A stretch of DNA of 64,000 nucleotides from an uncultured Candidatus Saccharibacteria bacterium (GTDB taxonomy: Bacteria > Patescibacteriota > Minisyncoccia > UBA6257), in NCBI GenBank assembly GCA_964479005.1, contig CAYZJA010000001.1, forward strand, positions 1-64,000, read 5' to 3'. Position 1 is the first letter of the stretch, and every line of letters begins with the position of its first letter. A model generated the notes under the pieces. It saw nothing but the letters and a program-made list of their open reading frames with translations, did no database searches and had not been told where the DNA came from. Positions 1-64,000 of this stretch are shown here, one piece after another. A program made the translations under genes and the position numbers.

Positions 1-2
1 AA

Positions 3-548
3 GTGGCAAAAACAAGAATGGAAGATTTAAGTAAAGTTGAAAATCATGAAAAAGAAATTAGTGCTGTTATTCAAAATGTCCAAAAGGATTTAGAAATTGT
101 TCCTCAGGAAATCAAAAAAATAAATAAAAAACAGGTTGCGTTGAATGTTTCAAAAGATATTCAAGAAAGAAGTAAAGATTTAAAAAATCTCGCAGATAAA
201 ATTTCTCTTGAAGATAAAGAAAGAAATGAATTGAATCAAGCAGTAGAAAATTCCCAATCACAGGTTCTTGCTCTTATTATAGAAACCACTGAAGAAATTA
301 ATCAGTGTCCAAGTCGTTTGCAAAGAGAATTAGAATATTTAGGAAAATATTTTACTGATACAGAAGGAGAATTATATCAATGGTCTACAAATGATATTAT
401 AAAATGCAAGGATTTATTATCAGAAGCGAGTAATGCTTATAAAGCAGGAGATTGTTTGACAGCGATGGATAAGATTGAAAGTATTAATAAATTATTGTCA
501 ATCCACTCTTTGGATGTTCAGGTCGAAACTTCAACTCCAAAGATATAG
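3..548 (+). CDS. Hypothetical coiled-coil protein; 5' end runs off the window (partial)
   Basis: ORF open to the window edge. K/E-rich with predicted coiled-coil; no recognisable catalytic motif. Confidence 0.4.
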   Translation: MAKTRMEDLSKVENHEKEISAVIQNVQKDLEIVPQEIKKINKKQVALNVSKDIQERSKDLKNLADKISLEDKERNELNQAVENSQSQVLALIIETTEEINQCPSRLQRELEYLGKYFTDTEGELYQWSTNDIIKCKDLLSEASNAYKAGDCLTAMDKIESINKLLSIHSLDVQVETSTPKI

Positions 549-702
549 GATTCGCCTGCCAAAACTTTGGTAGGCAAAGGTTATTGCCCAACACGTTTAA
601 CGTGTTCCATAAGAAACTGATGGGTGCATAAAGAGCGCTCTTCATTAGTTTCAAGGCTGGTCGTTAATAACTATAAAATTAACAAAAAGTCGATTAAATA
701 AA

Positions 703-2763
703 ATGAATAAAAAAATTATTGCATCTGTTCTCGCTGTCGTTTTTGCCATTTCTATGGCTGGCCCAGTTGGAGCAGTTACCCTTGAAGAGCTGGAAACTCT
801 GTATGCTGACTTATTAGCTAAATATGAAGTTCTTTTAGCTCAAGTTGGACAACCAGCTGTCGCTACCGGAGTTTGTTTTGACGCTGATTTGCAACAGGGA
901 ATGACATCAGACGATGTCAAGGCTCTTCAAATCAAATTAGGAGTAATACCAACTTCTGGTTATTTTGGACCTATTACCTTAGCTGCTGTTAAAACTTTCC
1001 AGACAGCCAATGGAATTATTAACACTGGTTATGTTGGTCCTTTAACCCGAGCTCAATTGAATGCTTTGTATTGTACTCCAGCTCCAGTAGTTACCTATCC
1101 TGAAGGTTGTACTTCAGCTGTTGGTTTTAGTCCTACTACGGGATTATCATGTGCTGGTGTAGTTAGCTATCCTGAAGGTTGTACTTCAGCTGTTGGCTTT
1201 AGTCCAACAACAGGTCTATCCTGTGCTGGTGAAGTAGTTACCTATCCTGAAGGTTGTACTTCAGCCGTTGGCTTTAGTCCAACAACAGGTCTATCCTGTG
1301 CTGGAACAACTACTGTAGTTGCTCCCGCTGAAGGTTCTATTACGGTTAACTATGATGCTATTCCTGCAGCTAATGTAGTTATTAGCAAAGGCGTAGCTAA
1401 TCAATCAGCTATTGCTTTAAAGATCAAAGCTACAGGTTCTGATATGAAGATTAGTCGTGTTTGGTTGGATTTTGATAAGCGTTTATGGTTGTATGCAGAT
1501 TCTGCTTCTCTATTAGACGGATCAACAGTTCTTGCTGCCGCAGCACTTTCATCTTCAGCATTTTCTGAAGTTACTGCGGGTTCCAAATGGCAACTACAAT
1601 TTAATAATTTGGATGTTGTGGTTTCAGCTGGAACAACTAAGATATTGACATTAAAACTTGGTCGTCCAATGCTTACACAGGCTAGTGCAGTAGTTACTCT
1701 TCAAACTACAAGTTCTGTAAGAGCAACTGACGATGCTGGTTTTACAGATGCTTATGTTGTTTCTGCAACTCGTGCAATGAATCTTATAACTACCGCTGCA
1801 TTATCTGGCACATTAACAGCTAGCTCGAATGTAAATTCTCCAGCAATCCAGTCAGTTTCTGGTCTTAGTGATATTGCTGGTACATTGACTCCAGTTAAAT
1901 TGCTTGATTTTAACCTTAAGGCAAAATATGCAGACATGAATGTTACAACAATAGTTGCTGCCTTAGCAGGTGGTACTGTCGCTAACGCAGTTGCTTCAGT
2001 TGAACTTCGTGATGGAACTAGTGTTCTATCTTCTGTAACTGGTGCTGATACGGCTACATTTTCTAGTTTGGATATTGATATAGTTAAAGATGCAACAAAG
2101 ATATTATCAATCTGGGTTCAAATGAATCCTATTGGTACTGCAGGCGCTGGAAAGACAGCAAAGGGTCAGGACTTTACAGCAACCCTAACTTCTGCTTCCA
2201 CGATTACTACTGACGAAGCGTTCAATACTTATGTAGTTACATCCGCAGATGTTGTAGGAAAGAAACAGTATATGTTCCAATACGCTCCTACTTTTGCGTT
2301 AATATCAGCTTCAGCAGTCCCAGTAGATGAAACTGGTTCAGCTACAAGTACTCAAACGGGAGGTGCTTATTCAATTGCCTTTTCCGTTACTGCTCCCGCA
2401 GATATTGATATCCTTGTTGAGGCAGCAAGCACTACTGCAGTGGTTACTTTCGGTGCTGCAACAGCTGGAACTTCAAAGACTGTTGATGCTACTGGAGGAA
2501 CTCTTGTAACAGGATCGTCTGTATCAGGAGTAACATCAAAAGGTACTGTTGCTGATACTTTCGATAAAGTTGTTGCAGGTGCAACTAGAACATTTACTGT
2601 AACAGGACGTATTCCACATGGTGGTAACGCAGGTTTCGTTGGAATGCATATAGAGGGCATCCAGTGGACTGATACTGATGATACTGACCACGCGACTACT
2701 TCTATCGAACAGATTTGGGGTCTTTCAGACTTTAAGACTGCTGACGTATACGTAACTATATAA
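703..2763 (+). CDS. Secreted surface protein: signal peptide, peptidoglycan-binding-like domain, 3x Cys-containing 22-aa tandem repeat, long Thr/Ser/Ala/Val-rich beta-type region
   Basis: N-terminal signal peptide MNKKIIASVLAVVFAISMAGPVGA. The segment GMTSDDVKALQIKLG...YFGPITLAAVKTFQ...GYVGPLTRAQL resembles a PG_binding_1 fold. Three near-identical YPEGCTSAVGFSPTTGLSCAG units follow. The gene is closed by a strong intrinsic terminator. Confidence 0.75.
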   Translation: MNKKIIASVLAVVFAISMAGPVGAVTLEELETLYADLLAKYEVLLAQVGQPAVATGVCFDADLQQGMTSDDVKALQIKLGVIPTSGYFGPITLAAVKTFQTANGIINTGYVGPLTRAQLNALYCTPAPVVTYPEGCTSAVGFSPTTGLSCAGVVSYPEGCTSAVGFSPTTGLSCAGEVVTYPEGCTSAVGFSPTTGLSCAGTTTVVAPAEGSITVNYDAIPAANVVISKGVANQSAIALKIKATGSDMKISRVWLDFDKRLWLYADSASLLDGSTVLAAAALSSSAFSEVTAGSKWQLQFNNLDVVVSAGTTKILTLKLGRPMLTQASAVVTLQTTSSVRATDDAGFTDAYVVSATRAMNLITTAALSGTLTASSNVNSPAIQSVSGLSDIAGTLTPVKLLDFNLKAKYADMNVTTIVAALAGGTVANAVASVELRDGTSVLSSVTGADTATFSSLDIDIVKDATKILSIWVQMNPIGTAGAGKTAKGQDFTATLTSASTITTDEAFNTYVVTSADVVGKKQYMFQYAPTFALISASAVPVDETGSATSTQTGGAYSIAFSVTAPADIDILVEAASTTAVVTFGAATAGTSKTVDATGGTLVTGSSVSGVTSKGTVADTFDKVVAGATRTFTVTGRIPHGGNAGFVGMHIEGIQWTDTDDTDHATTSIEQIWGLSDFKTADVYVTI
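1088..1302 (+). repeat. Three tandem copies of a ~66-72 bp unit encoding (V)VTYPEGCTSAVGFSPTTGLSCAG, inside the surface-protein CDS
   Basis: Seen directly in the DNA and the translation. Copies differ by a few synonymous or near-synonymous substitutions. Each unit carries two Cys. Confidence 0.9.
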
Positions 2764-2812
2764 TTCTGTTTGTTAGTTTGAAGTTTTCCGATAGCAAATA
2801 ATCGGATAAACC

Positions 2813-2842
2813 AAAAACCACCTTCGGGTGGTTTTTGGTTTA
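2813..2842 (+). terminator. Rho-independent terminator after the surface-protein gene
   Basis: aaaaaCCACCttcgGGTGGttttt: perfect GC-rich stem with T-run. Confidence 0.85.
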
Positions 2843-2908
2843 ATGTATCTTTATTGCATTTTAATATATTTCTTTATTTTCTTTCCCCTTTTTGTTAATA
2901 TATAGTTA

Positions 2909-4567
2909 ATGTTTTTTCAGCGACGAAAATTCGTTTTCACTATTATTTTAGGAATAATATTTTTTGTCCCTGTTTTTGCTCAGGCAATTTCTGTGGGTCA
3001 AGAGCGTTCTTTTAATATTCAGTCAGATTATGATTTGTTAAGTCGTGGCAAAATAGATACTCAGTTAATAAAAATTACCAATCAATTATATTTTTATGCA
3101 GATAAACAATGGTTTAATAAACTCTCATCTGGAAATAGAACAAATATTGACAGTAAGATTTATAATTTAAGCAGTGAGTTTGAATATAGAATTTATCCAA
3201 TTTTAACTCAGACATTTAGCTTTGAAGATAATCCAGGTATAGACAATGATTCAAGAATCCTTGTGGTGTTGCATAAAATGAAAGCAGAAATTGGCGGCTA
3301 CGTTCAAACAGAAGATAATTATTCATCTCAAATTTATTCTCGTTCTAATGAAGGACAGATAATATATTTAAATGCCGATAATATTTTATCTTTACCTTCC
3401 AATAATTTAAATTATCATTTGGCTCACGAATTTATGCATTTGATTACTCTTAATCAGAATCCCAATGAAGAAACTTGGTTAAATGAAGCGCGCGCAGAAT
3501 ATACAGAAACTTTATTGAATTATGGAAAAGATTGGGCAAATAGTAATTTACAGAGAAGAGTACAGCAGTTTTTGATTAGTACGAATATTTCTTTATTAAA
3601 TTGGGATAATGCTAATTATGATTATGCTAAAGTTAATTTATTAACTCAGTATTTGGTTGAGCATTATGGTATTAGTATTTTAGTTGATTCTTTACATTCT
3701 TCTCAATCAGGAATTCCTGCCCTTGATTATGCTTTAAACAAAAATGGATTTTCTGAAGATTTTTCAGATGTTTTTATGAATTGGTTGATTACTAATGTAG
3801 TTAACGATTGTTCTCTGGGAGAAAAATACTGTTATAAAAATCCTTCTTTGCAAAATTTTACGATTTTTCCTTATAGCTATTATTTGCCTACAAGGGGGAG
3901 AGCTTCTTTATCAGTTACAGATTCTTTAAGAACTTGGAACGCAAAGTGGCAAAAGATTATTGGCGGAAGAGATATTTTAAAAATGAAATGGAAAATACCA
4001 GAGGATACTCCTATTTCTCAAGTTCCTTATGTTATAGTAAAAAATAATGAAGAAAAACAAGTTGGCTTTCTTGATTTTAAAGGAAGCAATATTGATGAAA
4101 TTTTTGTTTCAGATTTTGGAGATGAAAATATTACTTTGATTACTATTCCTTTTCTTGGGTCAACCCCTTTAGATAAACTTTATTATTTTTCCTGGGAAGC
4201 ATCAATATTAGAAAATTCAGAACAAGCTGAAGAGGAAGCAATAAAAGCCCTGCAGGCAAAAATATTTTTACTTCAACAAGAAATAGTTAAACTTCAGGCG
4301 CAACTGCTCGCTTTATCAGCAAGCCAGAATTCTTTTACCTGCTCTCCTTTTTATAGCGACCTTTATTTTGGAATGAATAGCAATCAAGTAAGTTGCTTGC
4401 AACAATATTTAAAATCTTTAGGCTCTGAGATTTATCCAGAAGGATTAGTAACAGGTTATTTTGGGTCTTTGACTCAAGCGGCAGTTAAGCGCTATCAGGC
4501 GTCGCAAAGCATTATTACTACTGGATATTTTGGACCATTAACCCGGACAGCAGTAAATAATCAATAA
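2909..4567 (+). CDS. Secreted zinc metallopeptidase-like protein (HExxH) with C-terminal peptidoglycan-binding domain
   Basis: Signal peptide, HEFMH motif followed by NEARAEY (possible gluzincin third ligand), and a coiled-coil segment. The C-terminal YFGSLTQAAVKRYQ...GYFGPLTRTAV is homologous to the PG-binding segment of the upstream surface protein. Confidence 0.65.
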   Translation: MFFQRRKFVFTIILGIIFFVPVFAQAISVGQERSFNIQSDYDLLSRGKIDTQLIKITNQLYFYADKQWFNKLSSGNRTNIDSKIYNLSSEFEYRIYPILTQTFSFEDNPGIDNDSRILVVLHKMKAEIGGYVQTEDNYSSQIYSRSNEGQIIYLNADNILSLPSNNLNYHLAHEFMHLITLNQNPNEETWLNEARAEYTETLLNYGKDWANSNLQRRVQQFLISTNISLLNWDNANYDYAKVNLLTQYLVEHYGISILVDSLHSSQSGIPALDYALNKNGFSEDFSDVFMNWLITNVVNDCSLGEKYCYKNPSLQNFTIFPYSYYLPTRGRASLSVTDSLRTWNAKWQKIIGGRDILKMKWKIPEDTPISQVPYVIVKNNEEKQVGFLDFKGSNIDEIFVSDFGDENITLITIPFLGSTPLDKLYYFSWEASILENSEQAEEEAIKALQAKIFLLQQEIVKLQAQLLALSASQNSFTCSPFYSDLYFGMNSNQVSCLQQYLKSLGSEIYPEGLVTGYFGSLTQAAVKRYQASQSIITTGYFGPLTRTAVNNQ

Positions 4568-6828
4568 TGAATAGATTAAAAACAATACTATTTTATCTTA
4601 CTATTGCAACTTTATTTACGCCTTTTTTGGTTAATACTCATACGTATTTTCCTTTTATTATTGCTAAAGCCACAGCTTTTCGAATAATAGTAGGTTTAAT
4701 GTTGGTGGTCTGGGTGTTTTGGCTAGTTAGAAGTCGAATAAAACTTACTCCTTTAGCTAAAGCAGTGATTATTTTTGGAGTTATAATCTTTATTTCTGCT
4801 CTTTTTGGCATAGATTTTTATTATAGTTTCTTTTCAGGAAACGAAAGAATGGAAGGAGTATTTGGAATTTGGCATTTTATGCTTTTTTTCTTGATTATTG
4901 CCACAGCATTTAATTATTTGGAAATAGAAAAAATTCTTAAAATTCAGGCGGGGATAGGTATTCTCTACTCAATAATGGCTGTTTTAGCTTATTTTGGTGT
5001 AGGAATAACTACTGCCCAATTAACTGGTAATCGCTTGGCTGGCTATACCGGTAATCCTTCTTTTTTCGCCGTTTATTTGCTTTTTAACGCTTTCTTAGCT
5101 TTATATTTTTATTTCAGGCAATATATTTTTGATAAAAAATTATTTAATTGGTGGCTGCCTGTTTTTTTTGGGCAAAGTTTTTTACTTTTTGCTACTTTGA
5201 CAAGAGGTTCAATGATGGGCTATTTAATTAGTATTGTATTAATCGCTTTTGGTATAGTTTTCTTGAAATCGGATTTTCAAAGAAAATCCGATTTCTCTGA
5301 TTCCTTGAAAAAAATCGCCATTGTTTTTTTAATTAGTATTTTGGTTTTATCTGTTTTTACTTTTAGTGCAAAAAATACTGATTTTGTAAAGAATAATAAA
5401 ATTCTAAGCAGGTTTTCTTCTATTTCTCTGGCAGATCCAACAGCTCTCTCTCGTCTTTTTTCTGCTGGGACAGCCTGGAAAAGTTTTTTACAAAAACCAT
5501 TCTTAGGTTGGGGTCCAGAAAATTATGAAGCAGCTTATATAACAAATTTTAATCCAGAAGTCTTAAAATATTTACCAGAAGATTTTTATTTTGACAGAGC
5601 GCATAATAAACCAATGGAGGTCCTGGCTACTAATGGTATTTTTGGCTTTTTGTCTTATCTTTCTATTTTTGGATTGGCTTTATATTCTTTAAATCGGCTT
5701 AGGAAAAAGAAAGAATGGTTTTTGCCGTCATTAGCTTTAGCAGGTTGTTTAATTGGATATTTTATTCAAAATGTTTTTATTTTTGATTTTCACGAAAGTT
5801 ATTTGATGTTCTTTTTGTTATTAGCTTTTATATCCTCGCTTTATCATCATCCTGAGGAGCGAAGCGACCAAGAACCTCTCGCGAATGACGATTCAAAAAA
5901 TTATGCTTCAAAAATGGGAAAGGGATTATTAGTTATTACTGTTGTTTGTTTGGTTATTTTTAGTAGTATTCAGTGGGTTATAAAACCTTATTTAGTAAGT
6001 AAAGGAATTTTTAATGTTGGCTCTTTGATCAAGCAAGAAGAAAGTGAAAAAGCATATAAAGAATTAAAGAAAATAATTAATAATCCCACTTTTTTGAAAG
6101 ATGATATTATTATAGGAATGAAAAAAATGTATTCCCTTTATAGTTTTAAAATTAGTGAAGAATACAAGGAAAAAATGATAAATGAGTTAGTTTTTAAGGC
6201 AAAAGAAGCATCTGAAAAAAGGCCGTGGCGATTTAGTTTAGTTATGGCAAAGGCAGACTTGGATACCATTTACTCTCAATGGGATAAAGATTGGCTTATT
6301 GAAGCTGAAAAATCAACCGAAGAAATACTTTCTCGTTTTCCGCATTTTCCACAGTCACATTTATTTGCCTCAAAATTTTACTTACTTAACGGAGAAATAG
6401 AAAAATCTATAACAGAAGCTGAAAAAGTTATTAATGTTAATCCACAAATTTCTACTTCTTATTATATTTTAGCATTTGCCTATGATGGATTAGGAAATGC
6501 GGAGAAAAGAGACGAGAACCTAATAAAGGCGGCTGAACTTAATTTTCCTTTTAAAGATAAAACTCAGATTTTAAATATAATAAATCTTTGCATAAAAGAT
6601 AAAAAGTATGAAGTTATAGAAAAACTTTATTTACAAGCAATGCAAATAGATCCACAAGAAATTTCTTTATATACTGGTTTGGCTGCTACTTATGGTAAGA
6701 TGCATGATAAGGAACGAGCTATTTATTATGCGCAAAAAGCGGCTGAGTTAAATCCTGATTTCAAACAAGCTAGCGAAGATTTTATAAAGTTAATAGAAAA
6801 TGAGCAGTGGGATCAAATACAAGACTAA
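4567..6828 (+). CDS. O-antigen ligase (Wzy_C/WaaL)-family polytopic membrane protein with C-terminal TPR repeats
   Basis: About 12 predicted TM helices in the N-terminal 430 aa. C-terminal TPR-like repeats (AFAYDGLGNAEKRDENLIKAAELNFPF..., YYAQKAAELNPDF). ATGA start/stop overlap with the upstream gene. Confidence 0.65.
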   Translation: MNRLKTILFYLTIATLFTPFLVNTHTYFPFIIAKATAFRIIVGLMLVVWVFWLVRSRIKLTPLAKAVIIFGVIIFISALFGIDFYYSFFSGNERMEGVFGIWHFMLFFLIIATAFNYLEIEKILKIQAGIGILYSIMAVLAYFGVGITTAQLTGNRLAGYTGNPSFFAVYLLFNAFLALYFYFRQYIFDKKLFNWWLPVFFGQSFLLFATLTRGSMMGYLISIVLIAFGIVFLKSDFQRKSDFSDSLKKIAIVFLISILVLSVFTFSAKNTDFVKNNKILSRFSSISLADPTALSRLFSAGTAWKSFLQKPFLGWGPENYEAAYITNFNPEVLKYLPEDFYFDRAHNKPMEVLATNGIFGFLSYLSIFGLALYSLNRLRKKKEWFLPSLALAGCLIGYFIQNVFIFDFHESYLMFFLLLAFISSLYHHPEERSDQEPLANDDSKNYASKMGKGLLVITVVCLVIFSSIQWVIKPYLVSKGIFNVGSLIKQEESEKAYKELKKIINNPTFLKDDIIIGMKKMYSLYSFKISEEYKEKMINELVFKAKEASEKRPWRFSLVMAKADLDTIYSQWDKDWLIEAEKSTEEILSRFPHFPQSHLFASKFYLLNGEIEKSITEAEKVINVNPQISTSYYILAFAYDGLGNAEKRDENLIKAAELNFPFKDKTQILNIINLCIKDKKYEVIEKLYLQAMQIDPQEISLYTGLAATYGKMHDKERAIYYAQKAAELNPDFKQASEDFIKLIENEQWDQIQD

Positions 6829-6831
6829 GAT

Positions 6832-8934
6832 ATGAAACAATTAGTTTTTAAACAAGGAAAAGTTGTTGTAGAAGAGGTTCCAACACCAGCTTGCGGAGCA
6901 GGCCAGATTTTAGTGGAAAATTTGTTTTCTTTAATTTCCTCTGGTACAGAATTATCAAGTTCAAATTATCCTACCAAATTAGCTAAAGGCATCAAATTGA
7001 TAAAAGAGCAGGGATTTTCCAATGCTTATAAAATAATTACAGGTATGCTTCAAGCAGGAGCAACGCCTGGATATAGTTGTTGTGGTCGCGTGATTAAAGT
7101 TGGGAAGGATGTAAATGATATTAAGAAAGGGGACATTGTTGCTTGTGCAGGAGCAAATATTGCCTCACATGCTGAGTTTATAGCTGTTCCAAGGAATTTA
7201 GCAGTAGAAGTCCCTAATGGGGTTTCTTTTGAAGATGCTTGTTCTGCCACAGTAGGTGCAATTGCTTTACAAGGTGTTAGGCAGGCAGATTTGCGCGTAG
7301 GAGAAAGTGTTGTAGTGGTTGGTTTGGGATTAATAGGTCAGTTAACTGCTCAGATTCTTTTGGCAAGTGGGATAAAAGTGATTGGTATTGAACTTTCCAA
7401 AGATAGAATAAAAAAAGCAAAAGAGAATGGTCTATTTAATGTTTTTTCTCCTACAGAGAAGAATCTTTTGAATAAAATTAATCATCTTACTAATTCACAA
7501 GGTGCAGACGCGACTATTATTACAGCTGCTAATCCATTAGATGATGAAATTATTAATCAAGCATTATTAATGACAAGAAAAAGGGGAAAGCTTGTTGTTG
7601 TAGGTGATATTGGTTTGAAAATTAATAGATTACCTTGGTATCAAAAGGAAATTGAATTGCGTATATCCACTTCTTATGGCCCTGGCAGAGGTGATTCTGA
7701 TTATGAAAACAAAGGAATTGATTATCCTTATGCTTATGTGAGGTGGACGGAAAATCGCAATATGCAGGCTTATCTGCAATTATTAAAAAACAAAAAAGTT
7801 GATTTTGGTTCTTTGATTGGAGGAAAATATTCTTTAGAACAGGCAGATTTAGCATATAAATTACTAAATTCTAAAAAGAAACCATTGGCAGTTCTGCTTT
7901 CTTATCCAGGCTCTATTTTAAAAGAAAAAGATTCGCAACAGTTTGTTGAATTATCTGTCCCGCAAAAAATTGAAGGGAAAATTGAATTAGGAATTATTGG
8001 AGTGGGAAGTTTTGCCCAGACCGTACATTTGCCTAATTTAATGAAATTAAGAGAATTTTACAGAATTCGTGGAATTTGTACCCATAATCAGGTAAAAGCC
8101 AAATATTTTGCCAGCCGTTATAATGCGAGTATTGCAACAACTGATTATAAAATTTTACTTAATGATCCAAAAATAAACCTTGTTATTATTAGCACAAGGC
8201 ATAATCTTCACGCTCAAATGGTGGTTGATGCTTTAAAAGCAGGGAAGAATATTTTTGTAGAAAAACCATTATGTCTAACCGAAGAAGAATTAAAAGAAAT
8301 TTTGGATATATTAAAAACACAAAATTTTGATTATTCTCCAATTGTTGCGGTTGGATTTAATCGGCGTTTTTCTCCGTTTATTCAGAAAATAAAAGAGGAA
8401 ATTGAGGATCGCCGCAGTCCAATAATAATTAATTATAGGGTTAATGATTCTTATCTTGCGCCAAGTCATTGGGTAAATACCAGCGAAGGCGGAGGAAGAG
8501 TTTTAGGCAATGCCTGCCATATGTTTGATGTTTTTTGCTATTTAGCTGAATCTGGAATTGAAAAAATTGATGCTCGCGCAATAACCTCAAAAGACACATT
8601 TTATCTTACTACTGACAATTTTGTTTCCACTATTAAATTTAAAGACGGCTCTTTAGCTAATTTAGTTTATACAACACAGGGAGATAGCGGAGCTGGTAAA
8701 GAATATATGGAGGTATATTCTGAGGGCAGAGTATTTATTCTAGATGATTATAAAAAGTTAAAAACATATGGGGTGAAAGCTGATATGAAAATGTACAAAC
8801 AAAATAAAGGGCTTTTTGAAGAGTTAAAAAGTTTAGCTTCTTGCTTGCAGCAGAGAAGAAGCCCAATGCCATTGGAGGAAATTATTAATGCAACTAAAAT
8901 TAGCTTAGAAGTGGATAAGCAAGTGAGAGGTTGA
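6832..8934 (+). CDS. Bi-domain oxidoreductase: N-terminal zinc-type alcohol dehydrogenase (MDR) fused to C-terminal Gfo/Idh/MocA NAD(P)-binding oxidoreductase
   Basis: N-terminal GroES-like plus Rossmann (VVVGLGLIGQL). Second Rossmann at IELGIIGVGSFAQ followed by an ISTRHNLHA...EKPLCLT Gfo/Idh/MocA-type core. Confidence 0.75.
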   Translation: MKQLVFKQGKVVVEEVPTPACGAGQILVENLFSLISSGTELSSSNYPTKLAKGIKLIKEQGFSNAYKIITGMLQAGATPGYSCCGRVIKVGKDVNDIKKGDIVACAGANIASHAEFIAVPRNLAVEVPNGVSFEDACSATVGAIALQGVRQADLRVGESVVVVGLGLIGQLTAQILLASGIKVIGIELSKDRIKKAKENGLFNVFSPTEKNLLNKINHLTNSQGADATIITAANPLDDEIINQALLMTRKRGKLVVVGDIGLKINRLPWYQKEIELRISTSYGPGRGDSDYENKGIDYPYAYVRWTENRNMQAYLQLLKNKKVDFGSLIGGKYSLEQADLAYKLLNSKKKPLAVLLSYPGSILKEKDSQQFVELSVPQKIEGKIELGIIGVGSFAQTVHLPNLMKLREFYRIRGICTHNQVKAKYFASRYNASIATTDYKILLNDPKINLVIISTRHNLHAQMVVDALKAGKNIFVEKPLCLTEEELKEILDILKTQNFDYSPIVAVGFNRRFSPFIQKIKEEIEDRRSPIIINYRVNDSYLAPSHWVNTSEGGGRVLGNACHMFDVFCYLAESGIEKIDARAITSKDTFYLTTDNFVSTIKFKDGSLANLVYTTQGDSGAGKEYMEVYSEGRVFILDDYKKLKTYGVKADMKMYKQNKGLFEELKSLASCLQQRRSPMPLEEIINATKISLEVDKQVRG

Positions 8935-8959
8935 CAAATCTAAAATATAGTAGTATAAT
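8931..8959 (+). promoter_or_regulatory. Consensus sigma70-type promoter (TTGACA-N17-TATAAT) driving the sRNA candidate
   Basis: TTGACA at 8931-8936, exact 17-nt spacer, TATAAT at 8954-8959. It overlaps the stop codon of the oxidoreductase gene. Confidence 0.6.
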
Positions 8960-8965
8960 AGCATG

Positions 8966-9127
8966 AAAGGCCTATTGATCTGTGGGCAAGCAAGCAAACG
9001 CTTGTCAGGGGTTCTCTGCAGATGGGTATCTTGGACATATTTATATGTCTGAGGTATACCTCGGGTTAATCTTTTAGTCTTCGTTTCGAAGGATATTTGC
9101 CTGCAGATTAATGGGCCTTTTTTTATT
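8966..9127 (+). ncRNA. Candidate structured small RNA (~160 nt), class unassigned (6S-like, SRP-like or novel)
   Basis: Predicted TSS 7 nt after the -10 element. A 15-bp closing helix pairs AGGCCUAUUGAUCUG (8968-8982) with CAGAUUAAUGGGCCU (9104-9118), followed by a U-run. Internal hairpins: GGCAAGC/GCUUGUC, GACAUAU/AUAUGUC, CUUCG/CGAAG. It lies between convergent genes with no CDS downstream, so it is not a leader. Confidence 0.45.
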
Positions 9128-9136
9128 GTGCGGGAA

Positions 9137-12031
9137 TTATACTCCAAGTACCCTTTTTATTTCTTCCCATGAGGTAATTCCCTGTAAAACTTTAATAACA
9201 GCGCTGTTAATTAATTTTGAAAATTTTACTTTTGTAAGATCTTTTGTTTCTGAAGGCGGTATAAGTATTTCAAATATTCCTGATTGGCCTTTATATCCGG
9301 TAAATCCACATTGGGTACAACCTTGAGCTTGGTAAATCTTTGAAGGCTTCTTATATTCTGGGAAATATTTCAAAGATGGCTTAATAAATTTAGACATTTC
9401 CGATGGAATTTTTATTTCTTTTTTACAATGAGGGCAAAGGCAACGGATTAATCGTTGCGCAATAACAGTGTTAATGGCAGGCATCAATTCTTTTGAAGGA
9501 ATTTCTAAACTCTGTAAACGTGATAAAACGCCTAAAGCGTCATTTGTATGAATAGTGGACAGAACCAAATGTCCTGTTGTAGACGCCTGCCAGACTAATT
9601 TAGCTGTTTCTTTGTCCCTAATTTCTCCAATTAGGAAAATGTTAGGGTTTTGGCGAAGCAAACTGCGAAGGACTTTGGAGAAGGTATATCCTTTTTCCTC
9701 ATTAACTTGAGTTTGCATAATTCCAGACAAGCGATATTCAATAGGATCTTCAACAGTAATCACTTTTACATCTGGCTTGGCAAGTTTTTTAAGTATTGTA
9801 AATAAAGTTGTGGTTTTTCCCGAAGAAGTAGGTCCGGCAGCTAAAATTAATCCGACTTTTTTTTCTAATACTTTTTCTATTTCTTCTTCCTGTTTCTTTA
9901 AAAATCCCAAGTTTTCTAAATTTAATAAAGATTCTTCCCCGCCCAAGATTCTTAAGGAGGCGCTTTCTCCATATCCGCCTGGAATTATTGAGAGCCTGAG
10001 GTCAAAAGATTTATCAGGAAGAATAAGCCGGAATCTTCCTTCTTGAATTATCTGTGTTTCCTCTGTTTTTAAACCGCTGAGGGCTTTTAATTCATTGATT
10101 AATTTAGGGTGTTCGTTGATATCAAAAGAAACTAATTTATGGAGCACTCCGTCAATTCTTTCCCTAATTTCACTGTTTTTTTCTTCTGGTTCAAAGTGGA
10201 CATCTGTAGCTCGTGATTTTAATGCAGTAGCTAAAATAATGGCAATTTGTCTTTCAGAAGATTTATCTTTTAGTAATGGAGAAATTGATTTATTTTTTTG
10301 AAGCAATTTTTCTATTTTCTTCTCTTCTTTGCTGCTTACTTTTACGCCTCGAGTCAAAACTTGAGAAAACAATTCTTTATATAATTCCTGGATATAGGAA
10401 ATATCACCTGCCACTCTTATAACTTCTTCCAAAGAAGTAATCCCTTCAATAGTTTTTAATAAACCGTCATGAAAAAGAGGCACCATTCCTTCGTCAATGG
10501 CTTTTGATCTTATTTCATTTTGGTCAGCGTCGGATCTGATTGTTTTAATAATTCTTGGACTTATATTAAAGTATTCAAAAATTCCAATCTGGCTTTTATA
10601 TCCCAACCAATGACATTTTGCGCAACCTTTTGATTTATAAAGATAGGGAATATCTTTTGGTATTTTTACTTTGCTTTTTGGAGAAAGAATACTAAAAGCC
10701 TCAATTAATCTTTCTTCCATTTCAGAAGTTGGTTTGTATTTTTCTTTGCAATCAGGACAGAGGCGTCGAATTAATCTTTGCGCCACGACTAATTTAAGCG
10801 CATTTGGAAGCATTTGGGCGTCAGCGCCTAATTCAACCAGTCTGGCAATAGTGCCGCTGGCTTCATTGGTATGGAGTGTAGAAAAAACTAAATGCCCGGT
10901 TAAAGCAGCTTGTATAGCGGTTTTTACTGTTTCTTCATCTCTCATTTCGCCAATCATAAGGACATCAGGATCTTGCCGGAGAATTGATTTTAATCCATTA
11001 GCAAAACCATATTTTTTTGATGTCTGAGTTTGGTTTACACCAACAAGCCGATATTCAATTGGATCTTCAATCGTGATAATTTTTACTCCCGGGGAAATCT
11101 TCTTTTTTAAAAAAGCGTATAAAGTAGTTGTTTTTCCCGAGCCTGTAGGTCCTGTGATTAAAATCATTCCATTTGGCGCTGATAAAGAATGGTTAAAAAC
11201 ATCTATACTTTTTTGTCCAATACCCAAATCTTTTAAACCAAAAGCGGCTCGTTTGGGGTTTAAGAGCCTAAATACTAAAAATTCTCCATGAGGACCTGGC
11301 AAGCTGGAAGCGCGAACATCAATAAAATTTTTATTATTTTGGATAGTAAATCTGCCATTTTGGGAAACATTTTCAATATTTAATTTTAAGCCAGACAAAA
11401 GCTTTAATCTTTGGTTAATGCCGCGGTGTTTCTTTTTTTCTATTTCAGAAACATCATATAAGACACCGTCCACACGAAAACGAACAAGAGCGCAGTCTTC
11501 CTGCGGTTCAATATGAATGTCAGAGGCGTCTATTTCAACAGCTGATTTTAAAATAAGAGAGACCAATAATGTGACTTCTTCTGTGGGAAGGGGTAAAAGT
11601 TCTTGATGAAGATCGGAAAATGCTATGGATTTAGCGCTAGTTACATCTATAAAATTTGACAATTCTTTTTGATGCTCATGGACAAAAGCATAATTTTTCC
11701 ATGCCCAATTAAGGCTTTCCTCAGTAACAACAAAAACGGCAACCTTATATCTTTCTTTTTTAATTTCTTCAATTGTTTTTATTGTTTCAGTATTAAAAGG
11801 GTCTAAAACAGCTAATTTAATTTGATTTCCTATTTTTTGGAAAGCAATAATATTAGTTTTTCTTGCTTTTTCTTCTGGAATTATAGAAAGAGCGCTTGTT
11901 TCAATTGGCGCTTTTCTTAAGTCAACATAAAGAAAATTGTGTTTTTCAGCCAGCCTCTGCGCTTCTCTTTCTTTTGATTCTTGCCAAAGAGCTTTAATTT
12001 TTTCCTCTCTTTTTTTGGCGAAGTCATTCAT
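9137..12031 (-). CDS. pilB: Type IV pilus/T2SS assembly ATPase (GspE/PilB family), complete intragenic tandem duplication with two full ATPase modules
   Basis: GspE_N-like N-terminus. Module 1: Walker A GPTGSGKTT, Walker B DPDVLMIGEMRD, His box TGHLVFSTLHTN, tetracysteine CPDC...CAKC. Module 2: GPTSSGKTT, NPNIFLIGEIRD, TGHLVLSTIHTN, CPHC...CTQC. Confidence 0.85.
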   Translation of the reverse strand: MNDFAKKREEKIKALWQESKEREAQRLAEKHNFLYVDLRKAPIETSALSIIPEEKARKTNIIAFQKIGNQIKLAVLDPFNTETIKTIEEIKKERYKVAVFVVTEESLNWAWKNYAFVHEHQKELSNFIDVTSAKSIAFSDLHQELLPLPTEEVTLLVSLILKSAVEIDASDIHIEPQEDCALVRFRVDGVLYDVSEIEKKKHRGINQRLKLLSGLKLNIENVSQNGRFTIQNNKNFIDVRASSLPGPHGEFLVFRLLNPKRAAFGLKDLGIGQKSIDVFNHSLSAPNGMILITGPTGSGKTTTLYAFLKKKISPGVKIITIEDPIEYRLVGVNQTQTSKKYGFANGLKSILRQDPDVLMIGEMRDEETVKTAIQAALTGHLVFSTLHTNEASGTIARLVELGADAQMLPNALKLVVAQRLIRRLCPDCKEKYKPTSEMEERLIEAFSILSPKSKVKIPKDIPYLYKSKGCAKCHWLGYKSQIGIFEYFNISPRIIKTIRSDADQNEIRSKAIDEGMVPLFHDGLLKTIEGITSLEEVIRVAGDISYIQELYKELFSQVLTRGVKVSSKEEKKIEKLLQKNKSISPLLKDKSSERQIAIILATALKSRATDVHFEPEEKNSEIRERIDGVLHKLVSFDINEHPKLINELKALSGLKTEETQIIQEGRFRLILPDKSFDLRLSIIPGGYGESASLRILGGEESLLNLENLGFLKKQEEEIEKVLEKKVGLILAAGPTSSGKTTTLFTILKKLAKPDVKVITVEDPIEYRLSGIMQTQVNEEKGYTFSKVLRSLLRQNPNIFLIGEIRDKETAKLVWQASTTGHLVLSTIHTNDALGVLSRLQSLEIPSKELMPAINTVIAQRLIRCLCPHCKKEIKIPSEMSKFIKPSLKYFPEYKKPSKIYQAQGCTQCGFTGYKGQSGIFEILIPPSETKDLTKVKFSKLINSAVIKVLQGITSWEEIKRVLGV

Positions 12032-12100
12032 AGAGATTACATTATTAATAATAATTTATTATACCATAAAGTATATGCTATAATAAGAATAATCAAAAAG

Positions 12101-12556
12101 ATGAAGATAAAAGTTATTAGCGAAAGCCCAAAAGAAACGCAAAAAATTGCCTCTTTTTTTATGCAGGCTGTTTTAATGAGATATATCCCAAAACGAAAGG
12201 GTTTAGTTATCTCTTTAGAAGGTCCTTTAGGCGGAGGTAAAACCGAGTTTCTTAAAGGAATAGCAAAGTTTTTAAAGCTTAAGGAAAAACTTTTTAGCCC
12301 TACTTTTTTGATTATGAAAAGTTTTCCTTGCAAAACTCGTTTTTTTAAAACATTATGGCATTTAGATTGTTATCGAATTGAAAAACCCAAAGAAATTAAA
12401 GAATTGGATTTTTCAGGAATTATTAAAAATCCGCAGAATTTAATTTTTATTGAATGGGGGGATAAGATTAAAAGAATTCTTCCCAAAGGTCATTTGAAAA
12501 TAAAATTTAAAATAACAGGAGAAAATACAAGAATATTGGAATTTCATCTACCATGA
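12101..12556 (+). CDS. tsaE: tRNA threonylcarbamoyladenosine biosynthesis protein TsaE (YjeE-like P-loop ATPase)
   Basis: EGPLGGGKTEFLKGIAK Walker A typical of TsaE. Start placed at the internal ATG at 12101 because the longer ORF (11981) would overlap pilB on the opposite strand. Confidence 0.7.
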   Translation: MKIKVISESPKETQKIASFFMQAVLMRYIPKRKGLVISLEGPLGGGKTEFLKGIAKFLKLKEKLFSPTFLIMKSFPCKTRFFKTLWHLDCYRIEKPKEIKELDFSGIIKNPQNLIFIEWGDKIKRILPKGHLKIKFKITGENTRILEFHLP

Positions 12557-15144
12557 AAAAGTTAGTTGTTATTGATTCTTATGCTCTAATACATCGTTCT
12601 TATCACGCTCTTCCTCCCTTAACTTCACCAAAGGGTGTTTTAGTTAATGGCGTTTATGGGTTTATGCTGTTCTTTTTGAAGATGATTAATGATTTGAAAC
12701 CAGATTATATTGTGGCGACTTTTGATATGGCAGCTCCGACTTTCCGCCATAAAGAATATAAAAAATATAAAGCTAAAAGGATAAAAATGCCGGATAATTT
12801 TTATGAACAGATTCAAATAGTGAAAAATCTTTTACAAGTTTTTAATGTTCCGATTTTGGAAAAAGAAGGTTATGAAGCCGATGATATTATTGGAACTATA
12901 ACTGAGAAATTGAAAAATAAAGACGTTAAATCTTTTATTGTTACAGGAGATTTGGATACACTGCAATTGATTAGTGACAAAGTGTTTGTTTATACGCTCC
13001 GTCGGGGTATTCAAGATCAAGTAATTTATGACAGAGAAAAAGTTTTTGAGAGATTTGAATTAAAGCCAGAGCAATTAATAGATTGGAAGGCGTTAAGAGG
13101 CGATCCCTCAGATAATGTTCCTGGAGTGCCTTCAATTGGTGAAAAAACAGTAAGTACATTAATAAAAGAATTCGGAACATTGGATAATCTTTATAAAAAG
13201 ATAAAAGATGGAGAAAAAATTAAAGTTTCCCCGAGAATTTTGGAAAAATTAAAGAATTATGAAGACCAGGCTTATTTTAGCCGTCATTTGGTAACAATTC
13301 AGAAAGACATAAAAATAAAATTTGATTTAGAGAAAGCCAAACTTAATCCTCCCCCAAAAGATAAATTAGTTTCTTTGTTAAGCGAATTGGGCTTCAGAAG
13401 TTTAATTTCAAAGATATTTGACCCTGAAGAAAATATTTCTCCTGCAGAAAAGATTTCTTTGAATATTATTAATACCTCTTCAGACATAAAAAAACTGAAA
13501 CAAAAAATGAATCAGGAACAAACAATCGGATTACTTTTAGATTTTAAAGGTGAAAAATTTGGACAGAGAGAAATTAATGGGATTGGGTTTAGTTTTATAG
13601 ATAATACTTTGTTTTATATTCCAAATCACCAATTTGTTGATTTTTTTAAGGAACAATTGGACTGGTCTCAAAAGAATTTAATAAGTTATGACGCTAAGGT
13701 TATTTTAGAGGAAATTGAAGAGTTTTCCGGTTGTTTATTTGAAGATATAAAAATATTAGTATGGTTATTAGATTCGGAAAGAAAAAATTATAAATTTTCT
13801 TCTATTGCGAAATTTTTTCTCGGGCAGGAAATTGACGATTCTTTTGCAGATTCTTTGTCTAAGCTGATTCCATTATGGGAAATTATTAAAAATAAAATAA
13901 CGGCATTGGAATTAGAAAATGTTTGGGAGACAGAAGAAAAACCTCTGATTCCCGTGATTTCTTTAATGGAAAAACATGGTATTTTAATAGATAAAAATTG
14001 GTTGGAAAAATTAACCAAACGAGCGGAAAAAGAAATAAATATTTTAGAAAAGAAAATTTATAAATTATCCGGAAAAGAATTTAATATCAGTTCTCCAAAG
14101 CAGTTGGCAGAAATTTTATTTGAAGACTTAAAAATTTCCTCATCAGACTTAAAAAAGACCACTACCAAGAAAATTTCTACTAATGCCAATGAGTTATTAA
14201 AGATTAGAAGCAGCCACCCAATTATTCCTTTAATTATTGAATATCGTGGAATAAAAAAATTAAAGAATTCTTTTCTTGATACGCTTCCCTCGTTTATTAA
14301 TCCAAAAACAAACAGGATTCATACAATTTGGAAACAAACAGGAACAGCTACAGGGCGCTTATCATCAGAAAAACCTAATTTACAAAATATTCCCCAAAAA
14401 GGCGATTGGGGAACACAAATTAGGAAAGCTTTTATTTCTGAAGAATTCTTTTCTTTAGTTTCATTAGATTATTCCCAGATAGAACTAAGATTGGCAGCTC
14501 ATCTTTCCGGGGATATTAAAATGATTGAGGTGTTTAATCAAGACAAAGATATTCATAAAATCACGGCTGCTTATATTCATAATATTTCTGATGAACAAGT
14601 TACTCCCTCTATGAGACAAAAGGCAAAGATTTTGAATTTTGGGATTATTTACGGAATGGGCAATAAAACATTTGCTCAGGAAGCAGGTATTTCTTTGGAT
14701 GAAGCCAAGGGCTTTAGGGAAAAATATTTTTCTAATTTTTCAGGCCTTAAAAATTATCTTGATTTTTCTCTAGAAAATGCCAAAAAATTGGGTTATGCAG
14801 AGACGATTTTCGGCAGAAAGAGGTTTCTTCCATTGCTAGGTGGTTTTGGGCGTATAGCTCGTGGACAAGAAAGGATTGCTCTTAATATGCCTATTCAGGG
14901 ATTAGCTGCGGATATTATAAAAATAGCAATGATAAAGATTCAAGAACTTATTAAGAACAAGCATATAGAAGATGAGATAAAAACTTTAATTCAGATTCAT
15001 GATGAATTGATACTGGAGGTAAAATCTGAGATAATAAAAGAAATAGCTCCACTTTTCAAAAATATAATGGAAAACGCGGTTAAATTAAAAGTGCCTTTAA
15101 AAGCAGATATAAGAACTGGAGATAAATGGGGGGAAATGAAATAA
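12553..15144 (+). CDS. polA: DNA polymerase I
   Basis: N-terminal 5'-3' exonuclease (FEN) region. Pol motifs DYSQIELR (A), KILNFGIIYGMG (B), QIHDELILEV (C). ATGA overlap with tsaE. Confidence 0.9.
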   Translation: MKKLVVIDSYALIHRSYHALPPLTSPKGVLVNGVYGFMLFFLKMINDLKPDYIVATFDMAAPTFRHKEYKKYKAKRIKMPDNFYEQIQIVKNLLQVFNVPILEKEGYEADDIIGTITEKLKNKDVKSFIVTGDLDTLQLISDKVFVYTLRRGIQDQVIYDREKVFERFELKPEQLIDWKALRGDPSDNVPGVPSIGEKTVSTLIKEFGTLDNLYKKIKDGEKIKVSPRILEKLKNYEDQAYFSRHLVTIQKDIKIKFDLEKAKLNPPPKDKLVSLLSELGFRSLISKIFDPEENISPAEKISLNIINTSSDIKKLKQKMNQEQTIGLLLDFKGEKFGQREINGIGFSFIDNTLFYIPNHQFVDFFKEQLDWSQKNLISYDAKVILEEIEEFSGCLFEDIKILVWLLDSERKNYKFSSIAKFFLGQEIDDSFADSLSKLIPLWEIIKNKITALELENVWETEEKPLIPVISLMEKHGILIDKNWLEKLTKRAEKEINILEKKIYKLSGKEFNISSPKQLAEILFEDLKISSSDLKKTTTKKISTNANELLKIRSSHPIIPLIIEYRGIKKLKNSFLDTLPSFINPKTNRIHTIWKQTGTATGRLSSEKPNLQNIPQKGDWGTQIRKAFISEEFFSLVSLDYSQIELRLAAHLSGDIKMIEVFNQDKDIHKITAAYIHNISDEQVTPSMRQKAKILNFGIIYGMGNKTFAQEAGISLDEAKGFREKYFSNFSGLKNYLDFSLENAKKLGYAETIFGRKRFLPLLGGFGRIARGQERIALNMPIQGLAADIIKIAMIKIQELIKNKHIEDEIKTLIQIHDELILEVKSEIIKEIAPLFKNIMENAVKLKVPLKADIRTGDKWGEMK

Positions 15145-15154
15145 TTTTGTATAT

Positions 15155-16471
15155 ATGTTTAACTTTTTTCAAAACCTAAAAAAACATTCTTCTTCGCCGC
15201 AATTATTGCCTTTTTGGTTTTTGGGCGGTTTGATTGTAGCGCAGATTGTTTTCAATGTGCTTTGGATTATTTGGCCCTTAAATTGGCTTATTAATATTGC
15301 CCTGATAATTTTTTATTTAATAATAACAGTTATTCTTTTAGGCGCGGTTGATACAGCTAGCCGTTTGGATTTAGAAAGAAATCAGATAAACGCAATGATA
15401 GGCAGTATTAATGATCCTGCTATTTCTTATACTGAGAATTTTGAGATTATTTTGATTAATAAAGCTATGGAGAAATTTCTTGGTATATCAAAAAAGGAGC
15501 TTTTGGGAAAAAATATTACACCTGAATTAAGTAACGACGTTCGTTATGGGCTTTTGTCTAAATTAATTTTTCCAAGTTTAGCTCCAGTTGTTTTGGAAAA
15601 ATCCACAGATACTTATCCAGCAAAAATAAAAGTAAAATTTTATCAGCCAAAAGAACTTATTTTAGAAATAATAACGACTAAAGTTATGGATGAAAAAGGA
15701 AAAACCTATGGGTTTTTGAGGATAATTCATGATTTAACCAAAGAGGAAGTATTAAAAAAAACCCAATCTGATTTTATTACGATAGTGGCTCACCAATTGC
15801 GAACTCCTCTTTCTGGCTTATCATGGATATTAGAAATTCTTGCCAAAAAGGAAATGGGTTCTTTAACATCAGAGCAGGAAAAACTTATAGATGATGGAAG
15901 AAAAGCAATGAAAGAAAGTTTAAAAACCGTGGAAGATCTTTTGAATGTTGCGCAGATTGAAGAAGGGCGGTTTGGTTTTCAATTTTCTATGGCAGACATA
16001 GAAAAAATTATAGAGAATGTTTTAATCAAATTTGAACCAGTGGCAAATATGGATGATGTTAAGTTAGTTTTTCACAGGCCAGAATTTCCACTCAAGCCAT
16101 TTGTAATGGATCCATTGCGAATTAAATTGGTTTTGGAAATCTTGGTTGATAACGCGATTAAGTATAATGTAAAAAATGGGGATGTTAGAATAAGAATAGA
16201 TCCTTTTGAAGGAAAGCCGTTTATACTTATTTCAGTTGAGGATACAGGCACTGGGATTTCCAGGGAAGATTTATCAAGATTATTCACTAAGTTTTTCAGA
16301 TCCAAGGCGGCGTTAAAAGGACAAACAAGCGGAATCGGATTAGGTTTGTATTTAGCCAAGAATATGATTGATAGGCACGGAGGAAAGATTTGGGCTAAAT
16401 CTGCAATAGGCAGAGGTTCTATTTTTACCTTTTCCTTGCCAATAGACCCTGACTACATACCATCGCAATAA
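15155..16471 (+). CDS. Sensor histidine kinase (2 TM helices, PAS-like region, HisKA, HATPase_c)
   Basis: H-box HQLRTPLSGL. N/G boxes VDNAIKYN...GTGIS...GIGLGLYLAK. No response regulator adjacent. Confidence 0.85.
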   Translation: MFNFFQNLKKHSSSPQLLPFWFLGGLIVAQIVFNVLWIIWPLNWLINIALIIFYLIITVILLGAVDTASRLDLERNQINAMIGSINDPAISYTENFEIILINKAMEKFLGISKKELLGKNITPELSNDVRYGLLSKLIFPSLAPVVLEKSTDTYPAKIKVKFYQPKELILEIITTKVMDEKGKTYGFLRIIHDLTKEEVLKKTQSDFITIVAHQLRTPLSGLSWILEILAKKEMGSLTSEQEKLIDDGRKAMKESLKTVEDLLNVAQIEEGRFGFQFSMADIEKIIENVLIKFEPVANMDDVKLVFHRPEFPLKPFVMDPLRIKLVLEILVDNAIKYNVKNGDVRIRIDPFEGKPFILISVEDTGTGISREDLSRLFTKFFRSKAALKGQTSGIGLGLYLAKNMIDRHGGKIWAKSAIGRGSIFTFSLPIDPDYIPSQ

Positions 16472-16473
16472 TT

Positions 16474-17415
16474 ATGTTGTATTTTATTTTTGGGGAAGAT
16501 AATTTTCGTTCGCATAAATATTTTTTTGAAGTAAGGAATTTTTACAAAGACAAAGGCGCCTCATTTTTTTCGTGTGATTTTTCAAATAAACTTTCTGCTT
16601 CGCTCGATATTTCCGCATTAGAGGATATATTTAAAAGTAATACTTTATTTTCTGGTAGTAAATTGGTGGCAATAAAGAATTTGTTTAAAAATACCAATAT
16701 TGAATTTCGAAAAGAATTGTTAGCTGTTTTAAAGAACAGAAAAATAGACGAAGCTAAAGATATAATGGTCATATTTTATGAGGACAATACTGTTCGCAGT
16801 AGTTCTTTACGGAAATGGTTGGAACAAAAAGCTAAAGGAGTAAAAGAATTTTCATTATTAAAGAGAAAAGGATTAGAGCGCTGGGTAATAGAAGAAGAGC
16901 AAAAAATGGGTTTAAAACTAACTCCTGAAGGCCGCCAGTCAATATTAATAAGTTTTCCTTCTGACACAGGTTCAATTTATTATTCTTTAGAAAAATTAGC
17001 TTTGATAAAAAAAGGCTTGATTAGTAAAGAATTAATAGAAGAAAATCTGTTTTTACCTTTAAACAGTAATATTTTTTCTTTTTTGGATAATTTAGTTGAG
17101 GGTAATATGAAAAGAGCCTTTTGGTTTTTAGAAACATTAATGAATCAGGGGATACATCCTTTATATATTTTAAAAATGATTATTTTTCAATTTCGCAATC
17201 TTTTGATAATAAAAAGCTTACAAATAAAACCGCCCTCAATGCACCCTTATGTTTTTCAGAAATTACATCCTTTGGCAAAAATTATTCCCTTGGAGACGCT
17301 CAAATCCATATTTCAACGCCTTCTTTATTATGACAGAAAAATAAAGAGAGGAGTTATTGACGGGCAAGTTGCTTTAGAGATGTTTTTGGTTGATTTTTCC
17401 AAGCAAAAATGTTAA
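16474..17415 (+). CDS. holA: DNA polymerase III delta subunit (HolA-like)
   Basis: N-terminal LYFIFGEDNF pattern, size, and a C-terminal helical domain. Divergent. Confidence 0.55.
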   Translation: MLYFIFGEDNFRSHKYFFEVRNFYKDKGASFFSCDFSNKLSASLDISALEDIFKSNTLFSGSKLVAIKNLFKNTNIEFRKELLAVLKNRKIDEAKDIMVIFYEDNTVRSSSLRKWLEQKAKGVKEFSLLKRKGLERWVIEEEQKMGLKLTPEGRQSILISFPSDTGSIYYSLEKLALIKKGLISKELIEENLFLPLNSNIFSFLDNLVEGNMKRAFWFLETLMNQGIHPLYILKMIIFQFRNLLIIKSLQIKPPSMHPYVFQKLHPLAKIIPLETLKSIFQRLLYYDRKIKRGVIDGQVALEMFLVDFSKQKC

Positions 17416-17444
17416 ATTAAACCACAATAAAAATTTATTCTATT

Positions 17445-17705
17445 ATGCCTATTACAAGTTCAGCAAAAAGAGCTCTTAGAGAGAGCTCTAAAAAAAGAAA
17501 AGCCAATTTACAGAAAAGAATTGTTTTAAAAAAAACAAAGAAAGACCTTTTAAAACTTATTGAGGATGGTAAAATCGAAGAGGCTAAAAAAATGCTCCCA
17601 AAAGCATATAAGCTTTTAGATAAAGCTGCAAAAGTGAATTTGATAAAGAAAAATAAAGCAGCGAGAGATAAATCTAGATTAGCAAAGAAAGTGATTAAGA
17701 AGTAA
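17445..17705 (+). CDS. rpsT: 30S ribosomal protein S20
   Basis: MPITSSAKRALRESSKKRKANLQKR... basic, typical S20 start and length. Confidence 0.85.
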   Translation: MPITSSAKRALRESSKKRKANLQKRIVLKKTKKDLLKLIEDGKIEEAKKMLPKAYKLLDKAAKVNLIKKNKAARDKSRLAKKVIKK

Positions 17706-17806
17706 TTTTTAATTTGATAAATTATACATAGACGGCCAGGACATTATCTTGGCTGTTTTTATTACTGATTGTTTTGTTCAATGTTTTCTAGTAAAATATT
17801 ATTATA

Positions 17807-18271
17807 ATGAGTTATAAATATAAAGTTTTGCCTCATCCAGCAGATATTAGATTAGAAATAACAGCCTCTTGCAAAGAGGATCTTTTTAAAGGAGCTTTAG
17901 AAGGAATGGCTTATATTATTCAGCCAAATGTTTCTCAAAAAAGTATTTTGAAGAAAGAACAAATAGAAATTCATTCCCTTGATATTAATGCTCTCTTAGT
18001 AGATTTTTTAAATGAAGTTTTAGCAAAATCAGATATTTATAATTCTGTTTTTGATAATATAAAAATAGAAAAATTAACGGATAATTATTTCGAGCGAAGT
18101 AAGAAACAAGGTTCTGGAGCGAAGCGAACAGCTTCTTATATAAAAGGAATAATAGAAGGCAGAAATGTAAAAGAATTTTCTAAAGAAATAAAAGCCGCAA
18201 CTTATCATCAATTAAATATCAATCAAGATAAAAATGGTAATTGGAAGGCAATAATTCTTTTTGACATCTAA
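17807..18271 (+). CDS. Archease (RtcB activator)
   Basis: ADIRLEITASCKEDLFKGALEGMAYII archease N-terminal signature. Immediately upstream of rtcB. Confidence 0.75.
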   Translation: MSYKYKVLPHPADIRLEITASCKEDLFKGALEGMAYIIQPNVSQKSILKKEQIEIHSLDINALLVDFLNEVLAKSDIYNSVFDNIKIEKLTDNYFERSKKQGSGAKRTASYIKGIIEGRNVKEFSKEIKAATYHQLNINQDKNGNWKAIILFDI

Positions 18272-18276
18272 ATTTT

Positions 18277-19677
18277 ATGTTTAATAAATCTGATTTAATT
18301 AAAATAAACGATTATCTTTGGGAAATCCCAAAATCTTTTAGAAAAGATATGCTGGTTCCAGCGAGGATTTATATTACTGAAAAAATGCTAGATGAGGTAG
18401 TAAAAGATAGGAGTTTAAATCAATTGGTTAATTTAACTACCCTTCCTGGAATTGTAAAATATTCTTTAGCTATGCCGGATATCCATGAAGGGTACGGAGC
18501 ACCAATTGGCGGAGTTTTTGCCACAAAACTACCTGATGGCATAATTTCTCCCGGCTCGGTGGGCTACGATATCAACTGTGGAGTTAGATTATTAAAATCA
18601 AAACACACTGAAAAAGAAATCAGGCCCTATTTAGAAAAATTGATAGAAGAAATTTTTCATACTATTCCTTCTGGTCTTGGAAAAGGGGGAAAGTTTAAAT
18701 TAAATATTCCTGAAATGGACAGGACTTTAGAAAAAGGAATGAAGTACTTAAAGGAAAAAGGATATGCTACAGAAAAGGATATTGAATATTGTGAGTCAGG
18801 AGGATGTTTAAAAGCAGATCCTTGTTTTGTATCTGATTTGGCCAAAAAAAGAGGACGGAACCAAGTAGGAACTCTCGGATCCGGCAATCATTTCGTGGAA
18901 GTTCAGGAAGTAACTGAGGTATATGAAGAAAAATCAGCTGAGGAATTGGGTCTTAGAAAAGGGCAAGTAGTAGTTCTTATCCATACTGGTTCTCGCGGTT
19001 TAGGTCATCAAGTGGCAACAGATTATATTCGTCTTTTTATGCGAGCAATGGATAAATATAATATTTCTCTTCCTGATAGAGAATTAGCGGCAATTCCTTT
19101 TTCTACTCCCGAAGGAAAAAAATATTTCCTGGCAATGGGAGCAGCAGCCAATTTTGCCTGGTCTAATCGTCAAATGATTACTTATTTAATTAGAAATGCT
19201 TGGAAAAAAGTTCTGGGAACAAAAGAAGAATCAATAGACTTAGTTTATGATGTGGCGCACAATATTGCCAAAATAGAAGAACATGAGATAGACGAAAAGA
19301 AAATGAAATTAATTGTCCATAGGAAAGGAGCAACTCGGGCTTTTCCTAATCAGCCAGTCTTAATTCCCGGCACAATGGGAACAGCTTCTTATGTTTTAGT
19401 TGGTACTGAAAAATCAAAAGAAGCTTTTTATACTGTTTGTCATGGCGCTGGAAGGGCAATGTCCCGTCATGAAGCAAAAAGAAAAACAAGCGGCAGAGAA
19501 GTTTTACAACAACTTGCTAAAAAAGGTATAATAGTTAAGTCAGGTTCTCTTTCTGATTTGGCTGAAGAAGCCCCTTTGGCATATAAAGATGTTGATGAAG
19601 TAGTAGAAGTAGTTCATCAAGCTGGGTTAGCTAAAAAAATAGTTCAATTAAAACCTTTAGCAGTTATAAAAGGATAG
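18277..19677 (+). CDS. rtcB: RNA-splicing ligase RtcB (3'-phosphate/5'-OH RNA ligase)
   Basis: HEGYGAPIGGVFAT, GYDINCGVRL, GSGNHFVEVQ, HNIAK and CHGAGR metal/GMP-binding motifs. Confidence 0.9.
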   Translation: MFNKSDLIKINDYLWEIPKSFRKDMLVPARIYITEKMLDEVVKDRSLNQLVNLTTLPGIVKYSLAMPDIHEGYGAPIGGVFATKLPDGIISPGSVGYDINCGVRLLKSKHTEKEIRPYLEKLIEEIFHTIPSGLGKGGKFKLNIPEMDRTLEKGMKYLKEKGYATEKDIEYCESGGCLKADPCFVSDLAKKRGRNQVGTLGSGNHFVEVQEVTEVYEEKSAEELGLRKGQVVVLIHTGSRGLGHQVATDYIRLFMRAMDKYNISLPDRELAAIPFSTPEGKKYFLAMGAAANFAWSNRQMITYLIRNAWKKVLGTKEESIDLVYDVAHNIAKIEEHEIDEKKMKLIVHRKGATRAFPNQPVLIPGTMGTASYVLVGTEKSKEAFYTVCHGAGRAMSRHEAKRKTSGREVLQQLAKKGIIVKSGSLSDLAEEAPLAYKDVDEVVEVVHQAGLAKKIVQLKPLAVIKG

Positions 19678-19714
19678 AGGTAAAAAAGGTCGAAAAATTA
19701 ATTATTTAATTATT

Positions 19715-19966
19715 ATGGAAGAAAAACTTATCGGAAAAATCACTCATTATTTTGGAAAAATTAGTGTTGCCATTGTTGAACTTTCTGGCGTACTCAAAAT
19801 AGGAGATAGAATTCATATTAAAGGGCATGGCACTGATTTTGAACAAGATGTTTCTTCAATTCAGATTGAACATGAGAATGTGGAAAAAGCGAAAAAAGGA
19901 GACGCAATTGGAATAAAAGTTGATGAAAAAGTGAGGGAAGGCGATGAGGTTTATTTAGTAGTTTAG
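19715..19966 (+). CDS. Small EF-Tu domain-2-like beta-barrel protein (translation-elongation-factor-like, no GTPase domain)
   Basis: 83 aa. GKISVAIVELSGVLKIGDRIHIKG...GDEVYLV resembles the EF-Tu/IF2 domain II barrel. Function unknown. Confidence 0.45.
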   Translation: MEEKLIGKITHYFGKISVAIVELSGVLKIGDRIHIKGHGTDFEQDVSSIQIEHENVEKAKKGDAIGIKVDEKVREGDEVYLVV

Positions 19967-19967
19967 T

Positions 19968-21131
19968 ATGAAAAAATTAGTCGTGCCTGAAGCTATTGCT
20001 GTTTTAATTGGAACAATTATTGGAGCTGGTGTTTTTACGCTTCCTTATGTGGCTGTTCATTCTGGATTAGCCACAACATTAATCTGGTTAATTATTGTTA
20101 GCTTCATTATTACTTATCTTCATCTTGCTTTTGGAGAAATAGTTTTAAGAACAAAACAAGATTTTCGTTTGCCCGGATATGTCGGGCATTATTTAAATTC
20201 TTCAGCCAAAAGATTGATTCTTTTAATAACTTTTTTTACTTTTTCATTTTCCCTTCTTATTTATTTACTCTTAGGTTCCCAATTTTTACGGGTAATTTTA
20301 AGTTCTATTTGGATTAATTTTTCTTTTCCGCAGGGATTTTTAGTTATTTTTCTTTGGCTCTTGTTAAGTTCGGCGATTTTAAGCAAAAGTAAAAGATTAT
20401 CCAAAATTAATTTTTATTTATCTTTTGCCCTGCTTTTTTTGTTTTTTATCATTGCCATTTTTGCTTTACCTCATTTTAAAACGGAAAATCTAAATTTTTT
20501 TGATTTTACTAACAGATGGGGTTGGTTAATTCCTTATGGCGTTGCCTTTTTTGCTCTTAATGGAATGGTGGCTATTCCTGAGGCGGCAAAAGTTTTAAAG
20601 ATAAAAGGGGAGAAAAAAGAAAAATTAAAAAAAGTCATTATTATCGGTACACTTATCCCCGCTTTTTGTTATCTGATTTTTATTTTGACAGTGGCAGGCG
20701 CCAGTGGATCTTTTACTTCAATAGAAGCTATTCAAGGACTAAAGGGTATTTTAGGAAATAATATTGTTTTATTAGGGGCAATGCTTGGGTTTTTAGCGGT
20801 TTCAACCTCTTATTTAATTTTTGCTTCTTATATTAAAAATAGTTTTATTTATGATTTTAAATGGTCTCGTTTTATAAGTTATTTTTTGGTTGTTGTTGGC
20901 CCATTACTGCTCTATTGTCTCCATTTAGAAAATTTAGTAAAACTTATTTCTTTTATTGGGGGAATGTTAGGAGGGCTTGAGGGAGTAATGCTTGTTCTCG
21001 TTCTGAGAAAAGCAAAACAACAAGGGGAAATAGAGCCGCCTTATCAAATTCCTTTAAATAAAGTTTTGATAATCATTTTTATATTAGCTCTCGCTATCGG
21101 AGCCCTTTGTCAAACCTTTTTAATCTATTAA
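19968..21131 (+). CDS. Amino-acid permease (APC/AAT-type, about 11 TM helices)
   Basis: N-terminal IGTIIGAGVFTLPY motif typical of amino-acid/aromatic amino-acid transporters. Polytopic. Confidence 0.6.
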   Translation: MKKLVVPEAIAVLIGTIIGAGVFTLPYVAVHSGLATTLIWLIIVSFIITYLHLAFGEIVLRTKQDFRLPGYVGHYLNSSAKRLILLITFFTFSFSLLIYLLLGSQFLRVILSSIWINFSFPQGFLVIFLWLLLSSAILSKSKRLSKINFYLSFALLFLFFIIAIFALPHFKTENLNFFDFTNRWGWLIPYGVAFFALNGMVAIPEAAKVLKIKGEKKEKLKKVIIIGTLIPAFCYLIFILTVAGASGSFTSIEAIQGLKGILGNNIVLLGAMLGFLAVSTSYLIFASYIKNSFIYDFKWSRFISYFLVVVGPLLLYCLHLENLVKLISFIGGMLGGLEGVMLVLVLRKAKQQGEIEPPYQIPLNKVLIIIFILALAIGALCQTFLIY

Positions 21132-21215
21132 ACGTATTATTATATCGTTAAATTGTTTTTTGCTGTTTGTTATTGTGAGCGTTAGCGAAGCAATGACATA
21201 TGTGTGGAATAAACA

Positions 21216-21248
21216 AAAAAACCACCAGTTAAAAACTGATGGTTTTTT
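21216..21248 (+). terminator. Rho-independent terminator after the permease gene
   Basis: CCACCAGTTaaaaACTGATGG stem followed by TTTTTT. Confidence 0.7.
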
Positions 21249-21332
21249 GATATATTATATTGTGATATAATTAAAATATGTTTGCTTTAAACTAAGTAAA
21301 TATATTTTAATTTCAACGTTCTTAAGCGAAGA

Positions 21333-21440
21333 CACGTTAAACGTGGCGAAGCGAGAGGTTGTTATAATTTTATTATGAAGATTATTTCGAATAAAGTGAG
21401 AAACAAGGTTCTGCCGAACAAAGTGAGGAAGGTTCTTATT
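21333..21440 (+). promoter_or_regulatory. Composite upstream element: CACGTTAAACGTG palindrome, GGCGAAGCGAGAGGTTGTTATAAT (TGnTATAAT-like -10), then two tandem GTGAGRAACAAGGTTCT units ending AGGTTCTTAT
   Basis: Read directly from the sequence. Related copies lie upstream of rpoB (35645-35685) and lepB (47390-47427). The TATAAT at 21363-21368 sits 6 nt before the annotated ATG at 21375, so the mRNA may be leaderless or the start may be downstream. Confidence 0.5.
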
Positions 21441-22673
21441 GCTGATTTTCACATTCATTCCAAATATTCGCGGGCTACTGCTCGTGATATGGATTTGGAA
21501 CATATTTTTCAGTCAGCGCAGGAAAAAGGAATTACCGTCGTTGGTACAGGTGATTTTACTCATCCAGAGTGGTTTAATGAGATTAAAAATAAATTAGAGC
21601 CGGTAGAGGAAGGGCTGTATAAACTAAAAAATAAAGATGATAGCGTAAGATTTGTTATAACAGGTGAGATAAGTAATATGTATACGAGACATGGAAGAGG
21701 CAGGAGAATTCATAATCTTATTATTTTACCCTCTTTGGAATCAGCAGAGAAAATAAATAAAATTTTATCATGGCAGGGGAATTTGAAATCAGATGGACGC
21801 CCTATTCTGGGAATGGATTCAGAAGAACTTTTAAAAATTGTTATTGACGCCGATTCAAACGCTTTATTTGTGCCGGCTCATTGCATGACCCCATGGTTTG
21901 GTGTATTTGGTTCAATGTCTGGTTTTGATTCTTTAGAAGAAGCTTTTGGAGAAAATACTAAATATATTTATGCAATGGAAACAGGTTTAAGCGCAAGTCC
22001 TGATATGCTTTGGAGAATGGCTGATGGCCGTAAAATGACTTTAATAAGTAATTCTGATGCGCATTCTCCCCGTAATTTAGGCAGGGAAGTGAATGTTTTT
22101 GATACAGAATTGAGTTATTCTGCTATGAGAGACGCTATTATTAAAAAAGATAAATCAAAATTTTTATATACAATTGAATTTTTTCCACAAGAAGGAAAAT
22201 ATCATTATGATGGGCATCGTTTGTGTAAAGTGAGTATGTCGCCAGAACAAAGGAAGGAGGTAAAAGGAATTTGCCCTAAATGCGGCCGTAAGCTCACAGT
22301 AGGTGTTTTGTCCAGGGTTGATGAATTAGCTGATAGAAAGGATGGTTTTGTGCCTCCTGGCGCTATTCCTTATAAAAGCCTGGTTCCATTAAAAGAAATT
22401 ATTGCTGAAGCTATAGGCATAGGGCCCCAAACAAAGGGTGTAGAGGAGCAATATCAAACATTAATTCAGAAATTTTCCAATGAATTTAATATTTTATTAG
22501 ATGTTCCATTAGAAGAATTGGATAAATTTACTTTGCCTAAAATTGCACAAGGCATACAAAGAGTAAGAGATGGTAAATTAATAATTGAGCCTGGTTATGA
22601 TGGTGAATTTGGTAAAGTTAAAATTTTTTATGAAGCTGAAAAAAATGAACTTAAACAAGATAAACTTTTCTAA
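21375..22673 (+). CDS. endoQ: Endonuclease Q (PHP-domain endonuclease for deaminated/abasic DNA) homolog
   Basis: Motif-by-motif match to archaeal EndoQ: DFHIHS, GTGDFTHPEW, LIILPSL, SDGRPILG, LSASPDM, SNSDAHSPRNLGREVNVF, GKYHYDGHRLC, Zn finger CPKCGRK, VPLKEIIAEA, KLIIEPGYDGEFG. The exact start codon is uncertain. Confidence 0.8.
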   Translation: MKIISNKVRNKVLPNKVRKVLIADFHIHSKYSRATARDMDLEHIFQSAQEKGITVVGTGDFTHPEWFNEIKNKLEPVEEGLYKLKNKDDSVRFVITGEISNMYTRHGRGRRIHNLIILPSLESAEKINKILSWQGNLKSDGRPILGMDSEELLKIVIDADSNALFVPAHCMTPWFGVFGSMSGFDSLEEAFGENTKYIYAMETGLSASPDMLWRMADGRKMTLISNSDAHSPRNLGREVNVFDTELSYSAMRDAIIKKDKSKFLYTIEFFPQEGKYHYDGHRLCKVSMSPEQRKEVKGICPKCGRKLTVGVLSRVDELADRKDGFVPPGAIPYKSLVPLKEIIAEAIGIGPQTKGVEEQYQTLIQKFSNEFNILLDVPLEELDKFTLPKIAQGIQRVRDGKLIIEPGYDGEFGKVKIFYEAEKNELKQDKLF

Positions 22674-22682
22674 TTTCTTAAT

Positions 22683-23030
22683 ATGGAGAAAACATTGATT
22701 GGGTATCTTTTAAAACAAATTGGTTTTTACTGTTCTGATTTTATCAGGGCTTACTTTAAAGGTGGCTACAGTTTCTTTTTTAGAATTTATCAATATCATT
22801 TTTCAAAATTGGAACGTAACACAGGTTTCATAGTTAATATTCGTTATTTTACCATTCCGCTTTGGCAGCAATATTCTTTTGCCTCTTATCTTATAAGTAT
22901 TCCCTATAGAATAACAAGAATTATTTTAGGGGCAGTGCTTTTAATAATTTTAACCCTGTTCTTTTCGGCAATTTATCTTTGTTGGATATTTTTGCCTGTT
23001 TACCTTATTCTAAAAACCATTTCACCATGA
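22683..23030 (+). CDS. Small hypothetical membrane protein (2 predicted TM helices)
   Basis: Hydrophobic C-terminal half. Stop overlaps the next gene's start (ATGA at 23027). Confidence 0.4.
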   Translation: MEKTLIGYLLKQIGFYCSDFIRAYFKGGYSFFFRIYQYHFSKLERNTGFIVNIRYFTIPLWQQYSFASYLISIPYRITRIILGAVLLIILTLFFSAIYLCWIFLPVYLILKTISP

Positions 23031-25585
23031 TGAAAAAAGAGACAAAACAAAAGAAGGTTGAGCAAAAATCAGGGGAGAAAACTGAGTTATTTTTCTCTGA
23101 TGCCTTCTTCTTTTGGCCTACATGGCAAAGATTTTTTTATAAAGTAATTCTTACTGTTTTTATTTCTTTAGGATTGATATTTTCTTTTTTCTTGGTGGTT
23201 CTTCGCATACAACCATGGTACAACTTAGGCATTCTTGTTTTATTGTTTTTCATCTACGTTCTTTTTAAACAAAATCTTTCAGATTTGCCTTTAGCAGAAA
23301 AATATTTTAAACAGAAAAAGATTAATTTAGCTCGTTTTCTTTCTCCACAAGCCAAAAATGTCCTTATTGAAGCAAGAGACGTTTCTTTTACTTTTCAACT
23401 TGATTTTTTTCAAGGAATTCTTTATGTCCTTCTTTCCCAAAGAGAGATAATTGATGCATTAGATATATTAGACATATCTTCAGAGGAGATAGAAGAGTTA
23501 AAGAAAAGAATAAAAGAAGAAAAAGCGGGTAAAAAAGAAATTACAAAAGAAAATTATCAAAAATTTTTAGAACAAATTACTTACTGGGCTTTTTTTGAAG
23601 CCAAGAAATTAAAGAAAAACTCTATAAACCCTGAATCCTTACTATTAGCTCTTTATTCTATTGGTAATTCTAAAATTTCTGATGCTTTTAATTTTTATCG
23701 TTTGGAAAAAAATGATTTGGCTGTAGCGTTTGTTTTGAATTATCTTTCGCGAATAAAAGGCATAGAAGTTCTAAAAGGATTAGCTGACAAAAGACAATTT
23801 AGCTTTCGGTTAAAAAGAGTAAAAGTTAATCGTTCTTTTACGTCCCGCCCTACACCATTCTTGGATTTATATGGCTTGGATTTTACTGAGCTGGCTTTAA
23901 AGCTAAAAATAGGCATTATGATAGGCCATGAGCAGGAATACCAAAGCCTTTTAGATATCTTGTGCCGCGAAGGCAGAAGAAATATCCTTTTAGTTGGACC
24001 AGCTGGCGTAGGAAAAGATACGTTAGTTTCCTATCTGGCTTTTAATTTAGTCAGAGATAAATCTCCTTTAAAATTACGGGATCGCCGCCTCATCAGCCTT
24101 TCCATCTCTTCTATTTTAGAGGATACAAAAGAGCCATTAGAGGTTTATAACCGTTTAACAAAGATTACAAAAGAGCTTTTAATTAACAGGGATATAATTA
24201 TTTATCTGCCACAATTTCATAATTATAAATTATTGGCTCAAAAAGGAGGATTTACCGCTTTAGAAGTTTTCCAATCACTAATAAATGCTTCATGGGTGCC
24301 TGTGATTGCGGCAACGACTCCTGCAGACTATCAACGTTATTTAGAACGAGATCCGATTGTGAAAGAGAATTTTGAAATCATTAAAGTAAAAGAGCTTTCT
24401 TCTGAAGAATCAATAAGGTTTTTAGCTTATCGTTCTTTGGAACTAAAAAGAAAAACCAAAGTAAAAATCAGTTACAAAGCCATTAAGAGAGCTGTAATTT
24501 TAGCTCAACGTTTTCTGACTTCAACTCCTTTGCCGTCTTCTGCAGAATCTCTTTTGACTGAAGCTATTGAAGGGGTTCGCAGAAAAGGCGGAAAAATAGT
24601 TTTAGAACAAGATATAGTTGATTTGGTAAGCTTAAAAACCCAAGTACCTTTAGAGGTTTCTTCTGAGCAGGAAAGGGAAAAATTATTGAATTTAGAAAAA
24701 CTTATTCATGAACGCTTAATTAATCAGGAAAAAGCAGTAAGTTTAGTATCTGCCGCTTTAAGACAATATAGGGCTGGTTTAACAAATGTTAAAAAACCAA
24801 TCGGTGTTTTTCTTTTTGTTGGGCCTACTGGAGTAGGTAAGACCCAATTAGCAAAAACATTGGCTAAAATTTATTTTGGAAGTGAAAAAACTATGATTCG
24901 TTTTGATATGGCAGAATATCAGGATAGAAAAAGCATTAATCGTTTTATTGGCAATCCTGAGGGAACAATGAGCGGATCTTTGACTGAAGCAGTAAAGAAT
25001 AAGCCTTTTTCCTTGATTCTTTTAGATGAATTTGAAAAAGCCCATTCAGATGTTTTAAATATTTTTCTTCCTGTTTTTGACGAAGGGAGATTGACTGATA
25101 ATCTCGGGCAAGTTATTGATTTTACTAATGCAATCATTATTGCGACTTCTAATGCTTTATCTGATTTTATAAAAAACGAAATAGAAAAGAATGTTGATAT
25201 TGACGATTTATCAGAAAGATTAAAAAAGAAATTAACGAATTACTTTAAGCCAGAGCTTTTGAACAGGTTTAACGAAGTTGTTGTTTTTAGGCCGTTAACT
25301 CAAGAGCACCTTAAAGAGATAGTAAAATTAAAATTAAATGAATTAGCATCTGCTTTATCAAAGAATAAAAAAATAGAATTATCTTTTGATAATTCTGTTA
25401 TTGAACGATTGGCTAAATTAGGCTATAACCCAATATTTGGAGCTCGGCCCTTAGATTCAGTAATCAGGCATTACATAAAAGATAATTTAGCCAGTTCCAT
25501 TCTAAGAAAGAAAATTAGTCCAAATACCAAGGTACATTTTACTTTAGAAGAAAACGAGTTTAAAGCGAGGATTGAATCTATTTAA
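23027..25585 (+). CDS. Membrane-anchored Clp/Hsp100-family AAA+ protein with degenerate D1 and intact D2 ATPase domains
   Basis: Start set at the ATGATG at 23027 (ATGA coupling). Two N-terminal TM helices, then two Clp_N-like repeats. D1 Walker A is GPAGVGKD (T to D) and D1 Walker B is IIIYLPQFH (no DE). D2 has [19 protein letters not shown] and ATSN. Confidence 0.75.
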   Translation: MMKKETKQKKVEQKSGEKTELFFSDAFFFWPTWQRFFYKVILTVFISLGLIFSFFLVVLRIQPWYNLGILVLLFFIYVLFKQNLSDLPLAEKYFKQKKINLARFLSPQAKNVLIEARDVSFTFQLDFFQGILYVLLSQREIIDALDILDISSEEIEELKKRIKEEKAGKKEITKENYQKFLEQITYWAFFEAKKLKKNSINPESLLLALYSIGNSKISDAFNFYRLEKNDLAVAFVLNYLSRIKGIEVLKGLADKRQFSFRLKRVKVNRSFTSRPTPFLDLYGLDFTELALKLKIGIMIGHEQEYQSLLDILCREGRRNILLVGPAGVGKDTLVSYLAFNLVRDKSPLKLRDRRLISLSISSILEDTKEPLEVYNRLTKITKELLINRDIIIYLPQFHNYKLLAQKGGFTALEVFQSLINASWVPVIAATTPADYQRYLERDPIVKENFEIIKVKELSSEESIRFLAYRSLELKRKTKVKISYKAIKRAVILAQRFLTSTPLPSSAESLLTEAIEGVRRKGGKIVLEQDIVDLVSLKTQVPLEVSSEQEREKLLNLEKLIHERLINQEKAVSLVSAALRQYRAGLTNVKKPIGVFLFVGPTGVGKTQLAKTLAKIYFGSEKTMIRFDMAEYQDRKSINRFIGNPEGTMSGSLTEAVKNKPFSLILLDEFEKAHSDVLNIFLPVFDEGRLTDNLGQVIDFTNAIIIATSNALSDFIKNEIEKNVDIDDLSERLKKKLTNYFKPELLNRFNEVVVFRPLTQEHLKEIVKLKLNELASALSKNKKIELSFDNSVIERLAKLGYNPIFGARPLDSVIRHYIKDNLASSILRKKISPNTKVHFTLEENEFKARIESI

Positions 25586-25922
25586 TCTCTTCAATAATTT
25601 TTTCAAAAATAGCAGGCTGTTTTTCTGCTAATTCGGCTAAGATTTTTCGATCAACCCGAATTTTTTTATCCTTTAAAGCCTTGATAAATTTACTATAACT
25701 AAGTTCGTATTTTCTTACAGCAGCGTTAATTTTGACTTGCCAGAGTCTGCGAGCATTTCTTTTTTTTAATCGTCTGTCTCTAAACGCATGTGTCCATGCA
25801 TGAAGAAGTGCTTCTTTAGCCAAACGATACTTTGTTTTTCGGCCATATCGAAAGCCCTTAGTATGTTTTAGCAATTTTTTTCTTCGTTTACTGGCAGTAA
25901 CGCTTCTTTTTACTCTTGTCAT
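25578..25922 (-). CDS. rplT: 50S ribosomal protein L20
   Basis: MTRVKRSVTASKRRKKLLKHTKGFRYGRKTKYRLAKEALL... canonical L20. Confidence 0.9.
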   Translation of the reverse strand: MTRVKRSVTASKRRKKLLKHTKGFRYGRKTKYRLAKEALLHAWTHAFRDRRLKKRNARRLWQVKINAAVRKYELSYSKFIKALKDKKIRVDRKILAELAEKQPAIFEKIIEEIK

Positions 25923-25962
25923 GTTGCTGAAATTAACTATTGAATTAACAGATATCCTCGAA

Positions 25963-26139
25963 TTAATGCGAATGCTTAATAATAGATTTTATATGTTTTG
26001 GCATAGAAATTAACCTTTTTCTTCTTCTCTTTACCTTAGAAGGGTCTTTGGCCTTCGTGTGCCCAAGATTAGAAGAACGCCTTAGAATTTTACCTGTTTT
26101 GGTTATTCTTAATCTTTTTTTAAATAATTTTCTTCTCAT
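25963..26139 (-). CDS. rpmI: 50S ribosomal protein L35
   Basis: Hand-translated; below the ORF-track cutoff. MRRKLFKKRLRITKTGKILRRSSNLGHTKAKDPSKVKRRRKRL... ATG overlaps the infC stop (ATGA). Gene order is infC-rpmI-rplT. Confidence 0.75.
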   Translation of the reverse strand: MRRKLFKKRLRITKTGKILRRSSNLGHTKAKDPSKVKRRRKRLISMPKHIKSIIKHSH

Positions 26140-26609
26140 TTTTTTAAAACCGTGATTAAACCGCGGGGGACTCTTTTTAATAGTTGGATAACTTTATACT
26201 CAATTTTAATTTTTGATAGAAATTCATCTATCTTTTTTTTAGCTAAATCAAAATGAGCTTTTTGCCTTCCCCTTAATTTCATTTCAATTGTTACTGTTTT
26301 TCCTTCTTCCAAAAATTTTTCTGCTCTTTTAACTTTTGTGTCTAAATCATGTTCTCCTTCATTAAAGCCAATACGAATTGATTTTGGAGCGGTTTTCCTT
26401 TCTTTTAATCTTTTTTTTCTAAATGCTTTCTCTTTTTTGTATCTTAATTTACCAGAGTCTCCAAATTTATATATTGGGGGCGTGGTTTTTTTTGTGATTT
26501 CAACTAAATCTAAACCACGCTCCTGGGCTATTTTAGAGGCTTCATCATAAGAAAAAATCCCTATTTGTTTTCCTTTTTCATCAATAAGTCGAACTTCTTT
26601 TGGTATCAA
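26136..26609 (-). CDS. infC: Translation initiation factor IF-3
   Basis: VRLIDEKGKQIGIFSYDEASKIAQERGLDLVEI... canonical IF-3. Apparent TTG start. Confidence 0.9.
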   Translation of the reverse strand: MIPKEVRLIDEKGKQIGIFSYDEASKIAQERGLDLVEITKKTTPPIYKFGDSGKLRYKKEKAFRKKRLKERKTAPKSIRIGFNEGEHDLDTKVKRAEKFLEEGKTVTIEMKLRGRQKAHFDLAKKKIDEFLSKIKIEYKVIQLLKRVPRGLITVLKK

Positions 26610-26645
26610 GTTTTATAAAAAGATTAATTGTTTAAGATATTTTAG

Positions 26646-27023
26646 TGGAGAAGGTGGGAGTTGAACCCACGTCTAAAAAGAATTTTTTAAATAATTCTAC
26701 GAGTGTAGTTCATTCTTTGTATCTCTTAAGAAAAGAAAGAATGAACAGACTTTTCTTAAAATTCTCCGAAAATAGTTCAATTGATTTTTGGTCGGAAAAG
26801 CCAGAAACCAATCTATCTCGAGGTTTATATCCTTTGGGGCTATCGAGAATCATCCCAAAGAATTTCCCTTAAAAAGGAATGGCTTAGCCTAAACGATTAA
26901 GCATAGGCATAAGCAGGAGTTTGATTGGCATTTATTGATGCCGCCTTGATTTTTATTGAGGGTACAAGACATCCTCAACTCGCTTATTTAAAAACTCTCT
27001 TTTTATCGAATCCCGTCATCCCC
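26646..27023 (-). ncRNA. ssrA: tmRNA (SsrA), standard one-piece form; predicted tag ANQTPAYAYA
   Basis: 5' end GGGGAUGACGGGAUUCGA... 3' end ...GACGUGGGUUCAACUCCCACCUUCUCCA (T-arm plus acceptor, CCA not encoded) closely matches the E. coli tmRNA 3' end. Internal reading frame GCC AAU CAA ACU CCU GCU UAU GCC UAU GCU UAA. Adjacent to smpB. Confidence 0.8.
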
Positions 27024-27035
27024 ATAACTGCATTA

Positions 27036-27485
27036 TCAAATTTCTCCTCTTTTAGCTCTATCTATTTTTCTTCTACTTTCTTTTTTCTTTATACTTTCTC
27101 TTTTATCAAATTTCTTTTTTCCTTTTGCTAATCCTAATTCTATCTTGATTAAACCGTGTTTATTATACATTCTTAGTGGTATTAAAGTCAAGTTTTTTTG
27201 TTTAATCTTACCTAATAGATGTGCTATTTGTTTTTTATTGAAAAGGAGTTTTCTGGTTCTGTCAGGATTGTAAATAAAATGAATATTTTTTGGCTGGTAA
27301 GGCGCAATAGAGCAATTTACAAGAGAAACTCTGTTATCCCTGATAATAGCAAAGCTGCCTGCTAAGTTAGCTTTTCCTGTTTTTACTGCCTTTGTTTCCA
27401 TTCCAGATAATACAATTCCTGCTTCTATTCTTTCTAGAATTTCATAATTAAAATATGCCTTTTTGTTTGTAGCTAAGGGTTTCAT
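27036..27485 (-). CDS. smpB: SsrA-binding protein SmpB
   Basis: KKAYFNYEILERIEAGIVLSGMETKA...GKANLAGSFA... canonical SmpB with basic C-terminal tail. Confidence 0.9.
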   Translation of the reverse strand: MKPLATNKKAYFNYEILERIEAGIVLSGMETKAVKTGKANLAGSFAIIRDNRVSLVNCSIAPYQPKNIHFIYNPDRTRKLLFNKKQIAHLLGKIKQKNLTLIPLRMYNKHGLIKIELGLAKGKKKFDKRESIKKKESRRKIDRAKRGEI

Positions 27486-27543
27486 GCTTTAATTATACAC
27501 GAAATTTTGATTTTTTGTCCATTTTAAAGTAAACTAAAAAGAT

Positions 27544-30444
27544 ATGGAAAAGACTTTAGAGTTTATTCAAAAAGAAAAAGAGGTTTTGGAATTTTGGGAG
27601 AAAAATAAGATTTTTGAGAAATCAATAGAACAAAGGCCAAAAACCAAATCTTATGTTTTTTTTGATGGCCCTCCTTTTGCGACGGGCTCACCTCACTACG
27701 GCCATATTCTTGCTTCTTTAAATAAGGATGTTGTGCCTCGTTATTGGACGATGAAAGGATTTCGTGTGGAACGGCGCTGGGGTTGGGATTGCCATGGTTT
27801 GCCAGTTGAAAATTTAATTGAGCAGGAATTAGGTTTAAAAAACAAAAAAGACATTGAATCCATTGGTATAGAAAAATTCAATCAAGCTTGCAAAGACAGT
27901 GTTTTACGCTATGTTGATGAATGGAAAAAAATTATTCCCCGAATTGGCCGTTGGGTTAATATGGATCATCCTTATAAAACCATGGATTTTGATTATATGG
28001 AGTCTATTTGGTGGGCGTTTGAGCAGTTATGGAATAAAGGATTAATTTATAAGGACTATAAGAGCATGCATATTTGCCCTCGTTGCGGGACAACTCTTTC
28101 TAATTTTGAAGTCACTCAGGGGTATAAAGATGTTGAGGATTTAACTGTCACAATTAAATTTAAGTTAAAAGACAGAGAAAATACTTTTGTTTTAGCTTGG
28201 ACAACTACTCCCTGGACTTTACTAGGAAATGTGGCTTTAGCAGTAGGAAAAGATATTGGTTATGTAAAGATACAAATTAAAAATGAATTTTATGTTTTAG
28301 CCAAAGATAGGTTAAAAATTATTAAGGATGAGTATAAAATTATTGAAGAAATGAAAGGCAAAGATTTGGTTGGATTAGAATATGAGCCCTTGTTTGATTA
28401 TTTTTCAAAAAAAGACGATTTAAAAAACAAAGAAAATGGGTGGAAGATATATGATGCTGATTTTGTTTCTACAGAAGAAGGAACTGGAATTGTTCATATT
28501 GCTCCGGCTTTTGGCGAAGACGATTTAAAGCTTGGATATTTGAAGAATCTTCCTTTTGTTCAGCATGTTGATGAAGGTGGTTGTTTTATTAACGAAGTTA
28601 CAGAATGGGCTGGAGAAGAGGTAAAACCAAAAGATGATATTTCTAAAATAGACAGGAAAATTGTTAGATGGTTAGAGCAGAAAAATAAATTATTATTTCA
28701 GGAAAAAATTATCCATAGCTATCCTTTTTGCTGGAGATGCGATACACCTCTTTTAAATTATGCTACGTCTTCATGGTTTGTAAAAGTTACCGCTATAAAA
28801 GATAAAATTATAAAAAATAACGAGAAAATAAATTGGGTTCCTGAACATATAAAGCGCGGCCGTTTTGGCAAATGGCTGGAAGATATAAGAGATTGGTCAA
28901 TTTCCCGTTCTCGTTATTGGGGAACGCCTTTGCCAATTTGGCAATGTAATCGTGGTGAAAATGATAAAGTGAGTTCTTGTGATAATATTAAAGTTTTTGG
29001 TTCAGTTAAGGAGTTGGAAGAATTAAGCAATAAAAAAATAAAAAACCTTCATAGACCATACATTGATAAAATTGTCTTCAAATGCGAAAAATGCGGCGGT
29101 TTAATGAAAAGAATTCCAGAAGTCTTTGATTGTTGGTTTGAATCTGGTTTAATGCCCTATGCTCAGGTTCATTATCCTTTTGAGAATAAGGAATCGTTTG
29201 AAAAGAATTTTCCAGCTCAATTTGTCGCTGAAGGTATAGATCAAACAAGAGGATGGTTTTATACTTTAATGGTTCTGTCCACAGCTTTATTTGATAAACC
29301 GGCTTTTCTTAACAATATTGTTAATGGCATTATTTTAGCTGAGGATGGCCAAAAAATGAGCAAGCGCTTAAAAAACTATCCCGAGCCAATGCAAATTATT
29401 GATAAATATGGCGCCGATGCGATGCGTTTTTATCTTTTAAGCAGCCCGGCGATGAAAGCTGATGATTTGCGTTTTTCTGAAAATGGAGTTGATGAAGTGT
29501 TAAAAAAGGTTTTAATAATTTTTTGGAATGTTCATACATTCTATAAATTATATGCAGAAGAAAGCGTGGAATTAGATATTAATTCTGTTGGTAATATTTT
29601 GGATAAATGGGTTTTGTCTAAGCTAGGCTCTTTAAACGAAGAGGTTAGTAAGGGAATGGATAAATATGATTTATTAAAAGCAGTAAGGCCCATAGAAAGA
29701 TTTATTAATGGTCTTTCAACATGGTATTTAAGGAGATCCAGGCAGAGGTTTAAAAATAGCAAAGAGAAAAAAGAAGCGTCACAAGTTTTGAAATATGTTT
29801 TATTTAATTTAAGTAAAATAATAGCTCCATTTACGCCATTTTTTAGCGAACAAATTTATCAAAGTTTAAGAGATAAAAAAGACCCAGAGTCAGTGCATCT
29901 TTGTGATTACCCTGAGATTGATAAAGAATTAATAGATAAAACTTTAGAAGAAGATATGGAGAAAATTCGGGTAATTACTTCATTGGCTCTCGCAGAGAGA
30001 GCTTCCGTAAGCATAAAAGTGAGGCAGCCATTAAATGAATTAAGAATTAAGAATTATGAATTAAAAGGTAAAGAAGAATTACTGCAGCTGATTAAAGATG
30101 AAGTGAATGTCAAACAAGTTGTTTTTGATAATAAATTAGAAAAGGAAGTTAAAATAGATACTGAAATTACGCCAGAGCTTAGAGAAGAAGGTATAATCCG
30201 TAATTGTTTTAGGCAGATTCAGATTATTCGCCAAAAATCCAAATTATTCCCCTCCGATAAAATAATTATTTGTTTTCAAGGCGAAAGTTCAATAATAGAA
30301 TTGTTAAAAAAGAATGAGAAACAAATAAAAGAAGGGTTACGGATAGAAAAAATTATTTGGGATAAAATTGAAGATTTTGATTTTAAAGAAGAGATAATCT
30401 TAGATAGTAGGAAAATAAATATCAGTTTAGAAAAGACTAATTAA
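27544..30444 (+). CDS. ileS: Isoleucyl-tRNA synthetase
   Basis: HIGH-type motif PHYGHILAS, KMSKS motif KMSKRLKN, CP1 editing region, Zn-finger cysteines. Confidence 0.95.
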   Translation: MEKTLEFIQKEKEVLEFWEKNKIFEKSIEQRPKTKSYVFFDGPPFATGSPHYGHILASLNKDVVPRYWTMKGFRVERRWGWDCHGLPVENLIEQELGLKNKKDIESIGIEKFNQACKDSVLRYVDEWKKIIPRIGRWVNMDHPYKTMDFDYMESIWWAFEQLWNKGLIYKDYKSMHICPRCGTTLSNFEVTQGYKDVEDLTVTIKFKLKDRENTFVLAWTTTPWTLLGNVALAVGKDIGYVKIQIKNEFYVLAKDRLKIIKDEYKIIEEMKGKDLVGLEYEPLFDYFSKKDDLKNKENGWKIYDADFVSTEEGTGIVHIAPAFGEDDLKLGYLKNLPFVQHVDEGGCFINEVTEWAGEEVKPKDDISKIDRKIVRWLEQKNKLLFQEKIIHSYPFCWRCDTPLLNYATSSWFVKVTAIKDKIIKNNEKINWVPEHIKRGRFGKWLEDIRDWSISRSRYWGTPLPIWQCNRGENDKVSSCDNIKVFGSVKELEELSNKKIKNLHRPYIDKIVFKCEKCGGLMKRIPEVFDCWFESGLMPYAQVHYPFENKESFEKNFPAQFVAEGIDQTRGWFYTLMVLSTALFDKPAFLNNIVNGIILAEDGQKMSKRLKNYPEPMQIIDKYGADAMRFYLLSSPAMKADDLRFSENGVDEVLKKVLIIFWNVHTFYKLYAEESVELDINSVGNILDKWVLSKLGSLNEEVSKGMDKYDLLKAVRPIERFINGLSTWYLRRSRQRFKNSKEKKEASQVLKYVLFNLSKIIAPFTPFFSEQIYQSLRDKKDPESVHLCDYPEIDKELIDKTLEEDMEKIRVITSLALAERASVSIKVRQPLNELRIKNYELKGKEELLQLIKDEVNVKQVVFDNKLEKEVKIDTEITPELREEGIIRNCFRQIQIIRQKSKLFPSDKIIICFQGESSIIELLKKNEKQIKEGLRIEKIIWDKIEDFDFKEEIILDSRKINISLEKTN

Positions 30445-30490
30445 ATTCTTGCTCTTAAGGGCTCTTTGTGTTAATCTTTTAAATCAAAAC

Positions 30491-30530
30491 AATAACTAAC
30501 AACTAACAGCTAACAATTTAACAGTTTAGC
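30491..30530 (+). promoter_or_regulatory. (A/C)TAACAR heptad repeat block including the 19-mer AACAACTAACAGCTAACAA, 26-44 nt upstream of rpmF
   Basis: The exact reverse complement of the 19-mer lies at 52574-52592, the same distance upstream of nrdD. A related ATAACAA x3 block lies upstream of rpsU (49245-49274). Confidence 0.45.
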
Positions 30531-30541
30531 AATTTATTATC

Positions 30542-30775
30542 ATGGGTGTTCCTGCTCGTCATCATACTCGTTCCAGAACTAATAAACGCCGATCTCATAT
30601 GGCTCTTAAGCCTCTGAATTTTATTAAATGTTCTCATTGTAAAGAAATGATAATGCCTGGTCGCGTTTGTCCTTATTGCGGTTATTATAAAGAAAAGGAA
30701 GTTATTGATGTGTTAAAAGGACTTTCCAAGAAGGAGAAGAAATTAAAGCAAAAAGAAATAGAAAAAAAGGACTAA
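30542..30775 (+). CDS. rpmF: 50S ribosomal protein L32 (with C-terminal extension)
   Basis: MGVPARHHTRSRTNKRRSHMAL... plus a CxxC...CxxC zinc ribbon. Confidence 0.85.
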   Translation: MGVPARHHTRSRTNKRRSHMALKPLNFIKCSHCKEMIMPGRVCPYCGYYKEKEVIDVLKGLSKKEKKLKQKEIEKKD

Positions 30776-30800
30776 TCTTTAAACTTTTAAACTTTTTCAT

Positions 30801-31253
30801 ATGGGCTCTCGACATCTTTCCCGCTCCATTATCTTACAGACTCTTTATGAATGGGATTTTTCGAAACAAAATAAAGATGTAAAGGAAATACTTCAAAGAA
30901 ATTTGAAATCATTAGGTGATGGACTGTCTAATAAAGAATATCCAGAAGAGCTTTTAGGCGGCATATTGAGTCAATGGGATAAATTAGATAAATTAATTCT
31001 TTCTGGGGCCCCTGAATGGCCATTGGAGCAAATTAATATTATTGATAGAAATATTCTAAGAATTGGAATTTTTGAATTGTTATTTGCTGATTCAAGAGAA
31101 GTTCCTCCAAAAGTCGCTATTAATGAATGTGTAGAGTTAGCTAAAACTTTTGGTGGCGATTCTTCACGCCGTTTTGTAAACGGAGTATTAGGGACAGTTT
31201 ATCGGGAGATGGAAGAGGTTATTCATAAAAAAGAAAAGGATAATGAAGATTGA
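30801..31253 (+). CDS. nusB: Transcription antitermination factor NusB
   Basis: SRSIILQTLYEWDF... and a helical NusB fold pattern. Confidence 0.8.
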   Translation: MGSRHLSRSIILQTLYEWDFSKQNKDVKEILQRNLKSLGDGLSNKEYPEELLGGILSQWDKLDKLILSGAPEWPLEQINIIDRNILRIGIFELLFADSREVPPKVAINECVELAKTFGGDSSRRFVNGVLGTVYREMEEVIHKKEKDNED

Positions 31254-31941
31254 TTTTCGCAAAATTGAGAAAATTCTAGGATTAGAATTTAATAATTTAG
31301 ATTTATTAAAACGGGCATTAACTCACCGGTCTTTTTTGAATGAGAATAAAGAATGGCTGGAAATAGGGCACAATGAAAGATTAGAATTTTTAGGAGACTC
31401 AGTCTTAGGATTGATTGTTGCTGAATATTTGTTTAAAGAATTTTCAAAGTTAAGGGAAGGGGAATTAACAGCTTTAAGAGCGGCGTTAATCAACAGCGAT
31501 TCTTTGTTAGACGTAGCTGATAAATTAAATTTGAAAAAATATCTTTTAGTTTCTAAAGGAGAAAAACATGAGTTGGAAAAAGCCCATCCATATTTTTTGG
31601 CTAATACTGTAGAAGCAATTGTGGGTGCTATTTATTTAGATAAGGGCTTTGATGAATCTAAAAAATTTGTGCAGAAACATATTTTATCCAAAACAGAAAG
31701 AATTTTAGAAACAGAGTCATATAAAGATCCAAAAAGCGTATTTCAGGAAAAAAGCCAGGAGAATTTAAGTATTACTCCAATTTATAAAACATTAGAAAGT
31801 TGGGGACCAGACCATTTAAAGCAATTTCGGGTTGGCGTATATCTTAACAAAGAATTTATTGCTAAAGGCGAAGGTCATTCCAAACAGGAAGCAGAAGTAA
31901 ATGCCGCTAAAAAAGCTTTGTCTAAGAAGAAATGGAAATAA
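31243..31941 (+). CDS. rnc: Ribonuclease III
   Basis: Catalytic signature ERLEFLGDSVLGLIVAEYLF and a C-terminal dsRBD. Confidence 0.9.
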   Translation: MKIDFRKIEKILGLEFNNLDLLKRALTHRSFLNENKEWLEIGHNERLEFLGDSVLGLIVAEYLFKEFSKLREGELTALRAALINSDSLLDVADKLNLKKYLLVSKGEKHELEKAHPYFLANTVEAIVGAIYLDKGFDESKKFVQKHILSKTERILETESYKDPKSVFQEKSQENLSITPIYKTLESWGPDHLKQFRVGVYLNKEFIAKGEGHSKQEAEVNAAKKALSKKKWK

Positions 31942-31951
31942 GATATTTTTT

Positions 31952-34057
31952 ATGTTTTTAAAGCGTATTATTTTAAAGAATTTTAAGTCTTTTTCAGGAA
32001 AGACTGTCTTGGATTTTCCTTGTCTTTTTACAGCTATTGTTGGTCCGAATGGTTCTGGAAAATCCAATATTGTTGATGCTGTCCGCTGGGCCTTTGGAGA
32101 ACAAAGTTTTAAAAATCTTCGTATAGAGAGAGGCAGGGATTTAATTTTTTCCAGTAAAAAGAAAAATTCTTCTGCTGGATTTGCTGAAGTGGAATTAGTA
32201 TTTGATAACAGCAAAAAGAATTTTCCTTTAGAAGTTTCCGAGTTAAGTATTTTAAGGCGAATTGATAAAGAAGATAATAATAGCTATTTTTTAAACCATC
32301 AATCCTGCCGCCTAAAGGATATTGTTGAAGTGCTTGCTGGGGCCAGATTAGGGCTAAAAGGCCTTTCTATAATTAACCAAGGATCTATTGGGGATATTTT
32401 AAAAGTTTCTTCTCAAGAAAGGAGAATGATGTTGGAAGAAAGTTTGGGATTAAAGAACCTGGAAATAAAGAAAGAAGAAGCAAAAAGAAAATTAGCAAAT
32501 ACTTTGATTAATTTGGACAAAGCTCAAGCTCTTCAACAAGAAATTCTTCCTCACTTGCGCTCTTTAAAAAGGCAAGTTAGTCGTTGGGAAAAAAGAAAAA
32601 AAATCAAGGAGGAATTGTTGAAGATAGAAAAGAAATACTTTGTTAATATTTATCACCAAACCCTGCAAGAAAATACTCATTCACATCTTGATATTGATAA
32701 AATTAAAAAAGATATTGAGGCTTTGGAAAATGGGATTAGGGAAAAAGAAAAAGAGATTGGTTTATCAAATGAAAAATTTGATAAAAGCCTAGAAATTAAA
32801 ATAAAAGACATTACCCAGCAAATTATTGATTTTCAAAACCAAAAATCAATCCAAATAAGGGCTTTAGGAAGAAAAGAAGTAAGCAGTAAATTAAATATTA
32901 CAGGAGAATCTCTTGAAAAAAGGATTTTTTCTATTAAAGAAAAATTACAACCTTTATTAAGCTTTTCCAATTTAGAGGAAATAAAAAAAGAGATAAAGGA
33001 TATAATCCAGGATATAAATACTTTAATCAATTCTGGAAGCCAGGAAGAAGAAAAGGAAGAAAATCTTAAAGAAATTCAGAAAAACCTGGAGAAAATCGAA
33101 GGAGAGATAAATGGAAGAAATGAACAATTGAGTAACTGGCAGGATCAATTAAATAAAAGGGGATTGGATTTTAGAAGTAAGTTTCAAGAAATAGAGTCAA
33201 AAAGGGAAGAAAAGGAAAAACTATACAGGAAATTACAAAGAGAGGAAATTTTAAATGAAAAATTTCGTTTGCGCATGGAAGATTTTAAGAGGCGATTAGG
33301 TGAAGCTGGATTTGAATTCCAAGAAATTGAAAAACTCTATCAAAACGAAAAAAATACGCAATTAGTTTCTTTGGAAGAATTCTCTGTTTTAGAAAATAAA
33401 ATTTGGCGAAGGAAAAAAGAATTATCAGAAATGGGCGCAGAAGACGAAAATATAATAAATGAGTACGCAGATGTTTCTAATCGTTATGATTTTTTGAGCC
33501 GACAGATTGAGGATCTTAATAAAGGGGTGGAAGATCTTAATACTTTGGTAAAAGAATTAAATAATCAAATTGAAGAGAAATTCAGCAAAGCGATTAATGG
33601 AATAAATGAAGAATTTAATCACTATTTCCAACTTATATTTAAGGGCGGTTCAGCGAAATTAATTCAGGTTAAACAAGAATCCAATAATCATGATGTTGTT
33701 TGGGGGGTTGATATTAAAATTAATATTCCAAAAACGCAATTAAAAGGCATTGACATGCTTTCTGGCGGGGAAAAAACCCTAATTACTGCCTGTCTTCTTT
33801 TTGCCTTAGTTAATCAGTCTAATTCCCCATTGGTTGTTGTGGATGAAATTGATGCGGCTTTAGATGAAGAAAATAGCACCCATTTTTCTGAAATTTTAAA
33901 AGCGCTTACTAAAAATACCCAATTTATTATCATTACTCATAATAGAATGACTATGAATGCTGTTCAAATAATTTACGGAGTGACTTTATCAGAGAATGAT
34001 AGTTCCCAACTTTTTTCATTAAAATTGGAAGAAGCAAAAGCCTTGGCAGAAGAATAA
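31952..34057 (+). CDS. SMC-like ABC ATPase (short; Walker A, long coiled coil, signature motif LSGGEKT, Walker B)
   Basis: FKSFSGKTVLDFPCLFTAIVGPNGSGKSN N-terminus; C-terminal LSGGEKTLITACLLFAL...VVVDEIDAALD. About 700 aa, shorter than canonical SMC, and no hinge is evident. Start set at the ATG at 31952, after the rnc stop. Confidence 0.65.
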   Translation: MFLKRIILKNFKSFSGKTVLDFPCLFTAIVGPNGSGKSNIVDAVRWAFGEQSFKNLRIERGRDLIFSSKKKNSSAGFAEVELVFDNSKKNFPLEVSELSILRRIDKEDNNSYFLNHQSCRLKDIVEVLAGARLGLKGLSIINQGSIGDILKVSSQERRMMLEESLGLKNLEIKKEEAKRKLANTLINLDKAQALQQEILPHLRSLKRQVSRWEKRKKIKEELLKIEKKYFVNIYHQTLQENTHSHLDIDKIKKDIEALENGIREKEKEIGLSNEKFDKSLEIKIKDITQQIIDFQNQKSIQIRALGRKEVSSKLNITGESLEKRIFSIKEKLQPLLSFSNLEEIKKEIKDIIQDINTLINSGSQEEEKEENLKEIQKNLEKIEGEINGRNEQLSNWQDQLNKRGLDFRSKFQEIESKREEKEKLYRKLQREEILNEKFRLRMEDFKRRLGEAGFEFQEIEKLYQNEKNTQLVSLEEFSVLENKIWRRKKELSEMGAEDENIINEYADVSNRYDFLSRQIEDLNKGVEDLNTLVKELNNQIEEKFSKAINGINEEFNHYFQLIFKGGSAKLIQVKQESNNHDVVWGVDIKINIPKTQLKGIDMLSGGEKTLITACLLFALVNQSNSPLVVVDEIDAALDEENSTHFSEILKALTKNTQFIIITHNRMTMNAVQIIYGVTLSENDSSQLFSLKLEEAKALAEE

Positions 34058-34073
34058 TTTGTCAATTGCTTGC

Positions 34074-34102
34074 TTGACTTTCCTTTTTAAGTATTTTAAA
34101 AT
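34074..34102 (+). promoter_or_regulatory. Sigma70-like promoter TTGACT-N17-TAAAAT upstream of the KH-domain gene
   Basis: Read from the sequence: TTGACT at 34074-34079, TAAAAT at 34097-34102. Confidence 0.5.
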
Positions 34103-34179
34103 AGAAATTATCCAGTGGCTAAGAGAGCGGTCGATAGCTACTTTAGTTGTTAAGTTAAGAAAATATTAATTCTGAAATC

Positions 34180-34539
34180 ATGGCAGAAACACATGTAGAT
34201 CAACAATTGCTCGAATTTATAGTTAAAAGCATCGCAAGTAATCCTGATGCAGTAAAGGTAGAGCGAAAAGTAGATGAAATGGGCGTACTCCTTTCTTTAA
34301 AAGTAGATCCTGAAGATATGGCCCAAATTATAGGCCGTCAGGGTTCAATGGCCAAAGCATTAAGGACTATTTTGAAAGTAGCTGGAGCGAAAAATAAAGC
34401 CCGAGTTAACCTCAAGATTGAAGAGCCTGAAGGCTCTTCAAGAGTAAGCCGAGAGGCTAGCGCTCCCGATTCATCAACTGATTCATCAAAAGAAGCAGAG
34501 AAAGCCGCAGATGATATTGTTGGGGATTTAAAACTCTAA
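34180..34539 (+). CDS. KH-domain RNA-binding protein (YlqC/UPF0109 family)
   Basis: IIGRQGSMAKALRTIL GXXG KH motif; acidic/Ser-rich C-terminal tail. In classical operons this gene lies in rpsP-ylqC-rimM-trmD. Confidence 0.7.
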   Translation: MAETHVDQQLLEFIVKSIASNPDAVKVERKVDEMGVLLSLKVDPEDMAQIIGRQGSMAKALRTILKVAGAKNKARVNLKIEEPEGSSRVSREASAPDSSTDSSKEAEKAADDIVGDLKL

Positions 34540-34688
34540 AATTACACTTAGGTGTAGTGGTAAAGGCGAGGAGAAATTGTTTCAAAAACACGCTAATCGC
34601 TATAGTTTTTTTCAACAACCTCTTCTCGCCTTTTCAATAGACAAATTTTTCCGCTTTTTTATGCTATTTGTTAATTGTTATTTGTATT

Positions 34689-35366
34689 ATGCGTTTTGAT
34701 ATTCTCACAATTTTTCCTGAGATTTTTGATTCTTATTTTGATGCTTCTATTCTGAAAAAAGCTCAAAAGAAAAGGCTTATAAAAATTCATATTCATAATT
34801 TGCGGAAATGGACGTTAGATCGCCACCAAACAACTGACGATTGTCCTTATGGCGGAGGCATGGGAATGATTTTTAAAGTGGAGCCGATTTTTAAAGCTGT
34901 AAAAGATTTAAAAAAGAAAAAAATTAAAAAATGCCGCATCATCCTTTTTTCCGCAAAAGGGAAGAAATTAACACAAAAAAAGGTAAAACAATTATCTAAA
35001 TACGACCAAATAATACTTATTTGTCCGCGTTATGAAGGCGTAGACGAGAGGGTTACTAAATATATTGCTGATGAGGAAATATCTATTGGGGAATATATTT
35101 TAACAGGCGGAGAATTGCCGGCAATGATTTTAGTTGATACTGTTAGTCGTTTTGTTCCCGGGGTTATTAAAAAAGAATCACTTTTAGAGGAATCATTTTC
35201 TATAGATTTTGAGGAAAAAGGCGAATATCCTCAGTACACAAGACCGGAAATTTTTTATCCAAATAAGAAAAAGAAAAAAATAGCTTGGCGAGTTCCTGAT
35301 ATTTTGCTTTCAGGAAACCATAAAAAGATTAAAGAATGGAGGCGTAGACATTTAAAAAGGATATGA
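34689..35366 (+). CDS. trmD: tRNA (guanine37-N1)-methyltransferase TrmD
   Basis: MRFDILTIFPEIF...PYGGGMGM...; SPOUT knot motifs. Confidence 0.9.
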   Translation: MRFDILTIFPEIFDSYFDASILKKAQKKRLIKIHIHNLRKWTLDRHQTTDDCPYGGGMGMIFKVEPIFKAVKDLKKKKIKKCRIILFSAKGKKLTQKKVKQLSKYDQIILICPRYEGVDERVTKYIADEEISIGEYILTGGELPAMILVDTVSRFVPGVIKKESLLEESFSIDFEEKGEYPQYTRPEIFYPNKKKKKIAWRVPDILLSGNHKKIKEWRRRHLKRI

Positions 35367-35575
35367 TTTTTCTTTCTTTTAATACAATTGAGGGACAAAA
35401 ATATCGCATTCAAGTGGAAAAAAGCGATGAATTGCTTAAAACACTTGACAAATTTTTAAAAAAGAATAAAATAAAGACGGCAAGTATTAAAGATTGGAAG
35501 GTTGCTTTTTCTAAAGAAAAAAGCATCACTTCGCGAAGAATATCCCAATCTATTTTACACGCGCTAAAATTTTAA
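35363..35575 (+). CDS. Small hypothetical protein, translationally coupled to trmD (ATGA)
   Basis: ORF only; basic; no recognisable motif. Confidence 0.3.
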   Translation: MIFLSFNTIEGQKYRIQVEKSDELLKTLDKFLKKNKIKTASIKDWKVAFSKEKSITSRRISQSILHALKF

Positions 35576-35618
35576 AATAGTCTCATTTTAGTTTCGACGT
35601 TTTTAAACAAAGCAAAAA

Positions 35619-35685
35619 GGTTATCATAACCTATTTTGAGCAGAGCGAGAAACAAGGTTCCGCGAAGTAGGTTCTTATTATAATT
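35619..35685 (+). promoter_or_regulatory. Upstream element of rpoB: AGGTTATcATAACCT palindrome, then AGCGAGAAACAAGGTTC and CGCGAAGTAGGTTCTTAT units ending in TATAAT (35680-35685)
   Basis: Same motif family as 21333-21440 and 47390-47427. Confidence 0.5.
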
Positions 35686-35705
35686 AGGAATTTTTTTGTT
35701 ATTAG

Positions 35706-38700
35706 ATGTCTAATCAACTGACAATAAAATCTTTTTCCCGTCATTCCCGGGGCATTTTAGAGCCTCCACGATTAACCCAATTTCAAACTGATTCTTTTCA
35801 GTGGTTTTTAGAAAAAGGAATACGGGAGGTTTTTAAAGAATTATTACCAATTGGGGATTATACAGGCAAAGATTTAGAATTGGCTTTTGGAGATTATTAT
35901 TTTGAACCTCCAAAAATATCTGAGATTAAAGCCAAAGAAAAAGGGTTAAATTATGAATCTACAATTCGTGTAAAGCTGCGTTTAATTCATAAAAAGACAG
36001 GTGTTGAGAGAGAACAAGAAGTATATTTTGGTGAAATTCCCGTTATGACTCCACGGGGGACTTTTATTATTAATGGTGTAGAAAAAGTTGTTATTTCGCA
36101 AATCAATCGTTCTCCAGGAGTATATTTTTCTTCTGTGAATTTTAGAGGACGAAGGCTATTTGGAGCAAAACTTATCCCTTATCATGGGGCCTGGTTAGAA
36201 TTTGAGACTGATAATGATGGGGTTATTAGCGTAAAAATAGACAGGAAAAGAAAAGTGCCAATAAGCGCTTTACTTAGGATTTTTGGCTTAAAGACAAATG
36301 ATGATATAAAAAAAGCGTTTAAAATTAAAAAAGAAAAATCTTCTATTGAATATATTGAAAGCACTTTAAAGAAAGATTTGTCTACTAATCAAGAAGAAGG
36401 TTATGTTGAAATTTATCGCCACTTACGACCCGGGGAATTAGCCACTTTTGATAATGCTTATGATTTAATTAATAATATGTTTTTCCGATCTGATAGATAT
36501 GATTTAGCTAAAGTTGGAAGGTATAAATTTAATCAACGGCTTGAGCTTGATACCTCTTTTGATGAAAGAAGTTTAAAATTAGATGATCTTGTAGCGATTG
36601 TTAAAGAAATTATCAGATTAAATGATGACCCAGAGGCTATTGATGATGACATTGATCATTTAGGAAATAGGAGAGTAAAAGCGGTTGGGGAAATTTTAAC
36701 AGAAAGATTTAGGGTTGGATTGATGCGTATGCGTCGGACAATACAAGATAGAATGGCGACTTTAGATCCTGAAACATTAGTCCCTGCCCAATTAATAAAT
36801 CCTCGACAATTAGTAGCTGTGCTGCGGGAATTTTTTAATGTTTCCCAGCTTTGCCAGTTTATGGAACAAATGAATATGCTTTCAGAATTAGAGCATAAAA
36901 GAAAAATTACTTGTATGGGTCCAGGTGGATTAGTAAGAGAAAGAGCGGGATTGGAAGTTAGGGATATTCATACCAGCCATTACGGACGTTTGTGTCCTAT
37001 TCAGACTCCTGAAGGGCAGAATATCGGTTTGGTTCTTTCCCTGTCTCTTTATGCGCGATTAAATGAGTTTGGTTTTATTGAAACACCTTATATCAAAGTA
37101 AAAAAAGCCAGGCTTACTAATGAAATAATCTGGCTCAACGCTTTTGACGAATTAAAATATAAGATTGCTCATGGCACTGTTAATGTTGATGAAAATGGAA
37201 GGATGAAAGAAGAATTAATAGGGGCAAGGGTTAAAGGGGAGCCAACTTTAATTCACAACAAAGAAATTGAATTAATTGATGTGTCTTGCCAGCAAATTAT
37301 CTCTGTTGCTGTTAGTTTAATACCATTCTTAGAGCATGATGAATCTAATAGAGCGTTAATGGGAGCGAATATGCAAAGACAGGCTGTTCCTTGTTTAAGG
37401 CCAAAAGCTCCGTTGGTTGGTACTGGAATGGAGGAAAAGATTGCTTTTGAGTCGGGCCAGTGCCTGATTAGCGATATTGAGGGAAAAGTTATTGAAGTGG
37501 ACGCAAATCATATTGTTGTAAAGACAAAGGATAAGAAAAATAGAACTTACGAATTAATTAATTTTGGCCGCAGCAATAAAAATAGTTGGTTGATGCAAAA
37601 ACCTGTTGTAAACAAAGGGGATGTTGTAAAGGAAGGAACTTTATTGGCAGATGGAGCAGCTACGGAAAACGGGGTTTTAGCTTTAGGGCAAAATTTATTG
37701 GTTGCTTTTATGCCATTTTTTGGAGCTAATTATGAAGATGCAATTGTTATTTCAGAACGAGTTTTAAAAAATGATTATTTTACCTCTGTTTATTTAGAAG
37801 AGTTTACTTGTGATGTAGTGGAAACTAAGTTAGGTCAGGAAAGCACCACTCGTGATATACCTAATGTTTCCGAAAATAAATTAAAGAACTTAGATGAGGA
37901 TGGAGTAATAATGATAGGAGCTGAGGTAAAAGGGGGGGATATTTTAGTTGGGAAAATTTCACCGAAAGGAAAAGCGGAATTAACTCCAGAAGAAAGATTG
38001 CTACAAGCTATTTTTGGAGAGCAGATGAAGGATATAAAAGATACATCTTTAACTCTTCAGCCATCTCGACAAGGCAGAGTTGTTAAAACAAAAATTCTTT
38101 CCCGTAAAGAAGGGGATAAATTAAATGTTGGCGTTATAAAAAGTATAAGCGTGGAAATTGCAGAGCTAAGAAAAACTATGGCAGGAGATAAATTATCTGG
38201 ACGGCACGGAAATAAAGGCGTTATTTCTGTTATTGTTCCTGAAGAAGATATGCCTTATTTAGAAGATGGAACTCCAATTGATGTGGTTTTAAATCCTTTG
38301 GGAATCGGCAGCCGAATGAATTTAGGGCAGGTTTTTGAAAATCATTTAGGTTTAGCAGCTCAAAAATTAGGATATAGAGCTGTTACTCCGTCTTTAGATG
38401 GTGCCACTGAGGAAGATGTAAAAAAAGAACTTGTAAAAGCCGGATTGCCAGAAGATGGAAAAATTGCTTTATATAATGGCAAAACTGGCGAGAAATTTCA
38501 TAAAGACGTAGCAGTAGGCATAATATATATAATGAAATTAGAGCATATGGTAAAGGACAAAGTTCATATGAGAGCAATTGGTCCATATTCTTTAATTACC
38601 CAGCAACCTTTAGGCGGTCGAGCTCATCTTGGAGGTCAGAGATTCGGTGAAATGGAAGTTTGGGCATTAGAAGGATATGGCGCCGCATACTCACTTCAGG

Positions 38701-38894
38701 AAATGATAACAATAAAATCTGATGATATATTTGGAAGGGGGTCAGCTTACGAAGCTATAATTACCGGGGAAAAAATTAAAAACCCAAATATCCCCGCCGC
38801 TTTTAACGTAATTCTCAAAGAATTGCAATCATTATCTTTATCAGTAAATTTGATTGGAGTAAAAAAAGAAGAAGAAACAAATAACGATAGATAG
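35706..38894 (+). CDS. rpoB: DNA-directed RNA polymerase subunit beta
   Basis: Canonical beta-subunit motifs throughout, e.g. NMQRQAVP and GGQRFGEMEVWALEAYGA. Confidence 0.97.
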   Translation: MSNQLTIKSFSRHSRGILEPPRLTQFQTDSFQWFLEKGIREVFKELLPIGDYTGKDLELAFGDYYFEPPKISEIKAKEKGLNYESTIRVKLRLIHKKTGVEREQEVYFGEIPVMTPRGTFIINGVEKVVISQINRSPGVYFSSVNFRGRRLFGAKLIPYHGAWLEFETDNDGVISVKIDRKRKVPISALLRIFGLKTNDDIKKAFKIKKEKSSIEYIESTLKKDLSTNQEEGYVEIYRHLRPGELATFDNAYDLINNMFFRSDRYDLAKVGRYKFNQRLELDTSFDERSLKLDDLVAIVKEIIRLNDDPEAIDDDIDHLGNRRVKAVGEILTERFRVGLMRMRRTIQDRMATLDPETLVPAQLINPRQLVAVLREFFNVSQLCQFMEQMNMLSELEHKRKITCMGPGGLVRERAGLEVRDIHTSHYGRLCPIQTPEGQNIGLVLSLSLYARLNEFGFIETPYIKVKKARLTNEIIWLNAFDELKYKIAHGTVNVDENGRMKEELIGARVKGEPTLIHNKEIELIDVSCQQIISVAVSLIPFLEHDESNRALMGANMQRQAVPCLRPKAPLVGTGMEEKIAFESGQCLISDIEGKVIEVDANHIVVKTKDKKNRTYELINFGRSNKNSWLMQKPVVNKGDVVKEGTLLADGAATENGVLALGQNLLVAFMPFFGANYEDAIVISERVLKNDYFTSVYLEEFTCDVVETKLGQESTTRDIPNVSENKLKNLDEDGVIMIGAEVKGGDILVGKISPKGKAELTPEERLLQAIFGEQMKDIKDTSLTLQPSRQGRVVKTKILSRKEGDKLNVGVIKSISVEIAELRKTMAGDKLSGRHGNKGVISVIVPEEDMPYLEDGTPIDVVLNPLGIGSRMNLGQVFENHLGLAAQKLGYRAVTPSLDGATEEDVKKELVKAGLPEDGKIALYNGKTGEKFHKDVAVGIIYIMKLEHMVKDKVHMRAIGPYSLITQQPLGGRAHLGGQRFGEMEVWALEGYGAAYSLQEMITIKSDDIFGRGSAYEAIITGEKIKNPNIPAAFNVILKELQSLSLSVNLIGVKKEEETNNDR

Positions 38895-38915
38895 TAATTA
38901 GTAATTAAGTAGTTT

Positions 38916-41900
38916 ATGATAAAAGACACAGAAAAAAAGGTTAGTGATTTTGAAGCGCTTGGTTTAAAAATTGCCTCTCCAGAGGAGATTTTATCTTGGT
39001 CATATATAGAAGGGAATAAGTCATACGGAGAAATTACTAAAGCTGAGACAATTAACTATCGGACTCAAAAGCCGGAAAAAGAAGGCCTCTTTTCTGAGCA
39101 GATTTTTGGACCTGTAAAAGATTATGAATGTCCTTGCGGAAAATATAAAGGCGCTCACTACAAAGGGATTATTTGCGATCGTTGCGGAGTAGAAATAACC
39201 CGTTCTTTTATTCGCAGAGAAAGGATGGGTCATATTAAATTAGCTACTCCAGTAGTTCATATTTGGTTTTTACGTAGCATTCCTTCACGAATTGCTTTGG
39301 CGCTTGATGTTCCAATGGCCGCTTTAGAAAGAGTCATTTATTACAATAGCTATATTGTAGCTTCTATAGATGAAGCCGCAAAAAAAAGAGCTTTAGATGA
39401 AATAGAATCTGAATACAAGATTAAATCAAAAACATGGCCCAAAGATAAGAAAAAAGATTTAACAAAATCCCGCAGTCAAGCGCGAATGGGATTAGATATG
39501 ATAAAGCCAAAAGCTATTTTTTCTGAAATTGATTATTTAAACCTTTCAAAAAAATATGGTGAAGTTTTCACAGCAGAAACAGGAAGTGAGCCAGTGAGAA
39601 AATTCTTGGAGCAGATAGACCTTAAAAAATTAGTTAGTGAGTTAGAAAAAGAAATTGAGAAAAAATCGCACTTAAAAAATGTTGATAAAAAACTTCTTAA
39701 TCGTCTTAAATTAGCGAAAGGGTTTTTACACTCAAAGGCGCGCCCAGAGTGGATGTTTTTAACTATACTCCCCGTACTTCCTCCTGATTTGCGTCCAATG
39801 GTTGAGTTGGATGGAGGAAAATTTGCTACATCAGATTTAAATGACCTTTATCGCCGTGTTATTAATCGTAATAATCGTTTAAAAAAATTATTAGAGCTTA
39901 GAGCACCTGAAGTTATTATAAAAAATGAAAAGAGAATGCTGCAGGAAGCAGTAGACGCTTTAATTGATAATTCTATAAGAAAAGGTTCTGGCGCTACACC
40001 TATGCATTCAGCTCAACATCGTCCGTTGCGTTCTTTAGCTGATATCTTACAAGGCAAGCAAGGGCGTTTCCGTCAGAATCTTTTAGGAAAAAGAGTGGAT
40101 TATTCAGGCCGTTCAGTAATTGTTATTGGTCCTGAACTAAAAATTCACGAATGTGGATTGCCAAAAAAAATGGCTTTGGAATTATTTAAACCATTCGTAG
40201 CTGGGGAGTTAATAAAAAGAGAAATTGTTTTTAATCCTCGCGCCGCAAACCATTTAATTGAAGAGGGGTCTGACGTTATATGGGAAATTTTAGAAAATAT
40301 AGTAAAAAATAAATACGTTCTTTTAAATAGGGCTCCTACGCTTCATCGTTTAAGCATTGAAGCTTTTCGTCCAAAATTAATCGAAGGATTAGCTATTCAA
40401 ATTCCTGCAATGGTTTGCCCTCCTTTTAATGCTGATTTTGATGGAGATCAAATGGCAGTGCATGTTCCTTTATCTGAGGAAGCTCAGAGGGAGAGTGAAA
40501 ATAGAATGTTATCAACCTTAGGATTATTAAAGCCGTCTAATGGAGAACCTGCTATGTTGCCTCGACATGAAATGGTCGCAGGTATTTATTGGTTAACAAT
40601 GGATATGACGGAGAAAGAGGTTAAAGGCGATGATTTAAAAGAAAAAATCTTTTCTGATTCAAATGATGCGTTATTAACTTATGAATATAAAAAGATCGGA
40701 CTTCAAGAAAGAATTAAGGTCCGTATTTTAAAAGAAAACAATAAATTGATTAGTACTACTGTAGGAAGAATTATTTTTAACGAGATTTTACCAGAAGACT
40801 TTCCGTTTATAAACAAACAATTGAAGAGCAAGGACATAAAAGGTATTACTAAGGATATAATCCATTATTTTAATGATTTTCATAAAAGCGCCGAAATTCT
40901 AAATAATATAAAGAAGTTAGGTTTTTATTATTCTACTTTATCAGGCGTGTCATGGGGGCTTACTGATATAAAAGTTCCTGTAAAGAAAAAAGAGATTTTG
41001 GATGAGGCATCTGCAAAAGTTGAAGAGATTACCATTCAATATGAAGAAGGGCTTTTAACTGCGCAGGAAAAGAAGATTTTAACAGAGACACAATGGAGGC
41101 ATGCCGTTGATCAAATATCAGGATTAGTTTTAAAGACTTTAGACCCGAAAGATTCAGTTTATATATTTTTTAATTCAGGGGCAAAAGGAAATTGGGCAGT
41201 GGCCGCGCAAATTATGGGTATGAAGGGATTAGTGGTTAATCCTCTTGGGCAGTTGATAGAAATGCCTATTTTATCTTGTCATCAGGAAGGGTTTAATGTT
41301 CTGGAATATTTTGCCGCTTCACATGGCGGAAGAAAAGGATTGGCTGATACTGCTTTAAAGACCTCTTTTGCAGGCTATCTCACCAGAAGATTAGTGGATG
41401 TTGCTCAAGATGTTCTTATTAGGGAAAAAGATTGCCGAACAAAAAAGGGCTTGATTGTTAATAGAAAAAAGGTTGAAGAACAAAATGAAGATTTATCAAA
41501 GAAGATTTTTGGAAGAATTTTGAGTGATAATGCTGTTGATAAAAAAGGCAAAATTATAGCTAAAAGGGGAGAATTAATGGATGAAATATTAACTAAAAAA
41601 ATAGTAGATTCTTCAGTTGGAGAAATATTAGTTCGTTCTCCAATCACTTGCGAAAGCTTAAATGGAATTTGCCAGAAGTGTTATGGGCTTGATTTAGCAT
41701 GGAGAAAACTTATTGATTTAGGAGAAGCAGTTGGTGTTGTAGCTGCTCAATCTATAGGAGAACCAGGTACCCAGTTAACTTTAAGGACATTTCATACAGG
41801 TGGAGTAGCTCAAGCCGTTGATATTACTCAAGGGTTGCCAAGAGTAGAAGAAATTTTTGAAGCCAGGATACCTAAAGGTGAGGCGCCTATGAGCGAAGTA

Positions 41901-42524
41901 GATGGAGAGATTATTGAAATAAAAAAAATAAATCATCAAAAATTTATCAGGATAAAACCAAATGACAAAAAATCTCGTGTACTTGAATATGTTATATCTG
42001 AAACAGTAACTTTATGGGTTAAAAATGGAGAAGAAGTCAAAAAAGGCGATCAGCTTTGCGAAGGGCATCTTAATCTTAAAAAACTTTTTAGGATTTTGGG
42101 CAAAAATGCTTGTCAGGAATATATATTGGCGGAAATAAAGAAAGTATATGATATTGCGGGCGAGAATATTAATAATAAGCATTTTGAGATAATCATTAAA
42201 CAAATGTTCTCTCAATTAAAAATTACACATAGTGGTGATAGTGAGTTTATTCCAGGTGAAGTGATATCTAAAAAATCTTTTCAAGAAGAAGTAGATAGAT
42301 TGAAAAGTTTAAAGAAAGAAGCGCCTAAGGGAAGCGAAATACTTATGGGAATTAAAAATGTTGCGTTGAATTCTGACAGCTTACTTTCAGCTGCGTCCTT
42401 CCAAGAAACATCAAGAGTATTAATCAGAGCTGCTGTTGAAGGAAAAAAAGATTATCTGAAAGGCCTTAAAGAAAATGTTATTATTGGCAGGTTGATTCCT
42501 GCTGGGACAGGGTTTAGGGAATAA
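38916..42524 (+). CDS. rpoC: DNA-directed RNA polymerase subunit beta'
   Basis: Zn-binding CxxC...CxxC; catalytic NADFDGDQM. Confidence 0.97.
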   Translation: MIKDTEKKVSDFEALGLKIASPEEILSWSYIEGNKSYGEITKAETINYRTQKPEKEGLFSEQIFGPVKDYECPCGKYKGAHYKGIICDRCGVEITRSFIRRERMGHIKLATPVVHIWFLRSIPSRIALALDVPMAALERVIYYNSYIVASIDEAAKKRALDEIESEYKIKSKTWPKDKKKDLTKSRSQARMGLDMIKPKAIFSEIDYLNLSKKYGEVFTAETGSEPVRKFLEQIDLKKLVSELEKEIEKKSHLKNVDKKLLNRLKLAKGFLHSKARPEWMFLTILPVLPPDLRPMVELDGGKFATSDLNDLYRRVINRNNRLKKLLELRAPEVIIKNEKRMLQEAVDALIDNSIRKGSGATPMHSAQHRPLRSLADILQGKQGRFRQNLLGKRVDYSGRSVIVIGPELKIHECGLPKKMALELFKPFVAGELIKREIVFNPRAANHLIEEGSDVIWEILENIVKNKYVLLNRAPTLHRLSIEAFRPKLIEGLAIQIPAMVCPPFNADFDGDQMAVHVPLSEEAQRESENRMLSTLGLLKPSNGEPAMLPRHEMVAGIYWLTMDMTEKEVKGDDLKEKIFSDSNDALLTYEYKKIGLQERIKVRILKENNKLISTTVGRIIFNEILPEDFPFINKQLKSKDIKGITKDIIHYFNDFHKSAEILNNIKKLGFYYSTLSGVSWGLTDIKVPVKKKEILDEASAKVEEITIQYEEGLLTAQEKKILTETQWRHAVDQISGLVLKTLDPKDSVYIFFNSGAKGNWAVAAQIMGMKGLVVNPLGQLIEMPILSCHQEGFNVLEYFAASHGGRKGLADTALKTSFAGYLTRRLVDVAQDVLIREKDCRTKKGLIVNRKKVEEQNEDLSKKIFGRILSDNAVDKKGKIIAKRGELMDEILTKKIVDSSVGEILVRSPITCESLNGICQKCYGLDLAWRKLIDLGEAVGVVAAQSIGEPGTQLTLRTFHTGGVAQAVDITQGLPRVEEIFEARIPKGEAPMSEVDGEIIEIKKINHQKFIRIKPNDKKSRVLEYVISETVTLWVKNGEEVKKGDQLCEGHLNLKKLFRILGKNACQEYILAEIKKVYDIAGENINNKHFEIIIKQMFSQLKITHSGDSEFIPGEVISKKSFQEEVDRLKSLKKEAPKGSEILMGIKNVALNSDSLLSAASFQETSRVLIRAAVEGKKDYLKGLKENVIIGRLIPAGTGFRE

Positions 42525-42547
42525 TTTTTAATATTTAATTTATTATT

Positions 42548-45181
42548 GTGCCTTTAGGAAGATTTACAGCAAAAGCTCAAGCGGCGATAGAAAGGGCTCA
42601 GCAAATGGCTATGGAAAGAAACCAGGGAGAGATGCGCGCTCTCCATCTTTTGTATGTTTTGTTGGACGAAGAAGGGTCTGGCCCAAGGGAGATTTTAGAA
42701 AAAGAATTAAAAATTAATGTAGAAAAATTCTTAAAGAAGATATTAGAGGAAATTGTTAAATTACCGCGCATCTTTTCTGTTGGCAAGGGTTTTGGTCCAA
42801 TGTATCTTTCTCAGGAAATGTTGCAAATTATAGAAGTTACCGCTAAAAAAGCGATGGAGGAAAAAAATGAATTTATTTCCCCAGAATATTTATTTTATGG
42901 CATACTTGCTTCTAAAAATTCTGCGCAGGAATTAATAAGCGAATTTAATATTAGCAAGGAAGAGTTTTTAAAAGCTCTTCATCATTATACAGCTGGTGAA
43001 AAAATTACTGATGAATTTCAAGAAGTTGGCGCTAATGCTATAGAAAAATATACCCAAGATCTTACTGAATTAGCAAGAGAGAATAAATTGGACCCAGTGA
43101 TAGAAAGGGAGGAAGAATTACGGCGAGTTATGCAGATATTGTCACGCAGGACAAAAAATAACCCAATATTAATGGGTGAAGCAGGTGTAGGAAAAACCGC
43201 TATTGTAGAAGGATTGGCTCAACGTATTGCTTCTTCCGAAGTTCCGGAAAGTTTAATTGATAAAAAAATTATATCATTAGATTTAGGGGCATTAATAGCC
43301 GGGACCCGTTTTAGAGGGGAGTTTGAAGAACGATTAAAAAATCTTCTTAAAGAAATAAAAAAGGCCGGTAATATTATAATTTTCATTGACGAAATTCATA
43401 CATTGGTAGGAGCAGGAGCGGCTGAAGGAGCTATTGACGCTTCTAATTTATTAAAACCCGCATTAGCCAGAGGTGAATTGCGGGCTATTGGAGCGGCAAC
43501 TTTTAAAGATTATCGTGAATATATTGAAAAAGACCCGGCTTTAGAAAGACGTTTTCAGCCAGTATTAGTAGAAGAACCTTCAATTGAAGAAGCAATTGAG
43601 ATTTTACGGGGATTAAAATCAAAATATGAAGCTCATCATGGATTAAAGATATCTGATCAAGCAATTATAATGGGAGTACAATTATCCAGCCGTTATATTA
43701 CCTCCCGTTTTTTGCCTGATAAAGCCATAGATTTAATGGATGAAGCCGCTTCATCAATGAGCTTGGATATTGGTAGCATTCCTTTGCCCATCTCTGAATT
43801 AGAAGCCAAAATAAAATCTCTGGAACTGCAAAAAGAGGCAAGCAAAAAGGAAATACGGGAAGGTAAAAAAATAACGCAAGATAGAAGAAGAATCGGAAAC
43901 GAGTTGAAGAAATTAAAACAAAAATATAATAAGATAAAAAGTAAATGGCAGAAGGAAAAAGAAATATTTAACGAAGTGAGCGCCATTAAAAAAGAAATAG
44001 AGGAATTAGAAAAAAATTCGCAAGAATTTGAGAGGACTGGGCAATTAGATAAAGTTGCGGAAATAATTTATGGTAAAATTCCCCAATTAAAAAAAACATT
44101 AAGATTCAATGGAAAGTCTTTGAGTAAAATTTCCGAAGAAGAAAGGTTTTTAAAAGATGAGGTAACAGCTGAAGATATCGCCCGCGTAGTTTCCCGATGG
44201 ACTGGAATTCCTGTAACAAGAATGCTTGAAGAGGAAAGCAAAAAATTAGTGAGAATGGAGAAAGACTTAAGCAAAAGAGTTGTGGGGCAAAAAGAGGCTA
44301 TTTTTGCGGTAAGCAGGGCTATTAGAAGAGCCCGCGCAGGAATATCAGAAGAAGACAGACCCATAGGTTCTTTTATGTTTTTGGGGCCAACTGGAGTGGG
44401 AAAAACAGAGCTTGCTAGGGCTTTGGCAGAATTTATGTTTTCTAATGAAAAAGCAATGATTCGTATAGATATGTCCGAGTATATGGAAAAACATAGTGTT
44501 GCCCGTTTAATTGGTTCTCCTCCTGGATATGTTGGTTATGAAGAAGGGGGGCAATTAACAGAAGCAATAAAACATCGCCCATATAGCCTGATTTTGTTTG
44601 ATGAAATAGAAAAGGCCAATCCAGAGGTATTTAATATTCTTCTTCAAATATTAGATAATGGCCGTCTTACTGACGGTAAGGGTCGGGCAGTGAATTTTAA
44701 AAACACAATTATTATTATGACCTCTAACTTGGGCGGGGAATATTTACAGGAAATGGTTTCTTTGGGATTTGTTGCGAATAAAAAGAATAAGGTGGAACAA
44801 CAGAAAGAGGAATTAAAAAATAAAATTCATGATGCTTTAAGGGAAAAATTCCGTCCAGAATTTCTTAATCGTGTTGATGAAATTGTCATTTTTAATACTT
44901 TAAGCATTCGGAGCATAGAAAAAATTGTGGATTTGCAAATAAATATAATTAATCATCGGTTAGTTGATAAGAAGATTGCTTTAAAATTAAGCAAAGAGGC
45001 AAAGAAATATTTAGCTCAAAAAGGTTATAATCCTAATTATGGCGCACGACCGTTAAAAAGACTTATTGAAAAAGAAGTCCTTGATCCTTTAGCTGATGAA
45101 ATTATCAAAGGCAAAATAAAAGAAGGAAACAAAATTACCGTTTCTTTCAAGAAAAATACTCTGAATTTATGCAAAAAATAA
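42548..45181 (+). CDS. clpB: Chaperone ClpB (Hsp100 disaggregase) with middle coiled-coil domain
   Basis: Clp_N repeats. D1 GEAGVGKT / IIFIDEIH. M-domain coiled coil. D2 GPTGVGKT / [10 protein letters not shown]. Confidence 0.9.
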
Positions 45182-45816
45182 AAGATTTTTTTTCTTTTAT
45201 CGGAATTAGAAAGTTTCTCTTTTTTTTGTTCTACGGCTTTTGTCTGATTGGTAGCATCCTTTTTTCTTTATCTTTTTTTCAGTCTATTTTTATATGTTTT
45301 TTGCTAATTTTTCTATGGAAAGCGTTTTTAGGCCTTTCCTGGTTTAATTTTATCTTTCTTCTTTTAGCTTCTCTCGAAGTCAATATTTTAGTCTTTTTTG
45401 TAAAACCTTTGTGGGCTATTGGTTTTGTTTTAATATTTCTGGGTCTTTTTTGGAAGAAATTGTTTTTTCCTCTACCTAGAGAAAAGTATTGGCAGGAACT
45501 TTTATTTTATTATCTTTTTTTATTTTGGATAATTATTTCCTACGGCCTTTATTTTTTTCTTAATTATCCTTTTTGGATTGGGTTTTTAATTTATGCTTTA
45601 GGGCTAATAGGTTTTTCCTATTTTTATTTTTTTTCCACTGACACCTTGCGCTCAGATTTTCTACCGTCATTTTTGGTTTTGATTCTTGTGAATTTGGAAT
45701 TTTTCTTGCTTCTAAGTTATCTTTCCCTGAGTACTTTGGCATTAGGAGTACTTAGCATTTTAATTTTCCGTTTTGTTATTTATCTCTTCCAATATGATTG
45801 GGAAAAGTTTTTCTAA
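45169..45816 (+). CDS. Hypothetical polytopic membrane protein (Phe/Leu-rich)
   Basis: ORF with about 6 hydrophobic segments. Low-complexity codon usage in AT-rich DNA, so it may be spurious. Confidence 0.35.
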   Translation: MQKIKDFFSFIGIRKFLFFLFYGFCLIGSILFSLSFFQSIFICFLLIFLWKAFLGLSWFNFIFLLLASLEVNILVFFVKPLWAIGFVLIFLGLFWKKLFFPLPREKYWQELLFYYLFLFWIIISYGLYFFLNYPFWIGFLIYALGLIGFSYFYFFSTDTLRSDFLPSFLVLILVNLEFFLLLSYLSLSTLALGVLSILIFRFVIYLFQYDWEKFF

Positions 45817-46305
45817 AACCTTATTTTCTTGCAGAGTGAAATTTTTGAGAACCAATTTATCGGCTTTTTCCCTTTTTTTGGAAGAAGGCCTGATGCCTAT
45901 TCTTATTCTATAAAAAGTTTTTGATTTGAGGTAATTAATAATAGATTTAATACCATTGTGTCCTGCTGATCCGCGATCATAGCTTATTTTAAAATCTCCT
46001 AAGCTTATATCAGCGTCATCTTGCGCAATGAATATATTTTTTAGCGGTACGTTATAAAATTTTTTAAGCTGGACCACGCTTTTTCCTGAATTATTCATAA
46101 ATATCAGTGGTTTGGCTAAGATAATCTTTTTATCTTTTTTTTCAACGTAGCTTATTTCAGCAAAGCATCTTTTATTCTTTTCCCAGCCAGAACCACGCCA
46201 CTCTTTTTCTAAAAACATGACAAAATCAGAACCGATATTATGTCGGTTTTTTTCATATTTTTTATCAGGATTTCCTAAGCCAATGAGAAGATAGTTTTTA
46301 TTCAT
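45760..46305 (-). CDS. pth: Peptidyl-tRNA hydrolase
   Basis: LLIGLGNPDKKYEKNRHNIGSDFV... canonical Pth. Confidence 0.9.
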   Translation of the reverse strand: MNKNYLLIGLGNPDKKYEKNRHNIGSDFVMFLEKEWRGSGWEKNKRCFAEISYVEKKDKKIILAKPLIFMNNSGKSVVQLKKFYNVPLKNIFIAQDDADISLGDFKISYDRGSAGHNGIKSIINYLKSKTFYRIRIGIRPSSKKREKADKLVLKNFTLQENKVLEKLFPIILEEINNKTEN

Positions 46306-47308
46306 AAATTTTTTCCTTAATATAATTATTTATTTCTTCATAATTTTCAAATCCTTTGGCTGGTATAAGAATATAAATATCCTTGTCAGCCCAATTGTCA
46401 TATATTGTAGATGTCATTAATAGTTCATCAGGGGGTTTGTTTGTTATGCTGAGATATTGGATTTGGCTGGATGATATATCCTTCACAACAGGGAATATTT
46501 GCCATATTGTATTAAAATCCAGGTTAGTGATAACATGCCCGCTTAAAGACTGCCAAATCTTTAACCAAGTAATTAAATTCCAAATGTCAGCTAATTTAGT
46601 AAGTTTATCTTTTAATGCGGCAATTATTTGTTGTTGATGCTCAATTCTATAGAAATCGCCATTAGGGGCATAACGTGTGCGAATAAATTTTATAACTAAT
46701 GCTCCGTCTAAATGGCGCCAGCCAGCAGAAAGATGAAAAATTTCCGAAGGATTATGGGGATTTACTAAACTTGGATCTATTATATCTTTTTCCAGCCAAA
46801 TATCTATTCCTCCCAAAGCGTCAATTAACTTTTCAAATCCTTTTAAATCAAGAATAACAATATAATTCATAGGCAATCCTGTTATGTCCTCTATTTTTTC
46901 TTTTATTAATTCATAAGAGTCTGCTTTTGAGAATCTTTTTCCTTTGTTTTCTAATTCATAAAGGGAATTAATTTTAACGCCAGTAGAGCCACTTGGAATT
47001 TTTACCCATAAATCTCGGGGCAGGGAAATCATTGAGATTTGTTTTTTAGATGGAATAATACTCGCGACGAAAATAGTGTCGGTAAGAAAAGCGCCTCGCG
47101 ATTCTTCTCCTGCTATTCCTAAAAAGAGGATATTAATTGGTGAATTTTCTGGTTTTGGAAATTCTTCTTTTGAGAAGGCGTTGGAATCATTATTATAAGA
47201 AAAAGAGTATTTTTTTGAATCATTTAATCCATAAAATAAAAAGAACAGAAATATAATTCCGCCAATAATTAACCCCAATACGATGGTTTTTTTGTTAATT
47301 AACGTCAT
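46298..47308 (-). CDS. LytR-CpsA-Psr (LCP) family cell-wall glycopolymer transferase
   Basis: N-terminal TM anchor and the LCP core NILFLGIAGEESRGAFLTDTIFVASI...SLPRDLWVKIP. Confidence 0.8.
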   Translation of the reverse strand: MTLINKKTIVLGLIIGGIIFLFFLFYGLNDSKKYSFSYNNDSNAFSKEEFPKPENSPINILFLGIAGEESRGAFLTDTIFVASIIPSKKQISMISLPRDLWVKIPSGSTGVKINSLYELENKGKRFSKADSYELIKEKIEDITGLPMNYIVILDLKGFEKLIDALGGIDIWLEKDIIDPSLVNPHNPSEIFHLSAGWRHLDGALVIKFIRTRYAPNGDFYRIEHQQQIIAALKDKLTKLADIWNLITWLKIWQSLSGHVITNLDFNTIWQIFPVVKDISSSQIQYLSITNKPPDELLMTSTIYDNWADKDIYILIPAKGFENYEEINNYIKEKIYE

Positions 47309-47389
47309 GCTTTCTATAATCTAACATATTTGCTTTGATGGTTCAATTATGGTATTATCAGCAATAGTTTTTACTAATTATGAGCCAAA

Positions 47390-47427
47390 GGCGAATAACA
47401 AGGTTCTTGTAAACGAGGTTCTTATAT
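47390..47427 (+). promoter_or_regulatory. GGCGAATAACAAGGTTCTTG + AAACGAGGTTCTTATAT motif copy abutting the lepB start codon
   Basis: Third locus of the GYGAR-AAGGTTCT family. The GAGG within it is positioned like an SD, 10 nt before the ATG. Confidence 0.5.
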
Positions 47428-47958
47428 ATGTGGAAGAAAATTCTTCGGGAAAATATAGAAATGATTTTTATCGCTATTCTTATAGTCGCTCCTATAAGAT
47501 ATTTTTTAATTCAACCTTTTATAGTTCATGGCAGCAGTATGGAGCCAAATTTCTATACCCAGGATTATCTCATTATTGATGAATTGTCGTATCGCTTTCG
47601 TCAGCCAACAAGATATGAAGTAATAGTTTTTAAAGCCCCTAATCATCCACATCAATATTATATCAAAAGAATTCTTGCTTTACCTATGGAAACAATAATC
47701 ATAGAAGATGGCAATATAACCGTACTTGATAGTTCTGGGGCTCAAATCTCTTTAGAAGAAAATTTTTTACCTAAGGCATCAAATACCTCAGGCAATCTTG
47801 AGTTAACCCTTGGAGAAAACGAACTTTTTGTTTTAGGCGACAATCGTTTGGCTTCTTACGATTCACGTAATTGGGGGCCCTTGGATGAAAAATTGGTAAT
47901 AGGCCGGGTATGGCTTCGGCTTTGGCCTTCACAAAGAATAATGGCTTATGGTTTATAA
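47428..47958 (+). CDS. lepB: Signal peptidase I
   Basis: Catalytic Ser box GSSMEPNF, Lys box KRILALP, and GDNRLASYDSRNWGPL. Confidence 0.9.
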   Translation: MWKKILRENIEMIFIAILIVAPIRYFLIQPFIVHGSSMEPNFYTQDYLIIDELSYRFRQPTRYEVIVFKAPNHPHQYYIKRILALPMETIIIEDGNITVLDSSGAQISLEENFLPKASNTSGNLELTLGENELFVLGDNRLASYDSRNWGPLDEKLVIGRVWLRLWPSQRIMAYGL

Positions 47959-49252
47959 AAGAAAATTTTTTCAAACGCTTCGCGGAATGAAAGATATCTT
48001 GGCAAAAGATTGGCTTTATTATGATTATATTTTATCTAATGCTAAAAAGATTTTCGAATTTTACGGTTTTCAAAGAATAGAAACTCCCATATTAGAAAAA
48101 GCCGAATTATTTACCAAAGGAATAGGTAAAAAAACAGATATTGTAGGCAAAGAGATGTATATTTTGAGAGCCAAAGAAAATAAGGAATTATTGGCTCTTC
48201 GGCCAGAAGGAACAGCTTCAATAGTAAGGGCATATATAGAAAAAGGGATGTTTAATTTGCCTCAGCCAGTCAAGCTTTATCATTTTGGTCCTTTCTTTCG
48301 CCATGAAAAACCACAAGCCGGCCGTTACCGTCAATTCTATCAATTAGGAGCGGAAATAATTGGGGAAGGTTCTCCAGCCACTGATGTAGAAATAATTATT
48401 GCTTCAAAAGTTTTTTTAGAAAGCTTGGGATTTAAGCAAAAGAATATTTGTTTATCTCTTAATAGTATTGGTTGTTCTGAATGTAGGCCTGTCTATATAA
48501 AAGAATTAAAAAAATATTATAGAAAATATATTAAGCAAATCTGCGCTGATTGCCGAAGGCGCATAAGAGAAAATCCTTTAAGGGTTTTAGATTGTAAAAA
48601 TGAGAAATGTTTATCTATTAAAAATGGCGCTCCAACTTTTTTAGATTACCTTTGTTTAGAATGTCATAGCCACTTTAAAGATATTTTAGAATTATTGGAT
48701 TATTTAGGCATTTCTTACATACTGGACAAAACATTAGTCCGGGGGTTTGATTATTACACAAGAACTGTTTTTGAATTTTCTCTTGGCAGCGAAATAAAAA
48801 GCATTGCTTTAGCTGGTGGTGGAAGATATGATAAATTGGTAAAATTTTTAGGCGGAACATATAAACCGGCTGTTGGCGTTGCTTTTGGCGTTGAAAGATT
48901 GATAAATGAGTTGATAAAAAAAGGCAAAGAATTAGTTTTGCCAAAACCAAAAATATTTTTGGTGCAAATAGGAGATGCGGCAAAGAGGCAATCTTTCAAG
49001 CTTTTAGAGCAATTTCGTAAAGAAAATATTTTTCTTGGGGAGAATTTAGGAAAAGAGAGTTTAAGGGCTCAATTAACAGCTGCCAATAAATTAAATGTAG
49101 ACTATGTTCTTATACTTGGACAGGAAGAGGTTTTAAATGGTATGATAATTTTGAAAGATATGGATTCAGGGCTGCAAGAATTAATTCCTCTGGAAAAGAT
49201 AATCAATGAAGTTAAAAAGCGATTAAAGAAGCAGAAAACAAAGAACAAATAA
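47948..49252 (+). CDS. hisS: Histidyl-tRNA synthetase
   Basis: Class II motifs (ALRPEGTAS, FRHEKPQAGRYRQF, GGGRYD) and a C-terminal anticodon-binding domain. Confidence 0.9.
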   Translation: MVYKRKFFQTLRGMKDILAKDWLYYDYILSNAKKIFEFYGFQRIETPILEKAELFTKGIGKKTDIVGKEMYILRAKENKELLALRPEGTASIVRAYIEKGMFNLPQPVKLYHFGPFFRHEKPQAGRYRQFYQLGAEIIGEGSPATDVEIIIASKVFLESLGFKQKNICLSLNSIGCSECRPVYIKELKKYYRKYIKQICADCRRRIRENPLRVLDCKNEKCLSIKNGAPTFLDYLCLECHSHFKDILELLDYLGISYILDKTLVRGFDYYTRTVFEFSLGSEIKSIALAGGGRYDKLVKFLGGTYKPAVGVAFGVERLINELIKKGKELVLPKPKIFLVQIGDAAKRQSFKLLEQFRKENIFLGENLGKESLRAQLTAANKLNVDYVLILGQEEVLNGMIILKDMDSGLQELIPLEKIINEVKKRLKKQKTKNK

Positions 49253-49279
49253 CAAATAACAAATAACAATTTGTAAGAT

Positions 49280-49495
49280 ATGCCTATTACAGTAAAAAGA
49301 AGACAAGGAGAAAATCAGAATTCTTTTCTCGGCCGAGCCTTTAAGATTATAAAAAAGAGTGGTGTGCTTTTGGAAGCTCGAAAAAGAAAATATTACCATT
49401 CTAAACCGACTAAAAGAAGCCAAAAATTATCAGCTCTTCATAAAATAAAAGTTCTCAAAGAAGTAGCTATTAAAAGAAAAAAGGGGATTCTTTAA
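49280..49495 (+). CDS. rpsU: 30S ribosomal protein S21
   Basis: MPITVKRRQGENQNSFLGRAFKIIKKSGVLLEARKRKYYHSKPT... S21 pattern. Confidence 0.85.
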   Translation: MPITVKRRQGENQNSFLGRAFKIIKKSGVLLEARKRKYYHSKPTKRSQKLSALHKIKVLKEVAIKRKKGIL

Positions 49496-49504
49496 CATAA
49501 AACG

Positions 49505-49990
49505 ATGGTTTTCAAGCATGAAGTTTTAATATATAATTTAGATAGACAAAATATCCCTTCTAAAAGATTCTTTTACGGCATTGTTGAGAAGTCCTTAATC
49601 GTTCTAAAAGAAAACAAAAGAATAGTTTTATCTTTAATTTTTGTCAATTCTCAAAATATTCGCCGGTTAAATAATTATTGGCGAGGAAAAAATAAAGAGA
49701 CCACTGTTCTTTCTTTTCCCTTGAATGAAACTCTTCCGCTAGAATTAGGAAAAAAAGAAAAAATACTTGGGGATATTTTTCTTTGCCCTGAAGAAATAAA
49801 AAGACAAGTTAAAATATTCAATGTATCCCTGGATTCTTTTTATCAAAAATTAGTAGTCCATAGCCTATTGCATCTTTATGGGTATACTCATGATAAAAAG
49901 GAGAACAAGTTGAAAATGGAACGTTTAGAAAATAAAATTCTGCTCACTCTGGCTCCCAGAATTTTGTTTTCTCGCTTTGCTCAAAAATAA
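49505..49990 (+). CDS. ybeY: rRNA maturation endoribonuclease YbeY
   Basis: Zinc motif HSLLHLYGYTHD (HxxxHxxxxxH). Confidence 0.85.
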   Translation: MVFKHEVLIYNLDRQNIPSKRFFYGIVEKSLIVLKENKRIVLSLIFVNSQNIRRLNNYWRGKNKETTVLSFPLNETLPLELGKKEKILGDIFLCPEEIKRQVKIFNVSLDSFYQKLVVHSLLHLYGYTHDKKENKLKMERLENKILLTLAPRILFSRFAQK

Positions 49991-50045
49991 AATTCTACAG
50001 GCAATTAATGAGTAATTAATAATTTGTAATTGGAAAATAACAAAT

Positions 50046-51254
50046 ATGCGTTCTCATATTTTAGCAATAGATTTAGGCACGTCTAATATGAAAGCTTTAG
50101 TTGGAAAGCAAGATTCTGACAATTGGAGTGTTGTTTTGTCTGCCCATAGAAAATCTCGCGGCATTAAAAAAGGAGAAATTGTGGATATAGAGGGAACAGC
50201 TGAGGAATTAGATAATTTGGTGGCAGAAATAGAAGGAATGCTAAAGAATGTTCATTTTAAAGAATCCATTATAGGCATAGGAGGTCCTAATATAAAAACC
50301 CGTCTTTCTAAGGGTGTGGCCGTAGTTTCACGGCCAGATCAGGAGATTACTGAGGAAGATAAAGAAAGGGCAGATAAAGCTGCCCAAGCTTTTGCTCTTC
50401 CATCTAACAGAACATTAGTTCAAACTGTTTCAAGAAGCTACATTGTTGATGGAGTGGCAAAAGTAAAAGATCCAGTAGGAATGAAAGGATTAAAAATTGA
50501 GACCGAGTGCCTTTTAATTGATGCTTTTAGCCCTAATATTAGTTATATTAATCGTTTAGGCGAAATAATTGGTTTAAGGCTTGATCCAAAAATTATTTTA
50601 CCATTTGCAGGGGCAGAAATTGTTCTTACTGACCAAGATAAAGATTTAGGGGTAATTGCTTTGGATTTAGGCGCTGGAACTACTAGCGCTTGTGTTTATG
50701 AAAATGATGAGATTTTGGATTTGCAGGTGTTTTCAATGGGAGGGGATAATATTACAAATGATATTGCAGTAGGCCTAAAAACTTATGTTGATATTGCTGA
50801 AAAAATAAAAGTTAATGAAGGTGCGGCAATAAAAAAGAAAATTAGCAAGAATGAAAATGTAGATTTAAATATTTACCTGGAAGAAACTGAATCTAGCGAG
50901 AAAGTAAGTAAAAGATTTTTAGCGGAAATTATTGAAGCTCGCTTATCAGAAATTTTCGATTTAGTAATAAAAAGATTAAAAGAAATTGATCGCTTTGGAA
51001 AACTTCCTGGCGGCGTGGTTCTTTATGGCGGTGGGGCTAATATGCCTTTTATTGTTGAGTTAGCAAAAGAAAAATTCAAACTTCCTGTAAGATTAGCTAA
51101 TCCGGATATTGAATGGTATAGAGAAAACCCAGATTTATCTTTTATTCCTGTATTGGGATTACTTAACTTGAGATTTCAAGCAGAAAATGGTCCGATTCCC
51201 ATGGAAAATAAGATTTTTCAAAAAATTAGGAATTTTTTCAATGGCCGTTTATAA
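50046..51254 (+). CDS. ftsA: Cell division protein FtsA
   Basis: Actin-fold ATPase: ILAIDLGTSNMKALVG, IALDLGAGTTS, VVLYGGGANMPF. Confidence 0.9.
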   Translation: MRSHILAIDLGTSNMKALVGKQDSDNWSVVLSAHRKSRGIKKGEIVDIEGTAEELDNLVAEIEGMLKNVHFKESIIGIGGPNIKTRLSKGVAVVSRPDQEITEEDKERADKAAQAFALPSNRTLVQTVSRSYIVDGVAKVKDPVGMKGLKIETECLLIDAFSPNISYINRLGEIIGLRLDPKIILPFAGAEIVLTDQDKDLGVIALDLGAGTTSACVYENDEILDLQVFSMGGDNITNDIAVGLKTYVDIAEKIKVNEGAAIKKKISKNENVDLNIYLEETESSEKVSKRFLAEIIEARLSEIFDLVIKRLKEIDRFGKLPGGVVLYGGGANMPFIVELAKEKFKLPVRLANPDIEWYRENPDLSFIPVLGLLNLRFQAENGPIPMENKIFQKIRNFFNGRL

Positions 51255-51310
51255 TATCAAATATTAAACATTAAACTTTTAAACTGACAGCGTAGCATTA
51301 CAATAATTTT

Positions 51311-52540
51311 ATGAAAAAACAAAAAAAAAGAGTACTAATAGAAAAAAAACAGAATAAAGGGTTAAAACATAAACAGAAGCCAAAACAGAAATTGGTTGAG
51401 AAACCAAAACAAAGATTGAGGCCAATAAGGAAGAAAGCAAAGGAAAAGGAAAAGAAGAAGTTTTTAACTAAAAATATTCGTGTAAAAATAGTTGGTGTAG
51501 GGGGAGCTGGTGGAAATGTAGTGACAAGGATGAAAGAGAAAAAGATTGAGGGAGTAGAGTTTATTACTATTAACACTGATACTCAAGGTTTGCATAATAC
51601 AAAGGCAGATATTAAATTACAAATTGGAAAAGAAGTTTGCCGCGGGTTAGGGGCTGGAATGGACCCAACAAGGGGAAGAGAAGCGGCAGAGGAAAATATT
51701 GAAGAAATAAATCAGATAATCCAAGGCGCTGATATGCTATTTCTTACATGTGGTTTGGGAGGAGGAACTGGTTCAGGCGCTTCGTCTATTATTGCAAATT
51801 TGGCAAGACAATCAGGAGCTTTGGTGATAGCGGTAGTAACAAGGCCGTTTGTTTTTGAAGGAGAAAAAAGGTTGGAAATTGCCGAGGAGGCATGGAGCAG
51901 GCTTTTCAATGAAGTTGACGCTTTAGTGACAATTCCTAATGATAGAATTTTTAATATTATTGATGAAAAGACGCCGATTCTTGACGCTTTTATTAAAGTT
52001 GATGATGTTTTAAAGCAGGGAGTGGAAGGAATGGTTAATTTAATTGCTTATCCTGGTTTAATTAACTTAGATTTTGCAAATTTAAGAACAACTTTAACAG
52101 AGGCGGGAAGCACTTTATTGGGGATAGGAAAAGCAAAAGGGCAGGAACGGGCGAAAAAAGCGGCTCAATTAGCTATTTCCTCGCCTTTATTAGATATTTC
52201 TATAGACGGGGCAAGACGTGTTCTGTTTAATGTGGCTGGCGGGAAAGATATGTCATTAGTGGAAATTCATGACGCGGCTCGAGTTATTACTGAATCTATA
52301 GCAAAAGATGCGCAGGTGGTTTTCGGCGCTAGTTTTGATAATGATCTTAGGAAAGGAGAAATGAAAGTTACAGTTGTAGCTGGAGGTTTTGGAGAAGAAT
52401 TTAAAGAAACCAGTCGCGTTTTACCATTAGAAATAAAAATTCCTGTGAACGAAGAAGAAAAAAAAGAAGAAAAAGCAAAAGAATTTGAGATTCCCGCTTT
52501 TCTCCGAAGAAAAAACAAGAAAGACGACGAAGAAGAATAA
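51311..52540 (+). CDS. ftsZ: Cell division GTPase FtsZ (with a ~55-aa Lys-rich N-terminal extension in the longest ORF)
   Basis: GVGGAGGNVV, GGGTGSGAS tubulin signature, T7 loop NLDFANL. The extension depends on start-codon choice. Confidence 0.92.
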   Translation: MKKQKKRVLIEKKQNKGLKHKQKPKQKLVEKPKQRLRPIRKKAKEKEKKKFLTKNIRVKIVGVGGAGGNVVTRMKEKKIEGVEFITINTDTQGLHNTKADIKLQIGKEVCRGLGAGMDPTRGREAAEENIEEINQIIQGADMLFLTCGLGGGTGSGASSIIANLARQSGALVIAVVTRPFVFEGEKRLEIAEEAWSRLFNEVDALVTIPNDRIFNIIDEKTPILDAFIKVDDVLKQGVEGMVNLIAYPGLINLDFANLRTTLTEAGSTLLGIGKAKGQERAKKAAQLAISSPLLDISIDGARRVLFNVAGGKDMSLVEIHDAARVITESIAKDAQVVFGASFDNDLRKGEMKVTVVAGGFGEEFKETSRVLPLEIKIPVNEEEKKEEKAKEFEIPAFLRRKNKKDDEEE

Positions 52541-52544
52541 TAAT

Positions 52545-52592
52545 AATCAAGAACCAAATAACAATTAACATTTTTGTTAGCTGTTAGTTGTT
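52545..52592 (+). promoter_or_regulatory. ATAACAAT/TAACA block plus the inverted 19-mer TTGTTAGCTGTTAGTTGTT, 26-44 nt upstream of the nrdD start
   Basis: Exact reverse complement of 30498-30516. Confidence 0.45.
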
Positions 52593-52617
52593 CATTCTTA
52601 ATTTATATTTTATTTGT

Positions 52618-54729
52618 ATGTCCCCAAAAAGAAAATTTCATAATCATATAAAGCAAGTAGAAAAAAGAACAGGGGATATTGTTCTTTTTGATAAAAAGAA
52701 GATTGAGGAAGTTGTTTACAAAGCTTTAACAGCCACTGATGAAGGTGGTAAAGTTTTATCACGGCAATTATGCACTCGTGTAATAAAAATTTTAAACAGG
52801 AGATTTAAAAAAGAAGAAATTCCTACTGTAGAACAGATTCAGGATATTGTTGAAGAGGTTTTCATTTTAGAGAATTTGGTGGAAACAACAAAAGCTTATA
52901 TTTTATACCGTGAGCAGCGCAAGAAAATAAGAGAGAGTCGCATTGTTTCCGAAGAAGCAATAAGTTTAGTGGATGAATACTTGAAAGAAAAAGATTGGGA
53001 GGTAAAAGAAAATAGCAATATGGCTTTTTCTTTGCAGGGATTAAATCATTATGTTGCTGCTTATGTGGCAAAAAAATATTGGTTAAGGAAAATTTATCCG
53101 CCAGAAATTAGGGAAGCAGCTGAAACAGGCGATTTTCATATTCATAATTTGGATATTTTAGCTACTTATTGCTGCGGTTGGGATTTATATGATCTTTTGT
53201 TAAAAGGATTTGGCGGGGTTTTTGGCAAGATACAATCCAAACCTGCAAAACATTTTCGTCCTGCTTTAGGCCAAATAGTTAATTTTTTCTATACATTACA
53301 GGGAGAAGGGGCTGGTGCTCAGGCTTTTTCTAATTTTGACACTTTGTTAGCGCCTTTTATTCGTTATGATGATTTAAATTATAATGAGGTAAAACAATCC
53401 TTGCAGGAGTTTCTTTTTAATTGCAATGTTCCGACTAGGGTAGGGTTCCAAACTCCATTTGAAAACATTACATTGGATTTGAAAGTTCCAAATCATTTCA
53501 AAGACTTGCCTGTGATAATTGGCGGTCAGTCCCAGAAGGAAACTTATAAAGAGTTTCAGAAAGAAATGGATATGCTTAATCAGGCGCTTTGTGAGGTTTA
53601 TGTAGATGGTGACGCCAGTGGCAGAGTTTTTACTTTTCCCATTCCCACATATAACATTACTAAAGATTTTGATTGGAATAATCCAATTTATGATGGAATT
53701 TGGAAGATGACGGCAAAGTATGGCATTCCATATTTCTCAAATTTTATTAATTCTGATATGAGTCCTGACGATTCACGTTCAATGTGCTGCCGACTCAGGC
53801 TGGATAACAGAGAGCTTTATAAACGCGGGGGAGGATTGTTCGGAGCAGCGCCCTTAACAGGAAGTATTGGCGTAATAACCATTAATATGCCTCGCTTAGC
53901 ATATTTATCAAAAACAAAAAAAGAATTTTTCCAAAGATTAGCTGATTTAATGGATTTAGCAAAGGTTAGTTTAGAAATAAAAAGGAAAGTTTTGGAAGAT
54001 TGGACAGACAAGGGGCTTTATCCTTATGCGCAACATTATTTAGATGGAGTAAAAAAGATGAGGGGTTATTATTGGGGCAATCATTTTTCCACTATCGGAT
54101 TGATTGGAATGAATGAAGCTTTGCTTAATTTTTTGGGAATAAATATTGCAAATAAGAAGGGCATAGAATTTACTTTAGAAGTATTAGATTTTATGCGCGA
54201 TAAATTAGTAGAATATCAGGAAGAAACTGGAAATATGTATAATTTGGAAGCTACTCCTGCTGAAGGGACATCTTATCGTTTGGCGCTAAAAGACAAGAAA
54301 AAATATCCTGATATTATTACTGCAGGGGAAAAAGAACCTTATTATACCAATTCCACCCAATTGCCTGTAAATTATACAGATGATTTATTTGAAGCTTTGA
54401 AATTGCAGGATGAATTACAAACAAAATATACTGGCGGTACGGTATTTCATGCTTTTTTAGGGGAGGCAGTGTCTAATTCTGAATCAGTAAAATCTTTAAT
54501 TAAGATTGTTTTTGAAAAATTCCGTTTGCCGTATTTTACTCTTACGCCTACTTTTTCTGTTTGTCCTATTCATGGATATATAGCAGGGGAACATTTTATT
54601 TGTCCAAAATGCACAATAGAACAAACTTGCGAGGTTTATTCCAGAATTGTCGGATATTTGCGTCCTGTACAACAATGGCATAAAGGAAAACAAGAAGAAT
54701 TTGGAGAACGTTCCACCTTTAAAATATAA
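52618..54729 (+). CDS. nrdD: Anaerobic ribonucleoside-triphosphate reductase (class III RNR) with N-terminal ATP-cone
   Basis: ATP-cone KRTGDIVLFDKKKIEE...; glycyl-radical motif SRIVGYLRPV near the C-terminus; Zn ribbon CPIHG...CPKC. Start set at the ATG at 52618 (MSPKRK). Confidence 0.88.
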   Translation: MSPKRKFHNHIKQVEKRTGDIVLFDKKKIEEVVYKALTATDEGGKVLSRQLCTRVIKILNRRFKKEEIPTVEQIQDIVEEVFILENLVETTKAYILYREQRKKIRESRIVSEEAISLVDEYLKEKDWEVKENSNMAFSLQGLNHYVAAYVAKKYWLRKIYPPEIREAAETGDFHIHNLDILATYCCGWDLYDLLLKGFGGVFGKIQSKPAKHFRPALGQIVNFFYTLQGEGAGAQAFSNFDTLLAPFIRYDDLNYNEVKQSLQEFLFNCNVPTRVGFQTPFENITLDLKVPNHFKDLPVIIGGQSQKETYKEFQKEMDMLNQALCEVYVDGDASGRVFTFPIPTYNITKDFDWNNPIYDGIWKMTAKYGIPYFSNFINSDMSPDDSRSMCCRLRLDNRELYKRGGGLFGAAPLTGSIGVITINMPRLAYLSKTKKEFFQRLADLMDLAKVSLEIKRKVLEDWTDKGLYPYAQHYLDGVKKMRGYYWGNHFSTIGLIGMNEALLNFLGINIANKKGIEFTLEVLDFMRDKLVEYQEETGNMYNLEATPAEGTSYRLALKDKKKYPDIITAGEKEPYYTNSTQLPVNYTDDLFEALKLQDELQTKYTGGTVFHAFLGEAVSNSESVKSLIKIVFEKFRLPYFTLTPTFSVCPIHGYIAGEHFICPKCTIEQTCEVYSRIVGYLRPVQQWHKGKQEEFGERSTFKI

Positions 54730-54732
54730 ATT

Positions 54733-55428
54733 ATGTTGTTTGGCGGTCTACAAAAAACAACTTTAGTTGATTATCCGGGGAAAGTGGCAGCTACTGTTTT
54801 CGCTGTTGGCTGTAATTTTCGTTGTCCATATTGTCATAATCCAGAATTAGTTTTACCAGAATTAATAAAAAAACAGCCAAAAATTACAGAAAAAGAAATT
54901 CTTGATTTTTTAAAAGAACGCCAGAAATTATTAGAAGGATTATGTATTACTGGAGGAGAACCCACTATTCAACCTGATTTAATTGATTTTATAAAAAAAG
55001 TAAAGGATTTGGGTTTTTTGATAAAATTAGACACGAATGGTTCTTGCCCAGATGTTTTAAATAGTTTAATCGAGGAAAAGTTAATAGACTATGTGGCAAT
55101 GGATATAAAAGCGCCGAAAGAAAAATATGAAATTTTTAGTGAAGATGAGAAGATTATAGAAAAAGTTAATAAAAGTATTGAATTATTAAAGAAAGATAAA
55201 ATTGATTATGGATTTAGAACAACTTTGGTGTCTGATATTTTAGATGAGCAGGATATTTTGGCCATTGTTAATTGGATAAAATTCGCTCCTCATTATTATC
55301 TTCAGCGTTTTCAAAAAGGCAAGGTTTTGGATGAGAAATTTCAAAATGCCCAACCGTGGTCAGAACAAAGAACAAAGCAACTATTAAAAAAAATAAAACC
55401 GTATTTTTCCAAATGTAGTATAAGATGA
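54733..55428 (+). CDS. nrdG: Anaerobic RNR activating enzyme (radical SAM)
   Basis: CNFRCPYCHNPE CxxxCxxC cluster motif and a G-rich SAM motif. Confidence 0.88.
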   Translation: MLFGGLQKTTLVDYPGKVAATVFAVGCNFRCPYCHNPELVLPELIKKQPKITEKEILDFLKERQKLLEGLCITGGEPTIQPDLIDFIKKVKDLGFLIKLDTNGSCPDVLNSLIEEKLIDYVAMDIKAPKEKYEIFSEDEKIIEKVNKSIELLKKDKIDYGFRTTLVSDILDEQDILAIVNWIKFAPHYYLQRFQKGKVLDEKFQNAQPWSEQRTKQLLKKIKPYFSKCSIR

Positions 55429-56819
55429 CGCTCTCGGCTTCAAAAGTATTTCGTCAATGCGGGGCGTCTTTTTTAATTGGTGTAATTTTATCTTATTACT
55501 TTTCCTTATCTGTTGTTTTCTTCTTTGCTTTCTTACTTTGCGTTTATCTTTATTATAAAAGAAAAGAATTTATTGTTTTGATTTTAGTTTTATTAAGTTT
55601 ATTTTTAGGGGGATATCGATATTTTGTTGTTTTTAGAGAATTAAAAAATACTGCAATTGTGGAAGAAGTGCAAATAGAAATCAAAGCTCCAATTATTGCA
55701 GAGCCTATTCTTAAAGAGAATTATCAAAGAATTATCATCTCAAAAATTGTTATCTATGCAGATAGATATCCTCGTTATCATTATGGGGATATTATAAATA
55801 TTAAAGGCAAAGTTAAACCCTTTTCTGACTTTCGTTCATATAGCTCAATAATTGTTTCTGGAAGAATGAGTTATCCCTCAATTGAGCTTTTTTCTCCAGC
55901 TAAATTTTCTTTGAGAAGAGCCGCTTTATTAGTAAAAAATAAAATTACATCATCTTTACAAAAAATAATTCCTGAACCCAAATCCAGCCTTCTTATTAGT
56001 TTAATGTTTGGCGCTAAAAATAATTTAACGTCTATTTTGGAAGAACAAATAAGAAGATGTGGTTTATCTCACGTTATTGTCGCGTCTGGCCTTCATTTAT
56101 CAATAATAGCAAAAGCGCTTTCTGGTTTTCTTGATATTTTATGTATGAGTAATTCTGTTAATTTTATTATTTCTTTTCTGTTTATATTAAGCTTTGCTTT
56201 TATGGCAGGTTTAACTCCGTCTATTATTCGGGCTGCTATTATGGCGTCTTTATTGATTTTATCCCGTTTCAGTTTTCGTCTTTACAATTCCTTTAATGCT
56301 CTGCTTTTAGCTGCTGTGATAATGATTTGGTTAAATCCTTTGGTTCTTTTTTGGGATTTGGGTTTTCAACTTTCTTTTTTAGCTACTGCAGGGATAATTT
56401 TTCTTTATCCTATATGGAAAGAAAGTCCATTTTGGCAACAAGATTGGTTTAATCAAAAAGGCCAGATTATCAGGGAAACAGCTCTTTCTACATTTTCAGC
56501 TTTAACATTTGTTATTCCTTGGGTGATATTTAAAATGCAGGTTTTTTCTCTGGTTTCTCCAATTACAAATCTTTTAATCCTTCCTTTGGTTCCTTTAATA
56601 ATGGCAGGCGGAGCAATTGTAGCGATTTCTTCTTTATTGTTTTATCCATTAGGGCTTTTTCTCGGGGCTTTGCTTAATTTAATTCTTGCCTATTTCCTAA
56701 AAGTTATTTCATTATTTTCTTCTTTGCCTTGGTCGCAGATTTATATTCCATCCATTTTACATTGGCTCATTATTCCTTATTATATTTTTCTTTTCTTCTA
56801 CATTCGCAAAAGAACATGA
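55425..56819 (+). CDS. comEC: ComEC/Rec2 DNA-uptake channel, membrane portion (DUF4131 + competence domain)
   Basis: Polytopic. Conserved ISLMFGAKNNLTSILEEQIRRCGLSHVIVASGLHLSII. Confidence 0.8.
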   Translation: MTLSASKVFRQCGASFLIGVILSYYFSLSVVFFFAFLLCVYLYYKRKEFIVLILVLLSLFLGGYRYFVVFRELKNTAIVEEVQIEIKAPIIAEPILKENYQRIIISKIVIYADRYPRYHYGDIINIKGKVKPFSDFRSYSSIIVSGRMSYPSIELFSPAKFSLRRAALLVKNKITSSLQKIIPEPKSSLLISLMFGAKNNLTSILEEQIRRCGLSHVIVASGLHLSIIAKALSGFLDILCMSNSVNFIISFLFILSFAFMAGLTPSIIRAAIMASLLILSRFSFRLYNSFNALLLAAVIMIWLNPLVLFWDLGFQLSFLATAGIIFLYPIWKESPFWQQDWFNQKGQIIRETALSTFSALTFVIPWVIFKMQVFSLVSPITNLLILPLVPLIMAGGAIVAISSLLFYPLGLFLGALLNLILAYFLKVISLFSSLPWSQIYIPSILHWLIIPYYIFLFFYIRKRT

Positions 56820-57640
56820 AAAAACTTTTTAAGTATTTTTTAATAATTTTCATTTGTGCCAACATTTTTGCTTATTGGATTATTCTTGATTTTCTTTATA
56901 TGCCTAAAGGTGAAGTGAGTTTTTTATCTGTTGGACAGGGTGATGCTCAACTTATTCAAATTTTAGCTGGCAATATTTTAATTGACGCTGGCCCTGACGC
57001 GAAAATTCTTTCTGAATTAGACAAATTATTGCCTTTTTACGACAGGACAATTGATCTATTTATACTTTCTCACCCTAACAAAGACCATCTTAATGGTCTG
57101 TTTGATATATTGGAAAGATATAAAATTAGGGCTGTAATGCTTAATAATTTATCTTATTCTAGTTCTTTGTTTCAAAAACTGCTCCAAGAATTAGACAAAA
57201 GAGGAATATTGATAATTAAGGGAATAACTGGTGTAAATGTAAGTTGGGAAAATCAAGACAATCTTTTATTTCTTTATCCAGATACAATGGTTTCTTCCAG
57301 GCAAGATCCTAATAAATTTAGTTCGGTTAATATGTTATTTTTGGGACAAAATTGTTTTCTTTTTACTGGAGACATTAGTTTTGCCCAAGAAAAGAAAATC
57401 CTGCCTTTGCTTTCCTGTTCTAATGATAATTCTCACATACTAAAAGTGCCGCATCATGGTTCTCGTTATTCATCTTCCAATCTGTTTTTAGAAAAATTTA
57501 AACCTCAAATAGCGGTTATTGAGGTAGGGGAAAACAGTTATGGTCATCCACATCCTGACACGCTTGAGCGTTTAAAAAACATTGGCGCTCAAATCTTTCG
57601 CACTGATTTAGACGGTACAATCCGTTTTAAAATTAAATAG
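56816..57640 (+). CDS. ComEC-type metallo-beta-lactamase domain protein, encoded separately from the channel
   Basis: GQGDAQLIQ...IDAGPD, HPNKDHLNGL, HHGSRYSSS MBL motifs. Start set at the ATG at 56816, which overlaps the comEC stop (ATGA). Confidence 0.75.
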   Translation: MKKLFKYFLIIFICANIFAYWIILDFLYMPKGEVSFLSVGQGDAQLIQILAGNILIDAGPDAKILSELDKLLPFYDRTIDLFILSHPNKDHLNGLFDILERYKIRAVMLNNLSYSSSLFQKLLQELDKRGILIIKGITGVNVSWENQDNLLFLYPDTMVSSRQDPNKFSSVNMLFLGQNCFLFTGDISFAQEKKILPLLSCSNDNSHILKVPHHGSRYSSSNLFLEKFKPQIAVIEVGENSYGHPHPDTLERLKNIGAQIFRTDLDGTIRFKIK

Positions 57641-57678
57641 TTGCCTAATAACGCTTTTTATTATACAATAAAAACATT

Positions 57679-59088
57679 ATGCGCCTTTGGATAAAAGATA
57701 CTCCACAACATATTGATAAAGAGATAACCCTTTATGGATGGGTAGATTCCCGTAGAGATCACGGGAAGATTATTTTTATTGATTTGCGCGACAGAACAGA
57801 AAAAGTACAAGTTGTTTTTTCCCCAGACAAAAAAGAAACTTATGAATTAGGCAATAAACTGCGTCCAGAATGGGTTATAGAGATAAAGGGCGTTGTGAAG
57901 GCTCGTCCCAAATCAATGGAAAATCCCAAAATGCCAACTGGCTCCATAGAAATTGAAGCAACTGGTTTAAAAATATTAAGTGAAGCGCTTACTCCGCCAT
58001 TTGATTTATCAACTGATGGCAAGGATGTTAAAGAAGAAGTGCGTTTAAAATATAGATATTTGGATTTGCGTCGAGAACGCTTGAGTAAAAATATTGTTTA
58101 TAGGCATAAAATAATTAAGTTTATTCGCGATTTTCTTTCTGATGATGGTTTTATAGAAGTGGAAACGCCTATTTTAACTAAATCTACTCCAGAAGGAGCC
58201 CGTGATTATATTGTACCTTCCCGTCTAGATCCTGGAAAATTTTATGCTTTACCACAAAGCCCCCAACAATATAAACAACTTTTAATGGTGGCTGGGCTTG
58301 AAAGATATTTTCAAATTGCCCGTTGTTTTCGGGACGAAGATACGCGTGGCGACAGACAACCTGAATTTACCCAATTAGATTTGGAAATGGATTTTCCTAC
58401 GCAAGAGGACATTTTAAGTTTAATAGAAAATTTATTCAAGCAATTAATTGAAAAAATTTATCCTGAGAAAAAGATTAAAGAATTTCCTTTTCCGCGCATT
58501 AGCTATAAAGATGCAATTGAAAAATATAAATCAGACAAGCCTGATTTGAGAAAAGATAAAAACAATCCAAATGAATTAGCTTTTGCTTTTGTTGTTGACT
58601 TTCCTCTTTTTGAATTTAAAAAAGAAGAAAAGAAATGGGGAGCTGTTCATCATCCATTTACAAGGCCTAAATTAGAAAAAGACGAAACAGTTGAGCAGTT
58701 GATTAAAAGAATTAAAAAAGATCCAGGTAAACCATTTGCCGACCAGTATGATTTTGTTTTAAATGGTTATGAGATTGGAGGTGGTTCTTTAAGAATTCAT
58801 GAGCCAAAATTATTGCAAGCTATTTTTGAACTATTAGGTCATAAAAAAGAAGACATTGTAGAAAAATTTGGCCATTTAATAGGAGCGTTTAAATACGGAG
58901 TTCCTCCTCATGGAGGTATTGCATTGGGGCTTGATAGAATTGTAATGATTTTTGAAGATGAACCGAGTATTCGGGAAGTAATTGCTTTTCCTAAAACCGG
59001 AGACGGCAAAGATTTAATGATGAATGCTCCAGCAGAAGTGGATGAAAAGCAGTTGAAGGATCTTCACATTAAGACTTTAAAATCTTAA
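57679..59088 (+). CDS. aspS: Aspartyl-tRNA synthetase, short archaeal/eukaryal-type (no GAD insertion domain)
   Basis: N-terminal OB fold. Class II motifs FRDEDTRGDRQPEFTQLD and GGGSLRIH...GLDRIVM. At 469 aa it is shorter than the ~590-aa bacterial-type enzyme. Confidence 0.88.
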   Translation: MRLWIKDTPQHIDKEITLYGWVDSRRDHGKIIFIDLRDRTEKVQVVFSPDKKETYELGNKLRPEWVIEIKGVVKARPKSMENPKMPTGSIEIEATGLKILSEALTPPFDLSTDGKDVKEEVRLKYRYLDLRRERLSKNIVYRHKIIKFIRDFLSDDGFIEVETPILTKSTPEGARDYIVPSRLDPGKFYALPQSPQQYKQLLMVAGLERYFQIARCFRDEDTRGDRQPEFTQLDLEMDFPTQEDILSLIENLFKQLIEKIYPEKKIKEFPFPRISYKDAIEKYKSDKPDLRKDKNNPNELAFAFVVDFPLFEFKKEEKKWGAVHHPFTRPKLEKDETVEQLIKRIKKDPGKPFADQYDFVLNGYEIGGGSLRIHEPKLLQAIFELLGHKKEDIVEKFGHLIGAFKYGVPPHGGIALGLDRIVMIFEDEPSIREVIAFPKTGDGKDLMMNAPAEVDEKQLKDLHIKTLKS

Positions 59089-59093
59089 ACCTT

Positions 59094-59105
59094 TGTGCTA
59101 TAATG
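59094..59105 (+). promoter_or_regulatory. Extended -10 promoter TGCTATAAT, with a ~165-nt structured leader before rpmB
   Basis: GTGCTATAATG; leader contains an 8-bp perfect hairpin CAGGACAA...TTGTCCTG (about 59141-59190) and a UGGGU/ACCCA long-range pairing. Confidence 0.45.
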
Positions 59106-59277
59106 CACTGGGTCTTGCCGGATTAAGGAACGATTCAGGACAAGTTGGTTTTCAAAGGGAGCTCAATGTCTTTTGTCCTGTTGGGCAAAAGCGCGAGCAC
59201 CCACTTTACTACTAGCTGATTCGACCTTAGTTGCGGGTAAGGCCCGTTATTTATACTTTTAAACCTTTTATATAATT

Positions 59278-59469
59278 ATGTCACGAGTTTGCTCAATTTG
59301 CGGAAAAAGCTATCAGAATGCCATTAAATACAAAAAAGTTCATTCAGCTTATAACCCAACTTCCCGGCATCGTCAGATGCCTAATTTGCAATGGTTTAGA
59401 ATGCCAGACGGCAAAAGAGTAAAGGCTTGCACTAAATGCCGCAAACGCCTTTCCAAAACAATCTCTTAA
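59278..59469 (+). CDS. rpmB: 50S ribosomal protein L28
   Basis: MSRVCSICGKSYQNAIKYKKVHSAYNPTSRHRQMPNLQ... L28 pattern. Confidence 0.8.
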   Translation: MSRVCSICGKSYQNAIKYKKVHSAYNPTSRHRQMPNLQWFRMPDGKRVKACTKCRKRLSKTIS

Positions 59470-59475
59470 ACCTTT

Positions 59476-59688
59476 ATGAAAAAGGTAAAAATAGATAAAC
59501 AAAAATGCCTCGGTTGCGGAGTATGTATTAGTCTTTGCCCCGAGGTTTTTGAATTAAAGGACGGAAAATCACAAATAAAAGGAAAAGTTGATTTTAAAAA
59601 ACACAAAGATTGTATTAAAGAAGTAATTGATTCCTGCCCTGTAAATGCGATATCATCAGTCATTGCGAGCAAAGGGAAGCAATCTTAA
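59476..59688 (+). CDS. Small [4Fe-4S] ferredoxin
   Basis: CLGCGVCISLCP plus a distal C...CP; 70 aa. Confidence 0.7.
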   Translation: MKKVKIDKQKCLGCGVCISLCPEVFELKDGKSQIKGKVDFKKHKDCIKEVIDSCPVNAISSVIASKGKQS

Positions 59689-59730
59689 TTACTAGTTATT
59701 TGGTTGTTTTTTCACTTTTGATTTTCTTCC

Positions 59731-59807
59731 CGGGGTGTGGCCTAGTGGTTTAGGGCGCTCGCATGGGGTGCGAGAGATCTTCGCAGGTTCGAGTCCCGCC
59801 AGCCCGA
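59731..59807 (+). tRNA. tRNA-Pro (anticodon GGG) candidate
   Basis: Perfect anticodon stem CUCGC/GCGAG with loop AUGGGGU (U33, GGG, G37). T-loop GGTTCGAGTCC. C1-G72 and A73 are Pro identity elements. D-arm GCCU/GGGC. Irregularities: an 8-nt variable region, one mismatch each in the T-stem and acceptor stem, and CCA not encoded. Confidence 0.55.
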
Positions 59808-60386
59808 CAAAACAACAAATACTTCTTTACTTCTTTTCCGCGTTGCTTTGGGTCTGAACATTTTAAAGAATTTAAAAAGCGAAGATACTTTTTTAGCTAA
59901 AAAATGAACATCATTACTTTCAAAGGCTTTACAAACAAAAGAGCCTTCTTTTTTTAATAAAGGGGGAATAAAAGAAAAAGCTTTTTTGATTAATTCAAGA
60001 GAGCGTTCGCTATCAACATCTTTAATTCCAGAAGTTGCTGGAGCAAGATCAGATATAATCACATTGAATTTATCTGGAAGATTATTTTTTTTAAGCAAAT
60101 TTTGAATTTTCTCAACTTTTAGCTTAAAAATATCTTTTTGAAGGAAAATAGCTTTGGTAGAAACAGTAATTGGCTTTAAATCTACTCCCACAACTTTTCC
60201 ATTGGGTTGAATAACTTTTTGGGCGTAAAGTAACCAAGAACCTGGGAAACAACCAAGGTCCAAAACTAAGTCACCAGGTTTAAAAATATGGAATCTTTCG
60301 TCAATTTCTTTTAGTTTATAAACTGAACGGGCAGGATAGCCCTCTTTTTTTGCTTTTTTGAAATAATGGTCTTGGGATTTATACAT
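59742..60386 (-). CDS. rlmE: 23S rRNA (uridine-2'-O)-methyltransferase RlmE/FtsJ
   Basis: SAM motif VLDLGCFPGSWLLYA; K-D-K-E catalytic residues pattern. The annotated 3' end reads through the tRNA-Pro on the opposite strand. Confidence 0.8.
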   Translation of the reverse strand: MYKSQDHYFKKAKKEGYPARSVYKLKEIDERFHIFKPGDLVLDLGCFPGSWLLYAQKVIQPNGKVVGVDLKPITVSTKAIFLQKDIFKLKVEKIQNLLKKNNLPDKFNVIISDLAPATSGIKDVDSERSLELIKKAFSFIPPLLKKEGSFVCKAFESNDVHFLAKKVSSLFKFFKMFRPKATRKRSKEVFVVLSGWRDSNLRRSLAPHASALNH

Positions 60387-60474
60387 TATGTTCAGTATAA
60401 GGAATAAAAATTAAGAGGGCAAGGATATTAATATGTGATTGTGAATAAAGCACAATCATAGTAAAATAATATTA

Positions 60475-63063
60475 ATGAAGAGAATGTGGCATAGTCTTTC
60501 TTGGCAGGAAGCATTGCAAATATTAGATTCAGACTTTAAACAAGGTTTGTCTAAGGAAGAAATAAAGATTCGCCAAAAAGAATTTGGAAAAAACAAGCTT
60601 CCTGAAGAAAAACCATTATCAAAATTAAAAATATATTTGGAGCAGTTTAATAGCCCCTTTGTTTATATTCTAATAGTTGCTGGAATTGTTACTTTATTTT
60701 TAAGAGAATTTGCTGATACTATTGTTATTTGGGCGGCAGTGTTTATGGATACAACCGTTGGGTTTATTCAGGAAAACAGAACTTCAAACGCTTTAAAAGA
60801 ATTAAAAAAGATTATTAAACAAGAATCTGAAGTTCTCAGGAATGGAAATTTAAAAATTATTAATTCTGAAGAATTGATTCCTGGCGATATTATCATTTTA
60901 AATCCTGGAGATAAAATTCCTGCAGACGCGAGAATAATTGAGTCCCAGGGCCTAAAAGTGAATGAGATGACTTTGACTGGAGAATGGTTGCCATCAGAAA
61001 AGATTTTCAGAACATTATTAGGTCAGACGCATTTGATGGACAGGGACAATATGGTTTATATGGGATGTATTATAGAAGCTGGAAAAGGCAAGGCTATTGT
61101 GGTAAATACCGGCATATATACAGAAATTGGAAAGATTGCCAAAATGGTAAAAGAGGCGCCAGAAAGAAAAACTCCTTATCAAAAGAAATTAGCAAGTTTT
61201 TCAACTATGATAGGAATAGGCATTACTTTTGTTTGTGCCTTTATTTTTTTTGAGGGATTAATAAAGGGAAAAGAATTTGTAGAAATGTTTACTACTTCTG
61301 TTGCTGTGGCTGTTTCTGCTATACCCGAAGGATTACCTGTGGCAATAACAGTAATTTTAGCTTTAGGAATGCAGAAAATTTTAAAAAAGAAAGGATTAAT
61401 AAGAAAATTGGCTTCAGCAGAAACCCTGGGAAATACCAGTATAATATGCACTGATAAAACAGGTACTTTGACTAAAGGAAAGATGAAAGTTAGTGAGATA
61501 ATTGGTGATAAATCTTTGGTTCTTAAATCAGCTGTTTTAACATCAGAAGCGTTTATTGAAAATCCAGATGATATTATGAAAAAATGGATTCTAAGAGGTA
61601 GGCCCACAGACAGGGCTTTATTAGAAGCTGGAATTGAAAATGGATTGATTAATATGAAGAAAAAGATGGAAGAAGATAAATTATCTGAGGTTCCTTTTAA
61701 CCCAATAAATAAATTTGCTGCTGCTTTTTATAAAGAATCAGGGGAAATGAATTTGTATATTTGCGGCGCTCCAGAAAGAATTTTTGAAAGAAGTAATTTA
61801 AATGATGAACAAAAAAGAAGATTAGAAGAAAAATTAAAAGGATTAACTAGTAAAGGATTGCGTGTACTTGCTACAGGCTGCAGGAAAGTTGAAAAAAGTG
61901 AGAATATAACTTATGAAATTAAAGGATTAGAAGTGCTTTGTTATGATTTTATTTTTACTGGTTTTATTGCTTTAAATGATCCAATTCGTAAAGAGGTAAA
62001 ACAAGCAATAAGAGTTTGCCAAAAAGCTGGTATGAGACCTATTATAGTTACTGGAGACCATAAATTAACAGCTAAGGCAGTGGCAGAAGAATTAGGTTTT
62101 GAAATAACAAAAGAAAATATTTTAGAAGGAATGGATTTGGATAAATTGTCTAATAAAGAATTTGAAGCAATTCTGGATAAAATACAGATTTATTCTAGAG
62201 TGGAACCTAAGCATAAGATGAGAATTATTGATGCTTGGCAGGATAGAGGTGAAGTTGTGGCAATGACCGGAGATGGAATAAACGACGCGCCAGCTTTGAA
62301 AAAAGCGGATATTGGGATAGCCTTAGGTTCTGGAACAGCTGTGGCAAAAGAAAGTTCAGATTTAATTTTATTAAATGATAGTTTTTCTATCATTGTTAAA
62401 GCCATAGAAGAAGGAAGGGTTATTATTGATAATATTAGGAAGGTTATTACATATTTACTTTCAGATAGTTTCACAGAAGTAATTTTAATAGGGACGAGTA
62501 TCTTTATTGGAGCTCCTTTACCAATAATCGCCGTACAGATATTATGGGTTAATTTAATTGAAGATGGTTTGCCTGATATTGCTTTGGCTTTTGAACCCAA
62601 AGAAGAGGGAATAATGGAACAAAAAGCCCAAGGCCATGAAGTTCATTTATTGACCAAAGAAATGAAATTCATAATTGTGATTATTGGAGTGATTACTGAT
62701 TTAATGCTTTTAGGATTATTCTTTTGGTTATGGAAACTAAATTTTGATATTACATATATCAGAACAATGATTTTTGCCTGCCTTTCAATTGATTCAATTT
62801 TTTATGTTTTTTGTTGTAAAAGCCTGCGTAAGAATTTATGGCAGATTAATATTTTTTCCAATAAACTTTTATTAGTAGCAGCAGTTTTAGGAATAATAAT
62901 GTTGGTAGCTGCTGTTTATGTTCCAATGCTTCAAAGTCTTTTGAAAACAGTACCTTTGGGAATTTATGATTGGTTGATTGTATTGACCTTGGGAATAATT
63001 GAGTTAATTGCTATTGAAGCGGCAAAGCATTATTTTATTGTCCGCCACCAAACCGAAGATTAA
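60475..63063 (+). CDS. P-type cation-transporting ATPase (P2-type, Ca2+/Mg2+-like)
   Basis: Phosphorylation site ICTDKTGTLT, TGD, hinge MTGDGINDAPALKKADIGIALG; about 10 TM helices. Confidence 0.9.
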   Translation: MKRMWHSLSWQEALQILDSDFKQGLSKEEIKIRQKEFGKNKLPEEKPLSKLKIYLEQFNSPFVYILIVAGIVTLFLREFADTIVIWAAVFMDTTVGFIQENRTSNALKELKKIIKQESEVLRNGNLKIINSEELIPGDIIILNPGDKIPADARIIESQGLKVNEMTLTGEWLPSEKIFRTLLGQTHLMDRDNMVYMGCIIEAGKGKAIVVNTGIYTEIGKIAKMVKEAPERKTPYQKKLASFSTMIGIGITFVCAFIFFEGLIKGKEFVEMFTTSVAVAVSAIPEGLPVAITVILALGMQKILKKKGLIRKLASAETLGNTSIICTDKTGTLTKGKMKVSEIIGDKSLVLKSAVLTSEAFIENPDDIMKKWILRGRPTDRALLEAGIENGLINMKKKMEEDKLSEVPFNPINKFAAAFYKESGEMNLYICGAPERIFERSNLNDEQKRRLEEKLKGLTSKGLRVLATGCRKVEKSENITYEIKGLEVLCYDFIFTGFIALNDPIRKEVKQAIRVCQKAGMRPIIVTGDHKLTAKAVAEELGFEITKENILEGMDLDKLSNKEFEAILDKIQIYSRVEPKHKMRIIDAWQDRGEVVAMTGDGINDAPALKKADIGIALGSGTAVAKESSDLILLNDSFSIIVKAIEEGRVIIDNIRKVITYLLSDSFTEVILIGTSIFIGAPLPIIAVQILWVNLIEDGLPDIALAFEPKEEGIMEQKAQGHEVHLLTKEMKFIIVIIGVITDLMLLGLFFWLWKLNFDITYIRTMIFACLSIDSIFYVFCCKSLRKNLWQINIFSNKLLLVAAVLGIIMLVAAVYVPMLQSLLKTVPLGIYDWLIVLTLGIIELIAIEAAKHYFIVRHQTED

Positions 63064-63120
63064 AAACCCCGAAGAGTTATTGACAACCAGTTATTAATAT
63101 ACGATTATATAAATGATAGA

Positions 63121-63561
63121 ATGTTCTTAACGCTCTTTGATAATATAGTTCCCAAAAGTCCTGACCTAAGAATGACAGTCAGGAGAAAGGAGGAAAATAA
63201 AATGGGAACGTCTCAGGTCGTTCTAACAAAGAAAATTTCTTTGTGGGAAGACCCGGAAATCAGAAGTGAGGGTTTAATAGGAACCAAGAATGAGGTTCTA
63301 AAAATTCTCAGCGAAATTCTTGATAAGAATCAACATCCATTGTTTGATTTAGTGCTGTATACAGACGGTCAAGGTAGCACTGGGCCTTTTGTGAATAAAA
63401 TTTTTATTCTTGGAAGACGAGAAGTTATTTCCTGTAATCTACAAGAGATTGCAGAGAGAATAGCTTCTAAAAAGAGATTGAAGAAGAATGAAGTCTGGAT
63501 TAGGGGAATCTGGATCGGGTTTGATCCTTTAGGAAAACCAAGGATTGAGGAATTGACTTAA
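63121..63561 (+). CDS. Hypothetical protein
   Basis: ORF only; no recognisable motif. Confidence 0.35.
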   Translation: MFLTLFDNIVPKSPDLRMTVRRKEENKMGTSQVVLTKKISLWEDPEIRSEGLIGTKNEVLKILSEILDKNQHPLFDLVLYTDGQGSTGPFVNKIFILGRREVISCNLQEIAERIASKKRLKKNEVWIRGIWIGFDPLGKPRIEELT

Positions 63562-63810
63562 TTTTTTCTAGTCTTTGTTATAAAAGAAAGAAACGCGTAC
63601 TTATAAAAAATAGAAGGAGTAAAGTATTATGATTTTCATAATACTTTCTCCTTCCCAAACATTTCAAAATTTTAAGCCTAATTATAGGGCTTTTTTTATT
63701 ATTTACGTTTAATTCAAAGGGTTAACATAGCATAGAAAAGGGAGTAAAATATGTTATATAGCTGAAAACTCAAAATTTAAAGGGTTGGAAGTTAATTAAA
63801 AGATAAATTT

Positions 63811-64000
63811 ATGGAGAAACAAGAAAATAATTTTGCCTTTATTGATAGTCAAAATCTTAACTTAGGAATTCAAAGTTTAGGCTGGAAATTGGATCATCGA
63901 AGATTTAGAATTTATTTAAAGGAAAAGTATAGAGTCTCAACGGCATATCTTTTTATTGGTTATATTCCGGCTAATCAGGATTTATATTCTGCATTACAAA
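63811..64000 (+). CDS. NYN/LabA-like domain protein, 3' end runs off the window (partial)
   Basis: Hand-translated from the ATG at 63811: MEKQENNFAFIDSQNLNLGIQSLGWKLDHRRFRIYLKEKYRVSTAYLFIGYIP... resembles the N-terminus of NYN-domain proteins. Confidence 0.35.
   Translation, partial: MEKQENNFAFIDSQNLNLGIQSLGWKLDHRRFRIYLKEKYRVSTAYLFIGYIPANQDLYSALQ

Follow-up and report, generated by a model that had tools for sequence, protein, structure and literature searches.

The TAACA-rich blocks that precede several genes in the window (the whole 64-kb stretch of DNA that was analysed) are, on balance, best explained as a heptanucleotide simple-sequence repeat with the unit (C/A/T)TAACA(A/G), produced by slippage and tolerated, perhaps even useful, as a spacer for translation initiation independent of a Shine-Dalgarno (SD) sequence. 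They are not a sequence-specific regulatory site. The 19-mer common to two promoter-proximal regions resembles an operator, yet it is a by-product of simple-repeat composition, that is, a piece of simple repeat and not the operator of a regulator.

Heptad arrays in the window and their turnover among relatives

The 19-mer AACAACTAACAGCTAACAA is located at 30498-30516 on the + strand and its exact reverse complement at 52574-52592 (- strand). As originally described, each copy lies 26-44 nt from the ATG downstream of it, which is that of rpmF (30542) in the first case and that of nrdD (52618) in the second, the latter start being the same in the JGI gene call. When up to three mismatches are allowed, the 19-mer has five matches in the 64-kb window, against 0.04 expected, and TAACARNTAACA occurs seven times, against 0.13 expected; the TAACA pentamer falls short of expectation in the window (71 and 85 copies, where about 116 and 148 would be expected). 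The two 19-mer copies match because the unit order CTAACAA-CTAACAG-CTAACAA, in any array, contains the 19-mer. Their equal distance from the ATG is most likely a coincidence, since the remaining arrays are differently spaced and the relatives vary as well.

Five arrays make up the catalogue for this genome, which covers the window and about 19 kb of the same contig. The array before rpmF (30489-30524, + strand) is A/C-sense and reads ACAATAA CTAACAA CTAACAG CTAACAA TTTAACAG, with the 19-mer inside it and 17 nt between the array end and the ATG. In it, every + frame contains a TAA and every - frame a TAG, the latter derived from CTA. The second A/C-sense array (49237-49269, + strand) precedes rpsU (ATG 49280), from which its end is separated by 10 nt. 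The 7-nt periodicity that had been proposed for these blocks is recovered by TRF, which reports period 7 at 30494-30516 (3.3 copies) and over the whole rpsU array (AACAAAT in 4.7 copies, i.e. three times ATAACAA); the TAACA units are spaced by 7, 7 and 8 nt. The block before rpsU had also been said to encode the C-terminus of hisS; it does precede rpsU, but its overlap with hisS is confined to the last few A-rich codons and the stop (TAA 49250-49252), across which the array runs.

Upstream of nrdD the arrays form an imperfect inverted repeat. Its left arm is a short A/C-type half-array, AAATAACAATTAACA, at 52556-52570 (+ strand), just 3' of the ftsZ stop, and its right arm is the reverse-complement 19-mer, which reads TTGTTAGCTGTTAGTTGTT on the + strand and is G/T-sense relative to nrdD. 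The fourth array (TTTGTTAA TTGTTAT TTGTATT, 34667-34688, + strand) is G/T-sense and belongs to trmD (ATG 34689). The fifth lies outside the window, some 0.9 kb ahead of its first base (8401-8432 of L142), where it precedes an ECF sigma gene; it has the 18-mer TTGTTAATTGTTATTTGT in common with the trmD array. Three of the five arrays, those of nrdD, trmD and the ECF sigma gene, are therefore G/T-sense. When same-orientation clusters are counted over the window and its flanks, all six are intergenic and five of the six lie within 45 nt of a start, two of them A/C-sense and three G/T-sense. The distance from array end to ATG varies among the five arrays from 7 to 25 nt, and the trmD array directly adjoins its ATG. 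Within the window, the rpmF-proximal module TTTAGCAATTTATTAT has no further copies above chance. A search of the whole window with Rfam 15 at the gathering threshold matches only the tmRNA and one tRNA, leaving the arrays unmatched, and a permissive Rfam scan of the trmD spacer returns only miRNA-like hairpin matches at chance level.

The host genome is small, AT-rich and SD-poor, and belongs to the candidate phyla radiation, being related to Paceibacteria. SD-like 4-mers occur upstream of only 6 of the 51 window genes and G is depleted before starts, in agreement with the earlier remark that these start codons lack an SD sequence. The intergenic DNA of the window is self-similar at lag 7 (z = 7.3) and, after removal of the four TAACA spacers, it is still so at lag 7 (z = 4.1) and lag 8 (z = 4.3), a self-similarity that is not found in the window's coding DNA. 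The TAACA arrays are the most regular products of this general 7-8 nt intergenic self-similarity. As for structure, the A/C arrays of rpmF and rpsU are predicted to be unpaired; predicted leader folding energies do not differ from those of shuffled controls (z about 0), so that the term 'unstructured' reflects base composition and not the repeat specifically.

Turnover of the arrays is rapid enough to be seen between strains and between species. Comparison of the upstream regions in relatives, which had been suggested as a check, finds them missing or different even where RpmF is 100% identical. The rpmF array is absent from L006 and L010 (RpmF 100% identical), L156 and L157 (95%), L158 (82%), and L159 and L160 (76%), with flanks that can still be aligned, and is present as a variant in L009. 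Upstream of trmD the array is missing in L156-L159. The rpsU array has a diverged form in L138 and is absent in L153, L150 and L149, and the nrdD array is diverged in L151, replaced by a different sequence in L146 and lacking in L150 and L145; these two arrays are thus retained only in the nearest relatives (L138 and L151, respectively). Arrays are also found at new sites in relatives, namely in the nrdD-nrdG spacer (L150), before clpB (L153) and, A/C-oriented, before nrdD (L146). Where an array is replaced, other low-complexity sequence of similar length takes its place, and clean insertion or excision is not seen. Conservation at orthologous upstream positions, by which an operator or regulon would be recognised, is found for none of the rpmF, trmD, nrdD and rpsU arrays. 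Copy number is not polymorphic among seven rpmF contigs (L001-L005, L007, L008) and eight rpsU contigs, drawn from several samples, and the arrays are identical across near-identical contigs, which does not correspond to phase-variable contingency repeats. The near-identical contigs, all alike in copy number, thus give no direct sign of ongoing slippage.

Occurrence and orientation across phyla

Species-representative genomes contain the exact 19-mer in at least 119 stretches, whereas about 4 would be expected by chance, as estimated from the collection size. Among the matches listed, the hosts are mainly Cyanobacteria, many of these matches being to heterocystous and filamentous species, and Bacteroidota; Patescibacteria, Alphaproteobacteria, Clostridia and Acidobacteriota are represented as well, but the species of the window is not itself among the matches listed. 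Most of the matches listed are embedded in longer CTAACAA/CTAACAG arrays of 3-42 units, and the flanks of the 129 foreign matches listed (122 arrays) are unrelated. Viral contigs contain no match to the 19-mer and one to a permuted heptad control, and hence are uninformative as a specificity control; the absence nonetheless speaks against a phage-borne element.

The foreign loci were ascertained with one 19-mer and their gene calls are simple ORF calls, and it is on this basis that 116 of 120 arrays among the matches listed lie outside ORFs. Under the same terms, the coding strand is the A/C strand in 49 co-directional gene pairs and the G/T strand in 13 (49/62; p = 5e-6), and the arrays located at most 60 nt upstream of a start comprise 37 that are A/C-sense and 5 that are G/T-sense (p = 4e-7). 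Also among the matches listed, 33 arrays have their end at most 20 nt before an ORF start, 9 of these no more than 1 nt from the start codon, and an SD-like motif (GGAG, GAGG or AGGA) precedes the start in none of the 33. Among the matches listed, the arrays thus usually lie shortly before start codons and are mostly A/C-sense. The unit logo of the foreign arrays is too ascertainment-biased to reveal which positions are selected. The preference for the A/C sense at SD-less starts across phyla suggests that selection acts on the mRNA or on its translation, although the orientation bias could simply represent selection against a harmful orientation.

According to the favoured explanation, replication slippage would generate heptad arrays in intergenic spacers, and these would persist where they are harmless or helpful. 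In the mRNA, the A/C-rich version would present no G-rich or SD-like sequence and no start codons, is predicted to be single-stranded, and would place UAA in every frame within three units, with UAG on the other strand. Being devoid of SD-like sequence, starts and structure, it could therefore provide a clean open spacer, suited to the sort of SD-independent initiation that has been ascribed to S1 or standby binding. The heptad array is in this sense a concrete candidate for the way in which ribosomes find starts without an SD sequence. In this genome, where both orientations are present, the arrays may amount to scarcely more than filler that is tolerated in spacers, and any translational role that they might have is read from sequence patterns. 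The second option of the original prediction, that A/C-rich blocks act as unstructured elements at the translation level, fits the data better than an operator does and has correlative support, but the G/T sense of three of the five arrays here does not agree with a function tied strictly to A/C leaders.

Competing explanations

It is possible, if somewhat unlikely, that the arrays have no function at all. Their placement would then indicate where simple repeats are tolerated, the G/T version, with its TTG starts, would have been purged from leaders, and the location outside ORFs would follow from the stop that three units bring into every frame. Fast gain and loss in close relatives, the use of both orientations in this genome, the general 7-8 nt self-similarity of intergenic DNA and leader folding energies equal to those of shuffles are all in line with neutral slippage, as is the dominance of heptads among simple repeats at the foreign loci, for which TRF reports, among the matches listed, 300 period-7 arrays and at most 49 of any other period. 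The placement of the foreign arrays is less easily accommodated, since among the matches listed the downstream start is nearer in 34 cases and the upstream stop in 19 (p = 0.053), and they include the 33 that end next to SD-less starts, 9 of them practically at the start codon. Slippage alone, moreover, does not predict that one unit should recur far above chance in many phyla. Even inert arrays would be of use, as markers of how quickly intergenic DNA turns over in reduced genomes.

At the other extreme, (CTAACAR)n might be a cross-phylum leader module that replaces the SD sequence, having spread or repeatedly arisen in SD-poor lineages because a conserved initiation component (S1 or the 30S platform) engages A/C-rich heptad RNA, with array length and orientation setting translation rates. 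This is considered unlikely. The SD-poor lineages named in this context are Cyanobacteria, Bacteroidota, Patescibacteria and others.

A post-transcriptional network in which a dedicated regulator (S1-, Csp- or CsrA-like) binds the repeat RNA is unlikely. The cross-phylum sense-strand bias and the placement at the ribosome-binding position would suit such a regulator, two of the window arrays have ribosomal protein genes downstream, and the same proposal has been made for the TAACTGA repeats (PMC4679880). On the other hand, the genes downstream (rpmF, rpsU, trmD, nrdD, ECF sigma) form no coherent set, the arrays are not kept among relatives, and both orientations are in use in this genome.

A role as an RNA hairpin, in which the inverted arrays between ftsZ and nrdD would act as terminator, processing site or stabiliser and [G/T]-[A/C] pairs elsewhere would be structural elements, is very unlikely. 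The hairpin at 52551-52593 is contained in a predicted fold of -12.5 kcal/mol for the nrdD spacer (z = -1.8), the inverted arrangement is retained in L151, an A/C plus G/T pair precedes nrdG in L150, and among the matches listed an inverted G/T partner is situated upstream of 25 of 114 foreign arrays and downstream of 6. The fold is nevertheless marginal, as 11 of 200 shuffles fold as well or better; its stem is A/U-rich, the substitutions in L151, as read from the alignment, are not compensatory, and the rpmF, rpsU and trmD arrays are partnerless. An intrinsic terminator was considered separately and rejected, there being no terminator-like site at either 19-mer locus, no G+C-rich stem at nrdD and no U-tract directly after it.

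Only a very slight chance is left to the reading first preferred in the original prediction, a regulator's DNA-binding site that overlaps the promoters of rpmF, nrdD and rpsU, or its variant, in which TTAACA/TTGTTA are reiterated -35-like hexamers. An exact 19-mer equidistant from two start codons does invite this interpretation, both hexamers are similar to TTGACA, and CTGTTA-N17-TATATT can be drawn upstream of nrdD. Against it, conservation of the arrays at orthologous sites fails even where RpmF is 100% or 95% identical, and in relatives they precede other genes; the array-to-ATG distance is not uniform among the five arrays; many arrays across phyla, among the matches listed, adjoin the ATG and leave no room for a promoter; the strong cross-phylum strand bias points to a constraint at the RNA level; and direct repeats spaced by 7 bp put successive sites on different faces of the helix. 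A single regulator cannot have as its operator a 19-mer that is found unchanged in at least 119 genomes unrelated to one another. Scans of both 19-mer loci for consensus promoters and for terminators yield nothing that exceeds shuffled controls on the strand concerned, which for the promoter is the + strand. TTAACA/TTGTTA as a -35 element with a -10 box 16-18 nt downstream, sought by eye, was discarded because the geometry fails across the five arrays.

Finally, the blocks are extremely unlikely to represent copies, whole or decayed, of a small mobile or dispersed element (MITE- or REP-like), another outcome named at the start as adverse, because, although exact 18- and 19-mers are common to distant spacers, a module of ~31 nt before the window's rpmF reappears before nrdD in L146, and the arrays often come after a dispersed, roughly 80-nt hairpin element, identity ends with the heptads (in the two window copies, at the 19-mer), shared flanks, defined ends, terminal inverted repeats and target duplications are lacking, relatives show low-complexity replacement in place of clean insertion or excision, and viral contigs give 0 matches of the 19-mer.

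Relation to known repeats and leaders

A literature search with all rotations of the unit and its complement retrieved no prokaryotic description of it. Tandem 7-bp repeats before the Haemophilus hmw genes are phase-variable. The AGAT repeats before Moraxella uspA2 are so too, as summarised in PMC4679880. The arrays here share with these systems the placement of a short tandem repeat between promoter and start, where copy number could tune expression. They differ in being short and imperfect, in preceding housekeeping genes and in showing no copy-number polymorphism in 8-9 near-identical contigs.

A/C-rich enhancers are known from leaders such as the CAA-rich TMV omega leader and from CA repeats. 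In Bacteroidia, SD-independent initiation is described as being modulated by low structure of the mRNA and by the bases upstream (PMC6847099, PMC7797042), and the leaders, as characterised in these accounts, are likewise SD-less, A-rich, G-poor and weakly structured, the arrays here occupying the ribosome-binding position. Neither those leaders, to the extent that they are described there, nor the A/C-rich enhancers are tandem heptads, and the likeness of CTAACAR to them would be one of analogy.

Among tandem heptanucleotides, Mazel et al. reportedly described in 1990 the cyanobacterial STRR repeats CCCCAGT, TTGGTCA and CAACAGT. These and the 'long simple sequence repeats' of Mrazek et al. 2007, in the summary given in PMC4679880, are mostly intergenic and have been proposed to originate by slippage, as is the case for the arrays here, and heptads are the dominant simple-repeat class at the foreign loci, among the matches listed, as they are for STRR-type repeats. 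The unit is nevertheless a different one, given that its canonical forms are AACAACT and AACAGCT and those of the STRR repeats AACAGTC, ACTGGGG and AATGACC; the arrays are thus not STRR members, and the nearest of these, STRR3, is TCAACAG in the register in which the unit here is CTAACAG. STRR repeats were, in addition, defined for cyanobacteria and without a rule for start proximity or orientation, whereas the CTAACAR unit is found in many phyla.

The closest known case is that of the TAACTGA heptamer direct repeats of marine Beggiatoaceae, Cyanobacteria and Bacteroidetes (MacGregor 2015, PMC4679880). A tandem 7-nt unit in at least two copies, by which TAACTGA-type direct repeats are recognised, is present here as well, the TAACTGA sets consisting of 2-6 units and being longer in some Cyanobacteria and Bacteroidetes. 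Like the CTAACAR arrays across phyla, those repeats are intergenic, mostly 'forward' and only a few nt from SD-less starts, with forward-strand stops in every frame and no predicted RNA structure (PMC4679880). Their placement is strain-specific and includes sites before ribosomal protein genes, two features shared with the arrays here, and their main host phyla are the same as those of the 19-mer matches listed. The differences concern the unit, the orientation and the host. CTAACAA/CTAACAG (and, in the window, also ATAACAA and TTAACAA) has only TAAC in common with TAACTGA, and CTAACAR is therefore a sister unit and not a member in the strict sense; TAACAGA, a one-base neighbour, formed no direct repeats in BOGUAY (PMC4679880). 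In this genome the two orientations are equally common, unlike in the mostly forward TAACTGA repeats, and the host is a candidate-phyla bacterium, outside the coverage of that study. With the arrays described here, the single earlier description, that of TAACTGA, is joined by a second unit, and candidate-phyla bacteria are added to the hosts.

Heptad arrays and gene starts in the window

The TAACA blocks of the window are members of a widespread family of heptanucleotide simple repeats, situated before start codons in spacers that lack a Shine-Dalgarno (SD) sequence. In this genome, tandem heptads of the form (C/A/T)TAACA(A/G) are found upstream of rpmF, rpsU, nrdD, trmD and an ECF sigma gene, three of the five arrays being in G/T sense relative to the downstream gene. 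The original prediction started from an exact 19-mer shared at equal distance by two of these genes, and the pair is confirmed: AACAACTAACAGCTAACAA lies at 30498-30516 (+), upstream of the rpmF ATG at 30542, and its reverse complement at 52574-52592 (-), upstream of the nrdD ATG at 52618 (the JGI gene call gives the same start), both copies spanning -44 to -26 from the ATG. The 7-nt periodicity claimed for the blocks is likewise recovered by TRF, with 3.3 copies of AACTAAC at 30494-30516 (rpmF) and 4.7 copies of AACAAAT at 49237-49269 (rpsU). The latter block, which had also been read as encoding the C-terminus of hisS, overlaps the last A-rich codons and the stop codon of that gene and nothing beyond those. 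With up to three mismatches, the 19-mer has five matches in the window against 0.04 expected, the additional ones being the rpmF block in an overlapping register and the rpsU block, and TAACARNTAACA occurs seven times against 0.13 expected. Since the pentamer TAACA is rarer overall than expected from base composition (71 and 85 vs ~116 and 148), these clusters are not a composition effect.

Other arrays had escaped the first reading. A/C-type heptads (AAATAACAATTAACA, 52556-52570) lie just 5' of the nrdD copy and make the ftsZ-nrdD spacer an imperfect inverted repeat. Directly before the trmD ATG stands another array, in G/T sense (TTTGTTAA TTGTTAT TTGTATT, 34667-34688), and TTGTTAA TTGTTAT TTGTTAG, ~0.9 kb before the window start on the same contig, is located 11 nt 5' of the ECF sigma ATG; these two arrays have an exact 18-mer in common. 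All six same-orientation TAACA/TGTTA clusters in ~83 kb of this genome are intergenic, five of them with a start codon within 45 nt. Perfect palindromes of the same pentamers occur inside the minus-strand gene 9137-12031 (TAACAGCGCTGTTA, 9196-9209) and inside the coding region of ileS (TTAACAATATTGTTAA, 29309-29324).

The window (G+C ~32%) carries, among others, infC-rpmI-rplT, tmRNA, smpB, ileS, rpmF-nusB-rnc-smc, a KH-domain gene, trmD, rpoB-rpoC, clpB and hisS-rpsU-ybeY-ftsA-ftsZ-nrdD-nrdG. The closest named relatives of its RpmF are MAGs of Candidatus Pacebacteria/Paceibacterota and Nealsonbacteria, which places the host in the candidate phyla (Patescibacteria). SD sequences are essentially unused by this genome: an SD-like 4-mer (GGAG, GAGG, AGGA or AAGG) is present at -20 to -4 in only 6 of 51 window genes, and G drops to 2-14% across the 20 nt 5' of their starts. 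Many genes show a -10-box-like TAnnnT hexamer just 0-10 nt 5' of the ATG (TATAATT-ATG at 59278 and TAAAAT-N8-ATG at 60475; 51311 and 21375 are further example starts), and widespread leaderless or very short-leader mRNAs are a possibility. The tmRNA gene (26643-27023, -; tag peptide ANQTPAYAYA) sits between infC and smpB and has several spurious ORFs annotated across it, while a tRNA-Pro(GGG) gene (59731-59808, +) overlaps, as the two are currently called, by ~67 nt the 3' end of an opposite-strand FtsJ-like methyltransferase ORF (59742-60386, -). A 75-nt unit present three times with 90% matches at 1086-1304, within a PG_binding_1-domain gene (703-2763), is a protein-level tandem repeat.

As to the unit itself, its length of 7 is not divisible by 3, so that within three copies of CTAACAA every frame of one strand meets a TAA and every frame of the other a TAG (via CTA), which explains why arrays are kept out of ORFs. 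ATG, GTG and TTG do not occur on the A/C strand, which is also nearly devoid of G, whereas the G/T strand has TTG. The rpmF and rpsU arrays are predicted to be single-stranded, and their leaders fold no differently from shuffles. Trinucleotide self-matches over the 28 intergenic regions of the window (2,435 nt) show an excess at lag 7 (z = 7.3) and also at lag 8 (z = 4.8), other lags not being comparable; without the four TAACA spacers both remain prominent (z = 4.1 and 4.3), and coding DNA shows lags 6 and 9 only. As TRF also detects other period-7 tracts, for example 5' of ftsA (TAATTAG) and rpoC (TAGTAAT), the TAACA arrays represent the most regular products of a general building of spacers from ~7-nt units, for which slippage would be the obvious candidate.

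Rapid turnover among relatives

Orthologous loci at graded distances were collected by exact-protein look-ups and one metagenome scan. The rpmF array is identical in seven contigs from several samples (L001-L005, L007, L008); with RpmF still 100% identical, L009 carries the variant TTAACAA TTAATAA CTAACAA TTAACAG, and L006 and L010 have other A/T-rich low-complexity sequence in its place. No array precedes rpmF at 95% (L156, L157), 82% (L158) or 76% (L159, L160) RpmF identity. The flanks remain alignable among contigs, with a small hairpin 3' of ileS and ..TTATTATCATG. The TGTTA array of trmD was not found in L156-L159. Upstream of nrdD, the inverted arrangement is kept in diverged form in L151, no comparable array exists in L150 or L145, and L146 differs strongly in sequence, with a hairpin element and then TTTAACAATTTAACACTTTAGCAATTTATTAT. 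The latter (~1095-1129, just 5' of the nrdD ATG) agrees at 30 of 31 positions with the stretch next to rpmF in the window: the 31 nt just 5' of the rpmF ATG (TAACAATTTAACAGTTTAGCAATTTATTAT, 30510-30541) recur with one mismatch, and the start-proximal segment has apparently moved between the two genes. TAACA heptads upstream of rpsU are retained in L138 and were not found in L153, L150 or L149. New arrays are seen between nrdD and nrdG in L150 (CTAACAA CTAACAA CTAATAA CTAATAA, then TGTTATA-type heptads) and, as a TGTTA pair, 5' of clpB in L153. The nrdD genes of L146 and L151 are split at different sites by in-frame-length inserts (~1.29 kb, 2248-3542, near residue 373; ~1.21 kb, 2377-3584, near residue 606), which may be inteins or introns with homing endonucleases; nrdD of the window is uninterrupted.

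The arrays therefore turn over rapidly and are not conserved regulatory sites. The original prediction had favoured a protein-binding site overlapping promoters and proposed comparing the rpmF, nrdD and rpsU upstream regions; in that comparison arrays are often absent or different, and they shift between genes. An operator would be expected to be conserved at the genes of its regulator, so this reading is unsupported. No copy-number polymorphism was seen among near-identical contigs, which makes the arrays no obvious case of hypervariable contingency repeats either.

A dispersed hairpin element of ~80 nt with the conserved centre ..TTGTTTCAAAAACACGCTAATCGCTATAGTTTTTTTCAACAAC.. was also found (window 34556-34645; L139, ~1.7 kb past the window end on the same contig, 12530-12619; L146 994-1083; L150 260-349; L153 1195-1284). 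Its long outer stem varies in sequence by copy with pairing kept (-26 to -35 kcal/mol). It lies 3' of the khpA-like KH-domain gene in the window and 3' of rpoC in relatives, and four of the five copies have a heptad block, TAACA or TGTTA, no more than ~35 nt further 3'. It has no match in Rfam; a small RNA, or an element resembling a terminator or a REP, is a possibility.

Recurrence and placement across phyla

When 185,579 species were searched, each represented by one genome, the exact 19-mer matched at least 119 genome stretches, where chance predicts an estimated ~4 (596 Gb, both strands, uniform base frequencies) or at most ~15 if all genomes were AT-rich. By record title, about half of the matches listed are Cyanobacteria and about a quarter Bacteroidota; the others listed include termite-gut Alphaproteobacteria, Clostridia (Neglectibacter), Patescibacteria (Levybacteria, Moranbacteria), Acidobacteriota, Chloroflexota, Gemmatimonadota, Nitrospira, Omnitrophota, Vibrio mytili and Methylococcales. 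In most listed matches the 19-mer lies within a longer tandem CTAACAA/CTAACAG array (median 5 units, maximum 42) with variants such as CTGACAA, CCAACAA or CTAATAA. Heptad simple repeats with many different units abound in these genomes: over 868 kb of foreign loci TRF returns 300 period-7 arrays, and no other period exceeds 49. The 19-mer is present in every array whose units follow the order A-G-A; it is thus a generic fragment, and two copies in one genome are no longer statistically surprising.

At the listed loci, with genes taken from simple ORF calls, 116 of 120 distinct arrays lie outside ORFs. Between co-directional genes the coding strand is the A/C-rich one in 49 cases vs 13 (binomial p = 5e-6), and within 60 nt 5' of a start 37 arrays are A/C-sense vs 5 G/T-sense (p = 4e-7). 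Arrays in co-directional spacers are a median 25 nt from the downstream start vs 69 nt from the upstream stop, 34 being nearer the start and 19 the stop (p = 0.053). Thirty-three end within 20 nt 5' of an ORF start (ORFs of 80 codons or more), none of them with an SD-like motif and nine with a gap of at most 1 nt (e.g. ..CTAACAACTAACAA before ATG). An inverted G/T-type partner within 120 nt lies 5' of 25 of 114 arrays and 3' of 6. Placement so tied to strand and start across phyla speaks for a constraint at the level of the mRNA rather than of the duplex.

Origin of the arrays and known heptad repeats

We lean modestly towards a heptad family that would arise by slippage and whose A/C-sense version would persist as harmless or favourable for SD-independent initiation, mainly on account of the cross-phylum strand bias; its proposed virtues are an open, G-poor, stop-rich spacer free of start codons. 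The fallback of the original prediction, an unstructured translation enhancer, has partial support: it agrees with the A/C-sense bias at SD-less starts across phyla and disagrees with the G/T-sense majority here, which weakens the functional claim in this genome. A purely neutral origin is a serious, though less likely, rival. The probability that is left is divided among an operator, a dedicated RNA-binding regulator, a hairpin and a mobile element. Taken alone, what the window shows is an ordinary simple repeat that evolves fast; one heptad unit recurring across phyla, sense-oriented against SD-less starts, is a real regularity that can be tested experimentally.

The closest described system is a direct repeat with the unit TAACTGA, found in Cand. 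Maribeggiatoa and also in other Beggiatoaceae, 15 Cyanobacteria and 5 Bacteroidetes (PMC4679880). Both comprise intergenic heptads in sets of 2-6, in forward orientation a few nt from SD-less starts, with a stop codon in every forward frame, without predicted RNA structure, and placed in a strain-specific way, also before ribosomal protein genes. The units, however, have only TAAC in common; the one-base neighbour TAACAGA formed no repeats in the Cand. Maribeggiatoa genome, and the present unit is unmentioned in that paper (PMC4679880). A full-text literature search with all rotations of the unit, outside which older STRR papers lay, found no prokaryotic description, and the cross-phylum regularity of CTAACAR is, as far as found, undescribed. 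The nearest STRR unit is STRR3 (CAACAGT), which differs at two positions. The present arrays are accordingly filed with the heptanucleotide repeats at SD-less starts, and not as TAACTGA or STRR members in the strict sense.
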